Source of the DNA: Acidimicrobiia bacterium
GTDB lineage: Bacteria; Actinomycetota; Acidimicrobiia; IMCC26256; JADLDD01
Direction: 5' to 3'
Assembly (NCBI GenBank): GCA_020846855.1
Contig: JADLDD010000047.1
Span: 10,909-74,908 of the forward strand
Length of the DNA: 64,000 bases
In this document: piece after piece, positions 1 to 64,000 of the stretch
How positions within the stretch are numbered: the first letter of the stretch is position 1
Layout of the letters: every line of letters begins with the position of its first letter
Translations under genes and position numbers: made by a program
Notes under the pieces: generated by a model
The model's input: the letters and a program-made list of their open reading frames with translations, nothing else
Told to the model about the DNA's origin: nothing
Databases searched by the model: none

Positions 1-470
<470 letters not shown>

Positions 471-634
471 GTCGGGAATCACCGGACGGGCTCCGGGACC
501 ACGGCGCCCGGCGGTGAAGCGATCCGGCCCGGGTTCCGCGCCGACCCGGGTCCGCACCCGCCCGGGGTCCGCACCGATCGGGACGGAGGCACGTAGAGTG
601 CGGCGCCGACGGGCCCGGGCGGCAGGGAGCGGGG

Positions 635-1156
635 ATGACCGACACCACCACCACGGAGCGGCGCGCCGGCCGCGAGCCTCTGCTCACCGTCGGCCGTCCC
701 TCGGCGGAGTGGACGAGCCGGCCCGGTGAGGGAGCGGAGGATCTTGTCCGCGAGCCGCCCCGGCCCGTCCTCGGCCCGGTGCTCGCCGCGCTCGCGCTCG
801 CGGCTGTCGCGGTGGCCCTGGCGCTCGTCGACCCGGCCCGGGGCCCGGTCCTGTGCCCGTTCCGCGCGCTCACGGGGCTCGCGTGCCCGGGATGCGGCGC
901 GACCCGCGGGCTCCACGCGCTGCTGACCGGCGACCTCGGCGCGGCGCTGCGGTACAACGCCCTCACGGTCGCGCTGCTCCCGTTCGCCCTCTGGGCCGCG
1001 TACGTGTCGCTCGGCCACGCCCTCGGCGGGCCGCGCCTGAAGGTGCTGCGCCTCTCCACCGCGGGCACGTGGGCGTTCGCCGCCGTGGTGGCCGCGTGGT
1101 GGGTGGTGCGCAACCTGCCGATGGTCCCGTTCAGCGGCCTCGCGCCGCCCACCTGA
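635..1156 (+). CDS. DUF2752 domain-containing membrane protein
   Basis: ORF 635-1156. Signature CPFRALTGLACPGCGATRG (CPx..TGxxCPGCGxTR) followed by hydrophobic helices. Confidence 0.8.
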   Translation: MTDTTTTERRAGREPLLTVGRPSAEWTSRPGEGAEDLVREPPRPVLGPVLAALALAAVAVALALVDPARGPVLCPFRALTGLACPGCGATRGLHALLTGDLGAALRYNALTVALLPFALWAAYVSLGHALGGPRLKVLRLSTAGTWAFAAVVAAWWVVRNLPMVPFSGLAPPT

Positions 1157-1187
1157 CCGCCGATCACCGACCGAGGAGACACCGAGA

Positions 1188-1583
1188 ATGGCCGACGTGC
1201 CGCCGCCCCCGCCGCCGGGCAACCTCCCGCCCCCGGGGGGCTACCAGCCGCCCGGGGGTTTCCAGCCGCCCGGGGGCTACCAGCCGCCGGGGGGGTTCGG
1301 AGGGGTTCCCGGCCCCTACGGAGGGATGCCCCACCCGCCGAACGTGCCCAACTACCTGGTCCAGGCGATCCTCGTCACCCTCTTCTGCTGCCTTCCGGTG
1401 GGGATCGCCTCGATCGTGTTCGCGGCCCAGGTCAACGGCAAGCTGGCGGCGGGCGACCACCAGGGCGCCCTCGACTCCTCCCGCAAGGCGCGCACCTGGG
1501 CGTGGGTCGCCCTGTGGGCCGGCGCCGCGTGGGCGGTGATCTGGGGGATCCTTCTCCTAGCGGCGGGATCGGGCTCCGGCTAG
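1188..1583 (+). CDS. CD225/dispanin (IFITM-like) family membrane protein with Pro/Gly/Tyr-rich N-terminal tail
   Basis: ORF 1188-1583. PNYLVQAILVTLFCCLPVGIASIVFAAQV...AR.WAWVAL is the CD225 two-helix core. SD-like GAGGAGA lies upstream of the ATG. Confidence 0.75.
   Translation: MADVPPPPPPGNLPPPGGYQPPGGFQPPGGYQPPGGFGGVPGPYGGMPHPPNVPNYLVQAILVTLFCCLPVGIASIVFAAQVNGKLAAGDHQGALDSSRKARTWAWVALWAGAAWAVIWGILLLAAGSGSG
1230..1301 (+). repeat. 4 x 18-bp in-frame tandem repeat encoding PPGGYQ-PPGGFQ-PPGGYQ-PPGGFG
   Basis: Units 1230-1247, 1248-1265, 1266-1283 and 1284-1301, read directly from the sequence inside the CD225 gene. Confidence 0.9.
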
Positions 1584-1584
1584 G

Positions 1585-2334
1585 TCAGCCCCGAGCCACC
1601 TTGGCGGCCGCCAGGCCCTCGAGGAACATCTCCGCCGGCCACGACGGGTCGGCGCCCCCCACCCGTGGTCCCAGGCGCCCGGCGAGCTGCCCGGCTAGGT
1701 GCTGGCGGGCGTTCGGGTCGAGGGTGGGGCGCCGCGACAGGAACCGGATCACCGTCGCCATGTCGTCGGCGGTGACGGAGCTCACGTCCCACGCGAGGTG
1801 CGGCGAGCCCGGCGGCGCCGGCCACAGGTGCGTCCACGGCAGGGGCGCCGCCGTGCGCTCCCGGATCACGAGCGTCCCCGCGGCGTGGTCGCCGAGGCGC
1901 TGGTTGTGACGCGACGCGAGGATGGCCGTGATGCCGACGGGGCACAGCATCGCCGACACGAGCGCGAACCCGTCGACGATCCGGAGCAGGTTGCGGATCA
2001 GGCTGCCCATGAAGGTGATCGGCCCGCCGTCGTCGCGCACCACCCGCAGGCCGACGGCGATCTTCCCCACCGTACGGCCCGAGTTCCACACCTCCATCGC
2101 GATGTCGTAGCCGAACATCACCAGGAAGACCACCACCGCCCCGAACGCGACGACGTAGCCCGCTCCGGCCTCGACGGCCGTCATCCCCATGACGATCAGC
2201 AGCGCGTACAGGGCTGCGCCCTGGATGGTCAGGTCGAGAGCACCGGCGAGGAATCGCGACCCCAGGCCGGCGAGACGGATGTCGACGTCGACCCCCTCGG
2301 GGGTACGGAGCGTGACGCGGTCGCTGTGGTCCAC
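1585..2334 (-). CDS. RDD family membrane protein
   Basis: ORF 1585-2334. RFLAGALDLTIQG...GRTVGKIAVGLRVVRDDG...LIRNLLRIVD...HNQRLGDHAAGTLVI is the RDD-domain pattern. Confidence 0.8.
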   Translation of the reverse strand: MDHSDRVTLRTPEGVDVDIRLAGLGSRFLAGALDLTIQGAALYALLIVMGMTAVEAGAGYVVAFGAVVVFLVMFGYDIAMEVWNSGRTVGKIAVGLRVVRDDGGPITFMGSLIRNLLRIVDGFALVSAMLCPVGITAILASRHNQRLGDHAAGTLVIRERTAAPLPWTHLWPAPPGSPHLAWDVSSVTADDMATVIRFLSRRPTLDPNARQHLAGQLAGRLGPRVGGADPSWPAEMFLEGLAAAKVARG

Positions 2335-2348
2335 GGCTCCGCAAGGTA

Positions 2349-2354
2349 GACAAT
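2349..2354 (+). promoter_or_regulatory. -10-like box GACAAT, 6 nt upstream of the GTG at 2361 (leaderless-type arrangement)
   Basis: GACAAT-gcgggc-GTG. The conserved A2 and T6 of the -10 are present. Confidence 0.3.
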
Positions 2355-2360
2355 GCGGGC

Positions 2361-3470
2361 GTGAACCGGAAGCGTTTCGTCACCGATCGGGCGCCCGCGT
2401 GGGGCGAGCTCGACGCCCTCGTCGCCGCGGCCGGCCGGCGGGCGTCGCGGCTCGAACCGGTCGAGGTCCGGCGCCTCGGGCTGCTGTACCGAGCCGCGGC
2501 GGCCGACCTGGCGCTGGCCCGCCGGTGCTTCCCTGCCGATCCGCTCGTGTCGGCCCTCGAGCGCCGGGTCGTGTCCGCCCGTCGTCTGGTCTACGGCGGC
2601 GAGCACCAGCCGTTGTCCGTCGGGCGGTTCCTCGGCACCCGGTACTGGCAGCGGGTCCGGGAGCGGCCGGCCCTGCTCCTGGCCGCGTTCCTGCTCCTGG
2701 CGGTCCCCATGCTCCTCGCCGGGACCTGGGCCGGGCGCGACCCCGACCGGGCCGGCGGCCTGGTGCCGGAGTCGATGCAGCAGGTCACGACCCGTACGTC
2801 GGCCGACTTCGGCCTGCCCGCCGACGAGCGGGCCGCCGCCTCCAGCCAGATCCTCGTCAACAACATCAGGGTCACGTTCCTCGCCTTCGCCGGGGGGATC
2901 GCCTTCGCCGTCGGCGCGGCGCTGGTGCTGCTCTACAACGGGGTCCTCCTCGGCGCGTCGTTCGGGCTGACGATCGCGGCCGGCAACGGTCCCGCGCTGT
3001 TCGAGTTCGTGCTCCCCCACGGCGTGCTGGAGCTGAGCTGCATCGTGGTGGCCGGCGCGGCCGGCATGCGCATGGGTTGGGCCCTGGTGGCGCCGGGGCG
3101 GCGCCGCCGTGGCGACGCCCTCAAGGTCGAGGCCCGCGCCGCCGTGGAGGTGATCGCCGGCACCGCGCTGGCCCTCGTCGTGGCCGGGTTCGTCGAGGGG
3201 ACGTTCAGCACCACCGGGCTCGGCCTGGGCCCGGCCCTCGTCGTCGGCCTCGGCCTCGGCGCCGTCTTCTGGATCCTGGTGTGGTGGAGGGGTGCGCCCG
3301 ACGACCTCCCCGCCGACGGCGACGACGAGGTCCTCGGGACCGCCTCCGGCTTCGGCCCGGGCCACCGCCCGGGTGGCGGCGACGGCCCGGGGCCCGACGG
3401 CGCGGCGGTGCCGTCGCCGGCGGTCCGGCCGCTCGACGCCGTGGCCGTCAGAGGCGCGCCCGCGCCTTAG
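2361..3470 (+). CDS. SpoIIM-like (stage II sporulation protein M / DUF95) integral membrane protein
   Basis: ORF 2361-3470 (GTG start). IRVTFLAFAGGIAF...LLYNGVLLG...FVLPHGVLELSCIVVAGAAGMRMG is the SpoIIM/DUF95 core. The 3' end overlaps the convergent DUF58 gene by 23 nt. Confidence 0.75.
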   Translation: MNRKRFVTDRAPAWGELDALVAAAGRRASRLEPVEVRRLGLLYRAAAADLALARRCFPADPLVSALERRVVSARRLVYGGEHQPLSVGRFLGTRYWQRVRERPALLLAAFLLLAVPMLLAGTWAGRDPDRAGGLVPESMQQVTTRTSADFGLPADERAAASSQILVNNIRVTFLAFAGGIAFAVGAALVLLYNGVLLGASFGLTIAAGNGPALFEFVLPHGVLELSCIVVAGAAGMRMGWALVAPGRRRRGDALKVEARAAVEVIAGTALALVVAGFVEGTFSTTGLGLGPALVVGLGLGAVFWILVWWRGAPDDLPADGDDEVLGTASGFGPGHRPGGGDGPGPDGAAVPSPAVRPLDAVAVRGAPAP

Positions 3471-4764
3471 CGCTCAGGTACGCGGCCACGCACGCGGCCG
3501 GGAGGTCGCCGGGCGGCGCCTCGATCACCGTCGCCCCGGCCCGCTCCAGCTCGGCCGCGACCCGGTCGCGTGCCGCGAGGACGTCGAGCGCGGCGATCAT
3601 GTCGAACACGTCGGACGGGTCGTCGGGTGGGGTGGAGACGATCCTCCCGATGCCGGGATCGCGCACCCCGGCCACCACCACCGCGTGGCGGCGGGCCAGG
3701 ACGGGGACCGCGTCGAGGAGGGCGCTGGCCGCCGCCTCGTCGAGGAGGTCGGTGAGCACCAGGACCAGCGCCCGCTTGGAGCCCCCGACGGTCCGGAACG
3801 CGAGCTCGTAGTCGGAGTCGACGGCCGACGGCTCCAGGTCGAAGACCGCCGTGACCACTCCGTCGCCCCCGCCCCGCCGGGCCGGGAGGTGCCGGCGCAC
3901 GGCGTCGTCGAAGGCGACCACTCCGCAGCGGTCGCCGACCTCGTCGGCGACGTAGGCGACCGCGCACACCGCGTCGAGGGCCGCGTCGAGGCGGGTCAGG
4001 GTGCCGAGGGGCGCCCGCATCAGGCGGCCGCAGTCGACGAGGCACATGACGTCGCGGTCCTGCTCGACCCGGTACTCGTTGCTCATCGGGCGCCCGGTGC
4101 GCTGGGTGGCCCGCCAGTTGATCCGGCGCACGTCGTCGTCGGGCTGGTAGTCGCGGATGGTCTCGAAGTCGGTGCCCAGGCCCAGCGGCCCGCGGGTCAC
4201 CCGGCCCTCGCTGCGGAACCGCCCGCGGCGCACGTCGCGGGCGATCCGCCGCGCCGCCGGCAGGTCGGGGTAGACGAGCAGGTCGGCGGGGCCCGCGGCG
4301 GATCGGTACCAGCACGCGAGACCGAGCGGGCCGCGCGACCGCGAGGCCACGGCGGGGATGGTGTGCCGGCCCCGGCGCGACGCGACGATGCGGGCGTCGA
4401 GACCGCCGGTGGCCTCGGGCGGGACTACGGCGACGTCGGGCACCTGGGGTTGGCGCACGCGCACCGTCACCCCCGGGGGCGCGTCCACGGTGACACCGAG
4501 GCGGCCGGCGACGCCGCGGGCCAGGATCGGCGGCACCCGGCGCTCGACCGACGGCCGTCGCCGCGCCGCCACCGCGTCGGCGGCGAACGCGACCAGGACC
4601 ACGGCGGTGCCCGATGCCGCGACCGTCGCCGAGGTGGGGAGGGCCAGCAGCGACGCGGCCACGAGGAGGAGACCGGCCCGGCGGGTGGCGCCGAGCGGCG
4701 CGGCGGACAGGGCGAGGATCGCCGCCGTGCCGGCGAGCAGGACGAGCAGGAGCGGTCCGGACAC
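3448..4764 (-). CDS. DUF58 domain-containing protein (vWA-like partner of MoxR), N-terminal TM helices
   Basis: ORF 3448-4764 (GTG 4764). [47 protein letters not shown] is the DUF58 signature. Confidence 0.85.
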
Positions 4765-4771
4765 CGGGTCC

Positions 4772-5743
4772 TCAGCGCGGCACGGGGACCGCGGTCACCG
4801 CGGCCGCGACGGCGTCGTCGGCGGTGTAGCGCTCGAGCTCGGCCTCGGGGCGGATAAGGATCCGGTGGTGCAGGACGGGGCGGGCCATCCAGGCCACGTC
4901 GTCGGGGGTGACGAAGTCGCGGCCGGCGAGCCGGGCCGAGGCCTTCGACGCCGCGAGGAGGTGGACCGCGGCCCGCGGGCTCGCACCGAGGCTCACCGAC
5001 GGGAGCTCGCGGGTCCGCCGCACGAGGGCGGCCACGTAGGCCACCACGCCGTCGGAGGCGGTGGTGGCGTCGACGAGGCTCCGCATCTCGCCGATCTCCT
5101 CCGCGGTGGTGACGGCCCGGACGTCGTCGAGGGTGGCGGGCGCCACCCCCCGGTGCGCGAGCCGCAGCATGGCCACCTCGTCGCGCTCGTCCGGGTAGCC
5201 GACGTCGAGCTTCAGGAGGAAGCGGTCGAGTTGGGCCTCGGGCAGCGGGTAGGTGCCCTCGTACTCGATGGGGTTCTGGGTGGCGAGGACGGCGAACGGG
5301 TCGGGGAGCGGATGCCCGACGCCGTCGACGGTGACCTGCTGCTCCTGCATCGCCTCGAGCAGCGCGGCCTGGGTCTTGGGCGGTGTGCGGTTGATCTCGT
5401 CGGCGAGGAGCACGTTGGTGAAGACCGGACCGGGCCGGAAGGCGAGCTCCGCGGCGGTGCCGCTCGCCCCGCCGGCCGAGCCGCCGCCGGCGGCCATCCG
5501 CAGGGTCATGGTGCCGGTGAGGTCGGACGGCAGCATGTCGGGGGTGAACTGGACCCGCCGGAAGCCCAGGCCCAGGGCCCGGGCGAAGGTGTTGGCCAGC
5601 AGCGTCTTGGCCACCCCGGGCACACCCTCGAGCAGAACGTGCCCGCTCACGGCCATGGCCGCCAGGAGCAGGTCGGTCACCTCCCCCTGCCCGACCACCA
5701 CCTTCGACACCTCTTGCGCCACCCGGTCCCGGAGCTCTCTCAC
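4772..5743 (-). CDS. moxR: MoxR-family AAA+ ATPase
   Basis: ORF 4772-5743. Walker [12 protein letters not shown], Walker [24 protein letters not shown], and [24 protein letters not shown]. The GTG start overlaps the upstream stop (GTGA). Confidence 0.92.
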
Positions 5744-6876
5744 CGCGTCCCCTCTCTCGCTCTGACCGCGGCCCTCCCGGCGGCCACCACGGCGTCGGGC
5801 CGTCCGGCCGGTACGAAGAGGGCGTCGATCTCGTCCTGGCCCCAGCCCAGACGGGCCGCGGCCTCTCTCACCTGCGCCTCGCCGGCGTCGGGGGGCAGGC
5901 CCACCCGGCGGGCGAGGTCGAACCGGGCAGCGGCCTGAAGGGGCGCCACCACCTCGGCCGCGTGCCGCGTCCGCTCGAGGGCGGCGCCCACCGCGATCGC
6001 GTAGCGCTCACGGCCGGGCCCCAGGTCGCGGTCGTCGTCCTCGGGAGGGCCGAGCCGCCGGCCGGCCGCGACCATCGTCAGCAGCGCGGCCAGCAACCCG
6101 GCCACGAGGGCGTAGCGCCACCGGCTCGGTACCGCGGCGAGGCCGGTGGCCCGGCCGTGCCCGTGCACACCCTCGGCGATGACCACCCGCCGGCTCCCGG
6201 CGGCCGCGGTGGTGATGGCGACCGCGAAGCCGGCGTTGTCGGCCCGGGACAGGTTCCGGTTCAGGAACGGGGCGACGTCGGCCGCCCAGCGCACGGTACC
6301 GGGACCGGCCTGGTTCTCGATCGCCACACCCCGGCGGTCCTCGTCGGCCCAGATGGCCAGACCGGGCGCGGCGACCCGGAAGCGTTGATCGCCGACCTCG
6401 GCCACCGCCCGGCCGCCGGGAGCCCCGATCCGCTCCGGGCGGCCGGCGGGCGTCCCGCCGGCCGTCCCGCCGGTGATCCCGTCGAGCAGGCCGCCGTCGT
6501 AGCCCGCGACGACGACGTCGCCGCCCGCCCACACGAAGCGGGTGAGCGCGGCCGCATCGCCGTCGGAGGCCCCGCCGGCGTCGAGGACGACGAGCGTGTC
6601 GGAGACGGGGTCGAGCTCGGCGCCGGTGAGGTCGCCACGCTGGACCCGTACCCCGAACCCGAAGCGACCGAGCAGCTCCCGGTAGGCGGACGCGCCACCG
6701 GGCGCCCGCGACAGCGTCGAGGCCGAGGCCCTCCCGTCGAGGTCGGGCTCCGCCCCTCCGGTCGTCGAGTCGAGGAGCTGGACGCCCACCACGAGAAGCG
6801 TGAACCCGGCGACCGCGACCAGCGCGACCCGGATCCCGGGATGCGCCCCCCGCCACGCCCGCGTGACCCGGCTCAC
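5740..6876 (-). CDS. DUF4350 domain-containing protein (single N-terminal TM)
   Basis: Lower part of ORF 5740-7398. I place the start at GTG 6876, overlapping the upstream stop (GTGA). Reads [10 protein letters not shown]..., then a TM helix, then LVVLDAGG...[10 protein letters not shown]...[13 protein letters not shown], typical of DUF4350. Confidence 0.7.
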
Positions 6877-7508
6877 GGCGCGCCTTCGCCTCGGGCCCCG
6901 GCCTCGGCCACGATCCGCGGCCACGCGACCCGCGCCTGCTCCGACTGGTCGGGACGCCCGACCCGCCCGCCGTACGCGACGGCGTCGAAGGTCACCGCCA
7001 GCTCGTCGAGGTCGGCACGGCGGATCCGCCGCGCGACCTGCCCGCTGGTCAGCGACGGGCGCAACGTGATGGCCCGGGCCGCGTCGAGCCGGACCAGCCC
7101 GGCCCGGAAGCGCAGCCGGATGGCGAGGCTGTGGTCGCCGCGCCGGTCGGCTTCCACCGCCTGGCGCTCGAGGGTCTCGGCGCCGAGCTCCCCCGACCCG
7201 CCCGGAGCGCCTCCGCCGGCCGCGGCTTCGTCGACGGCTCGCGACCGGCGGACCGCCCGCCAGACCGCGAAGGCGACGATCGCGACGACGGCGACGGCGA
7301 GCAGGATCACGCCGAGGGGACCGCCGAGCTGGCGGGCCGACCAGTCGAGGACGGAGCTGAAGAAGTCGCCGACGGGCCGGAGGCGCTCCCCGACCCACCG
7401 CAGGGGCCCGGCGAGCGGTCGGGGGGCGTCGCCGCCCCGGTAGGAGCGGCCCTCGAGGATCTCGCGGGCGACCTCACGGGCCCGTACGGGGTCGACGGGT
7501 TCGCTCAC
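6873..7508 (-). CDS. DUF4129 domain-containing protein
   Basis: ORF 6873-7538. Likely start is GTG 7508 (GTGA overlap with the upstream stop); the alternative is ATG 7538. A central TM helix, then ...LTSGQVARRI...FDAVAYGGR, the DUF4129 C-terminus. Confidence 0.7.
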   Translation of the reverse strand: MSEPVDPVRAREVAREILEGRSYRGGDAPRPLAGPLRWVGERLRPVGDFFSSVLDWSARQLGGPLGVILLAVAVVAIVAFAVWRAVRRSRAVDEAAAGGGAPGGSGELGAETLERQAVEADRRGDHSLAIRLRFRAGLVRLDAARAITLRPSLTSGQVARRIRRADLDELAVTFDAVAYGGRVGRPDQSEQARVAWPRIVAEAGARGEGAP

Positions 7509-8470
7509 CGCTCGCCTTCGGCTTCGACGCGGCGCCACGGGGCCACGCCGGCGCCGGGGCCGGTCGGGACGCCCGGACCGGTCGCGACCGTGCCACCGGC
7601 GGGACCGGCGGCCGCGCCGGCCCCCGCGCCGGCGCCGACCCGCGTACCGGTGCCCACGAAGTGGGCCGGACCGCTCGCGGCGGCGCGGTCCATGGCCAGG
7701 GCCCGGTCCTGGATGTCGAGGCCCTCACGCCGGACCCGGAGGTCGATGTAGACCACCGTCGACACCGCGGCGACGAGCGGCGTGGTGAGCATCGCGGCCA
7801 CGAACCACACCGCGCCCAGGATCGCGACGCCGCCGATCGGGCCCGACGGCGAGATCAGGAGCACCAGGACCATGAAGAGCGCCCCGACCACGCCGATCAG
7901 CACCACCTCGAAGAGGAGGTAGGCCGCCGCGACGCTGCCCAGGGTGGGCCAGAAGCGGCCGGCCACGAGTGACTGCGAGCGGCGCAGGGCCGCGAGGGGC
8001 CCCAGGCCCTCGGCCACGAGCGCGGGCATCGCGCAGGCCCACAGGGCCATGAGCGCGATTCCACCGAGGTAGCAGGCCATCATCCCGATCCCGATCGGCA
8101 CCGACATGAGGACCGTCAGCCCGAGCATCGGTCCGAAGCGGGAGCCGGCGCGGCGCCACGTGGTGGGCGGGGAGCCGGGGCCGCCGAGGTAGGTGTCGAG
8201 GGCGGCCCGGGTGCAGGCACCCGTGGCGAAGACCTGGGTGACCAGGGCGATCACCATCACCACGAAGAAGCCGCCGCTGAACACCAGGCCGTCGGCGGCG
8301 GAGCCCTCGTCGGTGACCATCGACAGCATGACCACGACGCCCAGCGCGACGGCCGGGAGCACCGAGACGCTCACGAACTTCGCCATCGTCGCGGCGCCGC
8401 CGCGGACCACTCCGATGGCGGCGTCGAGCGTCTCCCCGACCGTGAGCGGCCGCAACTGCCCGGGATCCAT
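7505..8470 (-). CDS. Polytopic membrane protein (glycerophosphodiester-phosphodiesterase-membrane-domain/DUF975-like), first gene of the MoxR operon
   Basis: Lower part of ORF 7505-8602, starting at ATG 8470 (MDPGQLRPLTVGETLDAAIGVV...). About 6 hydrophobic helices and a Gly/Ala/Pro-rich tail. Confidence 0.6.
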   Translation of the reverse strand: MDPGQLRPLTVGETLDAAIGVVRGGAATMAKFVSVSVLPAVALGVVVMLSMVTDEGSAADGLVFSGGFFVVMVIALVTQVFATGACTRAALDTYLGGPGSPPTTWRRAGSRFGPMLGLTVLMSVPIGIGMMACYLGGIALMALWACAMPALVAEGLGPLAALRRSQSLVAGRFWPTLGSVAAAYLLFEVVLIGVVGALFMVLVLLISPSGPIGGVAILGAVWFVAAMLTTPLVAAVSTVVYIDLRVRREGLDIQDRALAMDRAAASGPAHFVGTGTRVGAGAGAGAAAGPAGGTVATGPGVPTGPGAGVAPWRRVEAEGER

Positions 8471-8529
8471 CGGCGAAGGATACGTTCCGCGCCGGGTGGC
8501 GCCGTCGGAGCGCGGGTGGGTCGCGAGGG

Positions 8530-8979
8530 TCAGCGGCGGCGGGCGCGCACCACGTAGGTGGCGGCGACGCGGTCGTGCCACGTCTGGCCCGCGGGGCTCC
8601 ACAGCATGGCCAGGTAGCCGAGCAGGCAGAGCAGCCGCGACGCGATCGCGACCAGGAATCGCATCAGGACGTGGGTGACCTCGACCCGCCCGCCGGTGTG
8701 GGCGTCGACCAGCCGGATACCCACCAGCCTCATCCCGACGGTCTGCCCCGCCGGCGAGGAGAGCAGGACCAACGAGTACCCGAGCTCCATCGCGAAGGCC
8801 AGAGCGAGGCCGGCGTCGGGGCCCGTGCCCGCCAGCAGGAAGTAGCCGACGACGTTGAGGAGCGCGAGGTCGATGAGGAACGCGCCGGCGCGCAGGCCGA
8901 ACGACGCGACCGTGCCCGACGGATCCCCCCCGAGCGGCGGCCCGGGCCAGGATCCGGGTCCGGGCGGCATCCGCGACAC
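8530..8979 (-). CDS. RDD family membrane protein (second copy), Pro-rich N-terminus
   Basis: ORF 8530-8979. RAGAFLIDLALLNVVGY...GQTVGMRLVGIRLVD...WHDRVAATYVV. AGGAG lies 5 nt upstream of the GTG. Confidence 0.75.
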   Translation of the reverse strand: MSRMPPGPGSWPGPPLGGDPSGTVASFGLRAGAFLIDLALLNVVGYFLLAGTGPDAGLALAFAMELGYSLVLLSSPAGQTVGMRLVGIRLVDAHTGGRVEVTHVLMRFLVAIASRLLCLLGYLAMLWSPAGQTWHDRVAATYVVRARRR

Positions 8980-8990
8980 GAGGCTCCTGT

Positions 8991-9038
8991 GGGTTCGGGG
9001 GTTCGGGGGTTCGGGGGTCCGGAGGACCGGAGGGCCGG
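8991..9038 (+). repeat. Six tandem 8-bp units (GGGTTCGG x3, GGGTCCGG, AGGACCGG, AGGGCCGG); plus strand forms a G-run/N3 quadruplex-type motif
   Basis: Read directly: tGGGttcGGGGGttcGGGGGttcGGGGGtccGG. Lies in the 79-nt gap between the DUF2752 stop (9059) and the RDD start (8979). Confidence 0.85.
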
Positions 9039-9058
9039 AATCGGTGTCCGGGCCGCGC

Positions 9059-9487
9059 TCAGAGGGGACGGCCGGTGGCGTACTTCGCGAGCTGGAACGC
9101 CCACAGCACCCCGAGGACCGCCGGGATCACCCACGCCGGCACCGACACGCGGCGAACCCGCCAGGCGGCGAGGAGTCCGAGCGCCAGCACCACGGCCACG
9201 ATCCCGCCCGGCGTCATCGCCACCGACGCACCGAGGTCGCCGTGGACGGCGTAGGTGACGGCGCGGGTCATCCCGCACAGTGGGCACGGGATCCCGGTGA
9301 CGCTGCGCAGCGGGCACGGGAGGCCGAACCCGTGGGGCAGCCAGGGGCGGACCACGGCCACCGCGAGCATCAGGGCCCCGGCCAGGCGGAGCGACCCGGC
9401 ATCGAGGCGGCGACGGCCGGTCGCCGGTGCGCCGGCCCCCGGGGACCCCACCGGGGGTGCCCAGCCGTGGGGTGCGGTGGCGGTCAC
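9059..9487 (-). CDS. DUF2752 domain-containing membrane protein (second copy)
   Basis: ORF 9059-9487. CPLRSVTGIPCPLCGMTRA signature plus hydrophobic helices. Confidence 0.8.
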   Translation of the reverse strand: MTATAPHGWAPPVGSPGAGAPATGRRRLDAGSLRLAGALMLAVAVVRPWLPHGFGLPCPLRSVTGIPCPLCGMTRAVTYAVHGDLGASVAMTPGGIVAVVLALGLLAAWRVRRVSVPAWVIPAVLGVLWAFQLAKYATGRPL

Positions 9488-9520
9488 TCGGGCCGGTCGG
9501 GACGGGTGGTCCGCGGCGTC

Positions 9521-10705
9521 CTAGAGCGCCTTCACCAGGGCGGCGTCGCCCTGGCCGCCGCCGCCGCACAGGGCCGCGGCTCCCACTCCGCCCCCCCTCC
9601 GGCGCAGCTCCTCGACGATGGTCATCACGACCCGGGTACCCGACATCCCGACGGGGTGGCCGAGCGCGATGGCGCCGCCGTTCACGTTCACGACGTCGTC
9701 GGAGATGCCGAGGTCGCGCATGCTGGCCAGGCCAACGGCCGCGAAGGCCTCGTTGAGCTCGTAGAGGTCGACGTCGGCCTGCGACATCCCCGCCCGGCCG
9801 AGGGCGGCCTTGATCGCCCTCGACGGCTGGGTGAGCAGCGAGGGGTCGGGCCCCGCGACCATCCCGAAGCCCAGCAGCTCGGCCTTGGGGGCCAGGCCCA
9901 GCTCCTCGGCCTTGGCCCGGCTGGTGACGATCACCGCCGCCGCACCGTCGGAGATCTGCGACGCGTTGCCGGCCGTGATCGTGCCCTCCTTCGCGAACGC
10001 GGGGCGCAGCTTGGCCAGCGACTCGGCGGTGGTTCCGGGCCGGACACCTTCGTCGGCGTCGACCATCACCGGGTCGCCCTTGCGCTGCGGCACCGGCACG
10101 GCGACGATCTCGTCGGCGAAGCGGCCCTCCTTGATCGCGGCCGCGGCGCGTTCATGGCTCCTGGCCGCGAGGTCGTCCTGCATCTCACGGGTGATGCCGC
10201 CGAAGTCGCCGGTGTAGCGCTCGGTGCCCGCGCCCATGTGCACGGCGTCGAACGCGCACCAGAGGCCGTCGTTGATCATCGAGTCGACGACCTTGCCGTC
10301 GCCCATGCGCATCCCGGCCCGGGCCTGGGGGAGGAGGTACGGAGCGTTGGTCATCGACTCCATGCCGCCGGCGACCACCACTTCGGCATCGCCGGCCTGC
10401 ACCATCTGGTCGGCGAGGTAGATCGTGTTCATGCCGGACAGGCAGACCTTGTTGACGGTCATCGCCGGCACCGACATGGGGACGCCCGCCTTGGCCGCGG
10501 CCTGCCGGGCCGTGATCTGGCCGGCGCCGGCCTGGAGGACCTGCCCCATGAGGACGTAGTCGACGGCCTCCGGCGAGAGACCGGCGCGCTCCAGAGCCCC
10601 GGCGATCGCCACGCCTCCGAGCTCGGCGGCACTGAGGCCGGCGAAGGCACCGGAGAGCTTTCCGATCGGGGTGCGGGCGTACGAGACGACGACGGAACCG
10701 GGCAT
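9521..10705 (-). CDS. Acetyl-CoA C-acetyltransferase (thiolase II)
   Basis: Lower part of ORF 9521-10756, starting at ATG 10705 with GGAGG 7 nt upstream. MPGSVVVSYARTPIGKLSG..., VNKVCLSGM (active-site Cys), NVNGGAIALGHPVGMSG, and CGGGGQG at the C-terminus. Confidence 0.92.
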   Translation of the reverse strand: MPGSVVVSYARTPIGKLSGAFAGLSAAELGGVAIAGALERAGLSPEAVDYVLMGQVLQAGAGQITARQAAAKAGVPMSVPAMTVNKVCLSGMNTIYLADQMVQAGDAEVVVAGGMESMTNAPYLLPQARAGMRMGDGKVVDSMINDGLWCAFDAVHMGAGTERYTGDFGGITREMQDDLAARSHERAAAAIKEGRFADEIVAVPVPQRKGDPVMVDADEGVRPGTTAESLAKLRPAFAKEGTITAGNASQISDGAAAVIVTSRAKAEELGLAPKAELLGFGMVAGPDPSLLTQPSRAIKAALGRAGMSQADVDLYELNEAFAAVGLASMRDLGISDDVVNVNGGAIALGHPVGMSGTRVVMTIVEELRRRGGGVGAAALCGGGGQGDAALVKAL

Positions 10706-10774
10706 GGGTGGCCTCCGTGGCGCGAACGAGCAGGTCGGGCGATCGTAGCCCGTCATCGGCGGGAGGCGACCAGC

Positions 10775-10780
10775 TAGGTT
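10775..10780 (+). promoter_or_regulatory. -10-like box TAGGTT, 8 nt upstream of the ccr ATG
   Basis: TAGGTT-cggccccc-ATG(10789). No SD is visible. Confidence 0.35.
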
Positions 10781-10788
10781 CGGCCCCC

Positions 10789-12138
10789 ATGAGCAGCGAG
10801 ATCGACGCCATCCGCCAGGCCGTCCTCGACGGCGTCAGGGGCGAGGACCTGGCCGCCCTCCCCGTCCCGGATGCCGCCCGCGGCGCGCTGGTCCGCGCCT
10901 CGGAGCAGGAGATGTTCGACGGCCTGCCGTCGGAGGAGAAGGACCCTCGCAAGTCGGTCCACGTGGAGGAGTTCCCGATCCCCGAGCTCGCTCCCGACGA
11001 GGCGCTCGTCGCGGTGATGGCGAGCTCGATCAACTTCAACACCGTGTGGACGTCGATCTTCGAGCCGTTGCCCACGTTCGCGTTCCTGAAGCGCCTCGGG
11101 CGGGAGAGCGTGTGGGGCGCCCGCCACGACCAGCCCTTCCACGTGATGGGCAGCGACGCCGCGGGGGTGATCCTGCGCACCGGCTCGGCCATCCGCATGT
11201 GGCAACCCGGCGACGAGGTCACGATCCACTGCAACTACGTCGACGACCAGGATCCGTCGGCCCACGACGACTCCATGCTGGCCAGCAACCAGCGCATCTG
11301 GGGCTTCGAGTCGAACTACGGGGGCCTGGCCGAGCTCACGGTGGTCAAGGCCAACCAGCTCATGCCCAAACCCCGCCAGCTCACCTGGGAGGAGGCGGCC
11401 GTCAACGCCCTGACGAACTCCACCAGCTACCGGATGATCGTGAGCCCCAACGGCGCCCAGATGACCCAGGACCAGGTGGTACTGGTCTGGGGGGCCTCGG
11501 GCGGCATCGGGGCCTACGCCTGCCAGTACGTGCTGAACGGCGGCGGGATCCCCGTCGGCGTGGTGTCGAACCCGCAACGGGCCGCGGTCCTCCACGAGAT
11601 GGGCGTGGAGCACGTGATCGACCGCAAGGCCGAGGGCTACCGGTTCTGGGGCGACGACGGCCACCAGGACCAGTCGGAGTGGCGCCGGTTCGGCAAGAAG
11701 ATCCGCGAGCTGGTGGGCCGCGATCCCGACATCGTCTTCGAGCACCCCGGCCGCCAGACGATGGGCGCGTCGGTGTTCGTGTGCAAGCGGGGCGGGATGG
11801 TGATCACCTGCGCGGCCACCAGCGGCTACACGATCGAGTACGACAACCGCTACCTCTGGATGAACCTGAAGACGATCAAGGGCTCCCACTTCGCCAACTA
11901 CCGGGAGGCCTACGCCGCCAACCAGCTCGTGGCCGAGGGGCGCATCCAGCCGACGCTGTCGAAGACGTTCACCCTCGACGAGACCGGCGAGGCGGCGTAC
12001 GAGGTCCACCACAACCGCCACGAGGGCAAGCTGGGTGTGCTCTGCCTGGCGCCCGAGCCGGGCCTCGGCGTGAGCGACCCGCAGCGCCGCGAGGAGCTCC
12101 TGCCGAAGATCACGCTCTTCCGGCGCCACCAGGACTGA
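10789..12138 (+). CDS. ccr: Crotonyl-CoA carboxylase/reductase
   Basis: Part of ORF 10708-12138, from ATG 10789. MSSEIDAIRQAV...EKDPRKSVHVEEFPIPELAPDEALVAVMASSINFNTVW...FHVMGSDAAGVI...IWGFESNYGGLAE...VWGASGGIG...GKLGVLCLAP are Ccr hallmarks. Confidence 0.9.
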   Translation: MSSEIDAIRQAVLDGVRGEDLAALPVPDAARGALVRASEQEMFDGLPSEEKDPRKSVHVEEFPIPELAPDEALVAVMASSINFNTVWTSIFEPLPTFAFLKRLGRESVWGARHDQPFHVMGSDAAGVILRTGSAIRMWQPGDEVTIHCNYVDDQDPSAHDDSMLASNQRIWGFESNYGGLAELTVVKANQLMPKPRQLTWEEAAVNALTNSTSYRMIVSPNGAQMTQDQVVLVWGASGGIGAYACQYVLNGGGIPVGVVSNPQRAAVLHEMGVEHVIDRKAEGYRFWGDDGHQDQSEWRRFGKKIRELVGRDPDIVFEHPGRQTMGASVFVCKRGGMVITCAATSGYTIEYDNRYLWMNLKTIKGSHFANYREAYAANQLVAEGRIQPTLSKTFTLDETGEAAYEVHHNRHEGKLGVLCLAPEPGLGVSDPQRREELLPKITLFRRHQD

Positions 12139-12147
12139 GACGCGGCG

Positions 12148-12468
12148 ATGACCGTAAGGCGGCAGGCGATACGGGTGGGTGCCGTCGTCTGGGCCGTCGT
12201 GGGGGCCCTGGTGGCGATACCGCAGGTCCCGGAGGCGAACAGCGACGCCCGACTCCTGGTCGGGGTGGCGTCGGTGCTGGGGCCGGCGGCCGCCGTCGGC
12301 GCCGCGATCCTGCTCGGCCGGCGCCAGGTCAGGTGGGCCGGTGCGTTGCTGCTGGTCTCGGTCGTGACACCGACGTACTACGCCTGGATGCTGGGTGTCC
12401 CGGCGCTGATCGCGGGGCTGGCGCTGTTGGTGGCTCCCCGGGTGGTGCGGGCGGACGCGCGCGCTTGA
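12148..12468 (+). CDS. Hypothetical small membrane protein (3 predicted helices)
   Basis: ORF 12148-12468. Three hydrophobic stretches. No family recognised and no clear RBS. Confidence 0.4.
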   Translation: MTVRRQAIRVGAVVWAVVGALVAIPQVPEANSDARLLVGVASVLGPAAAVGAAILLGRRQVRWAGALLLVSVVTPTYYAWMLGVPALIAGLALLVAPRVVRADARA

Positions 12469-12504
12469 ATCCGGAGTCTCGACGGCGCGCGGCCCGGGTT
12501 CTCC

Positions 12505-12532
12505 AGGACTCGATCTCTAGGACTCGATCTCT
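12505..12532. repeat. Perfect 14-bp tandem duplication AGGACTCGATCTCT x2 (plus a partial third copy to 12543)
   Basis: Copies at 12505-12518 and 12519-12532 are identical. The TAG stop (12519-12517) of the minus-strand gene is formed at the copy junction. Confidence 0.9.
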
Positions 12533-12840
12533 AGGACCTCGAGGTCGACGGTGTGAGCCCGGAGCTTGTCGATCACCTCGCGCACCAGGGTGGAGCGGAC
12601 GCGCACGAGGTCGTCGAGCGATCCGAACCCGATCGTGATCATGAGGTCGGCCTGGCGGGGGCCGCAGATCCGGTTGCGCACGACGTCGAGCGCCGCGACC
12701 GACGACTCGCCCGCCAGCGCGGTCTCGAACGCCGCCGCGACCCTGTCGACCGAGTCCACCCGGCGCCGTCCCATCCGGTTCTCGCGGACGCAGATCACCA
12801 CGTGCTGGCGGAATAGGGTCGCCGCGCCGTCGCTCGCCAT
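12517..12840 (-). CDS. Hypothetical protein (weak Asp23/Gls24-like C-terminal pattern)
   Basis: Lower part of ORF 12517-12966, from ATG 12840: MASDGAATLFRQHVVICV...ADLMITIGFGSLDDLVRVRSTLVREVIDKLRAHTVDLEVLEIES. The family assignment is tentative. Confidence 0.45.
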   Translation of the reverse strand: MASDGAATLFRQHVVICVRENRMGRRRVDSVDRVAAAFETALAGESSVAALDVVRNRICGPRQADLMITIGFGSLDDLVRVRSTLVREVIDKLRAHTVDLEVLEIES

Positions 12841-12922
12841 GACCCTCGTATCGGCATCCGAGCGGTTCGGTTGAGATCGAGGTTCCGTAGATGCTCGGAG
12901 ACGCGCGATCCCGGTCCCCGTT

Positions 12923-13198
12923 TCAGCCGGTCGTCGCCTGCGTCGCCACGCGCCGGACGGGAACACCCGCCGCGCCCTGTGTTCTGGGCCAGAGCGCTTG
13001 GATGCGGGCGGAGTGGCCGGCCGATCGCGCCAGGCGTTCGTCGCGGGTGACGAGCGGGCAGTCGAGGGCTTCGGCCAGCGCGACGTAGGCCGCGTCGTAC
13101 GCGGAGAGCGCCGAGCGCAACTCGAACGTCGGCCGCCGCAGCGGATCGGACGCCGGCCAGCGGGTCATGCGGAGATCGTCGAGAGGCCCTCTCACCAG
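12923..13198 (-). pseudogene. vapC: PIN-domain VapC toxin remnant (C-terminal half only)
   Basis: ORF 12923-13360, aa 55-123: LDDLRMTRWPASDPLRRPTFELRSALSAYDAAYVALAEALDCPLVTRDERLARSAGHSARI. This matches the C-terminal half of actinobacterial VapC. The N-terminal acidic-residue half and an upstream antitoxin gene are absent. Confidence 0.6.
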
Positions 13199-13395
13199 GA
13201 GGCTCGGCTCGATCGGTCTCGGAGGGCGCGCCGGATCTGCGTCGCCCTGGCGGCAGGGCCGATCGTTGACGTGACCGTCACCGGTAGCCGTCGATCCGGC
13301 GCCCCCGATACCGGAGCGGAGGTGACCCGCGGGTACGGCCGCCACCGGCGCGGAGCGCACGAGGTGCGACCGGCGGCGATCTCCCGGGTGTCCCG

Positions 13396-13401
13396 TACGA
13401 T
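13396..13401 (+). promoter_or_regulatory. -10 box TACGAT, 6 nt upstream of the mce ATG (leaderless-type)
   Basis: TACGAT-ggcggt-ATG(13408). No SD. Confidence 0.45.
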
Positions 13402-13407
13402 GGCGGT

Positions 13408-13812
13408 ATGACCGTGCTCACCGAGATCGACCACGTCGCCATCGCCGTCAACGACCTCGAGGCCGCCATCGCCTACTACCGCGATACGTTCGGCTGCGAG
13501 GTCGACCACCGTGAGGTCGTGGAGTCCGACGGCGTGGAGGAGGCCCTGCTCAAGGTGGCCGACTCCTACGTGCAACTCCTGTCGCCCACCCGCGACGACT
13601 CGCCCGTCGCGAAGTACCTCGAGAAGCGGGGCGAGGGCCTGCACCACGTGGGTTACCGGGTCGACGACTGCGCCGCCGCGCTGGAACGGGTGAAGCAGGG
13701 CGGGCACCGGGTGATCGACGAGGCCCCCCGGCCCGGCAGCCGTGGCACCACGGTGGCGTTCGTGCACCCCAAGGGTGCCCTCGGGACCCTCATCGAGCTC
13801 GTGCAGGAGTAG
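13408..13812 (+). CDS. mce: Methylmalonyl-CoA (ethylmalonyl-CoA) epimerase, VOC/glyoxalase fold
   Basis: ORF 13408-13812. IDHVAIAVNDLEAAIAYYRDTFG...GVEEALLKV...YVQLLSP...SPVAKYLEKRGEGLHHVGYRVDD...GTTVAFVHPKG..GTLIELVQ. Confidence 0.9.
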   Translation: MTVLTEIDHVAIAVNDLEAAIAYYRDTFGCEVDHREVVESDGVEEALLKVADSYVQLLSPTRDDSPVAKYLEKRGEGLHHVGYRVDDCAAALERVKQGGHRVIDEAPRPGSRGTTVAFVHPKGALGTLIELVQE

Positions 13813-13863
13813 CCGGTGCGGGGGCAGCCCGGGCCCGGATAGGCAGGGCCGGGCACCACACCC

Positions 13864-13892
13864 TGGGCAGGAATGCCAATTGTCGGTAGAAT
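13864..13892 (+). promoter_or_regulatory. Promoter TGGGCA-N17-TAGAAT, 6 nt upstream of the ATG at 13899 (leaderless-type)
   Basis: -35 at 13864-13869, -10 at 13887-13892, then ccggac-ATG. Confidence 0.5.
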
Positions 13893-13898
13893 CCGGAC

Positions 13899-14477
13899 AT
13901 GGGCGCGCCTCGTCGGGGTGGGAGCGGCGCTCGCCCGCCGAGACTCGTCGGCGGGAATCCGTGCCGCGTCGGTGCCGTGGGGCTCCTGCTCGCCCTCGTG
14001 GCCTGTTCCGGCGGGGGTCCCGCTCGTTCCGGGTCGCCGGCGTCGTCCACGGTCCCGGCGACCCCCGTCGCCGGCGAGACGGCCCCCGTACCGATGGGGG
14101 AGCGGCTGCCCGACGCGGCGACGTCGACCACCGCCGAGCCCGTCGCGGTGGAGGTCGGAGGCGAGCAGGAGACGGGGGCGCCGACGTCTCTCGGCACCCT
14201 GGCGTCCCCCGCCCGGCCGGGCCTGACGTCGCTGTCGGCCCCCTCCTCGGCCCGGTGCGTCGGGGAGGCCTCGACGACGGTGCACCTGTCGTGGTCCTTC
14301 TCGTCGGCCACCTCGGTTGTGATCTACACCGACGGGCGAGCCTCGATGGGGTCTCTACCGTCGTCCGGCAGCACGGCGATCCGCTTCCCGTGCGACGGCG
14401 ACACGCACACCTACTTCCTGCGCGCCTCGGGGCCCGGCGGCACCGCCACCGCGAGCGCGTCCGTCGACTCGCACTGA
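13899..14477 (+). CDS. Hypothetical secreted lipoprotein
   Basis: ORF 13899-14477. Signal peptide with lipobox LLLALVAC-SGG. Ser/Thr/Pro-rich linker, then a Cys-containing beta-rich C-terminal domain. Confidence 0.6.
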   Translation: MGAPRRGGSGARPPRLVGGNPCRVGAVGLLLALVACSGGGPARSGSPASSTVPATPVAGETAPVPMGERLPDAATSTTAEPVAVEVGGEQETGAPTSLGTLASPARPGLTSLSAPSSARCVGEASTTVHLSWSFSSATSVVIYTDGRASMGSLPSSGSTAIRFPCDGDTHTYFLRASGPGGTATASASVDSH

Positions 14478-14547
14478 GGGTCCGGGGGCGGGCCCGCGGG
14501 GGGCCAGGGGAGCACCGGCGGTCCTGACCTGGGAACGGGCGAGCACC

Positions 14548-14568
14548 CTTGACTGTACCCCTATCAAG
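14548..14568. promoter_or_regulatory. HAIR-like inverted repeat CTTGACT-N7-TATCAAG (candidate HspR operator)
   Basis: Compare the HspR-associated inverted repeat consensus CTTGAGT-N7-ACTCAAG: 1 mismatch in the left arm, 2 in the right. Lies 100 nt upstream of hsp20. Confidence 0.4.
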
Positions 14569-14583
14569 TTTTCTGGTGATAGC

Positions 14584-14609
14584 GGAATAGATCCCCTCGA
14601 CGCCACGTT
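14584..14609 (+). promoter_or_regulatory. ECF sigma (SigH/SigR/SigE-type) promoter GGAAT-N18-GTT upstream of hsp20
   Basis: GGAAT (14584-14588), 18-nt spacer, cGTTg (GTT at 14607-14609). Exact match to the GGAAT-N18-GTT consensus spacing. Confidence 0.5.
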
Positions 14610-14667
14610 GGCAGGGTGCGTGCAGGCCCGTCGATCCTGATCGGGCCCGGTCCCAGAGGAGGACGAG

Positions 14668-15090
14668 ATGCTGCTTCGCTACGACCCGTTCCGCGACCTG
14701 GACCAGGTGACCGAGCGGTTCTTCGGGGAACGGCACGGCCGGATCCCGATGGATGCCGTACGCCGGGCCGACCACGTGGAGCTCTACTTCGACCTGCCCG
14801 GCGTCTCCGGCGACACCCTCGACGTCACCGTCGAGAAGAACGTCCTCACCGTGAGGGCCGAGCGCCGCTGGACGCCGCGTGAGGACGACGACGTGATCGC
14901 CTCGGAGCGCTTCCAGGGCGCGTACTCCCGCCAGGTGCTCCTGGGCGACACGCTCGACACCGACCGGGTGGAGGCCACCTACCGCGACGGCGTGCTGATC
15001 CTCACCATCCCCGTGGCCGAGCAGGCCAAGCCCCGCAAGGTGGAGGTCAAGGGCACGCCCGCGAAGGCGATCGACGTCGAGTCGAGCTGA
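14668..15090 (+). CDS. Hsp20/alpha-crystallin family small heat-shock protein
   Basis: ORF 14668-15090. SD GAGGAGG. DLPGVSGDTLDVTVEKNVLTVRAER...F.R...LGDTLDTDRVEATYRDGVLILTIPV. Confidence 0.92.
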   Translation: MLLRYDPFRDLDQVTERFFGERHGRIPMDAVRRADHVELYFDLPGVSGDTLDVTVEKNVLTVRAERRWTPREDDDVIASERFQGAYSRQVLLGDTLDTDRVEATYRDGVLILTIPVAEQAKPRKVEVKGTPAKAIDVESS

Positions 15091-15158
15091 GATCCGGAGC
15101 GCTCCGGTCGTCTCCCTGCCGGAGCTGCTCCGCCCCGGCCCGGTCCGCCGGGTCCCGC

Positions 15159-15189
15159 GGGTCCCGCCGGTCCCCTCCCGGCGGGACCC
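15159..15189 (+). terminator. 12-bp perfect GC stem-loop (GGGTCCCGCCGG-TCCCCTC-CCGGCGGGACCC); candidate factor-independent terminator or RNA element after hsp20
   Basis: Stem arms 15159-15170 and 15178-15189. Preceded by GGGTCCCGC-type 9-10-nt tandem repeats, and by the 14-nt palindrome CCGGAGCGCTCCGG at 15094-15107. No U-tract. Confidence 0.35.
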
Positions 15190-15276
15190 GCCGCGTCCGG
15201 GGCCCCTCGGGGGCCGACGACGCGGAGCACCCGCCTCGCGCCGGGCCGTCCCGGGGGGACCGTCCGGGGTGGCCTG

Positions 15277-15282
15277 TACGCT
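15277..15282 (+). promoter_or_regulatory. -10 box TACGCT, 6 nt upstream of the pccB ATG (leaderless-type)
   Basis: TACGCT-gcgggg-ATG(15289). Confidence 0.45.
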
Positions 15283-15288
15283 GCGGGG

Positions 15289-16913
<1,625 letters not shown>

Positions 16914-16917
<4 letters not shown>

Positions 16918-17183
16918 CCCCGCCGGGCCCGGGCGGGGGGCCGGACCTCCGGGTCGTGTCCCCCGCGGCGACACCCGAGGAGGTCGCGGCGATCGTCGCC
17001 GCGGTCGGCACGGCGGTGCCGGCGCCCCCGTCCGGCGCCGGGGTCGGCGCGGCGGGGGCCCCCGGCGACAGCGGGCGTCTCGACGCCTGGGTCCGCGCCT
17101 CGCGGCTGAGCGCCCGCCGGGCGGGGCTGCTGCGGGGGCCGTGGCGCCTGTCGGGCCGGATCGGCCGGCGGTCGCGCGCGTAG
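16914..17183 (+). CDS. Acyl-CoA carboxylase epsilon subunit
   Basis: GTG 16914 overlaps the pccB stop (GTGA). Tail of ORF 16296-17183: [31 protein letters not shown]...W. Size, position and the ATPEE..AA motif fit AccE. Confidence 0.65.
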
Positions 17184-17198
17184 GGCGGGCACGACACG

Positions 17199-18365
17199 GT
17201 GACGGGCATGGCACGTCGCGCTCCCGGGCCCGGGGGTGAGGGGGAGATCCGCGACGCCGAGGTGACGACCGTCGGGGTCGACGAGTTGGTGGTCACCTTC
17301 GTGACCGAACCCGGGGTCGAGGTCGCGACCCGGCTCGGCGAGGTGGAGGTGTCCACGGCGGGGCCGCACCACGTCGTCCGGTTCGGTGGTCTGGCGCCGG
17401 GGGTGGAGCTGCCCCTGCGGGTCGGCGACCACGAGCCCGAGGTCCCGTACCTCCCGGCGTCCGTCACGACCCTCGAGCGCCCGCGGGGCCGGCTCCTCGC
17501 GACCCTCGCCACGGTCAACGACGTGCACTTCGGGGAGACCGAGTGCGGCAAGCTCGGCACCGAGCCCGAGGTGGGGCCGGTCCTCACCGCGGAGCCGGGC
17601 GAGGCTCCGTACCCGCGGACCATGAGCCTCGCCGCCGCGGCCGAGATCGACGCGCTCGATCCCCAGGCGGTGGTGGCCAAGGGTGACCTCACGAGCGCCG
17701 GCACCGAGGAGGAGTACGCCGAGTTCCTCGCCGTCTACGGGCGCTTCGGGGCGCGGCTCCACCACGTCCGCGGCAACCACGACGCCATGCTCGATCCGGA
17801 ACTGGCGCTCAACGGCGCGCCGTTCGTCACGACGGTCGGCGGCGTGACGCTCGCCGTCGTCGACACCGTCACGCCCGGCACCGACCGCGGGTGCCTGCCC
17901 CGTCCGCAGCTCCTGTGGCTCGACGACGTCGCCGCCGCGACGAGCGGCCCGGTGCTCGTCTTCGGCCACCACCACCTCTGGAACCTCCACGCGGACCCCG
18001 ACCGGGAGACCCGCAAGGAGCGCTACTTCGGCATCAGCCCCGACGACAGCGAGGAGCTGGCCCGGCTGGTGCGCAGGCACGAGAACGTCGTCGGGTACTT
18101 CGCCGGCCACACCCATCGCAACCGGGTCCGGCGCTACGACGAGGTCCGGAACGTGCCCTTCGTGGAGGTGGCCTGCGTCAAGGACTACCCGGGAGCCTGG
18201 GCCGAGTACCGGGTGTACGAGAGCGGCTTCACGCAGGTGGTGCACCGCATCGCGGTGCCGGAGGCGCTCGACTGGACGGAGCGCACCCGCCACATGTTCG
18301 CCGGCCTCTACCGCGACTACGCACTGGGATCGCTCGAGGAGCGCTGCTTCACCGTCACCTGGTGA
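17199..18365 (+). CDS. Metallophosphoesterase (calcineurin-like) family protein
   Basis: ORF 17199-18365. VNDVHFGE, KGDLTSAG, VRGNHD, VFGHHH and AGHTHRN metal-binding motifs. Confidence 0.85.
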   Translation: MTGMARRAPGPGGEGEIRDAEVTTVGVDELVVTFVTEPGVEVATRLGEVEVSTAGPHHVVRFGGLAPGVELPLRVGDHEPEVPYLPASVTTLERPRGRLLATLATVNDVHFGETECGKLGTEPEVGPVLTAEPGEAPYPRTMSLAAAAEIDALDPQAVVAKGDLTSAGTEEEYAEFLAVYGRFGARLHHVRGNHDAMLDPELALNGAPFVTTVGGVTLAVVDTVTPGTDRGCLPRPQLLWLDDVAAATSGPVLVFGHHHLWNLHADPDRETRKERYFGISPDDSEELARLVRRHENVVGYFAGHTHRNRVRRYDEVRNVPFVEVACVKDYPGAWAEYRVYESGFTQVVHRIAVPEALDWTERTRHMFAGLYRDYALGSLEERCFTVTW

Positions 18366-18436
18366 GACCCCGGGCGCGGAGCCCCGCCACGGGTCGGCGG
18401 GGCCCGGGGAGACGCGGCGTTCGAGGCCGTGGGGGG

Positions 18437-19657
18437 GTGGTTCCTAACCTGGCCCCCGTGCAGGCGCTGGACGGACTGCGGGTCGTGGACATGGCGACGC
18501 TCTTCGCCGGCCCGGGCGCGGCCCGGCACCTGGCCGACTTCGGCGCCGAGGTGATCAAGGTCGAGCCGCCCTCCGGCGACGGCGCCCGCCGCCTCGGCTG
18601 GCGCGACCCCGACGACGGCGAGACCTACGCCTGGAAGCTGCTGGGCCGCAACAAGCGGTCGGTCGTCCTCGACCTGAAGTCCGACGACGGGCGGCGAGCC
18701 ATGCGGGCGCTCCTCGACCGCAGCGACGTGCTGGTGGAGAACCTCCGCCCCGGCGGCCTCGCCCGTCTCGGCCTCGCCCCCGGCGACCTGCTGCGCACCA
18801 ACCCCGGCCTCGTGGTCCTCAGCGTGACCGGGTTCGGGCAGGACGGCCCGTACGCTCACCGTCCCGGCTTCGCCACCACCGCGGAGGCCATGAGCGGGTT
18901 CGCCGCGATCAACGGCGAACCCGACGGCGCGCCCCTCCTGCCGCCGGTGGCCCTCACCGACGAGGTGGCGGCCATGGCCGGCGCGTTCCTCGTGATGGTG
19001 GCGCTACGCCACCGCGACCGCACCGGCGAGGGCCAGGTCATCGACCTGTCCCTCTTCGAGTCGATGCTCCAGCTCATGGGGCCGCTGCCCTCGGCCCACG
19101 CCCACCTCGGGTACCTGCAACCCCGGCTGGGCGCGGGCATCCCCTACACCGTCCCCCGCGGCACCTACCGGTGCGCCGACGGGGTGTGGGTCGCCGTCTC
19201 CACCTCGGCCGACTCCGTGGCGGCGCGGGTGATGGCCCTCCTCGGCGTGGGCGACGACGAACGGTTCCGCACCTCCGAGGGGCGGGCCGCCCACCGCACC
19301 GAGCTCGACGCCCGGGTCCGCGACTGGGTCGGGGCCCGGCCGTCGGCCGAGGTCCTGGCCGCCTTCGAAGCGGCCGACGCGGCCATCGCGCCCGTCCTCG
19401 ACATGGCCGACATCGCCGCCGACCCGCACGTGGCGGCCCGGGAGGCCCTCGTCGACGTCGACGGCGTGCGGATGCAGGGCGTCATCGCTCACCTCTCGCG
19501 AACCCCCGGCCGCGTCCGCCACGCCGGCCGGCCGATGGGCGCCGACACCGCGGCCGTCCTCGCCGAGCTCGGCTTCGGCGACGGGGACGCCGCCCGCCGC
19601 GGGTCGGAGCATCCCAGGGAGGAGACGCGGCGACGCCCCGAGGAAACGCCGGAGTAG
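18437..19657 (+). CDS. CaiB/BaiF family III CoA-transferase
   Basis: Part of ORF 17891-19657. Start at GTG 18437 (alternative 18458). LDGLRVVDMATLFAGPGAARHLADFGAEVIKVEPP.GD..R...LGRNKRSVVLDLK...DVLVENLRPG. Confidence 0.88.
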   Translation: MVPNLAPVQALDGLRVVDMATLFAGPGAARHLADFGAEVIKVEPPSGDGARRLGWRDPDDGETYAWKLLGRNKRSVVLDLKSDDGRRAMRALLDRSDVLVENLRPGGLARLGLAPGDLLRTNPGLVVLSVTGFGQDGPYAHRPGFATTAEAMSGFAAINGEPDGAPLLPPVALTDEVAAMAGAFLVMVALRHRDRTGEGQVIDLSLFESMLQLMGPLPSAHAHLGYLQPRLGAGIPYTVPRGTYRCADGVWVAVSTSADSVAARVMALLGVGDDERFRTSEGRAAHRTELDARVRDWVGARPSAEVLAAFEAADAAIAPVLDMADIAADPHVAAREALVDVDGVRMQGVIAHLSRTPGRVRHAGRPMGADTAAVLAELGFGDGDAARRGSEHPREETRRRPEETPE

Positions 19658-19836
19658 AGAACCCCGCGCGCGCGCTGGTGCGGCGCGGGCCCCCAACGGT
19701 CTCCTCGGGACGTGGCCTACGCGATCATGGCCGGTGGTGGTCCGCGGGTGGCGGACCCTCGGCGGCGCGGCTACCAATGGAGCCGCGGCGCCGCGCACGA
19801 TGTTTCGGCGTATCGAATCGGACTTCGGAGGAAACC

Positions 19837-21657
19837 GTGGCCGCAACGACTCGTGAGGAGCTCGACCACCTGGTCGACGGCCGGACGGTGGCCGGGCAGT
19901 TCGTGACGACGGTCCGCGCCCGCCCGGGCGAGGTGGCCCTGCGCCGGCGGTCCGGCGACGGGTGGGACGACTGGACCTGGAGCGAGTACGCGGACCGGGC
20001 CGCCCGCATGGCGGCCGGCCTGGCCGACCTGGGGGTCACCCGCGGCGACCGGGTGGTCCTGATGATGCGCAACCGGCCGGAGTTCCACGTCGCCGACGTG
20101 GCCTGCCTGCTGGCCGGGGCCACGCCGATCTCGATCTACAACTCGTCGTCGGCGGAGCAGATCGCCTACCTGGCCGGCCACTGCGAGGCCCGGGCCGCCG
20201 TCGTCGACGGCGAGTTCCTCTCCCTGTTCGGCGAGGCGCGCCCGTCACTGGGCGCGCTCCGGTCGATCGTGGTCGTCGACGACCCGCCCGGCGGCGACGG
20301 CGTGTCCGGCGCCATCCCGTGGTCCGACGCCCTGGACCACGAACCCGTCGACCTGGAGGCCGCCGCGGCCGCGGTCCGCCCCGACGACCTCGTGACCGTC
20401 ATCTACACGTCGGGCACCACCGGGCCCCCCAAGGGGGTGATGATCGACCACCGCAACGTGTGCTGGACCGCGGAGAGCCTGCGGGCCGCGCTCACCGCCC
20501 ACTTCGATCTCCGGGTCGAGGGTCGGCGGCTCGTGTCGTACCTGCCGATGGCGCACATCGCCGAGCGCATGGTCTCCCACTACATGGGGATCCTGTTCTC
20601 GTGGGAGGTCACGACCTGCCCCGACCTCCGCGAGGTGGCCGGCTACTTCGGCCAGGTCCGGCCCGAGCTGATCTTCGCCGTCCCGCGCGTCTGGGAGAAG
20701 GTCTACGCGGCGATCGAGGCCATGAGCCACGCCGACCCCGAGCGGGCCCGCGAGTTCGAGGAGGCGCTGGCGATCGGTCTCGAGGCGTCGGAGTACCGGG
20801 CCCGCGACGCCGAGATGCCGGACGAGCTCCGCACCCGGTACGAGGCCGTGGAGGCGTCGACCCTCGGTCCCGTACGGCAGTTGCTAGGACTCGATGCCCT
20901 CGTGACGGCGATCAGCAGCGCGGCGCCCGTCACCATCGAGATCCTCGAGTTCTTCCGCGGTCTCGGGGTGCCGATCTCGGAGATGTACGGCATGTCGGAG
21001 TCGACCGGCCCGATCACATGGGAGCCGTTCCGCGTGAAGCTCGGCTCGGTCGGGCCGGCCGTTCCCGGCGTGGAGGTGGCGCTCGGCGACGACGGTGAGG
21101 TCCTCTGCCGGGGCGGGAACGTGTTCCGCGGCTACCTCCGGGATCCGGAGAAGACCGCGGAGACCATCGACGCCGACGGCTGGCTGCACAGCGGCGACAT
21201 CGGCTCGCTCGACGCCGACGGCTACCTCCGGATCGTCGATCGCAAGAAGGAGCTGATCATCACGGCCGGGGGCAAGAACATCTCGCCGGCGAACCTGGAG
21301 GGCGCCCTCAAGGCGCAGCCGTTCATCGACCAGGCGTGCGTGATCGGCGACCAGCGCCCGTTCATCTCGGCGCTGCTGGTGCTCGACGCCGAGGCGGTGT
21401 CGGGGTGGGCCAAGGAGCAGGGGCTCGACCTCCCGACCGTCGTGGAGATGATCGCCTCCCCCGAGGTGAGGGCCGAGATCGACCGGCAGGTGGCGCACGC
21501 CAACGAGCGGTTCAACCACGCCGAGCAGGTGAAGAAGTACACGCTGCTGCCGCACGAGTGGGAACCGGACTCCGAGGAGCTGACTCCCACGATGAAGCTC
21601 AAGCGACGCGGCATACACGCCAAGTACGCGCCCCAGATCGCCGCCATGTACGCCTGA
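19837..21657 (+). CDS. AMP-dependent acyl-CoA synthetase/ligase (long-chain FadD-like)
   Basis: Part of ORF 19171-21657. GTG 19837 is preceded by GGAGGA (19827-19832). YTSGTTGPPKGV, GYLRD...DGWLHSGDIG, IVDRKKELIITAGGKNISP. Confidence 0.9.
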   Translation: MAATTREELDHLVDGRTVAGQFVTTVRARPGEVALRRRSGDGWDDWTWSEYADRAARMAAGLADLGVTRGDRVVLMMRNRPEFHVADVACLLAGATPISIYNSSSAEQIAYLAGHCEARAAVVDGEFLSLFGEARPSLGALRSIVVVDDPPGGDGVSGAIPWSDALDHEPVDLEAAAAAVRPDDLVTVIYTSGTTGPPKGVMIDHRNVCWTAESLRAALTAHFDLRVEGRRLVSYLPMAHIAERMVSHYMGILFSWEVTTCPDLREVAGYFGQVRPELIFAVPRVWEKVYAAIEAMSHADPERAREFEEALAIGLEASEYRARDAEMPDELRTRYEAVEASTLGPVRQLLGLDALVTAISSAAPVTIEILEFFRGLGVPISEMYGMSESTGPITWEPFRVKLGSVGPAVPGVEVALGDDGEVLCRGGNVFRGYLRDPEKTAETIDADGWLHSGDIGSLDADGYLRIVDRKKELIITAGGKNISPANLEGALKAQPFIDQACVIGDQRPFISALLVLDAEAVSGWAKEQGLDLPTVVEMIASPEVRAEIDRQVAHANERFNHAEQVKKYTLLPHEWEPDSEELTPTMKLKRRGIHAKYAPQIAAMYA

Positions 21658-21724
21658 CCGCGCGATCCCCGCGGTCAGGCCGTCGAGGTCGGCCGGCGCG
21701 CCTGCTCCACCGGCGAGTCCCGCG

Positions 21725-22504
21725 TCAATCGGTGGGGGCGATCACCACCCGGTCGGGGCCGTGCTCGCGAGCCGCGCTCAGCGCGCCCACCGCCCGTTCC
21801 ACCAGCTCGGTGGCGTCGAGGGCGTGGGTGGGGTACGACGCGATGCCGGCGGAGACGGTCAGGGTGTCCGCGAGCGCGCTGGCGTGCAGCGCGCCGCGGA
21901 CCCGTTCCGCGGCCCACAGCGCGCCCGACTCCGCGGTGTCCTCGAGGATCGCGATGGCCATGGCGCCGGTGAAGCGGAAGGCGAGGTCGGACTCGCGCAG
22001 GGTCTGGCGCACGACGTCGCCGAGCACACCTACCGACTGCTCACGGGCATCGCCTTCGGCGTCCTGGAACCCGTCGACCTGGAACACCACCACCGACATC
22101 GGTTCGAGGTGGCGCCGGGCGGCGGCGAGCCGTTGGGAGAGGATGACGGGGAGGATCTCCTCGACGAGGAGGCCGGACCCGGGGTCGTGGACCCACCCCG
22201 AGGTCGCCGGCGGCGCGGCGGGTCCGGCAGCCGAGGCCCGGGCCCGGGTCGTCTCCTCGGCGAGCATCCCGGCGAGCAGGTCGACCTCGCGGGAGAGCCG
22301 GCGCCGCTCCTCGGCCAGGGTCCCGGCCCGCTCGTCGAGGGCCCGGCCGGCCGCGAGGGCGTGGACCGCCAAGAGGGCGGCGGCGGCCCCGGCCAGGCCG
22401 CTCCCGACGGCGGCCTCCGGCGCGGCCGACACCGCGGCGACGATCCCGAGGGCGATCGCGATAGCCCCGAGGACCACCGCCGCGGCCGTGCGCGGGGCGT
22501 TCAT
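21725..22504 (-). CDS. Membrane-anchored GGDEF-domain protein with a degenerate active site
   Basis: Last 259 aa of ORF 21725-25480. ATG 22504 overlaps the ecm stop (ATGA). One TM helix plus a coiled coil, then VVVFQVDGFQD...DLAFRFTGAMAIAIL...VSAGIASYP. The GGDEF motif position reads TGAMA. Confidence 0.75.
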   Translation of the reverse strand: MNAPRTAAAVVLGAIAIALGIVAAVSAAPEAAVGSGLAGAAAALLAVHALAAGRALDERAGTLAEERRRLSREVDLLAGMLAEETTRARASAAGPAAPPATSGWVHDPGSGLLVEEILPVILSQRLAAARRHLEPMSVVVFQVDGFQDAEGDAREQSVGVLGDVVRQTLRESDLAFRFTGAMAIAILEDTAESGALWAAERVRGALHASALADTLTVSAGIASYPTHALDATELVERAVGALSAAREHGPDRVVIAPTD

Positions 22505-24516
22505 GCCGTACCCATCGGCGCGTCGGACCCCGTTGCGTAGGGCCCTACGGCCCTTCGGTGCTCGATGGCCAGTTGGGCGACGTCGTTCATGATCTCCGAG
22601 AGCCGGTAGTCCTTGGGCGTGTACACCCGGGTGGTACCCGCCTCGGCCAGGGCCGGGCGGTCGGCCTCGGGGATTATCCCCCCCACGACCACGGGGGCGT
22701 CGACACCCGCCGCCCGCACCAGGCGGATCGTCTCCGGGACCAGGTCGCGGTGCGAGCCCGAGAGGATCGACAACCCGACGACGTCGACGTCTTCGTCGCG
22801 CGCCGCGGCGGCGATCTGCTCGGGCGTGAGCCGGATCCCCTGGTAGACGACCTCCATGCCGGCGTCGCGCGCCGCCACCGCTATCTGCTCGGCGCCGTTG
22901 GAGTGGCCGTCGAGCCCGGGCTTGGCCACGAGCAGCCGGATCGGGCCGCCCAGGTCGGCCGCCGCCCGGCGCACCAGCTCCCGGACGCCGAGCATCCCGC
23001 CCGCCGGGGCGCCGGCCACCGCTCCCACGCCGGTCGGTGCCCGGTACTCGCCGAACACCTCGCGCAGCGCTCCGGCCCACTCGCCCACCGTCCCGCCGGC
23101 CCGGGCCAGGTCGATGCTGGGCTCCACGAGGTTCTCGGTCCCGGCCGCGGCGGTCCGCAGCCGGTCGAGGGCTCGGGCCACGGTGCTGGGGTCGCGGTCG
23201 GCGCGCCACCGCTCGAGGTGCTCTACCTGCGTGCGCTCGGCGTCGGGGTCGGGTACGAGGATCGATGCGCCGCCGGATTCGACCAGTGGCGACGGCTCGG
23301 TCTCCGGGAACCGGTTCACGCCGACCACGGTCGTCTCCCCGGCCTCGATGCGCCGGAGCCGCTCGGCGTGGCTCTGGACCAGCCGCCCCTTGATCCGGTC
23401 GATCATGGCGAACGCCCCGCCGCCGTCGAGGACCCACTCGAGCTCGGCGGTGGCGGCGTCGTCGAGCTCGGCCGTCTTGGCCTCGATCACCTTCGAGCCG
23501 TCGAGGATGTCGTCGTACTCGAGGAGGTCGGTCTCGTAGGCCAGGACCTGCTGCATGCGCAGCGACCACTGCTGGTCCCAGGGGCGGGGCAGGCCGAGGG
23601 CCTCGTTCCAGCAGGGGAGCTGGAGGGCCCGGGTCCGGGCGTCGCGGCTCAGCGTGACGCCCAGCATCTCGAGCACGATCCGCGGCACGTTGTTCTCGGG
23701 TTGCGACTCCGTCAGGCCGAGCGAGTTCACCTGGACGCCGTAGCGGAAGCGGCGGAGCTTCTCGTCGGTGACGCCGTAGCGCTCGCGGCAGATCCGGTCC
23801 CACATGCGGGTGAAGGCCCGCATCTTGCAGGTCTCCTCCACGAAGCGGATCCCGACGTCGACGAAGAACGAGATCCGGCCTACCACCGCCGGCAGCTCGT
23901 CGGGGCTCACCTGCCCGGAGTCGCGCACCGCGTCGAGCACCGCGATCGCGGTGGCGAGCCCGTAGGCCAGCTCCTGGACGGGGGTGGCCCCCGCCTCCTG
24001 TAGGTGGTACGGGCAGACGTTGATCGGGTTCCAGCGCGGGATCTTCGTGACCGTGTGGGCGATGAGGTCGACGGTGAGGCGTCGCGACGCGTCGGGACCG
24101 AAGATGTAGGTGCCGCGGGACAGGTACTCCTTGACGATGTCGTTCTGGGTCGTGCCGGACAGGCGCGACGGGTCGACGCCGCGCTCGGACGCCAGGGCCA
24201 CGTAGAGCCCGAGGAGCCACATGGCGGTGGCGTTGATCGTCATCGACGTGTTCATCTCCTCGAGGGGGATCTCCTCGAAGAGGGTGCGCATCTCGCCCAG
24301 GTGGGGGACGGGCACCCCGACCTTGCCCACCTCGCCGCGCGCCCGCGGGTCGTCGGGGTCGTAGCCCGTCTGGGTGGGCAGGTCGAAGGCGACCGACAGG
24401 CCGGTCTGGCCCTTGGCGAGGTTGGAGCGGTACAGCTCGTTGGAGGCGCGCGCCGACGAGTGGCCGGAGTACGTGCGCATCAGCCACGGACGGTCGCGGT
24501 CGGTCACGGGGACCAT
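22501..24516 (-). CDS. ecm: Ethylmalonyl-CoA mutase (MeaA-type fused B12-dependent acyl-CoA mutase)
   Basis: ORF 22501-24516. DRPWLMRTYSGHSSA..SNELYRSNLAKGQTGLSVAFDLPTQTGYDPD...RGEVGKVGVP is MeaA-like as I remember it. C-terminal B12 domain KPGLDGHSNGAEQIA...GLSILSGSH. The start could instead be GTG 24507. Confidence 0.85.
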   Translation of the reverse strand: MVPVTDRDRPWLMRTYSGHSSARASNELYRSNLAKGQTGLSVAFDLPTQTGYDPDDPRARGEVGKVGVPVPHLGEMRTLFEEIPLEEMNTSMTINATAMWLLGLYVALASERGVDPSRLSGTTQNDIVKEYLSRGTYIFGPDASRRLTVDLIAHTVTKIPRWNPINVCPYHLQEAGATPVQELAYGLATAIAVLDAVRDSGQVSPDELPAVVGRISFFVDVGIRFVEETCKMRAFTRMWDRICRERYGVTDEKLRRFRYGVQVNSLGLTESQPENNVPRIVLEMLGVTLSRDARTRALQLPCWNEALGLPRPWDQQWSLRMQQVLAYETDLLEYDDILDGSKVIEAKTAELDDAATAELEWVLDGGGAFAMIDRIKGRLVQSHAERLRRIEAGETTVVGVNRFPETEPSPLVESGGASILVPDPDAERTQVEHLERWRADRDPSTVARALDRLRTAAAGTENLVEPSIDLARAGGTVGEWAGALREVFGEYRAPTGVGAVAGAPAGGMLGVRELVRRAAADLGGPIRLLVAKPGLDGHSNGAEQIAVAARDAGMEVVYQGIRLTPEQIAAAARDEDVDVVGLSILSGSHRDLVPETIRLVRAAGVDAPVVVGGIIPEADRPALAEAGTTRVYTPKDYRLSEIMNDVAQLAIEHRRAVGPYATGSDAPMGTA

Positions 24517-24567
24517 TCTCCCGCGTCGGCGACGCCCTGTCGCACGAGAGGGCCGTCCACCGGCCGA

Positions 24568-25422
24568 TCAGCGGTGGTAGTCGTAGAAGCCCAGGCGGCT
24601 CTTGCGGCCGAGGCGCTCGGCGCTCACCATGCGTCGGAGGAGCGGGGCCGGGGCGTAGTTGGGGTCCTTGAACTCGGCGTAGAGCGCCTCGAGGATGGCC
24701 AGGCTCGTGTCGAGACCGACCAGGTCGAGGAGCTCGAGCGGCCCCATGGGGAAGTTGCAGCCGCCCTTCATGGCGGCGTCGATGTCGTCGCGGCTGGCCA
24801 CGCCGGAGTCGAGGAGCTTCACCGCGTTGTTGAGGTACGGGAAGAGCAGCGCGTTGACGATGAACCCGGCCTGGTCCTTGACCAGGACCGGGCTCTTGCC
24901 GCAGGCCTCGGCGAAGCCGCGGGCCTCCTCGACGGTGGCGTCGGAGGTGGTGATGGCCCGGACGACCTCGACGAGGGGCATCATCGGCGCCGGGTTGAAG
25001 AAGTGGATGCCGCAGACCTTCTCGGGGCGGCCCGTCTCCATGGCCATCTCGACGACCGGGAGCGTGGAGGTGTTGGTCGTGAGCAGGGCCGACGCGCCGC
25101 AGATGCGGTCGAGCTCGCTGAAGAGGTGCTTCTTGGCCGCCAGGTCCTCGACGATCGACTCGACGACGAGGTCGCAGGACGCCAGCTCGCCCAGGTCGGA
25201 GACGGCCCGCACCCGGCCGAGCACCGCGGTGCGGTCGTCGTCGGAGAGCTTTCCCTTGTCGACCTGCCGGGCCAGCGACTTCTCGAGGCCGGCGACCATG
25301 GCGTCGGCGCTGGCCTGGGCCCGGCTGCGGAGCACCACGTCGAAGCCGGCCTTGGCGGCGACCTCCGCGATCCCCGAACCCATGATCCCGGAACCGACGA
25401 TTCCGACGCGCTTGACCGCCAT
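24568..25422 (-). CDS. hbd: 3-hydroxybutyryl-CoA dehydrogenase (NAD-dependent 3-hydroxyacyl-CoA dehydrogenase)
   Basis: ORF 24568-25422. VGIVGSGIMGSGIA, NTSTLPV, GIHFFNPAPMMPLVE, GFIVNALLFPYLN, PMGPLELLDLVGLD. SD AAGGAGAGGAG. Confidence 0.92.
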   Translation of the reverse strand: MAVKRVGIVGSGIMGSGIAEVAAKAGFDVVLRSRAQASADAMVAGLEKSLARQVDKGKLSDDDRTAVLGRVRAVSDLGELASCDLVVESIVEDLAAKKHLFSELDRICGASALLTTNTSTLPVVEMAMETGRPEKVCGIHFFNPAPMMPLVEVVRAITTSDATVEEARGFAEACGKSPVLVKDQAGFIVNALLFPYLNNAVKLLDSGVASRDDIDAAMKGGCNFPMGPLELLDLVGLDTSLAILEALYAEFKDPNYAPAPLLRRMVSAERLGRKSRLGFYDYHR

Positions 25423-25453
25423 GGCCGCTCCTCTCCTTGGTGGCGGCGCAGGT

Positions 25454-25465
25454 TACCGATCGGTA
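25454..25465. promoter_or_regulatory. 12-bp perfect palindrome TACCGATCGGTA in the hbd / S51-peptidase divergent region (candidate operator)
   Basis: Read directly. About 32 nt upstream of the hbd ATG. Relatively AT-rich compared with its surroundings. Confidence 0.3.
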
Positions 25466-25547
25466 CCGGCGGGCCGCCACCGGCGAATAGCCTGCCGCGG
25501 GACCTCACGAGACCGGCCTCCGGGCCCGAGACGGGGAGATCGAACCG

Positions 25548-26258
25548 ATGAGCCCGCGCGCCGCCCGCCCCGAAGGAGTCCTCGCCCTGGTCGGTGGAGG
25601 TGAGTGGGGCGACGGTCTCCTGGAGCTGCACCGCGAGATGGCTTCCGCCGCGGGCGCCCGGGAGGTGCTGGTGCTCCCCACCGCCGCGGCCTTCGAGCGG
25701 CCGGGGCGGGTGGTCCGGCAGGCCACCGACCACTTCGCCGCCTCGGGGACGCCGGTCCGCGAGCTCGCGGTGCTCAACCGGCGGGAGGCCGAGGAACCGG
25801 CCCACGCCGACGCCGTGAGATCGGCCCGGTTCGTCTACCTGGCCGACGGCTCCCCGATGCACCTCCGGTCCGTGCTGTGGGGATCGCCGCTGTTCGAGGC
25901 GCTGGTGGAGGCATACCGGAAGGGCGCCGCGGTGGCGGCCAGCGGGGCCGGCGCCACGGTCCTCGGCGACCCCATGGTCGACCCGCGGGGCGGTGCCTAC
26001 ACGGTCGGGCTGGGCCTCGTGAAGGACCTCGCCGTCTTCCCGTACCACGGCACCTCGGCGCGGCACCTGCTCGAGCGCTCGGTCGACCTCCTCGCCCCGA
26101 CCGCGACGCTGGTCGGGATCGACGAGGAGACGGCCCTGGTCCGCGATCCCGGGGGCTCGTGGCGGGTCGCCGGAGCCGGCAAGGTCACGATCTACGAGGA
26201 GGGTGAGCCGGCCCACGCGCTCGGGGCGGGCTCGTCGGTGCCCGGTCTGCCGGCCTGA
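25548..26258 (+). CDS. Peptidase S51 / type-1 glutamine-amidotransferase-like protein (cyanophycinase/peptidase E-like)
   Basis: ORF 25548-26258. LVGGGEW, VLPTAAA, YLADGSPMHL, ASGAGATVLG (nucleophile Ser motif). Confidence 0.7.
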   Translation: MSPRAARPEGVLALVGGGEWGDGLLELHREMASAAGAREVLVLPTAAAFERPGRVVRQATDHFAASGTPVRELAVLNRREAEEPAHADAVRSARFVYLADGSPMHLRSVLWGSPLFEALVEAYRKGAAVAASGAGATVLGDPMVDPRGGAYTVGLGLVKDLAVFPYHGTSARHLLERSVDLLAPTATLVGIDEETALVRDPGGSWRVAGAGKVTIYEEGEPAHALGAGSSVPGLPA

Positions 26259-26325
26259 ACCCCGGCCGCGTCAGCTACCGTCCGGGCAAGCCATCCCGGA
26301 AGCCACCCCGGCCGAGGACTCCACG

Positions 26326-27114
26326 TTGACGGACACCGGGCCGCCCGACGCCCTTCAACTCACCGACATCGAGGTCCGCTTCGGCGGCGTGACCGCTCTC
26401 GACGGGGCCTCGGTGCGGGTGGGGCCGGGTGAGATCTGCGGTCTCATCGGCGCCAACGGTGCCGGCAAGACCACGCTCTTCGACGTCGTGTCGGGGGTGC
26501 GGACCCCCGACGCCGGCCGGGTCCACCTCCACGGGCGCGACGTCACGGCCTGGTCGCCCCACCGCCGGGCCCGGGCCGGCCTGCGGCGAACCTTCCAGAG
26601 GGTGCAGCCCTTCGGATGGCTCACGGTGGAGGAGAACCTCCTCGTCGCCTCGGAGTGGCGGGGGGGTGGGGGCGGGGCTCTCGCCGACGTGGTCGGCGCC
26701 CCGGGCCGGCGCCGGAGGGAGCGGGAGCGCCGGGCGCGCGCCGACGCGGTGATCTCCCGCTGCGGGCTCGGCGCGGTGCGGCACTCCCCGTGCGGTCACC
26801 TGCCGATCGGTGCGGTTCGCCTCGTCGAGCTGGGCCGGGCCCTCGTCGACGATCCCACCGTCGTGCTCCTCGACGAACCGACCTCGGGGCTCGACCACGC
26901 CGAGTCGAGGCGCTTCGCCGATCTGGTCCGGTCGGAGCGCGACGAGCGGGGCACCGCGGTCCTGCTCGTCGAGCACGACGTCGGCTTCGTGCTCGGGACC
27001 TGCGACCGCGTGGTGGTCCTGCACCTCGGTCGGGTTCTCGCCGACGGCCCCCCCGCCGAGATCCGCGACGATCCCGCGGTCCGGAACGCCTACCTGGGGG
27101 CCGTGCCGGCGTGA
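26326..27114 (+). CDS. Branched-chain amino acid-type ABC transporter ATP-binding protein (LivG-like)
   Basis: Part of ORF 26203-27114. TTG 26326 has GAGGA 7 nt upstream. GLIGANGAGKTTLF, LVELGRAL, VLLDEPTSGLD, LLVEHD. Confidence 0.85.
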   Translation: MTDTGPPDALQLTDIEVRFGGVTALDGASVRVGPGEICGLIGANGAGKTTLFDVVSGVRTPDAGRVHLHGRDVTAWSPHRRARAGLRRTFQRVQPFGWLTVEENLLVASEWRGGGGGALADVVGAPGRRRRERERRARADAVISRCGLGAVRHSPCGHLPIGAVRLVELGRALVDDPTVVLLDEPTSGLDHAESRRFADLVRSERDERGTAVLLVEHDVGFVLGTCDRVVVLHLGRVLADGPPAEIRDDPAVRNAYLGAVPA

Positions 27115-27172
27115 CGGCCCCCGTCCCCGCCCGCCCCAGCGCCGCCGAGGCGCTCCGAACCGGAGGAACACC

Positions 27173-28420
27173 GTGCGCAGGTACCTGATCCGAATCAGCA
27201 GCGTCGCCCTCGCGGCCGCCCTGGTCCTCTCCGCCTGCTCCGAGAGCACCAAGGACGACGGCAAGGGGTCGGGGAACGGGGACCGCGAACCCGCCACCCG
27301 GACCACCCGGGGCGTGACCGATACCTCCGTCAAGGTCGGGGGGCTCGTCTACGACCTGTACTTCGGCGACGCCCGGGTGGGCGTGCAGGCCCGGATCAAG
27401 CAGGCCAACGACGCCGGTGGCGTCCACGGCCGCCGGATCGAGGTCGTGGAGGCCGAGAACGACAACAACGACGCCGCCAAGGGGCTCGAGATCACCAAGC
27501 GCCTCGTGGAGAGCGAGAAGGTGTTCGCGCTCCTGCCCGTGAACTCCGGCGTGTTCGGAGGCGGCGACTACGCGGCCCAGAACGGCGTCCCGGTGTTCGG
27601 ATGGGGCGTGAACCCCGGGTTCTGCGACAAGCCGAACGCATTCGGGATCACCGGCTGCGTCACCAACCCGTCGTTGAAGGTGGCGTCGAACGCGCTCGGC
27701 ACCGCGCTCGAGAAGCAGCTGGGCACCAGCGACAAGACGATCGCGTTCATCGGCGAGGACAACGACGCCGGCCGCGGGGGCATCAAGCTCCTCACATCGT
27801 CCGTCGAGGACAAGGGGTTCGAGGTGGTGATGGCCGATGCCTCGCTCCCCGCTCCTCCCGACGTCCCCGGCGACGTGAGCCCGTTCGTGACGCAGCTGCT
27901 CAAGTCCGACGGCGGCCAGGCGCCCGACATCATCTACCTGATCGCCACCCTGTCGGGCACCAAGATCTCGGCCGCGCTCCAGGCCGCCGGGTTCAAGGGC
28001 ATGATCGTGACGCCGTCCTACAGCCCGCTCCTGCTCGGAGTGCCCGGCTACGACGGGACGTGGATCAACACCCAGCTCGGGATGGACCCGAAGGTCGCGG
28101 CCAACGCCGAGATGCTGAAGGCCGTCGCGGCCGTCAAGCCCGACCAGAAGCTCAACCTGGCCGTGGCGGCGGGGTACTGGGCGGCCGACATGTTCGTGAA
28201 GGCGCTCGAGAAGACGGGTCGCGACCTCACGGTCGAGCGGTTCCTCGCCGCGCTCAACGGCGGCGGCTTCACGTACGAGGTGCCGGGGGTGGTCGGGCGG
28301 TCGGAGTGGCCCGGGAACCACGAGCACCCCGTTCCGTGCTCGGCGATGACCGAGGTCCGGGGCAAGGAGTTCATCCCGACGGTGCCGCTGGCGTGCGGTC
28401 GCAACATCCCCGTCGAGTGA
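27173..28420 (+). CDS. ABC transporter substrate-binding lipoprotein (type-1 periplasmic binding fold, Liv-like)
   Basis: Part of ORF 26810-28420. GTG 27173 is preceded by GGAGGA. Lipobox AALVLSAC. Confidence 0.8.
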   Translation: MRRYLIRISSVALAAALVLSACSESTKDDGKGSGNGDREPATRTTRGVTDTSVKVGGLVYDLYFGDARVGVQARIKQANDAGGVHGRRIEVVEAENDNNDAAKGLEITKRLVESEKVFALLPVNSGVFGGGDYAAQNGVPVFGWGVNPGFCDKPNAFGITGCVTNPSLKVASNALGTALEKQLGTSDKTIAFIGEDNDAGRGGIKLLTSSVEDKGFEVVMADASLPAPPDVPGDVSPFVTQLLKSDGGQAPDIIYLIATLSGTKISAALQAAGFKGMIVTPSYSPLLLGVPGYDGTWINTQLGMDPKVAANAEMLKAVAAVKPDQKLNLAVAAGYWAADMFVKALEKTGRDLTVERFLAALNGGGFTYEVPGVVGRSEWPGNHEHPVPCSAMTEVRGKEFIPTVPLACGRNIPVE

Positions 28421-28482
28421 TCCCGGTCGAGCGACGGCGCCCGGTCGCCGCCCTGGCGCCGGCATGAGGTGACCCGGACGCC

Positions 28483-31446
28483 GTGGCGCAGTTCCTGAGC
28501 CTCGCCCTGGCGGGGGCGGTGTCGGGCGGGCTCTACGCCGTCATGGCGTCGGGCCTGGTCCTGACCTACCAGGCGTCGGGGGTCTTCAACGTGGGACACG
28601 GCGCGGTGGCGTTCGCCACCGCGCTCGTGTTCTACGTGCTCCACCAGCCGGCCGCGGAGGGGGGAGCCGGCCTGGCCGTCGTGCCCGCCGCGATCATCTC
28701 CGTCGGGCTGTTCGCCCCGCTGCTGGGCTGGTTCCTCGACCGGTTCCTGTTCCGGCGGCTGGCGGGGGCGCCGGAGGCCACCCGCCTCGTGGGGGCCGTG
28801 GGCGTGCTCATCGCCCTCCCCGCCGCGGCCCTGCTGACGATCGCCGCGTCGAACGCGTTCCTCGGCACCGACCTGCCGACGGCGTCGGGGGAGCAGGGCA
28901 TACAACCGCCCGGGCTGGGCCCGTGGCCGGCGCGGTCGTTCTCCCTGACCCGGGGGGTGGCGATCGACTCCGACCAGATCGCCGTGCTCGCGGCGGCGGC
29001 CCTGGCCGCTGTGGGGCTGTGGTACCTGCTGCGCCGGACCCGTCTCGGCCTCGAGACCCGCGCCGCCGTCGACCGCGGGGTCCTGGCCCGCCTCCGCGGC
29101 GTCGACACCGACCGCGCCTCGATGCTGGTGTGGATGGTCACGACCTTCCTCGCCGGCCTCGCCGGGGTGCTGATCGCGCCGCTGTTCGACCTCAGCGCCA
29201 TCACCTTCCACATGATCGTGTTCACGTCGTTCACGGCGGTGGTGGCGGCCCGCCTCCGGTCGGTGCCGGGGGCCTTCGCCGCCGGCATCGCGCTGGGCGT
29301 CGTGCAGAACCTCGTCAACGGCTACGCGCCCGATCTCCTCACGGAGATATCCGGCTTCCGGAGCTCGGTCCCGTTCCTCCTGCTGTTCGTGCTGCTCTTC
29401 CTGGTCCCCACCCGGGGCCGCGACGCGGGTTCGGTGGCGGAGGAGGCACCGCCGATCGACCCGGCGGGCGACCTGCCGGCCTGGCGTCGCCGGCTCCCGT
29501 GGGCGGTCGCCGCCGCGGTGTTCTGCGCCTACGGGCTCTGGATCGCCGACGCCTACTGGACCGGGATCCTGAACCGGGGCCTGGTGATGGCCCTGGTGCT
29601 CCTGTCCTTCGTGGTGGTGACCGGCCTGGGAGGGATGATCAGCCTCGCCCAGGCGACCTTCGTGACGGTCGGTGGGTTCACCACCGGGTGGCTCGTCACC
29701 CACCAGTGGCCCTCGACGGTGCCCATCCTGATGGACAACGGTCGCGTCACGTTCTGGCTCGCGGTGCTCGGGGCCACCGTGCTGACCATGGCCGTCGGCG
29801 TGCTGGTGGCGCTGCCGTCACTGCGCTTCGGCGGCCTGATGCTGGCCCTCGCCACCCTGGCCCTGGCCTTCGCCGGCGACCGGCTCGTGTTCCAGCTCGA
29901 GGGTGTGCGCAACGGATCGTCGGGCTGGTCGATACCCCGCCCCGCGTACGGGCCCGTCGACCTGGCCGACGACCGGACGTTGTTCGTGGTGCTCGTGGCG
30001 ATGGTCGCGCTCGCGGTGGCGCTGGTGGTGAACCTGAACCGCTCGGCGACCGGCCGGGCCGTGCTGGCCCTCCGCTCCTCGGCCGTGGCCGCCGCGACGT
30101 CAGGCGTCGCCCCCACCCGGGTGAAGCTCACCGTGTTCGCGGCCTCGGCGGGGCTGGCCGGCTTCGCGGGCGCGTTCTTCGCGCTGGTGAACAGCCCCAT
30201 GACCAATACGAGCGCGCCCGCCCTGGTGGGGATCGTCTGGCTCGCGGTGGCGGTCACGTTCGGGATCCGGCGCCCAGCGGGCGCGGTGGTCGCCGGCGTC
30301 GTCTACGCGATGGTGCCTCCCTGGCTCTCCGGCATCGGGGTGTCGTGGGGGGCGCCGTGGTCCTCGCTCCCCGGGTCGGTGCGGGAGGTCGTCGCGAACC
30401 CGGACCTGCCGGTGATGCTCTTCGGCCTGGGCGCGCTGAGCCTGGCCCGCCAGCCCGACGGCGTGCTGGCCGACGTGGGGGCCGCCCTGGCGCGCCGGCG
30501 CGCGGCTCGGCGGGCGCGGCCGGCCGCCGAGCCCACCGAGGCCGTGGCGCCGGCCGGGACCGCGGGCCCGGTGGTGCCGGTCCCGGTCGAGCCGGTCCCG
30601 GTCGAGCCGGCCCTGATGCCGTCCGCACCCCGGGGCGCGGGCCCGGACGGGTCGGGTGCCGCGGTCGCGGCCGAGGCCGGCGCCGTGCTCGAACTGCGCG
30701 GGGTGTACGCCGGCTACGGCGAGGTGGAGGTGTTGCACGGCGTGTCGCTGTCGGTGGCCCCCGGCGAGGTGGTGGCGGTCCTGGGCGCCAACGGAGCCGG
30801 CAAGTCGACCCTGTGCGCGGTCGCCGCCGGGCTGGTGGCACCGTCGCGGGGCGAGGTGGTGCTGTCGGGGCGTGACGTGACCTCCGAGCCGCCGTTCCGG
30901 CGGGCCCGTACCGGGCTGCTCCTCGCACCGGAGGCCCGGGGCGTGTTCCCCGGCCTGTCGGTCGACGACAACCTCGCGTTGCGCCTGCGCTCGGCCGAGC
31001 AGAGGCGCGCGGCGCGGGGGCGCTTCCCGATCCTGGGCGACCGTCACGACCAGCTCGCGGGCCTGCTCTCCGGTGGGGAGCAGCAGCAGCTCGCGCTCGC
31101 GGTGGCGCTGGGCGACCCTCCTGCCGTCTTCATCGCCGACGAACCGACCCTCGGCCTGGCCCCGCTGGCGGTGGAGGCCGTCGTCGAGGCGCTGGCCGAG
31201 CTGAGGGACCGGGGCAGCGCCGTGGTGCTGGTGGAGGAGCAGGCGGCCACGGCGCTGCGCCTGGCCGACACGGTGGTGGTGATGGAGCTGGGCCGGGTGG
31301 CGTGGAGGGGCCCGGTGAGCGAGGTGGACGCCACCCGGCTCGCGGCGACCTACCTGGGAGAGGCCGACCTCGTGGGTCGTGGGCCCGGTGCCCGGTCCGG
31401 CGACGAGGAGGCCGACGGGGAGATCAGCGAGGAGCCGACTCGCTGA
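28483..31446 (+). CDS. Fused LivH-like permease + LivM-like permease + LivF-like ATPase (single 987-aa ORF)
   Basis: ORF 28483-31446, with no in-frame stop. aa 1-300 are LivH-like ([18 protein letters not shown]). aa 330-650 are LivM-like ([16 protein letters not shown]...[12 protein letters not shown]). aa 715-987 are an ABC ATPase ([31 protein letters not shown]). Confidence 0.85.
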
Positions 31447-32194
31447 TCGTCACCTTGCTGATGGTCACCTTCTTCGTGGGCGGGCCGTCGCCGGTGTCGG
31501 GAGCGTAGGACCCGATCCTGCGGGCCACTTCGAGGCCCTTGGTGACCGTCCCGAAGCGGGCGTAGTCGTTGGGGAGCGTGGTCCCGCCCGGGCCGGTCAC
31601 GACGAAGAACTGCGACCCGAAGGTGCCCGGCGGGTCGGCCGCGCTCTTGGCCGCGGCGAGCGACCCCTCGGGGTAGTGGTCGGTGGGCACCTCGCCCTTG
31701 ACCGTGTAGCCGGGTCCGCCCGATCCGTCGCCGGCGGGGTCGCCGCCCTGGATCACGAAGTCCTTGGCGGAACGGTGGAAGGTGAGGCCGTCGTAGAAGC
31801 CCTCGCGCGCGAGGAACACGAAGTTGTTGACCGCCACCGGCGCCTTCTTGGCGTCGAGGGCGATGACGATCGTCCCCTCCGACGTCTCGAGTGTGGCGGT
31901 GTAGGTCTTCGCCGGATCGATCTTCATCGGCGGCGGCGAGTCGAACGTCCGGGCCGGGTCCTTGGTGCTCTTGCCCGCGGTGGTGCTCGTGGTGGAGGTC
32001 CGGTCGCGGGGCTTCTCGCCGTCGTCGCCCCGGGTGACGTTGAGGATCAGGATGATCCCGGCCACGATGACGCCGGCGATGAGCGCGTTGCGCACGGCCC
32101 GGATGGTGCGCGAGCGCTTCTCGGCCCGGACCGCCGCGGCGCGGGCCGCCTCCCGGTTCTGGCGCTGTCGCTCTCTCTTGGCCGCTTTGGACAC
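31424..32194 (-). CDS. Membrane-anchored cyclophilin-type peptidyl-prolyl cis-trans isomerase
   Basis: Last 256 aa of ORF 31424-34117, from GTG 32194. Basic N-terminus plus a TM helix, then [25 protein letters not shown]...GSQFFVV. The 3' end overlaps the convergent ABC gene by 23 nt. Confidence 0.85.
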
Positions 32195-32245
32195 GGGCGC
32201 GGAGTGTACCGACGGGCGCCCGCCGGGCTCGATCGGGCCCGCTGG

Positions 32246-32251
32246 TACCGT
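32246..32251 (+). promoter_or_regulatory. -10 box TACCGT, 6 nt upstream of the ask GTG (leaderless-type)
   Basis: TACCGT-ggcccc-GTG(32258). Confidence 0.4.
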
Positions 32252-32257
32252 GGCCCC

Positions 32258-33475
<1,218 letters not shown>

Positions 33476-33476
33476 C

Positions 33477-34505
33477 GTGGCCCGCCTGGGCGTGATCGGC
33501 GCCACCGGCCTCGTCGGCGGGGAGATGCTGCGGATCCTCGAGGAGCGGGCCTTCCCGGTCGACGAACTGCGCGCCTTCGCCTCGCCTCGCTCCGAGGGTC
33601 GCCGCCTACCCTTCGGCGGCGGCGAGGTGGTGTGCCGCGTCCTGGAGCCGGGCTGCTTCGACGGCCTCGACCTGGTGGCCGTCGACGTCGACGACCCGCT
33701 CTCGGTCGAGTGGTCGCCCGTCGCGGCCGCGGCCGGGGCGACCGTCGTCGACAACTCGGCCGCCTTCCGCATGGACGACGACGTCCCGCTCGTGGTCGCC
33801 GAGGTGAACCCCGGCGACGCGCACCGGGCGCCGAGGCGCATCGTCTCGAACCCGAACTGCACCACGATGGTGCTCGTCACCGCGCTGGCCCCGCTGCACC
33901 GGGCGGCGGGCATCGACCGCATGGTGGTGTCGTCGTACCAGTCGGTCTCGGGGGCGGGTTGGCCCGGCATCCACGAGCTCGACGACCAGTGGACCAAGCT
34001 CGACGGGCGGTCCGAGGCGTTGCGCCGGGCCGGCGCGGTCGACGGCGTGATCGTGCCCGGCGACGTGTGGCCCAAGCCGATCGCCGGCAACGTGATCCCG
34101 CTGGCCGGTTCGGTCAAGGATGCCGGCTACACGTCCGAGGAGTGGAAGCTCGTCCACGAGAGCCGCAAGATCCTGCACGCCCCCGACCTGGCGGTCACCG
34201 CCACCTGCGTGCGGGTACCGGTCTTCGTGGGTCACGCGCTCGCGGCCAACGTCGCCTTCCACCGACCCGTGCGGCGTGAGGAGGCGATCGACCTGCTGGC
34301 GGCGGCGCCGGGGGTCGAGCTGGTCGACGGCGGCGACGGCTACCCCACGCCGCTCGACGGTGCCGGGGTCGACCCCGTGCTGGTCGGCCGGGTGCGCGAC
34401 GACCCGTCGAACCCCGGAGGGCTCGACCTGTGGGTCACCGGCGACAACCTCCGCAAGGGCGCGGCGCTGAACACCGTCCAGATCCTCGAGGCGCTGGCGC
34501 GCTGA
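33477..34505 (+). CDS. asd: Aspartate-semialdehyde dehydrogenase
   Basis: ORF 33477-34505. GVIGATGLVG, SNPNCTTM (active-site Cys), SYQSVSGAG, and RVPVFVGH. Confidence 0.93.
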   Translation: MARLGVIGATGLVGGEMLRILEERAFPVDELRAFASPRSEGRRLPFGGGEVVCRVLEPGCFDGLDLVAVDVDDPLSVEWSPVAAAAGATVVDNSAAFRMDDDVPLVVAEVNPGDAHRAPRRIVSNPNCTTMVLVTALAPLHRAAGIDRMVVSSYQSVSGAGWPGIHELDDQWTKLDGRSEALRRAGAVDGVIVPGDVWPKPIAGNVIPLAGSVKDAGYTSEEWKLVHESRKILHAPDLAVTATCVRVPVFVGHALAANVAFHRPVRREEAIDLLAAAPGVELVDGGDGYPTPLDGAGVDPVLVGRVRDDPSNPGGLDLWVTGDNLRKGAALNTVQILEALAR

Positions 34506-34535
34506 ACGTCCGGCGAGCCGCGACCACCCGGCTCA

Positions 34536-34557
34536 CCCCCGGGGGATCAGCCGGGGG
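34536..34557. terminator. GC hairpin CCCCCGG-N8-CCGGGGG between convergent asd and the CocE-like gene
   Basis: Stem 34536-34542 / 34551-34557. The loop contains the stop codon of the minus-strand gene. No U-tract. Confidence 0.25.
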
Positions 34558-37500
34558 CCACCACCCAGAGCCGGAAGTCGGACCGCCCCGTGGGGCGATC
34601 GTGCCGGTCGGACCGCCACACCCTCAGGACGTGCCACCCGGGAGCGACGTCGTAGCCGGGGCGCGGGCCGCAGCGGGTGGGCGTGGCGCCGTCGAGCGAG
34701 CACAGGTAGCCCCCACGGTGGTTGGCGCCCGTCACCACGAAGTCGGCGCGCGTCGAGCTCTCCACGCCCTCCGGTCCGCTCCTGATCCGTACCGACGGTG
34801 CCGGACCCACCTCCCAGACCCTCAGCTGGCCCGGGCCGGTTTCGCCCCGGGCGTCGACGGCCTGCACCATGAAGGAGTGGAGACCGGGCGCCAGGTGCCG
34901 CATCACGACCGGCGACGTGCACGCCTCTGAGCGGACGGCGTCGTAGTAGCAGCGATAGGTGAGGCCCGCCTCCATCGTGAAGCGGAGCTCGGCGTTGCGC
35001 GCCGGGGTCACGCCCACGGGCCCGCGGGTGATGACCGGGCGGGCGATGGGCGCGCCCACCTCGACGGTGGGTGAGGCGCTCGACTCGGGGCCGGCGCCGG
35101 AGGCGGTGAGGGCCGCCACCGTGAAGCTGAAGCGGCCGGGCCCGAGCCCCTCGAACAGCGCCGAGGTCTCGGACGGGCCGACCTCGCGCGTCGCTCCGCT
35201 CGGGTCGGCCGTCACCCGGTAGCCGACGATCTCCAGGTCGGCCCGGTCGGGGGCCGGGTCCCAGCTCACCGTGGCCGTGGTCCCGTCGACATCCGCGGTC
35301 ACGCCGGTGGCGACACCGGGGGGTACGTAGGCCCGGCACGGCTGGCCCCGCAGCGACGGGCACGGTGCGAGCGGGGCGTCGAGCGCCACACCGGGGATCA
35401 CCGGCAGCACCACCCGCGACGGCATCCCCGCCGTGTGGGCGATCGAGTCGGTCACCGGCTCGGCGGGGTCGAGCGCCCGGAAGGTCCACAGCGGCCGGTC
35501 GCCGCCGGGCGCCTCGATGCTCAACCGGATGCGCGTACCGGCCCGGAACACGTGGCCGAACGGGAAGATCTCCACCCGCGCGGGGACGAACTCGCCCGCC
35601 GGCAGCGGCACGGCGTCGCTCTCGAGGTGCGTCTGGACCGGCCGCAGTTCGGTGGAGCGGGCGGCGTCGAGCTTGCGGTGGCCGGCCCTCAGCCAGCCGT
35701 TCTGCACGTAGCGCTCCTGGCCGTCGGGGCGGACCTCGGTGAGGGTGACCTGGAGGTCGGTGTCGGCCGCGGTCGACCGCAGCCACAGGTCGACGCTTCC
35801 GGTCCCGGCCATGGCGGTGTCGGCGGCCAGGGGGGGCGACAGGTACGACAGCGCCTTGCCGTCGACGAGCGGGGTCCAGTCGTACTTCGGGTCGGCGAGC
35901 CAGATGTCGGATGACGAGCCCGAGAAGTTGGCCCGGGGCCGGGCGGACAGGTCGTACACGTACGAGTCGACGCCGCGCGGCTCGTCGTCGGCCAGGGTCG
36001 GCGGTTCCGGGCCGAGCCGGCCGTCGGGCTGGAGGTACCACGCGGTCGGCACGGTCTGCGCCGGGGGCCACTGGGAGAGCCCCGACTCGCCCGCCGGTTC
36101 CGGCGAGCCGGCGGGCGAGCCGGGCCGGGCCCCGTTCTCCCAGAGGATCCGCACCGGCGGTTCGGCCTCGTAGGCCGCGAGCGCGCTGGCGAGGTCGGGG
36201 TAGCCGGTGAAGCGATCGGGGGGGAGCTGGATGTTCGGGACGCCGGTGATGGTGGCGAAGATGATCGGGGCGACGGCCCGGGCGCCGGCCGGGATCTCCG
36301 GGATCCGCCGGGCCACGTAGAAGTCGAGGAACTCGACCATCCGGGCGAGGATCTCGGGATCGAGGGCGTCGGCGTGGGTCCCGTTCTGGGCCGTGACCTT
36401 GAAGGCGCCCTCGGGCACCGAGGTGAAGTTGGCGATCATGTTCGGCCAGTGGCCGCCGGTCTGCTCGTCCTGCCAGGCCCCGGCCAGGAACGTCGGTACG
36501 TCGATCTCGTCCACGAAGCTCGCCGGCGCGAGGGCGTCGCCTCCCGGAGGGAACAGGTCGCTGCCGACCGGCGGGAAGTACTGGTTGTCGATGATCTGCT
36601 GGAGGAACTCGCGGTTCTGGCCCCGCAGCAGCATGTTGAAGGAGCACTGCTGGTCGCCGGCGGCGATGCGGTTCACGGCCCAGCCGTTGCCGATCGGGTC
36701 GGGCCAGCGGTTCTGCTCGACGCGGTCGGTCGCCCACCCGAGCGCGAACCCGTCGTTGAAGATGCCGCCCGGGTAGAGGGTGCCGCGGAACGTGTCGTCG
36801 ATCACCGACAGCGGCGTGATGGCGGCCAGGTGGGGAGGCCGGGTCCGGGCCACGAAGAGCTGGCTGATGCCCGGATAGGAGATCCCGGCCATCCCGATGC
36901 GTCCGGCCCACGGCTGGGCGGCGATGGTCTCGATGGTGTCGTACCCGTCGAGGCCCTGGAGGGTCTCGAAGAAGTCGAACGCGCCGCCCGAGCAGCCCGA
37001 GCCGCGGATGTTCACGCCCACGTAGGCGTAGCCGAGGAGCTGGGCGAGGATCTTGATGATGGGCTGGCCGGCGTTCGGGTTCGAGGGGTCGTAGCCCGAG
37101 TACTCGAGGAGGGTGGGGTAGGGGCCGCCGTCGACCGGGCCGGGCAGGCTGATCGAGGCGCTGAGCTTCGTGCCGTCGCGGGTGGTGATGTACCCGTAGC
37201 CGGCCTCCGCCGGCTGACCCGGCGCCTGGGCTCGCAGCACCTGGTCGGTGTAGAGCGAGGGCGGCGGTACGTCGTCGGGAGCGGTCACGGTCAGCGGGCC
37301 GATCTCGGTGCCGGCGTGGCCGGAGCCGTCGTCGCCGAGGGCGACCCGGTACCCGGTGCCGGGGGGCACCTGGTGGAAGAGGAGGCCGCCGAGGGAGTCG
37401 GTGGTGCCCGCCTGCACCATCGCGCCGGTCTCGTCACGGAGCGTGACGGGCGTGCCGGCGGGAGTACCGATGACGTACGCCTGCTCGACGCTGCCGCCGG

Positions 37501-37624
37501 CGACGACGCCGTCGTAGAGGGGGCTCTCGGCGGCCGCCGTGCCGATCGGCCCCGTGGCGGGAGCGAGGAGCCCGACGACGAGGGCGAGGGTCAGTACTCC
37601 GCGCGCGAGGGCCCGGTTGCTCAT
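34547..37624 (-). CDS. Secreted CocE/NonD family (S15 X-Pro dipeptidyl-peptidase-like) hydrolase with C-terminal FN3-like and Cys-containing beta domains
   Basis: Lower part of ORF 34547-37837. ATG 37624 is preceded by GGGAGGAA. Signal peptide MSNRALARGVLTLALVVGLLAPA. YPTLLEYSGYD, GISYPGISQ (nucleophile elbow), VSWDPAPD...GYRV (FN3-like). Confidence 0.8.
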   Translation of the reverse strand: MSNRALARGVLTLALVVGLLAPATGPIGTAAAESPLYDGVVAGGSVEQAYVIGTPAGTPVTLRDETGAMVQAGTTDSLGGLLFHQVPPGTGYRVALGDDGSGHAGTEIGPLTVTAPDDVPPPSLYTDQVLRAQAPGQPAEAGYGYITTRDGTKLSASISLPGPVDGGPYPTLLEYSGYDPSNPNAGQPIIKILAQLLGYAYVGVNIRGSGCSGGAFDFFETLQGLDGYDTIETIAAQPWAGRIGMAGISYPGISQLFVARTRPPHLAAITPLSVIDDTFRGTLYPGGIFNDGFALGWATDRVEQNRWPDPIGNGWAVNRIAAGDQQCSFNMLLRGQNREFLQQIIDNQYFPPVGSDLFPPGGDALAPASFVDEIDVPTFLAGAWQDEQTGGHWPNMIANFTSVPEGAFKVTAQNGTHADALDPEILARMVEFLDFYVARRIPEIPAGARAVAPIIFATITGVPNIQLPPDRFTGYPDLASALAAYEAEPPVRILWENGARPGSPAGSPEPAGESGLSQWPPAQTVPTAWYLQPDGRLGPEPPTLADDEPRGVDSYVYDLSARPRANFSGSSSDIWLADPKYDWTPLVDGKALSYLSPPLAADTAMAGTGSVDLWLRSTAADTDLQVTLTEVRPDGQERYVQNGWLRAGHRKLDAARSTELRPVQTHLESDAVPLPAGEFVPARVEIFPFGHVFRAGTRIRLSIEAPGGDRPLWTFRALDPAEPVTDSIAHTAGMPSRVVLPVIPGVALDAPLAPCPSLRGQPCRAYVPPGVATGVTADVDGTTATVSWDPAPDRADLEIVGYRVTADPSGATREVGPSETSALFEGLGPGRFSFTVAALTASGAGPESSASPTVEVGAPIARPVITRGPVGVTPARNAELRFTMEAGLTYRCYYDAVRSEACTSPVVMRHLAPGLHSFMVQAVDARGETGPGQLRVWEVGPAPSVRIRSGPEGVESSTRADFVVTGANHRGGYLCSLDGATPTRCGPRPGYDVAPGWHVLRVWRSDRHDRPTGRSDFRLWVVAPG

Positions 37625-37766
37625 GTCGTTCCTCCCCGCCGGACTCGCTCGGCGCGAGTCCGGTCCCGCATAGTGTGGCGTGGGCCGGGAGGGTACCAGT
37701 TCAGACGCCCGGTTTGCCCATTTCCGGGCAGATGGGCACCAGCCGACCTCGCGTAGGAGGACCAGC

Positions 37767-39062
37767 GTGGCCACCTCACTCGCCGACGCCGACCGGCGCC
37801 CGTCGGCCACGGCCACGGCCCGCCGCGGGGCCGCCACCGCCGCGGTACTGGCCCGGCACTCGCTGCGCGCCGCCCGCTCGGGCCGCGGCGACGGGGGAGC
37901 GGGGGCCGCCCGTGAGGCCCGCGAGGCGTTCGCCCGGCTGGGTCCGACCTACGTGAAGCTGGCCCAGCTCATCGCATCGAGTCCGGGCCTGTTCCCCGAG
38001 GTCCTGGCCGAGGAGCTGCGCTCGCTGCTCGACCGCGTGCCTCCCGTCCCGTACCCCGAGGTCCGCCGGGTCGTGGCCGCCGAGCTGGGCGACGAACCCG
38101 AGGCCGTGTTCGGCCGCTTCGACCCGAACCCCCTCGCCTCGGCGTCGATCGCCCAGGTCCACGCCGCCGAGCTCCGCAGCGGGGAGGAGGTCGTGGTGAA
38201 GGTCCAGCGCCCGGGGATCCGCACCCGCCTCGCGGCCGACCTCCGGATCCTGCGACGCATCGCGTGGGTGCTCGAGCGGACCTCGGCCCGCGGGAGGATC
38301 GCGAACCCGGCCGCGGTGGTCGACGACTTCGCGACCACGCTGGCCGACGAGCTCAACTTCGTGGTCGAGGCCCGCTCGATGGACACCTTCGCCTCCAACC
38401 TGCGCTCCTTCGGCAGCAACGACGGGGTGCGGGTCCCCACCGTCGTCTGGGAGCTGACCACGCCCCGCGTGCTCACCATGGAACGGATCCACGGCTACAA
38501 GGTGGACGACCTCGCCCGTCTGGGCGAGACGGGCTGGGACCTGCCGGGTGTGCTCAAGCGCGGGGTGATGGCCTGGATGGAGGCGGCGCTCGAGCACGGC
38601 TTCTTCCACGGCGACGCGCACGCGGGCAACCTCATGCTCGACCACGAGGGCCGTGTCGTGTTCCTCGACTTCGGGATCGTCGGCCGCCTCGACGAGCGGA
38701 CCCGGGGCGTCCTCCGGCGGGGCCTGCCGGCGCTCGTCGTCGACGGCGACTTCATGGCGGTGGCCCGCGCCATCTACGAGATGGGCGCGGTCGGCAAGCC
38801 GGCCGACCTCGAGCAGTCGGCGCGTGACGTGGCCGAGGTGCTGGCGCCGATCGTCGGCCGCCCCCTCTCGGAGATCTCCTACGGCCAGGTGCTGATCGAC
38901 ATCGTGAGGGTCGGCACCCGCTACGAGATCCGCCTGCCCCGGGAGCTGGTGCTGGTGGCCAAGCAGCTCCTGTACTTCGAGCGCTACGCCAAGCTGATGG
39001 CGCCGGGCTGGAACCTCCTCGAGGATCCCGACCTGGTGGCCTTCGTCCTTCGCGACTCCTGA
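37767..39062 (+). CDS. ABC1/UbiB (AarF) family atypical kinase
   Basis: Part of ORF 37680-39062. GTG 37767 is preceded by AGGAGG. LGPTYVKLAQLIASSPGLFP, ASASIAQVHAA, VVKVQRPG, HGFFHGDAHAGNL, DFGIVGRL. Confidence 0.88.
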   Translation: MATSLADADRRPSATATARRGAATAAVLARHSLRAARSGRGDGGAGAAREAREAFARLGPTYVKLAQLIASSPGLFPEVLAEELRSLLDRVPPVPYPEVRRVVAAELGDEPEAVFGRFDPNPLASASIAQVHAAELRSGEEVVVKVQRPGIRTRLAADLRILRRIAWVLERTSARGRIANPAAVVDDFATTLADELNFVVEARSMDTFASNLRSFGSNDGVRVPTVVWELTTPRVLTMERIHGYKVDDLARLGETGWDLPGVLKRGVMAWMEAALEHGFFHGDAHAGNLMLDHEGRVVFLDFGIVGRLDERTRGVLRRGLPALVVDGDFMAVARAIYEMGAVGKPADLEQSARDVAEVLAPIVGRPLSEISYGQVLIDIVRVGTRYEIRLPRELVLVAKQLLYFERYAKLMAPGWNLLEDPDLVAFVLRDS

Positions 39063-39177
39063 CCGGCCGCGCCGCCGGTCCGCCCGGACCACGGGGCGCG
39101 ACCGGGCGCGTCGGGTGGCCGGTCGGGCTCGACGGTCTCGAACGGGCGGTCCTCGACGGACTGCACCGGACTCCGGC

Positions 39178-39255
39178 TGGTCGGGATGCCGGGATTTGAA
39201 CCCGGGACCTCAGCGTCCCGAACGCTGCGCGCTAACCAAGCTGCGCCACATCCCG
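39178..39255 (-). tRNA. tRNA-Pro: tRNA-Pro (anticodon CGG), CCA encoded
   Basis: Minus strand: CGGGATG-TG-GCGC-AGCTTGGTTA-GCGC-G-CAGCG-TTCGGGA-CGCTG-AGGTC-CCGGG-TTCAAAT-CCCGG-CATCCCG-A-CCA. Full cloverleaf; anticodon loop is TT-CGG-GA. Confidence 0.93.
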
Positions 39256-39269
39256 AAGGGATCCCGATC

Positions 39270-39647
39270 CTAGTGGACGGGTGTGCCGATCATCCGCCTG
39301 GCCTCACGCCGGAGGACCCCCGCGTCGACGGGCTTCAGCAGCATGGCGTCGACGTCGGAGCGGCGGCCGAGGAAGTTGTCGGCGAAGCGGTCGAGGAGCA
39401 GGAGGATCGGTACGCGGGGCAGGCGGCCGGCCCCCTCTTCCAGGCGCAGGTCGAGGGCCACCGCGGGCCCGCCCATGTTGCCGATCTGCATGTCGAGGAC
39501 CACGAGATCGGGCCCGTGCTCGGCGACCGCGGCCCTGACGGCCGCGCCGTCGTCGACGGTGAGCACGGCGTCGTCGGCGCCGGCGAACGCGAACGCGAGC
39601 TGGTCGCGGAGGTACGAGGCGTCGGCGGCGACGAGGATGGTGGCCAC
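39270..39647 (-). CDS. Stand-alone response-regulator receiver (CheY-like) domain protein
   Basis: ORF 39270-39647 (GTG start). ILVAADAS, DLVVLDMQIGNMGG (phospho-acceptor Asp), AMLLKP. Lies 11 nt downstream of the ArsA genes. Confidence 0.75.
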   Translation of the reverse strand: MATILVAADASYLRDQLAFAFAGADDAVLTVDDGAAVRAAVAEHGPDLVVLDMQIGNMGGPAVALDLRLEEGAGRLPRVPILLLLDRFADNFLGRRSDVDAMLLKPVDAGVLRREARRMIGTPVH

Positions 39648-39658
39648 GGACGGCGAGG

Positions 39659-40837
39659 CTACCCCGAGAAGAGGACCCGCCCCACCTCGGCCAGGGAGTC
39701 GAAGTCGTGCACGTCGCGGTCGAGGTACGGCACGAAGGCCACGGGCGCCCCGCCGATGCGCTCCCTCACGCCCTCCAGGTGGTCGCGCTCGGCGCGGGCG
39801 ATGCTCCTGAGGTCGGCGAGGTTGCGGTACGCGGCCGCGAGGCGGGCCGCGGCCCGGCGCCGCCCGGCCGGCCCGGACGCCGAGAGCGCGTCGAGGGTCT
39901 CGGCGCGGGCCCGCAGGCCCTCCGGCTGCTCCACGCCGAACGGCGGGTGGACCCGGTTCACCACCACGGCGGCCACCCCGCGGTCGGTCTCGGTCAGGCG
40001 CTCGGCGAAGTAGTGGGCCTCGTCGATGGCGTCCCGCCGCGGCGACGTGACCAGGACGAAGCGGGTGTGGGGATCCGACAGCAGGGCGAGCACCACGGCG
40101 GCGCGTTCCCGGAAGCCGTCCTCCATGCCCTCGAAGGCCCGCAGGAACGCCACGACGTCGTCGATCACCTCGGAGCCCACGACCCTCGCGACGATCCGCA
40201 GGAAGCGCTGCACCCCGGCGCTGACCGCCTTCATGTAGGCGCGGGTGGGCATCATGAGCAGCCGGAAGATCCGGTTGTCGAGCAGGCGCGTGATCCGGTT
40301 CGGTGCGTCGAGGAAGTCGAGGGCGTGCCGGGTGGGGGGCGTGTCGACCACGATCAGGTCGTAGGCCCCCTCCTCGTGCAGCTCGTGGAGCTTCTCCATC
40401 GCCATGTACTCCTGCGTGCCCGACAGCGCGCCGGCGACGTTTCGGTAGAACCGGTTCTCGAGGATGCGCTGGGCCTGCTCGGGGGTCTCGGCGTAGCGGG
40501 TGACCAGGTGGTCGAACGTCGACTCGGTGTCGAGCATGAGCGCGGACAGGCGCCCGGGCCCGCCGTCGGAGGGCGCGCGCGGCGCGCTCGCCGCGCCCCA
40601 GAGGGCGCGGTCGATCTCGTGCGGAGTGTCTGACAACGTGTCGAGGCCGAGCGCGTTGGCGAGCCGCTTGGCCGGATCGATCGTCACGACCAAGGCGTTC
40701 CGGCCCCGCCGCGCGCCCTCCACCGCCAGGACCGCGGCGGTGGTGGTCTTGCCGACGCCGCCGCTGCCGGCGCAGATCACCACGTGACCCGAGCGCACGA
40801 TCTGCTCCAGCGCTTCCACCGGGGCGTCGGCCGTCAT
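39659..40837 (-). CDS. ArsA/Get3-like P-loop ATPase (second of a pair)
   Basis: Lower part of ORF 39659-42160. ATG 40837 overlaps the upstream stop (ATGA). ICAGSGGVGKTTTAAVLA, VVTIDPAKRL, LIVVDTPPT. Confidence 0.85.
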   Translation of the reverse strand: MTADAPVEALEQIVRSGHVVICAGSGGVGKTTTAAVLAVEGARRGRNALVVTIDPAKRLANALGLDTLSDTPHEIDRALWGAASAPRAPSDGGPGRLSALMLDTESTFDHLVTRYAETPEQAQRILENRFYRNVAGALSGTQEYMAMEKLHELHEEGAYDLIVVDTPPTRHALDFLDAPNRITRLLDNRIFRLLMMPTRAYMKAVSAGVQRFLRIVARVVGSEVIDDVVAFLRAFEGMEDGFRERAAVVLALLSDPHTRFVLVTSPRRDAIDEAHYFAERLTETDRGVAAVVVNRVHPPFGVEQPEGLRARAETLDALSASGPAGRRRAAARLAAAYRNLADLRSIARAERDHLEGVRERIGGAPVAFVPYLDRDVHDFDSLAEVGRVLFSG

Positions 40838-41787
40838 CCCGGCACCGGCGTGAGGGTCCCGACGCCGGCCTCCAGCGCGTCGGCGAGTAGCTCGACGTCG
40901 GCGGTCCGCAGCCCGGCGGCGAACACGAACGGCAGCCGGATCTGGGGGAGGGGGAGCCGGTCGGCGAGTCGTTCGATCTGCGCGGCCTGTATCGCCCCCC
41001 GCCGGGAGCGGAACGCCGCCGCCGCGGCGAGGTCGTCGGCCTCGCGGTCGGATACGAACACGTCGGCGGCCGCGGCCAGCTCTTGGATCTCGGCGGGGCT
41101 CGTGGGGAGGTCCGTCTCGGGATAGCACCCGTTGACCAGGACCGGGCCGAGCGATACGCCGGCCCGGTCCTCGATCGCGTAGGCCGTCTCCACCAGTTCG
41201 TTTACGGGCGTCTCCTCCGGCACGGTGACCAGCAGGACCCGGCAGCGGGCCGGGTCGTGCAGCATCTCGACCACCTCGGCGGCCTGCTTGCGGATGGGGC
41301 CGGCGTGGACGGCGTCGAGGAGGCCCTGGGGCGAGAGGAGGAAGCTCACCGCGTGGCCGGCGGCCGGGGCGTCGATGATCACGAGGTCGGCCGTGCCGTC
41401 CTGCTCGAGCTGCTTCACCTTGCCGAGGAGCAGGATGTCCTTCATGCCGGGCACCGCCGTGGCCACCACCTCGAGGGCGCCCGTGCGGGCCAGGCGGCGG
41501 GAGATCCTCGACAGGCCGTGGTCCTCCAGGTATTCGACCAGCGCTTCGTCGGGGGTCAGGAAGCGGGCCGTGATCCCGGGGTGGAGCTCGATCTCGTGGT
41601 AGCCGAGCTCGGGCTTGCCGAAGGCCGACGCGAGCCCCGATTTGCCCTCGACCTCCACGACCAGCACGCTCAACCCCGCCCGGGCCGCCATCACCGCGAG
41701 GGCGGCGGTGACCGTGGTCTTCCCGACCCCGCCCTTGCCGGCCACCACGACGACACGGGATGCGGAGCAGAAGGCCCGGGCGTCCAT
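40834..41787 (-). CDS. ArsA/Get3-like P-loop ATPase (first of a pair)
   Basis: ORF 40834-41787. VVAGKGGVGKTTVTAALA, LVIIDAPAAGH. Confidence 0.85.
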   Translation of the reverse strand: MDARAFCSASRVVVVAGKGGVGKTTVTAALAVMAARAGLSVLVVEVEGKSGLASAFGKPELGYHEIELHPGITARFLTPDEALVEYLEDHGLSRISRRLARTGALEVVATAVPGMKDILLLGKVKQLEQDGTADLVIIDAPAAGHAVSFLLSPQGLLDAVHAGPIRKQAAEVVEMLHDPARCRVLLVTVPEETPVNELVETAYAIEDRAGVSLGPVLVNGCYPETDLPTSPAEIQELAAAADVFVSDREADDLAAAAAFRSRRGAIQAAQIERLADRLPLPQIRLPFVFAAGLRTADVELLADALEAGVGTLTPVPG

Positions 41788-41801
41788 GGATCCACCATGC
41801 T

Positions 41802-43286
41802 ATGGGAGCACTGATGCCGCGCCGCGCTCGTCTGGTCCTCGCTGCCGCCCTGCTCCTGTCCGCGTCGTTCGCCGGCGCGGTAGGGACCGCGGGCGCCGGC
41901 ACCCCGGACCGGTCCGGGATCAGGGCGTCGGGCCGGAGAGGGATCGTCGTCGTCCAGGTCGAGGGGCTGCTCGATCCCCCGAACGAGCGCCTGGTGCGCG
42001 AGTCGCTGCGCGACGCCAACCGGCGCCGGGCGACCCTGGTCGTGATCCAGCTCAACTCGCCGGGAGCGCTCGACGTCGACGTCGACGGCCTGGTCTCCGA
42101 GATCCGCGACAGCCGGGTTCCCGTCGCGGTCTGGGTCGGCCCTTCCGGAGCGCAGGCCAAGGGGGCGGCGGTGCTGTTGCTCCAGGCCGCTTCCGTCGCG
42201 TCGGTGGCCCAGGGCGCGACGATCGGTCCCGCCTATCCCGTGCGTCTCGACGAACCGGGCGCGATGAGTCGCGACGAGGTGCGCACGCGCCTCGACCGGC
42301 TGGCCCTCTTCGGGGAGAGACGCCCGGCGGGGGCGCTCACCGACGAGCGCCTCGGGGCGGTGGCCGCGGGGCGCCGTGGCTACGTGGACCTCGTGAAGCC
42401 GATCATCGGCGAGGTGATCGTCTCGCTCCACCGCCGGGCCGTGCGCACACCGACCGGCTACGTGAGGCTGTCCACCGCGAAGGTCGTGGGCGAGGGCACC
42501 TCGCTGCGGCGCACCCCGAACCAGGAGGTGCGCTTCCGTGAGCTCGACCTCGGTGGGACCGTGGTGCACAAGCTCACCAGCCCGTCGATCAGCTACCTGC
42601 TCCTCGTCGCCGGGATGCTGCTGATCGTCTTCGAGCTCTACATGGCCTCGATCGGCCTGGCCGGCCTCGCGGGTGCCCTGGCCCTGGTCGGCGCGGCGGT
42701 GGGGCTGTCGCACCTTCCGGTGGCCGGGTGGGCGCTGGCGCTGATCGGCCTGGGCGTGTTCGGGTTCACCGTCGACGTGCAGGCGGGCCGCGTGGGGGTG
42801 TGGACCTTCGCCGGGGCCGCCGCGCTCGTCGGCGGTTCGTTGGGTCTGTTCGGGGGTTCCCCGGCCCTCGACCCCCCGTGGTGGGAGCTGGCCGGGGTCT
42901 GGGTGGGGGTGGTGGTGTTCATGCGCCTGGCCATGACCGCGGCGCTGCGCTCCCGCTTCTCGTCGCCGGTGATCGACCGTGAGGGCCTGGTCGGCGCCGA
43001 GGGTGCCGCCGAGGGCGACGTCCACCCCGCCGGTTCCGGTGGTCCCGGTGGCCCGGGTGGTCCCGGTGGCCGGGGTGACCAGGGTGGTCCGGGTGACCAG
43101 CGTGGCGTCGGTGGCGTGGTGTTGGTCGACGGAGCCCGGTGGCCCGCCCGCGCCCGGGGGGACCGGACCGTCGCCTCCTCCCGCCGGGTGCGGATCGTGG
43201 GCGTCGACGGCATCGTGGTCGAGGTCACGGAGGTCGGGAGCGACGGCGACCCCGGACCGGGCCCGGGCCCCGCGACCGGTGGATGA
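41802..43286 (+). CDS. NfeD-family membrane-bound ClpP-class serine protease
   Basis: Part of ORF 41760-43286. Start at ATG 41802 or 41814. Signal/TM, then a ClpP/SppA-like domain (VVIQLNSPGA...AKGAAVLLL), 4-5 TM helices, and a C-terminal OB-fold NfeD domain (GVVLVDGARWPAR...VRIVGVDGIVVEV). Confidence 0.8.
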   Translation: MGALMPRRARLVLAAALLLSASFAGAVGTAGAGTPDRSGIRASGRRGIVVVQVEGLLDPPNERLVRESLRDANRRRATLVVIQLNSPGALDVDVDGLVSEIRDSRVPVAVWVGPSGAQAKGAAVLLLQAASVASVAQGATIGPAYPVRLDEPGAMSRDEVRTRLDRLALFGERRPAGALTDERLGAVAAGRRGYVDLVKPIIGEVIVSLHRRAVRTPTGYVRLSTAKVVGEGTSLRRTPNQEVRFRELDLGGTVVHKLTSPSISYLLLVAGMLLIVFELYMASIGLAGLAGALALVGAAVGLSHLPVAGWALALIGLGVFGFTVDVQAGRVGVWTFAGAAALVGGSLGLFGGSPALDPPWWELAGVWVGVVVFMRLAMTAALRSRFSSPVIDREGLVGAEGAAEGDVHPAGSGGPGGPGGPGGRGDQGGPGDQRGVGGVVLVDGARWPARARGDRTVASSRRVRIVGVDGIVVEVTEVGSDGDPGPGPGPATGG

Positions 43287-43289
43287 CCC

Positions 43290-43319
43290 CTTGTACCGCC
43301 CCGGGGGGGCGCGGTATAC
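43290..43319 (+). promoter_or_regulatory. Candidate promoter TTGTAC-N18-TATACC upstream of the whiB-family gene
   Basis: -35 at 43290-43295, -10 at 43314-43319. The spacer contains the inverted repeat CGCCCC/GGGGCG. Confidence 0.35.
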
Positions 43320-43352
43320 CGTCGGAGGACGACAGACCGGGGGGAATGCATC

Positions 43353-43616
43353 GTGTCGGTACGAACGCTCGACGAGCGATGGCAGGTCCGTGCGGCGTGC
43401 CGGGGCCCCGCCTCGGCGCTCTTCTTCCCGCCCAGCGTCAGCGAACGCCGCGACGAGCGGGAGCAACGGGAGGCGCGAGCCAAGGCGATCTGCGCGACCT
43501 GTCCCGTTCGCGGGGAGTGCCTCGAGCACGCGCTGCGCGTGCGTGAGCTCCACGGGATCTGGGGCGGGATGAACGAGGCCGAGCGCCGAGCCCGGCTCGG
43601 GTTGCAGCCGAGCTAG
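43353..43616 (+). CDS. whiB: WhiB-family (Wbl) Fe-S transcriptional regulator
   Basis: ORF 43353-43616. Four Cys in the pattern C-x(n)-C-x2-C-x5-C (AACRG...AICATCPVRGEC), followed by GIWGG. Confidence 0.92.
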   Translation: MSVRTLDERWQVRAACRGPASALFFPPSVSERRDEREQREARAKAICATCPVRGECLEHALRVRELHGIWGGMNEAERRARLGLQPS

Positions 43617-43652
43617 CCGGAGCCCGGCCCGCGGCGAGACCCTGGTGCGCGC

Positions 43653-45431
43653 CTAGGTCCCGGCGGCCGGGCCTGCCCGGCGCTCGTCGCCGTGGCGCCG
43701 GGTCACGCCTTCGGCGTCGAGGCGGGCCAGCAGCGGGAGCGTGTACTTGCGGGTGGTGCCGAAGAGGTCGCGCGCCTCGGCGACGGTGAGGCTCCCCCGC
43801 TCGCGGAGCGCGTGTCGCACCAGCGACCGGGCCGTGTCGACGGCGCCGGCGGAGAAGAACGTCCCGCCCACCTCCACCGCCACGCCCTCCCGGGCCAGCG
43901 CCTTGGCGAGTCCGATGTCGTCGGGGTCCGGCGGGTTGAACGGCGACGCTTCCAGCGCGGCCAGGAGGTCGCGGCCCGCCGGGGTCTCCGACGCCGACGC
44001 GCGGGGCGAGGCCGGGGCGACCACGCCCCCCGCCACCGTGAGGTCGCTCGCTCGCGCGAGGGCCGTCCGCATGGCCTCGACGGTGATCCCGTGGGCGGTC
44101 GCGAGCTCGGGCAGCGGGAGGCCGGGTTCATGGGGGTGGGCCCGGCGGTGCTCGGCGACGGCGGCCCGGGCGGAGTCGAGCAGCCGGTCGACGACGTCCG
44201 GGTCGACGAAGTGCGTTCCCACCCGGACCGCGCCGGCGCCGGTGAGGAGCGCCTCCATGTCGGGACGAGCCCTCCCGCCCAGCCGCTCCAGCTCTTCGGC
44301 GGCGATCCAGCCGTGGGAGGCGAGCAGGCGCTCGCCCGGCGACCGCCCGAGGTTGCGGGCCGCCTCGGCGGCACGGGCCGTGGGGGCGACGTCGAGCACC
44401 TCCGCGCCGCCCAGCGTGACCTGACGCCCGGCGTCGCGCACGACCATCCGGTCCCCGGGGGCGAGCGGCAGCGGCACGGGTAGGTGGATCCGGGCGAAGG
44501 CCGGCGCCGCGAGGTCCGCGTCATGCGGAAGCACCCGCAGCCGGACCCGGTGCGAACCCGAGCCGACGTGGAGGTGGACGGTGCCCCGGCGGGGCAGAGC
44601 GTCGACATCGACACCCGTGAGCCGGACGTCGACGGTCGACGTGAGCAGCCAGGCGCCCGGAGTCACCAGGGCGTGACCCCGGCGGAGGGCCCGGTGGTCG
44701 ACCCCGGCCAGGTTCACGGCCACCCTCGATCCGGGCCACCCGCGGTCGCGCCGGCGCCGGTGCGTCTCCACGCCCCGGACCCGCCCGGTGAGGCCCGCGG
44801 GCTCGACGGCGACGACGTCGCCGGCCGCGAGGGCGCCCCCGGTCAGGGTGCCGGTGACGATCGTGCCCGCACCCGGGGCGGCGAACACCCGGTCCGCCCA
44901 CAGCCGCACCCGGCCGTCGGCCCGCGGGGGAGGGGCCGACGCCAGCACGGCGTCGAGGGTGGTCCGCACGTCGGCGATCCCCTCACCCGAGCGCGAGTCG
45001 CAGGTGACGACCGGGGCGCCTTCGAGCGCGGTCCCGGCGAGGCGTTCCTCCACCTCGAGCAGCGCGAGCTCCAGCGTGTCGGTGTCGACGAGCCCGGCCT
45101 TGGTGACGGCGACCATCCCGTGCCGGGCCCCCACCAGGCCGAGGATCCGGAGGTGCTCCTCGCTCTGGGGCATCCAGCCGTCGGTGGCCGCCACCACCAG
45201 CACGGCCACGTCGACGGCACCCACCCCGGCGAGCATGTTCCCGATGAAGCGGACGTGGCCGGGAACGTCGACGAACCCGACCTCGCGGCCGGAGGGGAGC
45301 ACGGTGTGGGCGAAGCCGAGGTCGATGGTCAGGCCCCGGCGCCTCTCCTCGGCGAAGCGGTCCGGATCCTGACCGGTCAGAGCGCGGACCAGCGACGACT
45401 TGCCGTGGTCGACGTGGCCGGCGGTCGCCAC
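43653..45431 (-). CDS. selB: Selenocysteine-specific translation elongation factor
   Basis: Lower part of ORF 43653-46016. Start at GVG... GTG 45431 (VATAGHVDHGKSSL; compare E. coli MIIATAGHVDHGKT), or TTG 45458, which overlaps the selA stop. DVPGH, TKAG. C-terminal winged-helix region ending FGTTRKYTLPLLARLDAEGVTRRHGDER. Confidence 0.85.
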   Translation of the reverse strand: MATAGHVDHGKSSLVRALTGQDPDRFAEERRRGLTIDLGFAHTVLPSGREVGFVDVPGHVRFIGNMLAGVGAVDVAVLVVAATDGWMPQSEEHLRILGLVGARHGMVAVTKAGLVDTDTLELALLEVEERLAGTALEGAPVVTCDSRSGEGIADVRTTLDAVLASAPPPRADGRVRLWADRVFAAPGAGTIVTGTLTGGALAAGDVVAVEPAGLTGRVRGVETHRRRRDRGWPGSRVAVNLAGVDHRALRRGHALVTPGAWLLTSTVDVRLTGVDVDALPRRGTVHLHVGSGSHRVRLRVLPHDADLAAPAFARIHLPVPLPLAPGDRMVVRDAGRQVTLGGAEVLDVAPTARAAEAARNLGRSPGERLLASHGWIAAEELERLGGRARPDMEALLTGAGAVRVGTHFVDPDVVDRLLDSARAAVAEHRRAHPHEPGLPLPELATAHGITVEAMRTALARASDLTVAGGVVAPASPRASASETPAGRDLLAALEASPFNPPDPDDIGLAKALAREGVAVEVGGTFFSAGAVDTARSLVRHALRERGSLTVAEARDLFGTTRKYTLPLLARLDAEGVTRRHGDERRAGPAAGT

Positions 45432-45454
45432 CGCCCGGGCGGGCGGTGCCTCGC

Positions 45455-46792
45455 TCAAGGGACCGTGGCCGCGGCGACCAGCGCCTCGGCGAGCCGATCG
45501 TCGTCGGACGGATCCACGGTGCGCAGGTCGCAGACGACCGATCCGCCGGCGGCGCGGGCCACGATGCGCCCCGCGCGCAGGGACGCGAGGGCGGCACCGG
45601 CCCGGGCGTCGCCGACCGGCAGCGCCACCGCGGCCGAGGGGATCGTCCGCCCGGGGAGGGAGCCGCCTCCTATCACGGCTTCCGTGTCGGCCACCTTGGC
45701 GCCCGGCACCCGGGCCGCCAGCGCCTCGGCGCGGGCCCGCAGATCGTCGAGCGGCGCGGTGGCCATCCGCCAGATCGGGAGCTCGGCGGCCCGACCGTCG
45801 AGGTAGGTGTTGGCGACGGCCTGGAGCGCGGCCAGGGAGAGCTTCCCCGGGCGCACGGCCCGGGCCAGCGGGTGCCGGGCCAGGCGCGCCACGACGTCGG
45901 TCCGTCCCACGATCACCCCGGCCTGGGGGCCACCGAGCAGCTTGTCGCCGGAGAACGTCACCAGCGTCGCCCCGGCATCGAGGCACTGGCGGACCCCCGG
46001 CTCGTCGCCCAGCCATCCCGGTCGGTGCCCGAGCCAGGGGGTGTCGGCGTCGAGGAGGCCCGACCCGGCGTCGACGACGAGCGGCGGGCCGAGCGTGGCC
46101 AGGTCGGGCAGCGACGCCGACTCCACGAACCCGACCATCCGGTAGTTCGACGGGTGCACCCGGAGCACGAGCGCCGTGGCCGCCGTCAGGGCGTGCTCGT
46201 AGTCGTACCGGCGGGTGCGGTTGGTGGTTCCGACCTCGACGAGGCGCGCCCCCGACTCCGCCATCACGTCGGGGATCCGGAAGCCGCCCCCGATCTCGAC
46301 CAGTTCGCCGCGCGACACCACGACCACGCGACCTCGCGCCAGCACCGAGAGCACCCGCAGCACCGCGGCCGCGTTGTGGTTGACGACGAGACCGGCCTCG
46401 GCGCCGCAGGCCCGGGCCAGCAACGCCCCGGCGTGGTCGTGGCGCGAACCACGGCGGCCCTCGTCGAGCCGGTACTCGAGGTTGGAGTAGCCCGAGGCCA
46501 CCTCGGCGGCGGCGGCCAGCGCGTCGCCGGGAAGCGGTGACCGCCCGAGGTTCGTGTGGACGATCACCCCGGTGGCGTTCACCACCCGGCCGAGGAGGGC
46601 GTGGCGGGCGGCGTCGACGCGCGCCCGGGCGGCGGCCACCACGGCGTCGGGGTCCACGGGCCGTCCGGCGGAGGCGTCGGCGCGGGCTTCGTCGACGGCG
46701 GCGCGTGCCGCGTCGGCGAGGAGCCGGTGCGGAAGGCCGTCGAGAGCGGCTACCACCCGGTCGACGGGAGGGACGGCACGGCGTGGATCCAC
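45455..46792 (-). CDS. selA: L-seryl-tRNA(Sec) selenium transferase
   Basis: Lower part of ORF 45455-47002. GTG 46792 lies 7 nt downstream of a TAGGCT box. PPVDRVV..., VNATGVIVHTNLGRS, NLEYRLDEGRRGSR, VNHNAAAV, FSGDKLLGGPQAG (PLP Lys). Confidence 0.88.
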   Translation of the reverse strand: MDPRRAVPPVDRVVAALDGLPHRLLADAARAAVDEARADASAGRPVDPDAVVAAARARVDAARHALLGRVVNATGVIVHTNLGRSPLPGDALAAAAEVASGYSNLEYRLDEGRRGSRHDHAGALLARACGAEAGLVVNHNAAAVLRVLSVLARGRVVVVSRGELVEIGGGFRIPDVMAESGARLVEVGTTNRTRRYDYEHALTAATALVLRVHPSNYRMVGFVESASLPDLATLGPPLVVDAGSGLLDADTPWLGHRPGWLGDEPGVRQCLDAGATLVTFSGDKLLGGPQAGVIVGRTDVVARLARHPLARAVRPGKLSLAALQAVANTYLDGRAAELPIWRMATAPLDDLRARAEALAARVPGAKVADTEAVIGGGSLPGRTIPSAAVALPVGDARAGAALASLRAGRIVARAAGGSVVCDLRTVDPSDDDRLAEALVAAATVP

Positions 46793-46799
46793 CGCCCCG

Positions 46800-46805
46800 A
46801 GCCTA
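46800..46805 (-). promoter_or_regulatory. -10 box TAGGCT, 7 nt upstream of the selA GTG (leaderless-type)
   Basis: Minus strand: TAGGCT-cggggcg-GTG(46792). Confidence 0.4.
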
Positions 46806-46840
46806 CGGTGGTCACGGGCCGGGCCGCGCGCCCGGAGCCG

Positions 46841-46846
46841 TAGACT
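46841..46846 (+). promoter_or_regulatory. -10 box TAGACT, 6 nt upstream of the ATG at 46853
   Basis: TAGACT-gggggc-ATG. Mirror image of the selA -10 box; together they form the inverted repeat CTACGG...CCGTAG (46803-46843). Confidence 0.35.
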
Positions 46847-46852
46847 GGGGGC

Positions 46853-46891
46853 ATGTCCTCCGGCGCCCACCGTGGTTCGAGACCGTGGTGA
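46853..46891 (+). CDS. Possible leaderless 12-codon upstream ORF (MSSGAHRGSRPW*) ahead of the MBL hydrolase gene
   Basis: ATG sits at leaderless distance from the TAGACT box. The stop lies 10 nt before GTG 46902. Encloses the hairpin CACCGTGG-TTCGAGA-CCGTGGTG. Purely positional evidence. Confidence 0.2.
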   Translation: MSSGAHRGSRPW

Positions 46892-46901
46892 GGCACGCCC
46901 G

Positions 46902-47726
46902 GTGACGGCCTTCACGCCCGGTGTGCCGAGCGCCCTGTCCCCACTCGTGCGGCGGATCGTGGCGCCGAATCCCAGCCCCATGACCGGCCCGGGGACCAAC
47001 ACCTACCTGGTCGGCATCGACGAGGTGGCCGTCATCGACCCCGGCCCCGAAGTCGAGTCGCACGTCGACGCCATCATCGGGGCCTCGATGCGGGAACGGG
47101 TCCGGTGGGTCCTGCTCACCCATTCCCACCCCGACCACGCGCCCGCGACCACCAGGCTCGTGGAGGCCACCGGGGCCGAGGTGCTCGCCTTCTCGCGCCG
47201 CGACGCCGGGGTCGCCGTCGACCGGGCCCTCGCCGACGGCGACGTGGTCGAGGGCACGGAGTTCCGCCTGGAGGCCCTGCACACGCCCGGGCACTCGCCC
47301 GACCACCTCTGCTTCCACCTCGACGAGGAGCGGCTGCTCTTCACCGGCGACCTGGTCCTGGGGGGCACCTACTCCGTGGTGTCGCCGCACGGGGGCGGCG
47401 ACATGGGCGCCTACCTGGCCTCCCTCCGCCGGCTCCGCCGCATGCGGCTGGCCCGGATCGCTCCCGGCCACGGCGACGTCGTCGACGACCCCCGCGACCG
47501 CCTCGACGACTACATCCGCCACCGCGAGGACCGGGAGCGTCAGATCCTCGCCGTCCTCGACGACGGCCCGGCGCGCATCCCCGAGATCGTGGAGCGCATC
47601 TACACCGACACCCCGGCCGCGCTGCTGGAGGTCGCGGGGATGCAGGTACTGGCGCACCTGGTGAAGCTGCGGAGCGAGGGGCGCGCCGCGGGCCGCGACC
47701 AGCGGTCGATCTGGAAGGCCGCCTGA
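46902..47726 (+). CDS. MBL-fold metallo-hydrolase
   Basis: Part of ORF 46554-47726, from GTG 46902. NTYLVG, LLTHSHPDHA (HxHxDH), HTPGHSPDH, APGHG. Confidence 0.85.
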   Translation: MTAFTPGVPSALSPLVRRIVAPNPSPMTGPGTNTYLVGIDEVAVIDPGPEVESHVDAIIGASMRERVRWVLLTHSHPDHAPATTRLVEATGAEVLAFSRRDAGVAVDRALADGDVVEGTEFRLEALHTPGHSPDHLCFHLDEERLLFTGDLVLGGTYSVVSPHGGGDMGAYLASLRRLRRMRLARIAPGHGDVVDDPRDRLDDYIRHREDRERQILAVLDDGPARIPEIVERIYTDTPAALLEVAGMQVLAHLVKLRSEGRAAGRDQRSIWKAA

Positions 47727-47763
47727 GCGGTCCGAGCCGTGCCCCCTGCGGCGCCGGCCTGTC

Positions 47764-49023
47764 CTAGCCGGCCGGTGGTGTCACGGGCGCCACGGGCGCG
47801 ACGGGTGTCGCGGCCCCGGCGTCCGCCTTCTTCGCCCGGGCGGCCTCGATGAGCATCCGGGCCGTGCACCCGGCCATCTCGACCGGGGGCATCAGCTCCT
47901 CGGCCAACCGGCGGGCGAGCTCGGCGAACGCCCGGCCCGTCGGACCGTCGGGGTGGGTCATCGCGACGGGCCGGCCCGCGTCGCCACCCTCGGAGACCTC
48001 GGGTTCGATCGGGATCGACGCCACCAGCGGAGCCCCGATCTCGCCGGCCAGCGCGGCTCCACCGCCACTCCCGAAGATGGGCACCTCGCTCCCGTCGGGC
48101 GCGACGTAGGCCGACATGTTCTCGACGACCCCGACTACCTTCATGAAGGAGCGGCGGGCCATGTCGGCCACGCGGGCGGCGACCTTCTGGGCCGCCCGGG
48201 CGGGTGTGGTGACCACGAGGAGCTCGGCCTGCGGCAGCAGCCGCGCCAGGCCCATCTGCACGTCGCCGGTCCCCGGCGGCATGTCGATCAGCAGGTAGTC
48301 CATCGGCCCCCACCGGACGTCGGTGAGGAACTGCTCGAGGGCGCGGGTGAGGATCAACCCCCGCCACATCAGGGCGGTCTCCTCGTCGTCGACGAGGAAG
48401 CCCATCGAGACGACCTTCACCTGGTGTCCGTCGACGTCGACGACGTTGGGGTGGATCTTGCCGTCGGCGCCGCCCAGGCGACCCTCCACGCCGAGCATCC
48501 GCGGGATGCTGAAGCCCCAGATGTCGGCGTCGAGGACCCCGACCGTGAAGCCCCGGGCGGCGAGGGCCACCGCGAGGTTGACGGTGACCGACGACTTGCC
48601 GACCCCGCCCTTGCCGCTGGCCACGGCCAGGGTGCGGGTGGTGGGCGGCACCTCCGTGGCCGCCGCGTTCTCGCGGGCGTTGAACCGGGCCCGGGCCATG
48701 GCGGCGCTCTTCTGCTCGGCCGTCATCTCGCCGTAGGCGACCTCCACGTTCGCCACGCCCGGCAGGCCCCGGACCTTCGACTCCACGTCCTTCTTGATCT
48801 GGGCCCGCAGCGGGCAGCCGGCCGTGGTCAGGGCCACGGTGATCCGGACGCCGCCGGCCTCGTCGACGACGACGTCGTCGACCATGCCGAGCTCGACCAC
48901 GCTGGCGTGGAGCTCGGGATCGATGACGCCCTCGAGCATGCGACGGACGTCGTCGGGGGTCGGGAGCCGCGCCGCGTGGCGCGCGGTGCCCTTCCCGGTG
49001 TTGACCTGCTGCGTAGTGGTCAC
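47764..49023 (-). CDS. mrp: Mrp/ApbC/NBP35-family Fe-S cluster carrier ATPase with N-terminal DUF59/MIP18 domain
   Basis: Lower part of ORF 47764-49179. GTG 49023 is preceded by GAGGGTGGAG. VIDPELHASVVELGMV, VASGKGGVGKSSVTVNLA, LLIDMPPGTGD, and ENMS. Confidence 0.9.
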   Translation of the reverse strand: MTTTQQVNTGKGTARHAARLPTPDDVRRMLEGVIDPELHASVVELGMVDDVVVDEAGGVRITVALTTAGCPLRAQIKKDVESKVRGLPGVANVEVAYGEMTAEQKSAAMARARFNARENAAATEVPPTTRTLAVASGKGGVGKSSVTVNLAVALAARGFTVGVLDADIWGFSIPRMLGVEGRLGGADGKIHPNVVDVDGHQVKVVSMGFLVDDEETALMWRGLILTRALEQFLTDVRWGPMDYLLIDMPPGTGDVQMGLARLLPQAELLVVTTPARAAQKVAARVADMARRSFMKVVGVVENMSAYVAPDGSEVPIFGSGGGAALAGEIGAPLVASIPIEPEVSEGGDAGRPVAMTHPDGPTGRAFAELARRLAEELMPPVEMAGCTARMLIEAARAKKADAGAATPVAPVAPVTPPAG

Positions 49024-49043
49024 GGCTCCACCCTCGGTCGATG

Positions 49044-49137
49044 CCGGCCGGACGGCCCGCGGTAACCCAATTAAACCGATGCGCGCCTTGAAAATATGCC
49101 CAAACGGCGCTACCGTCAATCGACCGGCCGGACGGCC
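49044..49137. repeat. 14-nt perfect direct repeat CCGGCCGGACGGCC, two copies 80 bp apart, bracketing the divergent promoter core
   Basis: Copies at 49044-49057 (about 21 nt before the mrp GTG) and 49124-49137 (about 23 nt before the regulator TTG). The second copy extends to the palindrome CCGGCC-GGAC-GGCCGG. Confidence 0.8.
49088..49119. promoter_or_regulatory. Fully overlapping divergent promoters: plus TTGAAA-N17-TACCGT (regulator), minus TTGACG-N17-TATTTT (mrp)
   Basis: Plus strand: -35 at 49088-49093, -10 at 49111-49116. Minus strand: -35 at 49119-49114, -10 at 49096-49091. Each -35 lies on the other promoter's -10 region. This is the most AT-rich stretch I noticed in the window. Confidence 0.5.
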
Positions 49138-49159
49138 GGCCACGGACGGGGGAAGCCAG

Positions 49160-49834
49160 TTGGACCTCGAGACCCTCAAGGCGCTGGGGGACGAGACCCG
49201 CTACGCCATCTACAGCGAGCTCGCCGAGTCCACCGGTCCCCTGCCCGCGCAGGAGCTCGCCGAGCGGCTCGGCCTGCATGCCAACACCGTCCGCCTCCAC
49301 CTCGAGCGCCTCCGCGAGGTAGGGATCGTCGAGGTCGAGGCGATGCACCACGGCCGGGTCGGCCGGCCCCAGCACCGCTACTCGCTGGCGCCCGGGGCAC
49401 CGGGCCTGGGGTTCGACCCGCCCGCCCACGCGCTGCTCGCCGGCCTCCTCGCGGCTCTGGCCGAGAACGCGGGTGCCGGTCCCGACGCCGCCCGGGCCGT
49501 CGGGAGGGAATGGGGGCGCCAGGGGGCGAAGCGGTCGCGGCCCCGCCGGCGCGACCGCGGCGCCGGGGCCCTCGACGAGCTCGTCGAGCAGTCCGACCGC
49601 CTCGGCTTCGAGCCGGCCGCCGACGAACCGGCCGTGAGCGAGCCGGTACGGGTCGACTTCCTCCACTGCCCGTTCCGCGAGCTCGCCGAGGCCTACCCCG
49701 ACCTCGTGTGCAGCCTCCACCGTGGCCTCTGCGAGGGGATCCTCGAAGGTTCCGGCGGCGCGACGGTGGAGGCGTTCTCCTCCCTGTACGACCCCGAGCC
49801 CTGCCATGTAGTGGTGGGCGGACCGGTATCCTGA
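49160..49834 (+). CDS. ArsR-type winged-HTH regulator with Cys-rich C-terminal domain (SufR-like; possible Fe-S/redox sensor)
   Basis: Part of ORF 48794-49834. TTG 49160 is preceded by GGGGGAAG. LKALGDETRYAIYSELA...PAQELAERLGLHANTVRLHLERLREVGIV. C-terminal Cys residues: FLHCPF...LVCSLHRGLCEG...EPCH. Confidence 0.7.
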   Translation: MDLETLKALGDETRYAIYSELAESTGPLPAQELAERLGLHANTVRLHLERLREVGIVEVEAMHHGRVGRPQHRYSLAPGAPGLGFDPPAHALLAGLLAALAENAGAGPDAARAVGREWGRQGAKRSRPRRRDRGAGALDELVEQSDRLGFEPAADEPAVSEPVRVDFLHCPFRELAEAYPDLVCSLHRGLCEGILEGSGGATVEAFSSLYDPEPCHVVVGGPVS

Positions 49835-49866
49835 CGCCTGAGCCACGCGCCGGAGGTTGCGAACCC

Positions 49867-50214
49867 ATGACCACCACCGACCAGATGCCCGAGCCCTTCA
49901 CGATCACGGAGGCCGCCTCGGCGAAGGTGAAGAGCCTTCTCGCCGCCGAGGACGACGACGCCCTGGCGCTGCGGGTCGCGGTCCGGCCGGGCGGCTGCTC
50001 CGGCTACAGCTACGAGATGTACTTCGACTCCGACGTCACCGACGAGGACCTTCGCTTCGACCGCGACGGCGTCACCGCGGTGATCGACCGGCAGAGCTTC
50101 CAGCACCTCGGCGGGGCCGTCCTCGACTACAAGGACGGCCTCCAGGACGCCGGGTTCTCGATCACCAACCCCAACGCGGGCCACAGCTGCGGTTGTGGCA
50201 AGTCGTTCCACTGA
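49867..50214 (+). CDS. iscA: A-type Fe-S cluster carrier (HesB/IscA/ErpA family)
   Basis: ORF 49867-50214. RVAVRPGGCSGYSY...F.I.NPNA...CGCGKSFH, the canonical three-Cys pattern. Confidence 0.92.
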   Translation: MTTTDQMPEPFTITEAASAKVKSLLAAEDDDALALRVAVRPGGCSGYSYEMYFDSDVTDEDLRFDRDGVTAVIDRQSFQHLGGAVLDYKDGLQDAGFSITNPNAGHSCGCGKSFH

Positions 50215-50226
50215 CCGCCTGAGCCC

Positions 50227-51969
50227 CTGACCCTGCGGTTCACCTGCAACGGCCGACCGGTCCGGGTCGAGCCGGCCCCGGGGTCGAGCCTCCTCGCGGT
50301 GCTGCGCGACGGGCTCGGCCTGGTCTCGCTCAAGGACGGCTGCGCGCCGCAGGGCCAGTGCGGCTGCTGCACGGTGCTGGTCGACGGCGTGGCGCGGGTG
50401 GCGTGCGTGACCCCCGCGGAGCGTGTGGCCGGCCGTGAGATCACGACCCTCGAGGGACTCGATCCGGCCGAGCGCGGCGGCTGGTCCGCCGCGTTCCTCG
50501 CCACCGGGGGTTCCCAGTGCGGGTTCTGCACGCCGGGGATCGTGATGAGGGGCGCCGCCCTGGCCCGCAAGGGGCCGTGGACCCCGACCGACGTGGACCG
50601 GGCCCTGGCCGCCCACCTGTGCCGCTGCACCGGCTGGCAGACGATCCACGAGGCCTTCGACCGGATGGGCGGCTCCCCGGGGTCCCGGGGCGACGACGAC
50701 GCCGGGTCGCCCGCGGGCGGGCGCGACCTCCGCGCCGCGGCCCGCCGGGCCGAGATGGAGGGCGGAGCACCTCAGGCGGTCGGCCCGGAGGTGCCTCTCG
50801 GCGAGGGCGGCTTCGCGGCCGACACCGCTCCCGACGGCGCTCTCGTGGCGGTACCGGCGCGCCCCGGGCCCGGTGCCGGCATCGTGGAGGCCGCCGGGTC
50901 GTGGTGGGCGGTCGGGGGATCGGTCGACGAGGCGCGCGCCGAGGCTCGGGCCGCCCCGGGCCGGCGCGGCACGGGTGGGCCGACGGCGCCGTTGCCGCTG
51001 CCGCAACGCCCGGCGGGGGGAGTCAGGCTGGCCACCACGTGGGTGGAACCGGCCTACCTCGAGACCGACGCGTCCTGGTGCCGGCCCGGGGGAGATCCCG
51101 CGTCGCCTCTCGCCAACGGCGGGGCCTTCGGCGCCAAGCAGGCGTCTCCCGCCCCGGCGGCGGCGAGGGAGCTCGCCGACCGCCTCGGTCGCCCGGTGCT
51201 GGCCCTCCTCTCGCGCGAGGACGTCGTGCGGATGGGTCCCAAGCGACCTCCCGTGTCGGCCGCGGCCCGGTTCGACGGGCACCGGCTGGGCATCGAGGGT
51301 TCGTGGATCGCGCCCGGTCCGCCGTGCCCGTTCCCCGGGTTCATCCCGCCGTACCGGATCGAGGTCGAGTCGTCGTGGACTCCGCGGGCCGTGCCGGGGC
51401 CGCCCGTGTCCACGTCGTTGCGGGCGGCGGGCACGGCCGAGCAGGCGGTGCTGATGGAGGGCGCGCTCGACGAGGCCGGGGCCGCACGTGCCGACCTCGT
51501 GTCGGAGGCCGCGGCCGACGTCCTGCTCGACACCTGCGTGCAGGTCGCCTCGGGGGCCCGGGCCGGCGCCCGCGTGGCGATCGACCCGCGCCGCGGCGCG
51601 GTCGGGTCCGTGGCGGTCAGGGTCGCGGCAGGCGACCCGCTGGACCACGTGGTCCTGCGCTCGTACGCGATCGGCGCGGTGCACATGGCCCTGGGATGGG
51701 TGTTCACCGAGGCCCTAACCGTCGACCCCGACGACGGCACGGTCCACGACCTGACGGTCCGGAGCCTCGGGGTGGTCCGGGCCCGGTCGATGCCGCCGGT
51801 CGAGGTGACGATCGTCGACGACCCCGGCCCGCCGCGGGCGTCCTCGTCGGACGCGGTGTTCGCGGCGGTGGCGGCGGCGGCCTGGAACGCCGTGGCCAGG
51901 GCGGAGGGTGCCCGGCCGGAGGTCTTCCCGGCCGTCGGCACCCGGGCGTCGCGGGCGCTCGGCCGTTGA
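50227..51969 (+). CDS. (2Fe-2S)-binding domain fused to a shortened xanthine-dehydrogenase/aldehyde-oxidase-family molybdopterin-subunit-like region; start codon unresolved
   Basis: ORF track starts at GTG 50299, but the homologous N-terminal strand (LTLRFTCNGRPVRVEPAPGSSLLAVLRDGLGL) is encoded from 50227 with only CTG codons available. CAPQGQCGCCTV and GSQCGFCTPG...HLCRCTGW are CoxS-type cluster motifs. Downstream, YLETDASW...GGAFGAK...GRPV...SREDV echoes Mo-subunit motifs in about 400 aa instead of about 750. Confidence 0.65.
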   Translation: MTLRFTCNGRPVRVEPAPGSSLLAVLRDGLGLVSLKDGCAPQGQCGCCTVLVDGVARVACVTPAERVAGREITTLEGLDPAERGGWSAAFLATGGSQCGFCTPGIVMRGAALARKGPWTPTDVDRALAAHLCRCTGWQTIHEAFDRMGGSPGSRGDDDAGSPAGGRDLRAAARRAEMEGGAPQAVGPEVPLGEGGFAADTAPDGALVAVPARPGPGAGIVEAAGSWWAVGGSVDEARAEARAAPGRRGTGGPTAPLPLPQRPAGGVRLATTWVEPAYLETDASWCRPGGDPASPLANGGAFGAKQASPAPAAARELADRLGRPVLALLSREDVVRMGPKRPPVSAAARFDGHRLGIEGSWIAPGPPCPFPGFIPPYRIEVESSWTPRAVPGPPVSTSLRAAGTAEQAVLMEGALDEAGAARADLVSEAAADVLLDTCVQVASGARAGARVAIDPRRGAVGSVAVRVAAGDPLDHVVLRSYAIGAVHMALGWVFTEALTVDPDDGTVHDLTVRSLGVVRARSMPPVEVTIVDDPGPPRASSSDAVFAAVAAAAWNAVARAEGARPEVFPAVGTRASRALGR

Positions 51970-51975
51970 GTCCCG

Positions 51976-52013
51976 TTCACACGCCGTTCACACGGCTGGA
52001 ACGGCGCGGCAAA
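51976..52013 (+). promoter_or_regulatory. Four pentamers phased at 11 bp (TTCAC, TTCAC, GGAAC, GCAAA): GlnR-box-like array upstream of glnII
   Basis: Pentamers start at 51976, 51987, 51998 and 52009, each separated by 6 nt. Compare the actinobacterial GlnR box gTnAc-n6-GaAAc-n6-GtnAC-n6-GAAAc. Lies about 160 nt upstream of the glnII GTG. Confidence 0.35.
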
Positions 52014-52174
52014 CACGGGGTGCGAACCTGACCGCGGGCCGCAAGAGCCCGGGACGGCCTCGGGCCGCGGTGGACCGAGGGGGCGGTGGACCGACGACCG
52101 TGGACGGACGACAGGCAGAGAGACGGCAGACGGAAGCGGGCGCCCCCGGTGGCGTCCCGGCAGCGGAGGTCAGA

Positions 52175-53179
52175 GTGAGCATCAAGGTTGAGTACATCTG
52201 GATCGACGGCACGGAGCCCACGGCCCGCCTCCGGTCCAAGACCAAGGTCCTGCCGGCGGGTGGCGACGCCGAGCTCCCCATCTGGGGGTTCGACGGATCG
52301 AGCACCGGCCAGGCGCCGGGCCGGGCGTCCGACTGCGTGCTCCGGCCCGTCTTCACCGCGCCGGACCCCATCCGGGGCGGCCCGCACCTGCTCGCGCTGT
52401 GCGAGGTCCTCGACACCGACCTCACCCCGCACCGCACCAACACCCGGGCGGCGTGCCTGGAGGTCGCGGAGCGCTTCTCCGACCACGAGCCGCTCTTCGG
52501 CATCGAGCAGGAGTACACGTTCTTCAAGGACAGCCGCCCGCTCGGGTTCCCGGCCGGGGGCTTTCCGGCTCCCCAGGGCTTCTACTACTGCGGTGTGGGG
52601 GCCGACGAGGTGTTCGGGCGTGACGTGGTCGAGGCCCACCTCGACGCCTGCCTGACCGCCGGCCTGCAGATCTCGGGGATCAACGCCGAGGTCATGCCGG
52701 GGCAGTGGGAGTTCCAGGTCGGGCCGCTCGGGCCGATCGAGGTCTCCGACCAGCTCTGGCTGGCCCGGTGGCTCCTCTACCGCGTGGCCGAGGACTTCGG
52801 CATCTCCGCCACCCTGGCGCCCAAGCCGGTCAAGGGCGACTGGAACGGTGCCGGCGCGCACACCAACTTCTCGACCCGGCAGATGCGCTCCGACTACTCC
52901 GCCATCGTCGACGCCTGCGAGGCGCTGGGGGCGAAGGCCGCCGAGCACATCGCCCACTACGGCGCGGGGATCGAGGAGCGCCTCACCGGGTCGCACGAGA
53001 CGGCCGCGTTCACGACCTTCAGCTACGGGGTCTCCGACCGGGGCGCCTCGGTGCGTATCCCGTGGCAGGTCGAGGCGGCGAAGAAGGGCTACATCGAGGA
53101 CCGCCGGCCCAACGCCAACATGGACCCCTACCAGGTGACGCGCCTGGTCACCGACACCGTCTGCTCCGCTCTGGGCTGA
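52175..53179 (+). CDS. glnII: Glutamine synthetase type II (eukaryote-like GSII)
   Basis: Part of ORF 51908-53179. GTG 52175 is preceded by GGAGG. VEYIWIDG, PIWGFDGSSTGQA, FGIEQEYTFF, INAEVMPGQWEFQVGP, PKP..GDWNGAGAHTNFS, and SVRIP. Confidence 0.92.
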   Translation: MSIKVEYIWIDGTEPTARLRSKTKVLPAGGDAELPIWGFDGSSTGQAPGRASDCVLRPVFTAPDPIRGGPHLLALCEVLDTDLTPHRTNTRAACLEVAERFSDHEPLFGIEQEYTFFKDSRPLGFPAGGFPAPQGFYYCGVGADEVFGRDVVEAHLDACLTAGLQISGINAEVMPGQWEFQVGPLGPIEVSDQLWLARWLLYRVAEDFGISATLAPKPVKGDWNGAGAHTNFSTRQMRSDYSAIVDACEALGAKAAEHIAHYGAGIEERLTGSHETAAFTTFSYGVSDRGASVRIPWQVEAAKKGYIEDRRPNANMDPYQVTRLVTDTVCSALG

Positions 53180-53204
53180 AGCGGGGTCGGGTTCCCGTCG
53201 AACC

Positions 53205-53228
53205 GGCCGGCGGCTTCGGCCGCCGGCC
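53205..53228 (+). terminator. 10-bp GC stem with TTCG tetraloop (GGCCGGCGGC-TTCG-GCCGCCGGCC) after glnII
   Basis: Read directly. Lies 26 nt after the glnII stop, between convergent genes. No clear U-tract. Confidence 0.45.
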
Positions 53229-53255
53229 CGTTCGCGTCCCGGCGGCGGATCCGGT

Positions 53256-55115
53256 TCAGCAGGTGAGGTCGGGAGGGCCCGTGAACACCGCGACCGGGAA
53301 CCCCAGGTCGGCGTCGGCCTTGAGGGTGAGGAACACCCGGGCCAGGAGGTCCGCCCGGTCGGGCGTCGCCAGCCGCGGATCCCTCATGACCGTCCGGGGC
53401 TTCACCCTGACCAGGGGGACGAGGTCGGTCAGGCCCGCGCCGGCCAGCTCGGCCTGCACCCTCCGGTAGAGGCGGTCGCTCTTCGCGCGCTGGGCCGGGG
53501 TCCGGGGGTCGTAGGCCGCGAGCTCGGTGGCCCCGGGGCAGCTCCTCCACCGCGACACGGCCGGGCCGACCGAGAGGTTGACGACCGCGGTGGCCTCCGC
53601 GCGCGACCGGGCCCAACGGTTCGAGAGGCTCAGCGCCCTGGGGGCCACGATGCCGACGTCGAGGCCCGAGCGCCGCATCTCGTTCATCAGCCCGATCCCC
53701 AGGTTGAACATCGTGACCGGGTCGTCCCAGTCGACGAGGTAGCGCCCGTCGCGACCCCGGCCGGCGGTGTCCGACCGCTTCAACGCGGCGATCGCGTCCG
53801 GTGCCACCCCGCCGAGCAGCCGGTTGGCCTGCTGGGCGCCGGGGTTCGCGTCCGCGGCCCGGATCGTGGCCGGAACGGTGAGCGCGACGACCGAGACCGC
53901 CGCCGCGATCGGCACGGCGCGGTTCAAGGCCCTTACCGGGCGTGCCGTCCCGCGCCCGGCGACCACGGCGCGGGCCGCGGCGACAGCCGTCCACCCGGTG
54001 GCGACGAGCACGAACGCGCCAAGGGCCCAGGCCCACAACATGAGGTAGTCCCAGAAGGGGCCGTGGATCGTCGAGGCCGAGACCAGCCCGAGGAGAAGGC
54101 TCGTGCCGATCACCGTGTGGAGGTGACGGAGGCGGCGGTCGGGGAGGCGCAGCGATACGGCGGCGGCGGCGGCCCAGGCGAGGACCGAGGCGATCCCGGT
54201 GGGGGCGCGGAGCCGGCCGAACGCCAGGGTGGTGTGCCCGGTCACCAGGCGGACGGGGTCGAGGTGGGCCGCCATCAGCTCCAGGCCCGTCCGGAGGCCG
54301 AGCGCGGGCTCGGTAGAGCGGCTGAACTCGTCGAAGAGGAGGGACAGGTTGGGGCGGGCGCCGAAGATCTGCTGGGCGACCGGTGGCAGCCACAGCACGC
54401 AGCCGAGCGCGACCGATCCGCCGGCCCACAGGGCGAGGCGGCGTAGCTCGTCGCGGTCGGAGCGCCGGCGTACGGCCCGCACGATCAGGACGGCGGCGGC
54501 GAGCAGGCCGAGACCACCCACGAGGCCCACGTACGAGATGTGGGTCTGGGCGCACAGGGACGCGGCGAAGACGGCGAGGGGCAGGACGACGAGGTCGTCC
54601 TCGAGGACCGACCACACCCCGAGAAGCACTACGGGCCACCAGAAGACGGGCTGGTACGGGTTCCACGGCGTCACCGGGATCACGGGGCCGTAGGCCACCA
54701 TGAGCGCGGCGAGGGCGGCCGCGACCCCGAGGACCAGCGCCGCCCCACCTCGCCTCGAGGCGATCCAGCACGTGCCGGCGACGGCCAGCGCGCTGAGGAA
54801 CCCGCCCGACAGGTGCAGCGCCCACGATCCGCCCCCGGCGAGGGTGTAGACGGGCCAGAGGGAGAAGAAGCCGAGCGGGCCCGGGTGATGACCGGGGTTC
54901 CCCGGGGTCCCGAACCGGCCCAGGAGCCCGACCAGGGGAGGCCGGGAGCCGGCGACGTCGTGGACGTTCATCTCGATCATCGCCATGTCGCCGTTCGGGA
55001 ACCAGCGCGGCTCGTGGACCGCGACCAGGGTGACGACGAGCGGGATCGCCAGGCCTGCCACCACGAGAGCCAGGACGGCGGGGTGGCACCGGGACCGCGG
55101 TGAGGTGGACGCCAT
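53256..55115 (-). CDS. Polytopic membrane protein, paralog 1 of 4 (about 12 TM helices plus a conserved C-terminal soluble domain; GT-C-like layout, family not recognised)
   Basis: ORF 53256-55115. Motifs shared with the other paralogs: RWFPNGDMAMIEMNVHDV, NPGHHPGPLGFFSLWP, WNPYQPVFWWP, CAQTHISYVGLVGG, WLPPVAQQ, and C-terminal NLSVGP...DPRTPAQRA...PVAVFTGPP. Starts 6 nt after the paralog 2 stop. Confidence 0.8.
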   Translation of the reverse strand: MASTSPRSRCHPAVLALVVAGLAIPLVVTLVAVHEPRWFPNGDMAMIEMNVHDVAGSRPPLVGLLGRFGTPGNPGHHPGPLGFFSLWPVYTLAGGGSWALHLSGGFLSALAVAGTCWIASRRGGAALVLGVAAALAALMVAYGPVIPVTPWNPYQPVFWWPVVLLGVWSVLEDDLVVLPLAVFAASLCAQTHISYVGLVGGLGLLAAAVLIVRAVRRRSDRDELRRLALWAGGSVALGCVLWLPPVAQQIFGARPNLSLLFDEFSRSTEPALGLRTGLELMAAHLDPVRLVTGHTTLAFGRLRAPTGIASVLAWAAAAAVSLRLPDRRLRHLHTVIGTSLLLGLVSASTIHGPFWDYLMLWAWALGAFVLVATGWTAVAAARAVVAGRGTARPVRALNRAVPIAAAVSVVALTVPATIRAADANPGAQQANRLLGGVAPDAIAALKRSDTAGRGRDGRYLVDWDDPVTMFNLGIGLMNEMRRSGLDVGIVAPRALSLSNRWARSRAEATAVVNLSVGPAVSRWRSCPGATELAAYDPRTPAQRAKSDRLYRRVQAELAGAGLTDLVPLVRVKPRTVMRDPRLATPDRADLLARVFLTLKADADLGFPVAVFTGPPDLTC

Positions 55116-55121
55116 GGATCC

Positions 55122-57068
55122 TCAGCCCGCCGGATCGGGTGCCTCGAGGCAGCGCACCCCCGGTGGTGCGGTGAACACCGCCAGGGGCCAGCCGTGCTCC
55201 ATGATGCGGACGAGGTCGCGACGGACGTCGTCGGGGACCCGGGGGTCGAGACCCAGCTTGATGATCCGGGACTCGACGACGGGCGCGAGGTCGCCCTCCC
55301 CCACCTCGCGCAGGCGGGCCTGGGCCCGGGCGGTCAGCCGGCGGGCCTCAGCCCGCTCGGCTCGGGTGCGGGGGTCGTGGTGGGCGATCTCACGCGCTCC
55401 GGGGCATCGTCGCCACGTGTCGATGTCGGGACCGACCGAGAGGTGCACGACGGCCGTGGCCTCCGAGGGAGAGCGGGCGCGGTCCCCGGCGAGGCTCCGT
55501 GCGTAGATGGGCGGTAGGCCGACGTCGAGGCCCGCCCGCAGCATCTCGTTGGCGAGTCCCCATCCCTGCCCCTCGACCGACATCGGGTCCTTCCACGACA
55601 CCAGGTACCGGCCGCCGGGCCCCAGGCCCGGAACGTCGCTTCTCTCCAGGGCCGCGATCGCCGGAGAGGCGACACGGCCGAGCGCCCGCGACGACTCGAC
55701 CGCCACGGGGCTGATCCGGGCGGCCCGAACCGTGGCGACGCCGGAGAACACCACGGTGACCGCCACCCCGGCCGCGGCGGCCGAGCGCGTCGAGGCCCAT
55801 CCGGCCGCACGTTCGTGGCCGCCGGGTCGTGACCGTCGCCATCCGATCAGGGTCCACGCCGCGGCCAGGACCATCAGCGAGGTGAGCGCCCAGGCCCAGA
55901 GGAAGAGGTAGGGGTAGGGCATGCCGTGGACGCTGCCGGCCGACAGGAGGCCCAGCAGCAGCGCCGTGGCCAGGACGGCGTGGAGCCGGACGACCCGGCG
56001 GTCGGGCAGCCGGGTGGCGAGGACAGCGGTGGCGGCCCAGCCGGCCACGAGCAGCGCGCCCGGCAGCCACACACCGCCCACAACCTCGTAGGTGCGGCCG
56101 GTCAGGAGCTTCCACGGGTTCATGCGGGCGAACATGAGCTCGGCTCCGTGACGCAGCCCGGCGGCGGGGAGCGCCGGGTCGGTGAAGTCGTTGGCGATCT
56201 TGGAGAGGTTCGGGTCGGAGCCGAAGAGCTGCTGGGCGACGGGCGGGAACCACAGCAGGGCGGTGAGGGCGGCGGAGCCCCCCACCCAGGCCGCGACGCG
56301 CCGTCGTTCGGCCCGATCGTGTCGGCGCCGGAAGGCGCGGGCGGACAGCACCACCCCGACGAGCACGCCGAGACCACCGACCAGGCCCACGTAGGAGATG
56401 TGGGTCTGGGCGCAGAGGGAACCCGCGAAGACGGTGAGGGGCAGGACGGCGAGGTCGTCGTCGAGCGCCGACCACGCTCCGAGCACGACCACGGGCCACC
56501 AGAACACGGGCTGGAACGGGTTCCAGGGCTCCACCGGGACCGTCGCCGGATAGGCCGCGAGGAGGATGGCCGACACGGCCCCGACCCCGAACACCAGGTT
56601 GCGGCTCCCGCGGCGCGCCGCCATCCAGAGCGCCCCCCCGAGACCCGCGACGGTGAGGACCACCGACGAGAGCCGCAGCGCCCACGACGACGCCCCGGCG
56701 AGCGCGTAGGCCGGCCACAGGCTGTAGAAGCCGAGCGGGCCCGGGTGGTGTCCGGGGTTGGCGAACGTCCCCAGCCGCCCCACCAGGCCCACGAGGGGCG
56801 GGCGCGAACCGCCGACGTCGCGGACGTTGGCCTCGATCATGGCCAGGTCGAAGATCGGGTACCAGCGCGGGTTCCGCAGGACCACGAGCGAGACGAGGGG
56901 TGCCACCGCCAGGACGGCGAGGACCGCGCCCACCGCCACGGTCGACCGGCCCCCGGGGGGTCGCCGGGCCGGACGGGCGCCGCCCTCCTCGGCCGGTTCG
57001 GGGTCGGGCCCGGTGGAGACGCCGCCCGAGGCCTCCGACGTGACGGCGTTGGTGCGTCCACCAGGCAA
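55122..57068 (-). CDS. Polytopic membrane protein, paralog 2 of 4
   Basis: Lower part of ORF 55122-57260. Start probably TTG 57068 (7 nt after a TATACT box); the only other in-frame candidate is GTG 56939, which would remove the basic ARPARRPPGGRS segment that aligns with paralog 3. RWYPIFDLAMIEANVRDV, NPGHHPGPLGFYSLWP, GQGWGLANEMLRAG, HLSVGP. Confidence 0.75.
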   Translation of the reverse strand: MPGGRTNAVTSEASGGVSTGPDPEPAEEGGARPARRPPGGRSTVAVGAVLAVLAVAPLVSLVVLRNPRWYPIFDLAMIEANVRDVGGSRPPLVGLVGRLGTFANPGHHPGPLGFYSLWPAYALAGASSWALRLSSVVLTVAGLGGALWMAARRGSRNLVFGVGAVSAILLAAYPATVPVEPWNPFQPVFWWPVVVLGAWSALDDDLAVLPLTVFAGSLCAQTHISYVGLVGGLGVLVGVVLSARAFRRRHDRAERRRVAAWVGGSAALTALLWFPPVAQQLFGSDPNLSKIANDFTDPALPAAGLRHGAELMFARMNPWKLLTGRTYEVVGGVWLPGALLVAGWAATAVLATRLPDRRVVRLHAVLATALLLGLLSAGSVHGMPYPYLFLWAWALTSLMVLAAAWTLIGWRRSRPGGHERAAGWASTRSAAAAGVAVTVVFSGVATVRAARISPVAVESSRALGRVASPAIAALERSDVPGLGPGGRYLVSWKDPMSVEGQGWGLANEMLRAGLDVGLPPIYARSLAGDRARSPSEATAVVHLSVGPDIDTWRRCPGAREIAHHDPRTRAERAEARRLTARAQARLREVGEGDLAPVVESRIIKLGLDPRVPDDVRRDLVRIMEHGWPLAVFTAPPGVRCLEAPDPAG

Positions 57069-57075
57069 GAGCGCA

Positions 57076-57081
57076 AGTATA
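57076..57081 (-). promoter_or_regulatory. -10 box TATACT upstream of paralog 2
   Basis: Minus strand: gggccgccgacgggcgtccaTATACT-tgcgctc-TTG(57068). Confidence 0.4.
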
Positions 57082-57165
57082 TGGACGCCCGTCGGCGGCC
57101 CGGCGGGCGCGGAGCCGGCGCCCGCGGGGCTCGGCGACCGGCCGGTCGGGAGCGAGGGAGCGAGC

Positions 57166-57564
57166 GTGGCTGAAGCAGCGGTGGAGCAGATCTCCGACGC
57201 CGGGGTTCCGGTGGCAGGCCCGTACTCGCCGGTCGTGAGGGCCGGCGACTGGCTGGTCACGGCCGGTCAGGTCGGCATCGATCCCGACACGCTCCAGCTC
57301 GCCGCGGGAGGCGCCGGCCCGGAGGCGCACCAGGCGCTCGCGAACATCCGCACCGTCCTGGCCGCCGCGGGCGCCGGTCTCGGCGACGTGGCCAAGACCA
57401 CCGTCTTCGTGGCCGACCTCGCCGACTTCGGGGCGATCAACGACGCGTACTCGCACGCGTTCGGCGACCACCGGCCGGCCCGCACCACGGTCGAGGTCGC
57501 CGCGCTGCCCCTCGGGGCCGCCGTCGAGATCGAGGCCTGGGCCTATCGCCCCGGGCGCGCCTGA
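57166..57564 (+). CDS. ridA: RidA/YjgF/L-PSP family reactive-intermediate deaminase
   Basis: Part of ORF 56758-57564. GTG 57166 is preceded by [27 protein letters not shown]...ANIRTVLAAAGAGLGDVAKTTVFV.D...F...N..Y...F....PARTTVEVAALPLGAAVEIEA. Confidence 0.88.
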   Translation: MAEAAVEQISDAGVPVAGPYSPVVRAGDWLVTAGQVGIDPDTLQLAAGGAGPEAHQALANIRTVLAAAGAGLGDVAKTTVFVADLADFGAINDAYSHAFGDHRPARTTVEVAALPLGAAVEIEAWAYRPGRA

Positions 57565-57609
57565 GAGCGGGGCTTCCCGCCCGTCCCCGCCCGGTACGCC
57601 CGGGCCCGA

Positions 57610-59439
57610 TCAAGGGGTGGCCAGGTCCGGCGGTCCCACGAACACCGCCAGGGGCAGGCCGAGCTCGAGCATCCGGTTCACCACCGGTCCGACGTCGGGT
57701 GGCACCCGGGGGTCGACGCCCACCGAGAAGAGGAGCGAGTCGACCTTCGGCACCAGGTCGTCGAGGCCCAGCGAGCGCAGGCGACGTATCAGTCCGCGGC
57801 GCAGCCGGGCGTACTCCGCCCGCTCGGCGGCCGACCGGGGCTCGTGGTAGGCGATGCGCCGCGCGCCCGGCCGGCGGTCCCACCGGGCGATGTCGGGACC
57901 CACGGAGAGGTGCACGACCGCGTCGGCGCGCGCCGGCGTGGTGACCCGGTGGCCGCCACCCGCGCCCGGTCCGAGGGCGTCCGAGACCCGGGCGTCGAAC
58001 CCGGCCCGAACGAGCTCGTTCAGCAACCCCCACCCCTGACCACCCAGTCCCAGGTGGTCGGTGAAGGTCACGAGCAGCCGCGGGTCGCCTCTCTCCCCGC
58101 CCCACCGGCGGTCGAGCTGGCGGACCGTGGCCGGGACCACCCCGCCGAGCGCGTCGGACTCCGAGCCCGAGCGGGTCCGGAAGTCGGTGGCGCGGGTCGT
58201 CGCGACCCCGGTGAAGGCGACCAGGACGGCCATGCTCACCGCGGCCGGCGCGTAGGCGGCCCGGCCGGGTGGCGTGCCGTCGAGGCGGTGGCCCCACCAC
58301 CCCCAGGCCGTCCACGCGATCGCCAGCAGCATCAGCGCGGCGAGCGACCAGCACCACAGGAGCAGGTAGTACCAGACGTGCCCGTGGATGCTGGCCGCGG
58401 AGACGGCGGCCAGCGCCAGCGTGAGCCCGAGCACGCCGTGCAGCCGCGTGATCCGCCGGTCGGGCAGGATCCGCCACGCGACGAGGGCCGCGACACCCCA
58501 GGCGACGATCAGCAGGACGCCCGGGAGCAGCGGGCCGTGCGGATCCTCGGTGAGCCCTGACACGAGCCGGAGCGGGCTCAGGTTCGCGAGCACCGCCTCG
58601 AGGCCGCGCCGGGCGCCGATGGGCGCCTCGACCGGGTGGGCGAAGTCGCCCCAGATGATCGACATGTTGGGGTTGTCGCCGCCGATCTGCTGGGCCACCG
58701 GAGGTATCCAGAGGACCGCCCCGAGCGCGGCCGATGCCGCGGACCAGGACACGATGCGGCGGAGCTCGGGCCGGTCGGCGCGGTGGCGGCGGACGAGCAC
58801 GGCGACCGCGGCGACGACCACGAGGGCCATCCCGCCGACGAGGCCGAGGTACGACACGTGGGTCTGCGCGCACATCGAGGCGGCGAAGACGGTGAGGGGC
58901 AGGGCGACCACGTCGCCTTCGAGCACCGACCAGACCCCGAACACGACCGCCACCCACCAGAACGCCGGGAGGTAGGGGTTCCACGCCTCGACCGGGATCT
59001 CCGGTCCGTAGGCGGCGAGGACCACGGCGAGCACGGCGCCGGCGGCGAGGACCAGGCGGACGCCGCCGCGGCGGGCGGCGAGCCAGACCGTGCCCGCCAT
59101 GGCGACGACGCTCAGGGCCGACGACGAGAGCCGCAGGGCCCAGGACGTCCGGCCGGCGAGCGCGTAGAGCGGCCAGAGGGAGAAGAAGCTGAGCGGTCCG
59201 GGATGGCTCCCGGGACGGGACTGGTCGCCGAGCCTTCCCACGAGCCCCAGCAGCGGCGGGTACGCGCTGGCGACGTCGCGCACGCGCAGTTCGGTCTGGG
59301 CCAGGTCGAGGACGGGGTACCAGCGGTGGGATCGGAGCCCGACGAGGGCGACGACCAACGGCACCGCGAGGACCACCACGACCGCGATCCCGGTGACCCC
59401 GGCGGCTCTCCGGGCTGCATCGGGGGTTGGTCGGGCCAC
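57610..59439 (-). CDS. Polytopic membrane protein, paralog 3 of 4
   Basis: Lower part of ORF 57610-60453. GTG 59439 lies 8 nt after a TATACT box. RWYPVLDLAQTELRVRDV, RPGSHPGPLSFFSLWP, CAQTHVSYLGLVGG, WIPPVAQQ, GQGWGLLNELVRAG, HLSVGPDI, PLAVFVGPP. Confidence 0.8.
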   Translation of the reverse strand: MARPTPDAARRAAGVTGIAVVVVLAVPLVVALVGLRSHRWYPVLDLAQTELRVRDVASAYPPLLGLVGRLGDQSRPGSHPGPLSFFSLWPLYALAGRTSWALRLSSSALSVVAMAGTVWLAARRGGVRLVLAAGAVLAVVLAAYGPEIPVEAWNPYLPAFWWVAVVFGVWSVLEGDVVALPLTVFAASMCAQTHVSYLGLVGGMALVVVAAVAVLVRRHRADRPELRRIVSWSAASAALGAVLWIPPVAQQIGGDNPNMSIIWGDFAHPVEAPIGARRGLEAVLANLSPLRLVSGLTEDPHGPLLPGVLLIVAWGVAALVAWRILPDRRITRLHGVLGLTLALAAVSAASIHGHVWYYLLLWCWSLAALMLLAIAWTAWGWWGHRLDGTPPGRAAYAPAAVSMAVLVAFTGVATTRATDFRTRSGSESDALGGVVPATVRQLDRRWGGERGDPRLLVTFTDHLGLGGQGWGLLNELVRAGFDARVSDALGPGAGGGHRVTTPARADAVVHLSVGPDIARWDRRPGARRIAYHEPRSAAERAEYARLRRGLIRRLRSLGLDDLVPKVDSLLFSVGVDPRVPPDVGPVVNRMLELGLPLAVFVGPPDLATP

Positions 59440-59447
59440 CGCGGGGG

Positions 59448-59453
59448 AGTATA
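59448..59453 (-). promoter_or_regulatory. -10 box TATACT, 8 nt upstream of the paralog 3 GTG (leaderless-type)
   Basis: Minus strand: gtgggccgccgtccgTATACT-cccccgcg-GTG(59439). The flanking sequence resembles the paralog 2 promoter. Confidence 0.45.
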
Positions 59454-59550
59454 CGGACGGCGGCCCACGGGGCCGGTCCGGGCCGCCGGCCGGCGTCCCG
59501 GTGGTACCTTGCCCGCTTCCGGCGCGGCAGGTGCGACGAGCGAGGAGGCC

Positions 59551-60594
59551 ATGACCGACCCATCCCCCGGGGCCGCCGGCGGCCCCGCGATCGTCACCGG
59601 CGCCGCCGGATGGCTGGGCCAGAACCTGGTGAGGGAGCTCGGCCCGCGCCGGGACCGCGTCCGGTGCCTCGTGCGCGACGAGGGGGAGCGTCCCCTCGTG
59701 GAGGTGATCGCCCCGTCGGTCGAGGTCGTCGTCGGCGACGTACGCGATCCGGCGGCGCTCGACCGCCTCTTCGACGGCGCGGCGTCGGCGACCGTGTTCC
59801 ACGCGCTGGGCGTCGTGCACGCCGCCGGGCGCACCCGCGAGTTCTTCGACACCAACGTCGGCGGCACCGACCTCGTCCTCGACCGGGCCCGGCGGACGCG
59901 GGCCCGCCGGGTGGTCCACGTGTCGTCGAACTCCCCGTTCGGCGCCAACCCCTCGCGGGACCACCGGTTCACCGAGGACTCGCCGTACAACCCGTACCTG
60001 GCGTACGGGGAGTCGAAGCGCCAGGCCGAGGAGCTGGTGCTCCGGGCCGCCGAGCACGGCGACGTCGAGGCGGTGGTCCTGCGGGCCCCGTGGTTCTACG
60101 GCCCGAACCAGCCCCCGCGCCAGAGCCGGTTCTTCTCCGCCATCCGCCGCGGCCGGTTCCCGATCGTCGGCGACGGCACCCAGCGGAGGTCGATGGTCTA
60201 CACCGGCCACCTCGTGCAGGGGATGCTGCTCGCGGAGGGGGTGCCCGAGGCCGCGGGGCGGGCCTACTGGATAGCCGACGCCGAACCCTACGAGCTGCGC
60301 GACGTGATCGCGACGGTCCGCGCCGCCCTGGAGGCCGAGGGGCTCGAGGTGTCGCCACGCCGGCCCCGGCGCCTTCCCCTTCCCGCGGCGGTGCTCGCGG
60401 CCCGGGCCGACGCCTTCCTCCAGGCCCGGGGGCGCTACCTCCAGGCGGTCCACGTCCTCGGCGAGCTCAAGGACACGATCGCGTGCGACGTGAGCCGCGC
60501 CCGCGAGGAGCTGGGCTTCGATCCGTCGACGAGCCTGCTCGACGGGATGCGGGCGAGCATCCGGTCCTGCCTCGACCGGGGTGAGCAGCTGTGA
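59551..60594 (+). CDS. NAD-dependent epimerase/dehydratase (extended SDR, 3-beta-HSD-like)
   Basis: Part of ORF 58636-60594. ATG 59551 is preceded by GAGGAGG. VTGAAGWLG Rossmann motif, SSNSPFG, YGESK (YxxxK). Confidence 0.85.
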   Translation: MTDPSPGAAGGPAIVTGAAGWLGQNLVRELGPRRDRVRCLVRDEGERPLVEVIAPSVEVVVGDVRDPAALDRLFDGAASATVFHALGVVHAAGRTREFFDTNVGGTDLVLDRARRTRARRVVHVSSNSPFGANPSRDHRFTEDSPYNPYLAYGESKRQAEELVLRAAEHGDVEAVVLRAPWFYGPNQPPRQSRFFSAIRRGRFPIVGDGTQRRSMVYTGHLVQGMLLAEGVPEAAGRAYWIADAEPYELRDVIATVRAALEAEGLEVSPRRPRRLPLPAAVLAARADAFLQARGRYLQAVHVLGELKDTIACDVSRAREELGFDPSTSLLDGMRASIRSCLDRGEQL

Positions 60595-61631
60595 CCCGAT
60601 CCGGAACGATGCTCGTGACCGGCGGTAGCGGCTACTTCGGGAGCGTGCTCGTCGACGCCGCGCTCACGCAGGGTTGGAAGGTCCGCGTCTTCGACCTGAA
60701 CCCCCCCGACCCGCGCCCCGACGGCGCCGTCGAGTACGTGGCCGGCGACATCGTCGACCGAGAGGCGATCCGTGAGGCCTGCCGCGGCGTCGACGTCGTC
60801 ATGCACAACGTCGCCCAGGTGCCGCTGGCACGCGATCGCGAGCTGTTCTGGTCCGTCAACGTCGTCGGCACCGGCAACCTCCTGGTCGCGGCCCGCGACG
60901 CCGGCGTCGCGAAGGTGGTGAACACGTCGTCGAGCGCGGTGTTCGGCATCCCGGAGTCGAACCCGGTCACCGAGGAGACCCCGGTCCGGCCCTTGGAGGC
61001 CTACGGCCGGGCCAAGGTCCACGCCGAGATGCTCTGCCACGACGCCGTCGCCGCCGGCCTCGACGTCACCATCGTGCGGCCCCGGACCATCCTCGGGCAC
61101 GGGCGCCTCGGGATCATGGGCGCGCTCTTCGACCTCGTCGCCGACGGGGCGCCGGTCTTCGTGCTGGGCGACGGGTCCAACCGCTACCAGTTCGTCCACG
61201 CCTCGGACCTCGCTTCCGCCTGCCTCCTGGCCGCCGCCCGGCCGGGTCCGGCCGTCTACAACGTCGGCGCGGCCGAGATGGGCACGATGCGCGAGACGCT
61301 CCAGGCCCTCGTCGACCACGCCGGCACGGGATCGCGGGTGCGTTCGCTGCCCAAGGGGCCGGCCCGGATCGCCATGCGAGCTCTCGGGGCTCCCGGCCTG
61401 GCGCCGTTCGCCCCCTACCACTGGCTCCTCTACGGCGAGTCGCTCTGGTTCGACATCAGCCGGGCCCGCGGTGAGCTCGGGTGGGAGCCGCGGCACTCGA
61501 ACGCGTCGATGGTCGTCGAGTCCTACGAGTGGTTCCTCGCCCACCGCGCCGACCTCGACGGCGGGAACCGCTCGACCCACCAGTCGCCGGCCCGCCTCGG
61601 CGTCCTCGCCGTCCTGAAGCACCTCCCCTGA
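60591..61631 (+). CDS. NAD-dependent epimerase/dehydratase (extended SDR), second copy
   Basis: ORF 60591-61631. The GTG overlaps the upstream stop (GTGA). VTGGSGYFG, TSSSAVFG, YGRAK (YxxxK). Confidence 0.85.
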   Translation: MTRSGTMLVTGGSGYFGSVLVDAALTQGWKVRVFDLNPPDPRPDGAVEYVAGDIVDREAIREACRGVDVVMHNVAQVPLARDRELFWSVNVVGTGNLLVAARDAGVAKVVNTSSSAVFGIPESNPVTEETPVRPLEAYGRAKVHAEMLCHDAVAAGLDVTIVRPRTILGHGRLGIMGALFDLVADGAPVFVLGDGSNRYQFVHASDLASACLLAAARPGPAVYNVGAAEMGTMRETLQALVDHAGTGSRVRSLPKGPARIAMRALGAPGLAPFAPYHWLLYGESLWFDISRARGELGWEPRHSNASMVVESYEWFLAHRADLDGGNRSTHQSPARLGVLAVLKHLP

Positions 61632-61659
61632 CGCGGGGCGGCCGGGCCGGCGCGGTCGG

Positions 61660-61665
61660 TAGTCT
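61660..61665 (+). promoter_or_regulatory. -10 box TAGTCT, 8 nt upstream of the ATG at 61674
   Basis: TAGTCT-gtcgccgc-ATG. Confidence 0.3.
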
Positions 61666-61673
61666 GTCGCCGC

Positions 61674-62018
61674 ATGAGGCGCATCGAACGACGGGTCGTC
61701 GCGCTCCTGGCGCGGGGTGAGCCCGACGCCGCGCGGCTGGAGGCGATCCAGGCCTACGTCGGCGAGACGCTCCGCCTCATGCCGGATCACCTCCGGTTGG
61801 GCGTGGCGCTGGAGTCGGCCGCGATCGGTACGGCCGACGCCGCGGCGCGCGCGGTGGGCCTCCTCGACGACGACCGTCTCCGGCTGATCCTGGAGCGGTG
61901 GGAGGCGAGCTCGGTCACGCCGCTGCGCCAGTACGTCCGCCTGCTGCGGTCCCTGACCCTCTACGCGGGCGAGGAGCTCGACCACGCGGTTCCGGCGCCC
62001 CCGGGAGCGGTCGCGTGA
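61674..62018 (+). CDS. Hypothetical 114-aa protein, translationally coupled to the GMC oxidoreductase (possible accessory subunit)
   Basis: ORF 61674-62018. Its stop overlaps the GMC GTG (GTGA). Helical, with no signal peptide or family recognised. Confidence 0.5.
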   Translation: MRRIERRVVALLARGEPDAARLEAIQAYVGETLRLMPDHLRLGVALESAAIGTADAAARAVGLLDDDRLRLILERWEASSVTPLRQYVRLLRSLTLYAGEELDHAVPAPPGAVA

Positions 62019-63439
62019 CCGACCTCCGCGCCGACGTGGTGGTGGTGGGGTCCGGCGCCGGGGGTGCGGTGACGGCCGCCACCCTCGCCGAGGGGGGCCG
62101 CGACGTGTGCGTGGTCGAGGAGGGCCCCTGGATCGCTCCCGACGAGCTGGAGCCGTTCTCCTTCGAGGAGATGAGGGCCAGGTACCGCCACCGGGGGCTG
62201 ACGGCCGCGCTGGGTCGCCCGGGCATCGCCTACGCGGAAGGGCGCTGCGTCGGCGGCAGCACCGAGATCAACAGCGGGCTCTACCGGCGCCTGCCCGAGG
62301 AGCTCGCGGCCCGGTGGCAGGAGCGGGGCCGGATCCTGGAGTTCACACCCGACATCCTCGACCACTACGCCTCGACGATCGAGGAGGAGATCGAGATCTC
62401 CACCGTGCCCGGCGCACCGCCGTTGTCGTCGGCGCTCATCGAACGGGGGGCGACCAAGCTGGGGTGGCGTTCCACCGAGTTCGCCCGTCTCTTCAGCTAC
62501 TCCCCCGACGGGCGGGGCACCAAGCAGACCATGGCCCGCACCTTCGTGCCGCGGGCGGTGGCGGCCGGGGCCCGGATCGTTCCCGACACCGAGGCCGTGC
62601 GGGTGCTCGTCGACGGGGGCCGCGCGACCGGCGTCGCGTGCCGGAGGCGCCGTCCCGACGGCGCTTGGGAGCGATTCGAGGTGCGCGCGCCCCAGGTGTT
62701 CGTCTGCGGAGGCGCGATCCAGAGCCCGGCGCTCCTGCAGCGGTCCGGGATCCGGGGCCTGGTCGGTTCGGGACTCGAGTTCCACCCGACGATCAAGGTC
62801 GCGGCCCGCTTCCCCCACCCGATCGACCACGACGACGTTCCCATGCACCGGGTGACCGAGTTCCCGTCCAACCTCACGATCGGCGGGTCCGCCAGCACCC
62901 GGGGCCACGTGGCCCTGGCCATCGCCGACGCCGCCCCCGGCGACGACGAAGCTCTCGACGCCTGGGAGTCGACGGCCGTCTACTACACGGCCATCAAGAG
63001 CGAGGGCCACGGGCGCGTGTGGACGCTCCCGGGCCTCCACGCCCCCGTCGTGGCCTACAGCCTCACCGAGGCCGACCTGAGCCTCCTGGCCCGCGGACTG
63101 GTCCATCTCGGTGAGCTGCTCTTCGCGGCGGGAGCCACCGCGCTGTACCCGTCCATCGCCGGGGGACCGGTCCTCCGCCGGCGCGGGGACCTCGTGTCGT
63201 GGTGGGACGCCGTCGACCGGAACCGCGTCAACCTCATGACCGTCCACCTGGCGTCGACGATCCGCATGGGCGAGGACCAGGCGCTGGCCGCCGCCGACAG
63301 CTTCGGGCGGATCCGGGGCGTCGCCAACCTCTGGGTCAACGACGCCTCCCTCCTGCCCACGGCGCCGGGTGTAAACCCGCAGGCCGCGATCATGGCCATC
63401 GCGCGCCGCAACGCCGACCACTTCCTCGCGAACACCTGA
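62015..63439 (+). CDS. GMC-family FAD-dependent oxidoreductase
   Basis: Part of ORF 61898-63439, from GTG 62015. VVVGSGAGGAVTAATLAEGGRDVCVVEEG (FAD fold), CVGGSTEINSG, and the C-terminal active-site region MTVHLASTIRMG...NLWVNDASLLPTAPGVNPQAAIMAIA. Confidence 0.85.
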   Translation: MTDLRADVVVVGSGAGGAVTAATLAEGGRDVCVVEEGPWIAPDELEPFSFEEMRARYRHRGLTAALGRPGIAYAEGRCVGGSTEINSGLYRRLPEELAARWQERGRILEFTPDILDHYASTIEEEIEISTVPGAPPLSSALIERGATKLGWRSTEFARLFSYSPDGRGTKQTMARTFVPRAVAAGARIVPDTEAVRVLVDGGRATGVACRRRRPDGAWERFEVRAPQVFVCGGAIQSPALLQRSGIRGLVGSGLEFHPTIKVAARFPHPIDHDDVPMHRVTEFPSNLTIGGSASTRGHVALAIADAAPGDDEALDAWESTAVYYTAIKSEGHGRVWTLPGLHAPVVAYSLTEADLSLLARGLVHLGELLFAAGATALYPSIAGGPVLRRRGDLVSWWDAVDRNRVNLMTVHLASTIRMGEDQALAAADSFGRIRGVANLWVNDASLLPTAPGVNPQAAIMAIARRNADHFLANT

Positions 63440-63447
63440 CCGGCCCG

Positions 63448-64000
63448 TCAGGCGGTGGTGCCCGGCGGGGCGACGAACACCGCCACGGGTTCTCCGAGCT
63501 CGAGCATCCGCCGGGTGTCGCGCTCGACCTCGGGCGGCAGGTCGGGAGCCAGGGCGAGGAGGAAGAGCTGGGAGTCGAGCAGGGGGAGCAGGTCGTCGCG
63601 CCCGCCGCTCCGGAGCCGGCGATCGACGCGGGCGTGCAGCCGCCGGAACTCCGCCCGCTCGGCGCGGCTGCGCGGATCGCCGTAGGCGATCTCGGTGGCG
63701 TCCGGGACGGCGCGCCACACGTCGATGGCGGTACCGACCGCCAGGTGGACGGTGGCGCGCGCATCTCGGTCCGCGACGACTCGGTGGCCGCGGGCCCCGC
63801 CCCGGTAGAGCGGGACGTCGGCCACCCCGACCGGGATGCCGACCCGCTCGAGCTCGTTGATCAGTCCCCAGCCCTGCCCGCCCAGGCTGACGGTGTCGGT
63901 CCAGGTGACGACGAACCGCTCGCCCCTCAGGGGTTCCTCGGCCATGCGGGCGCGCAGCGCCGTGGCGGTCGGGGCCACCACCTCCCCCAGCGCCGCGCCC
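63448..64000 (-). CDS. Polytopic membrane protein, paralog 4 of 4 (only the C-terminal domain is in the window; gene continues past the right edge)
   Basis: ORF 63448-63981 and beyond. GQGWGLINELERVG, HLAVGT, DPRSRAERAEF, PVAVFVAPP align with the C-terminal domains of paralogs 1-3. Confidence 0.75.
   Translation of the reverse strand, partial: GAALGEVVAPTATALRARMAEEPLRGERFVVTWTDTVSLGGQGWGLINELERVGIPVGVADVPLYRGGARGHRVVADRDARATVHLAVGTAIDVWRAVPDATEIAYGDPRSRAERAEFRRLHARVDRRLRSGGRDDLLPLLDSQLFLLALAPDLPPEVERDTRRMLELGEPVAVFVAPPGTTA

Follow-up and report, generated by a model that had tools for sequence, protein, structure and literature searches.

In the Corynebacteriales, the DprE1/DprE2 decaprenyl-phospho-ribose 2'-epimerase combines a flavoprotein oxidase of the VAO fold (DprE1) with one classical NAD(P)H-dependent short-chain dehydrogenase/reductase (SDR) of about 250 aa (DprE2), and is linked to Rv3806c and to several GT-C glycosyltransferases (AftA, AftB, AftD and the Emb proteins). 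ArnT, AftA, AftB, Emb and STT3 all take polyprenyl-P-sugar donors. A second relevant system, the three-component pentofuranose glycosylation of Citrobacter youngae O2, has a single SDR and no flavoprotein: ORF13, an extended SDR of the GalE type that has the TGxxGxxG and YxxxK motifs, is required for the Ribf-to-Xylf switch, is inferred by its authors to act on undecaprenyl-P-ribofuranose, and is thus implicated in polyprenyl-P-pentofuranose epimerisation upstream of a GT-C (PMC11127046). Bacterial pyranose oxidases and glycoside 3-oxidases (PDB 8qve, 9fl2; about 495-539 aa) are GMC-family enzymes that oxidise secondary sugar hydroxyls; they use free sugars or glycosides and are standalone, having neither a small partner nor a GT-C context.

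We analysed a stretch of 64,000 nucleotides (the window) from an Acidimicrobiia MAG, a host outside the Corynebacteriales, in which two extended SDRs, a small helical protein and a GMC flavoprotein (together, the core) lie among GT-C-fold membrane proteins. The core shares the DprE1/DprE2 logic of a flavoprotein oxidase and an NAD(P)H-dependent SDR linked to several GT-Cs, but its oxidase has the GMC fold (PF00732/PF05199), and its parts are analogous, not homologous, to those of DprE1/DprE2. Unlike DprE1, this oxidase has an obligatory small helical partner, and the core has two extended SDRs (each about 346 aa long) instead of one classical SDR. The core SDRs can be likened to ORF13 by description, although the ORF13 system differs in lacking a second SDR and a flavoprotein (PMC11127046).

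Layout and features of the four-gene core

The two SDRs, the 114-aa helical protein and the 474-aa GMC protein recognised in a sequence-only reading of this DNA were recovered as four + strand ORFs (59551-63439), exactly where that reading had placed them, with both GTGA couplings and intact catalytic motifs:

59551..60594, + strand: SDR1, extended SDR, 347 aa (PF01370, E 2.5e-36)
60591..61631, + strand: SDR2, extended SDR, 346 aa (PF01370, E 3.3e-44); its GTG start overlaps the SDR1 stop (GTGA)
61660..61665, + strand: -10-like hexamer TAGTCT, 8 nt before the ATG of the small gene
61674..62018, + strand: small protein, 114 aa, five predicted helices, translationally coupled to the GMC gene
62015..63439, + strand: GMC-family FAD oxidoreductase, 474 aa (PF00732, E 1.4e-29; PF05199, E 5.4e-19); its GTG start overlaps the stop of the small gene (GTGA)

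The arrangement is not due to chance, since it was found again in 80 species genomes.

SDR1 starts with an ATG preceded by GAGGAGG and carries the motifs TGAAGWLG and YGESK; TGxxGxxG, Ser and YxxxK are kept in 59 orthologues, and identity is 60-68% over 80 species. SDR2 (motifs TGGSGYFG and YGRAK) shares 66-77% identity between species, and the database gene calls choose an alternative start for it at 60609. The two SDRs are only 30% identical to each other, and the gap between their genes is -1 or -4 nt in 38/59 loci. In addition to PF01370, both match PF16363 and PF01073 (3Beta_HSD). Their PDB relatives are distant and mixed, including MoeE5, RmlB, GalE and a GDP-sugar 4-epimerase; the best match of SDR2 is the human sterol enzyme NSDHL (E 8e-26), to which it is as close as to the GDP-sugar 4-epimerase. 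The best NCBIfam matches are the lipid enzymes OleD, HpnA and SdmB, all below their cutoffs (122 bits against 368 for HpnA and 100 against 600 for SdmB), and the scores for nucleotide-sugar equivalogs also fall short (GalE, 86 bits against 262; RmlB, 72 against 365; RmlD, 44 against 224).

In the GMC protein, the C-terminal catalytic His411 (MTVH) and Asn454 (GVNPQ) are kept in 79 orthologues. Its homologues at E<=1e-20 number over 4,370, and the 120 top-ranking ones listed are about 474 aa long with at least 64% identity. Among PDB sequences, bacterial pyranose oxidases come closest and share its compact size and His/Asn catalytic pair, but this similarity is weak and patchy (65-67 bits by profile). 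Cholesterol oxidases are also among the PDB matches, and NF058674, the model for cholesterol oxidase, gives 40 bits where its cutoff asks for 850. None of the four core proteins reaches the cutoff of a characterised family, their NCBIfam matches being far below. None of the core enzymes falls into a cluster with sterol oxidases, alcohol oxidases or nucleotide-sugar epimerases of characterised function, in keeping with the sequence-only reading.

The small protein (AF2 model pLDDT 82) has a family that forms 213 clusters at 50% identity; almost all members are standalone proteins of about 100-130 aa, and the family motifs are MPDHLRLGVAxES and RQYVRLLRSL. In 93% of loci its gene immediately precedes the GMC gene, and the two overlap by -4 or -1 nt in 64/76 loci. 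We found no match to it in Pfam, PDB sequences or PDB folds. The gamma (“hitch-hiker”) subunits of FAD-glucose, fructose and gluconate dehydrogenases are likewise encoded by a small gene directly 5' of the GMC gene, and the sequence-only reading had proposed a comparison of the small protein with these subunits. We reject this assignment: PF13618 is unmatched even at E<=10, there is no PDB fold match and no Tat signal, and the core has no cytochrome c subunit, unlike membrane GMC dehydrogenase complexes. A relationship to the N-terminal domain of fatty-alcohol-oxidase-type GMCs was also discarded, since no fusions turned up among the 213 clusters. Neither the small protein nor the GMC protein carries a signal peptide or transmembrane segment, which is compatible with action on the cytoplasmic face.

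The small gene has no Shine-Dalgarno sequence, and the TAGTCT box is predicted to be a leaderless or near-leaderless promoter, a possibility already raised from the spacing TAGTCT-N8-ATG. A simple two-hexamer sigma-70 scan gave no promoter at this site; a TANNNT box, mostly TAGGCT, is found 5-9 nt 5' of the small gene in 57/73 loci, versus 97/877 control genes.

GT-C-fold paralogues and the conserved neighbourhood

The core is flanked on both sides by membrane-protein genes on the opposite strand:

53256..55115, - strand: memC, GT-C-fold paralogue, 619 aa, 46% identity to memA and of the same family as the modelled memA
55122..57260, - strand: memB, GT-C-fold paralogue, 49% identity to memA
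57610..59439, - strand: memA, GT-C-fold paralogue, 589-609 aa, divergent from SDR1 (AF2 model and Foldseek)
63448..64000, - strand: C-terminal part of a fourth GT-C-fold paralogue, which leaves the window; C-terminal domain like that of memA

The start of memB is uncertain: a start at 56939 yields 605 aa, the length also given by the gene caller used here, the longest ORF encodes 712 aa, and the product has 605 or 648 aa in the database calls. The fourth paralogue is full-length on the parent contig (620-659 aa), is complete in L001 (11434-13413), and has 46% identity to memA by tblastn.

The GT-C likeness suspected for these proteins is borne out by the memA model (pLDDT 92, pTM 0.92), for which the best Foldseek PDB match is ArnT (E 7.5e-7, TM 0.48/0.53); ArnT, AftA, STT3, AglB, ALG12, AftB and EmbA/B/C are matched at probability 1.00, and AftD at 0.90. 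Like ArnT, memA is predicted to have a multi-pass N-terminal domain, a soluble C-terminal domain and, in its first loop after TM1, conserved acidic residues (D45 and E50, invariant in the memA-family alignment). Sequence homology between the memA family and the GT-C families of Pfam is not detectable: the flanking paralogues match no Pfam family, memC has neither a Pfam nor an NCBIfam match, and hhalign of the memA family against the co-located PMT_2 family gave a probability of 1.3%. Judged by the predicted fold, the flanking paralogues are a separate, as yet unnamed GT-C glycosyltransferase family.

We found the core in 199 species genomes, the best 80 of these at 61-67% identity. Across the Acidimicrobiia, the module is kept in at least 80 species at 61-77% identity, versus 26-47% for the GT-C paralogues, and survives at least six gene arrangements. 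Among 43 well-flanked loci (at least 6 kb of flank on each side), the small gene is present in 93% and both SDRs in 88%; 79% have a novel GT-C no more than 10 kb from the core and 88% have a GT-C of any kind, while a GT2 and an AftD-type GT-C each occur in 53%. The commonest immediate neighbours of the core are GT-C-type proteins (40, 26 and 21 loci), and in 13/29 co-directional pairs the SDR2 gene and the GT-C gene after it share 4 nt. The expected co-conservation of core and membrane paralogues therefore holds in most loci but not throughout: about eight loci of one sub-lineage, with the order PlsC-small-GMC-SDR1-SDR2-GltB, have no GT-C within 10 kb, and GT-C paralogues occur apart from the core too, also alone. 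Three loci have the small and GMC genes with no SDRs nearby.

Other glycan genes recur near the core, including AftD-type and PMT_2-type GT-Cs, AftB_C-type proteins in some loci, and a GT2 resembling polyprenyl-P-sugar synthases (the top four NCBIfam models for it are AglJ, a Dol-P-hexose transferase, PpgS and ArnC). In four loci, genes for decaprenyl-phosphate phosphoribosyltransferase (DPPR synthase), the small protein, GMC, SDR1, SDR2 and two GT-Cs are co-directional and follow one another in this order, with the synthase gene immediately 5' of the core; the DPPR synthase is an equivalog, scoring 337.6 bits against NF008978 (cutoff 207). These loci belong to one sub-lineage (75-80% mutual identity), so the adjacency counts as a single event. 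The 64-kb window itself contains no GT2, UbiA-type or AftD-type gene.

A possible role in lipid-linked sugar remodelling

We tentatively favour, at a little under even chances, a reading by analogy with DprE1/DprE2 in which the core would oxidise and then reduce a polyprenyl-phosphate-linked sugar that supplies the GT-Cs for an envelope glycan. The lipid-linked sugar would arise on the cytoplasmic face, through a linked synthase of the GT2 type or, in one lineage at least, through decaprenyl-phosphate phosphoribosyltransferase. The GMC flavoprotein, with its co-translated five-helix partner, would convert one sugar hydroxyl to a ketone, and the two SDRs would act on one or two carbons of the keto intermediate, either reducing it with NAD(P)H or re-epimerising it, to give an epimeric lipid-linked sugar. 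The donor would then be flipped over the membrane, where the adjacent novel GT-Cs, and AftD-, AftB- and PMT_2-type GT-Cs where present, would build an extracytoplasmic glycan from it. The analysis itself shows gene content, motifs, family assignments, the GT-C fold and the kept linkage; substrate, reaction order, carbon attacked and product are in each case what we infer. If true, the same logic as in the arabinose-donor pathway of the tuberculosis bacterium would have been built from different protein families.

Several observations point to this reading: the strongly constrained catalytic residues in both enzyme classes, the GT-C linkage that outlasts rearrangement, the likeness of memA to GT-Cs that use polyprenyl-P-sugars, the precedent that ORF13 sets for extended SDRs in making lipid-linked pentoses, and the oxidation of secondary sugar hydroxyls by pyranose oxidases, the closest solved GMC relatives. 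Counting against it are core loci lacking a nearby GT-C and GT-Cs lacking the core, the three loci with small and GMC genes but no SDRs close by, the likeness of SDR2 to NSDHL, the single-event origin of the DPPR synthase adjacency, the missing GT2, UbiA-type and AftD-type genes in the window, and loci in which neither a 5'-phosphatase nor a flippase was identified. The second SDR is a further difficulty, since simple epimerisation at one carbon needs a single reductase. Of the DprE1/DprE2-like epimerisation from non-orthologous parts suggested by the sequence-only reading, the genomic side has gained from the GT-C linkage, the frequent GT2 and AftD-type genes and the one-lineage DPPR synthase, but the chemistry is conjectural, and the wall sugars reported from one cultured relative do not include arabinose.

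Alternatively, the SDRs may act on a nucleotide sugar (as 4-epimerase, 4,6-dehydratase or 4-reductase), the GT2 loading the unusual NDP-sugar onto polyprenyl phosphate, and the GMC and small proteins performing a separate step such as oxidising the finished glycan or glycolipid. We consider this unlikely, though it is the strongest of the alternatives. The Arn pathway offers a precedent, with an SDR step on a nucleotide sugar upstream of a GT-C, and GT2-SDR1-SDR2 are co-directional in L033, L043 and L088; PF01370, PF16363 and the PDB relatives also fit. However, both SDRs miss the GalE, RmlB and RmlD cutoffs and score best against lipid enzymes, the loci have no conserved nucleotidyltransferase, and the near-invariant linkage of GMC and small genes to the SDR pair would be left unexplained.

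It is improbable that the core instead makes a dolichol-like carrier for the GT-C pathways, the GMC protein oxidising free polyprenol to polyprenal, one SDR reducing the alpha-isoprene double bond and the other the aldehyde, as in the analogous eukaryotic DHRSX/SRD5A3 route. These three steps fit one oxidase and two reductases, some GMC enzymes oxidise long-chain primary alcohols, the lipid-enzyme matches of the SDRs agree, and linkage to polyprenyl-P-dependent enzymes is accounted for equally well. On the other hand, the loci have neither a polyprenol kinase nor a phosphatase in common, the small protein does not correspond to the N-terminal domain of fatty-alcohol-oxidase-type GMCs, and the closest solved GMC relatives are, weakly, pyranose oxidases rather than alcohol oxidases. 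We give similarly little credence to an independent soluble pathway (e.g., sugar or polyol oxidation) beside the GT-Cs by inherited synteny. Core identity far above that of the GT-Cs, the sub-lineage without nearby GT-Cs and the solitary GT-C paralogues speak for it, but GT-C adjacency is retained through inversions and reshuffling in at least five arrangements, SDR2/GT-C overlaps of 4 nt are frequent, and no gene for a transporter, kinase or catabolic regulator consistently accompanies the core.

Least probable, and very unlikely in our view, is the alternative offered by the sequence-only reading, 3-hydroxy oxidation and reduction, on the model of cholesterol oxidase and 3-beta-HSD, with a terpenoid, a hopanoid or some other lipid as substrate: the PF01073, NSDHL and cholesterol oxidase matches favour it, but the NF058674, HpnA and SdmB scores are far below cutoff, and the 82 neighbourhoods, in which glycosyltransferases dominate, lack cyclases for squalene, hopene or terpenes as well as genes of steroid catabolism.

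Layout, putative promoter and genomic linkage of the core genes

Codon-position GC analysis and an ORF listing of the window (GC ~74%) gave four co-directional genes that agree exactly with those called in the sequence-only reading: two SDR genes (SDR1 and SDR2), a gene for a small helical protein (the small gene) and a gene for a GMC flavoprotein, together referred to here as the core. They are flanked by membrane paralogues, three of them complete (memA, memB and memC).

Core genes and flanking membrane paralogues (window positions)
53256-55115, reverse strand: memC paralogue, complete
55122-57260, reverse strand: memB paralogue, complete
57610-59439, reverse strand: memA paralogue, complete
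59551-60594, forward strand: SDR1, 347 aa, ATG start with GAGGAGG ahead of it
60591-61631, forward strand: SDR2, 346 aa, GTG start overlapping the SDR1 stop as GTGA
61674-62018, forward strand: small gene, 114 aa
62015-63439, forward strand: GMC gene, 474 aa, GTG start overlapping the small-gene stop as GTGA
63448 to beyond 64000, reverse strand: fourth paralogue, partial in the window

Identical proteins are recorded in two Acidimicrobiia MAGs (GCA_048500395.1 and GCA_023382415.1), so the Corynebacteriales frame of the analogy first drawn for these genes, with the DprE1/DprE2 epimerisation, is not to be taken literally.

The sequence suspected of being a leaderless promoter ahead of the small gene (TAGTCT, eight nucleotides, then ATG; window 61660-61673, with the hexamer at 61660-61665) recurs as a conserved element: in 57 of 73 loci, as against 11% of control genes, a TANNNT box lies 5-9 nt (mostly 8) upstream of the small-gene start. 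The box is usually TAGGCT, with TATGCT and TAGTCT also occurring at the equivalent positions (loci L003-L085 from related genomes), and several loci apparently without it have start codons that look mis-called. No Shine-Dalgarno sequence precedes the small gene, and a simple two-hexamer sigma-70 scan found no match at the promoter site. These observations favour a promoter of their own for the small and GMC genes, leaderless or nearly so, whichever gene lies upstream.

When each GTDB species was represented by a single genome, relatives of the GMC protein turned up in 199 genomes; in the best 80 of these 199, nearly all of them Acidimicrobiia MAGs, the protein is 61-67% identical. Linkage was quantified by tblastn, gene calling and clustering in the 43 loci whose flanks reach 6 kb or more to either side: the small gene is directly upstream of the GMC gene in 93% of them, both SDRs are present in 88%, any GT-C in 88%, a GT2 in 53% and an AftD-type GT-C in 53%. 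The GMC gene follows the small gene at a spacing of -4 or -1 nt in 64 of 76 loci, and SDR2 follows SDR1 at -1 or -4 nt in 38 of 59. At least six arrangements of the core were seen: the SDR pair may lie upstream or downstream or be inverted, and GT-Cs may stand between the core genes or next to them. In five of these arrangements the novel GT-Cs (relatives of the membrane paralogues) adjoin the core, and in 13 of 29 co-directional pairs the SDR2 gene shares 4 nt with the GT-C gene that follows. No other kind of protein is encoded immediately next to the core nearly as often as the GT-C type.

The expectation that core and membrane paralogues would be conserved together was thus borne out in part. 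A novel GT-C paralogue accompanies the core in 79% of the 43 loci, but about eight loci (gene order PlsC-small-GMC-SDR1-SDR2-GltB) lack any GT-C out to 10 kb, and paralogues also occur without the core. Three loci have the small and GMC genes with the SDRs not nearby. In a reverse check, long contigs bearing GT-C paralogues were the starting point: one locus reproduced the window, one had the order GT2-SDR1-SDR2-GT-C with no GMC gene within 10 kb, one had glycan genes without the core, and one held a solitary paralogue.

Proteins encoded by the core

The GMC protein matches PF00732 (103.9 bits, cutoff 23) and PF05199 (69.6 bits, cutoff 24.6), which places it in the GMC superfamily. The TGxxGxxG, Ser and YxxxK motifs of the SDRs, and the GxGxxG, His411 and Asn454 of the GMC protein, are kept in ~60-80 orthologues. 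In the GMC protein the FAD-binding GxGxxG is GSGAGG (residues 12-17); His411 (in MTVH) and Asn454 (in GVNPQ) are at least 95% conserved in 79 orthologues and align with the catalytic region of pyranose oxidase 8qve. Bacterial pyranose oxidases are also the nearest PDB relatives of the family by profile (65-67 bits), and choline and cholesterol oxidases come next. No NCBIfam model reaches its cutoff, the best sub-threshold matches being MftG, choline dehydrogenase and cholesterol oxidase; assignment as the mycofactocin dehydrogenase MftG was rejected at 81.9 bits (TIGR03970, cutoff 387). Another GMC protein with an extended N-terminus, 8s2y, is cited in a publication on plant AA3 enzymes.

PF01370 matches both SDRs, which are of the extended type: they carry TGxxGxxG, the catalytic Ser and YxxxK, run to ~340 aa and have their substrate domain at the C-terminus. 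The motifs are TGAAGWLG, SSNS and YGESK in SDR1 and TGGSGYFG, TSSSA and YGRAK in SDR2, each set conserved in 58-59 orthologues. No NCBIfam model matches either protein at its cutoff, and the best sub-threshold models (OleD, HpnA and SdmB) come ahead of GalE, RmlB and RmlD. The nearest PDB relatives of SDR1 are MoeE5 and RmlB; for SDR2, human NSDHL and a GDP-sugar 4-epimerase come out about level. The PDB relatives of the GMC protein and the SDRs are distant and mixed.

The AF2 model of the small protein is a five-helix bundle (pLDDT 82), and no relative was found in Pfam, PDB sequences or PDB folds. A profile search of 1.84 billion representatives returned 213 clusters, nearly all standalone and of ~100-130 aa; the few long matches carry no GMC or other Pfam domain and are probably mis-called ORFs. 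With clusters nearly all standalone and no relative elsewhere, the small protein is a small, dedicated family. It had been suggested as a gamma subunit of a GMC dehydrogenase complex, a proposal that did not hold up: none of 11 members matched PF13618 at E<=10, the PDB profile search was empty, and the best Foldseek E-value was 3.5. We also discarded the idea, which came from a motif in fatty-alcohol oxidases, that it is a split-off N-terminal domain of FAO-type GMCs, as nearly all the clusters are standalone and none shows a fusion to a GMC. The sequence has no twin-arginine signal motif.

Membrane paralogues and recurrent neighbours

None of the four membrane paralogues has a Pfam or NCBIfam match, and their homologues are annotated as hypothetical proteins. 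The early impression that they are GT-C-like was strengthened by modelling: the AF2 model of memA (pLDDT 92, pTM 0.92) matches the solved GT-C structures ArnT, AftA, STT3/AglB, ALG12, AftB and EmbA/B/C with a Foldseek probability of 1.00 (E-values from 7.5e-7 to ~1e-2) and AftD with a probability of 0.90, and acidic residues of the first loop are conserved (in 30 sequences of the family, D45 and E50 never vary and R54 and D55 are at least 90% conserved, directly after TM1). By hhalign, homology between this family and the co-located PMT_2 family was not detectable (probability 1.3%), and a comparison with u538, a 538-aa multi-pass neighbour, gave a weak signal (probability 26%) around the HPGPLSF/LYGPGSLW motif; the GT-C membership of the paralogues therefore rests on the predicted fold and the acidic loop. 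The paralogues are thus predicted to have a GT-C fold yet to form a family of their own.

Other recurrent neighbours of the core are PMT_2 GT-Cs, GT4, Acyl_transf_3 proteins, methyltransferases and an AftD-type GT-C with a CBM (PF11847, E 3e-108). The four best NCBIfam matches of the recurrent GT2 (246 aa), each below cutoff, are AglJ, Dol-P-hexose transferase, PpgS and ArnC, all of them polyprenyl- or dolichyl-phosphate sugar synthases. In one lineage (L047, L069, L076 and L080) a UbiA-family gene (302 aa; cluster c37) immediately precedes the core and shares its strand. Its protein scores 337.6 bits against NF008978, the decaprenyl-phosphate phosphoribosyltransferase (DPPR synthase) equivalog (cutoff 207), matches PF01040 (E 5.7e-25) and has at least five transmembrane segments in a UbiA-type topology; its adjacency to the core is a single evolutionary event. 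A search of the 64-kb window found no GT2, AftD-type, PMT_2, u538, GT4, methyltransferase, Acyl_transf_3 or UbiA-type accessory gene.

Several further neighbours were observed. The protein u538 (L022:1448-3064 and 31 other loci) is without family, spans the membrane ~7 or more times and ends in a soluble domain; it mostly occurs as a pair with the GT2 and may be another GT-C family. The GT-C-anchored locus L088 encodes a 562-aa AftB_C protein (PF26371; L088:13191-14879), along with the SDR pair of the core, a novel GT-C, several PMT_2 GT-Cs and Acyl_transf_3/SGNH proteins. A cytochrome b561-like protein (PF01292) and a ~160-aa protein are encoded directly upstream of the small and GMC genes in five loci (L004:8432-9620, L071, L075, L079 and L082) and could be an electron acceptor for the flavoprotein. 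In one sub-lineage (L004:781-7004 and ~15 other loci) the core directly follows an operon, TetR<, EpiHAD>, ADH>, LarA>, PlsC>, which encodes a thioester-reductase/HAD-IB fusion (815 aa), a Zn-dependent alcohol dehydrogenase, an NPN-dependent hydroxyacid isomerase of the LarAH14/15/16 family (917 bits, cutoff 740) and a PlsC-type acyltransferase. A PRK07208-type flavoprotein of the amine-oxidase fold (L037:19091-20569) scores 735 bits against NF005548 (cutoff 389, named 'hypothetical protein') and is also found in the glycan loci L008, L012, L019, L030, L038, L058, L069, L080, L086 and L088.

Proposed chemistry and comparison with DprE1/DprE2

GT-C enzymes take polyprenyl-phosphate sugar donors, and on the contextual evidence above (the memA fold, the conserved linkage and the DPPR synthase) the best-supported reading is that such a donor is the substrate of the core. 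We infer a lipid-linked-sugar-dependent GT-C glycosylation module with a dedicated redox or epimerase step: the donor would be made by the linked GT2 or the DPPR synthase, a sugar hydroxyl would be oxidised by the GMC protein with the small protein, SDR1 and SDR2 would then reduce or re-epimerise the oxidised sugar, and the resulting donor would be consumed by the GT-Cs.

Such a module would resemble DprE1/DprE2, whose epimerisation of a lipid-linked sugar is a validated tuberculosis drug target. DprE1, the decaprenylphosphoryl-ribose oxidase, has a VAO-type FAD_binding_4 fold, whereas the oxidase here has a GMC fold with no FAD_binding_4 match listed; DprE2, the decaprenylphosphoryl-2-keto-ribose reductase, is a classical SDR of ~250 aa (adh_short), whereas both SDRs here are extended (346-347 aa) and have no adh_short match. 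Because the folds that define DprE1 and DprE2 were looked for and are not those of the core, the module belongs to neither family and can only be an analogue. To our knowledge, two enzyme solutions exist for lipid-linked sugar epimerisation, namely DprE1/E2 and a single GalE-like SDR.

An extended SDR in a lipid-linked pentose pathway, as proposed for SDR1 and SDR2, has a precedent in ORF13 of Citrobacter youngae O2, which is needed for a switch from Ribf to Xylf side chains and was inferred by its authors to act on undecaprenyl-P-ribofuranose; Araf-containing glycans are accompanied by DprE1/E2 homologues (PMC11127046). Rhamnose, ribose, mannose and galactose make up the whole-cell sugars of a cultured member of the Iamiaceae, a strain that is not an established carrier of the module; arabinose was not reported (PMC12263773). 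A more specific version of the proposal is possible and, in our judgement, rather doubtful: that Acidimicrobiia make a lipid-linked pentofuranose or epimeric donor by a non-orthologous replacement of DprE1/DprE2 (a GMC protein, a five-helix subunit and two extended SDRs), which feeds an unrecognised GT-C family and AftD/AftB-like enzymes and yields an arabinan-like envelope polymer outside Corynebacteriales.

The likeliest rival is nucleotide-sugar chemistry, and here the sugar-active enzymes among the PDB relatives of the SDRs stand beside low scores for the characterised families (the SDRs were rejected as GalE, scoring 52 and 86 bits where the cutoff is 262, as RmlB at 72 and 69 against 365, and as RmlD at 44 and 42 against 224). 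Less likely is an unrelated soluble pathway that lies beside the GT-C genes through inherited synteny, and less likely again is tailoring of the carrier lipid. The sterol- or terpenoid-type chemistry raised as an alternative in the sequence-only reading is the least likely: the SDRs were rejected as 3-beta-HSD type (SdmB 84-100 bits against 600, HpnA 75-122 against 368), as was the GMC protein as a cholesterol oxidase (ChoxAB; NF058674, 40 bits against 850).

We found no earlier description in literature on GMC proteins with DprE1/DprE2, on GMC proteins with polyprenyl and GT-C, or on DPPR synthase with Acidimicrobiia, and neither the GMC clade nor the small protein nor the GT-C family is covered by a curated family. 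If the lipid-linked sugar reading is true, a GMC protein with a new small subunit and two extended SDRs would be a third solution to this epimerisation, and the chemistry would have evolved more than once; a large, highly conserved and unannotated GMC clade would gain a function, and a new GT-C family would be defined. It would also open a way into the cell-envelope glycans of the Acidimicrobiia, an abundant and poorly cultured class of soil, water and sludge, and the core enzymes could serve the glycoengineering of rare lipid-linked sugars.

The remainder of the 64-kb window holds ordinary metabolism genes. Adjoining genes for SelB (selenocysteine-specific elongation factor) and SelA (selenocysteine synthase) at 43653-46756 (reverse strand) indicate that the organism uses selenoproteins. 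In a 556-aa ORF at 50299-51969 (forward strand), a [2Fe-2S] Fer2_2 domain is accompanied by no more than a fragment of a molybdopterin-binding domain (PF02738, weak match); the ORF may be an unusual fusion, or else a gene of the xanthine-dehydrogenase family that is mis-called or degraded. Glutamine-synthetase-like genes flank the GT-C/core locus (window 52175-53179, forward strand, and L001:14293-15678), the upstream copy being short (334 aa). Some contigs that carry the module are labelled Bifidobacterium breve, Bifidobacteriaceae or Burkholderiales MAGs (L006, L055, L059 and L072), and the protein cluster behind L004 and L005 (P0103) is named Thermoanaerobacterales by NCBI; these contigs are probably mis-binned or mislabelled. 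Finally, a RidA/YjgF-family gene (PF01042, database calls; window 57181-57564, forward strand) lies between two of the GT-C paralogues on the strand opposite to theirs, an insertion also seen in the close relative L089.
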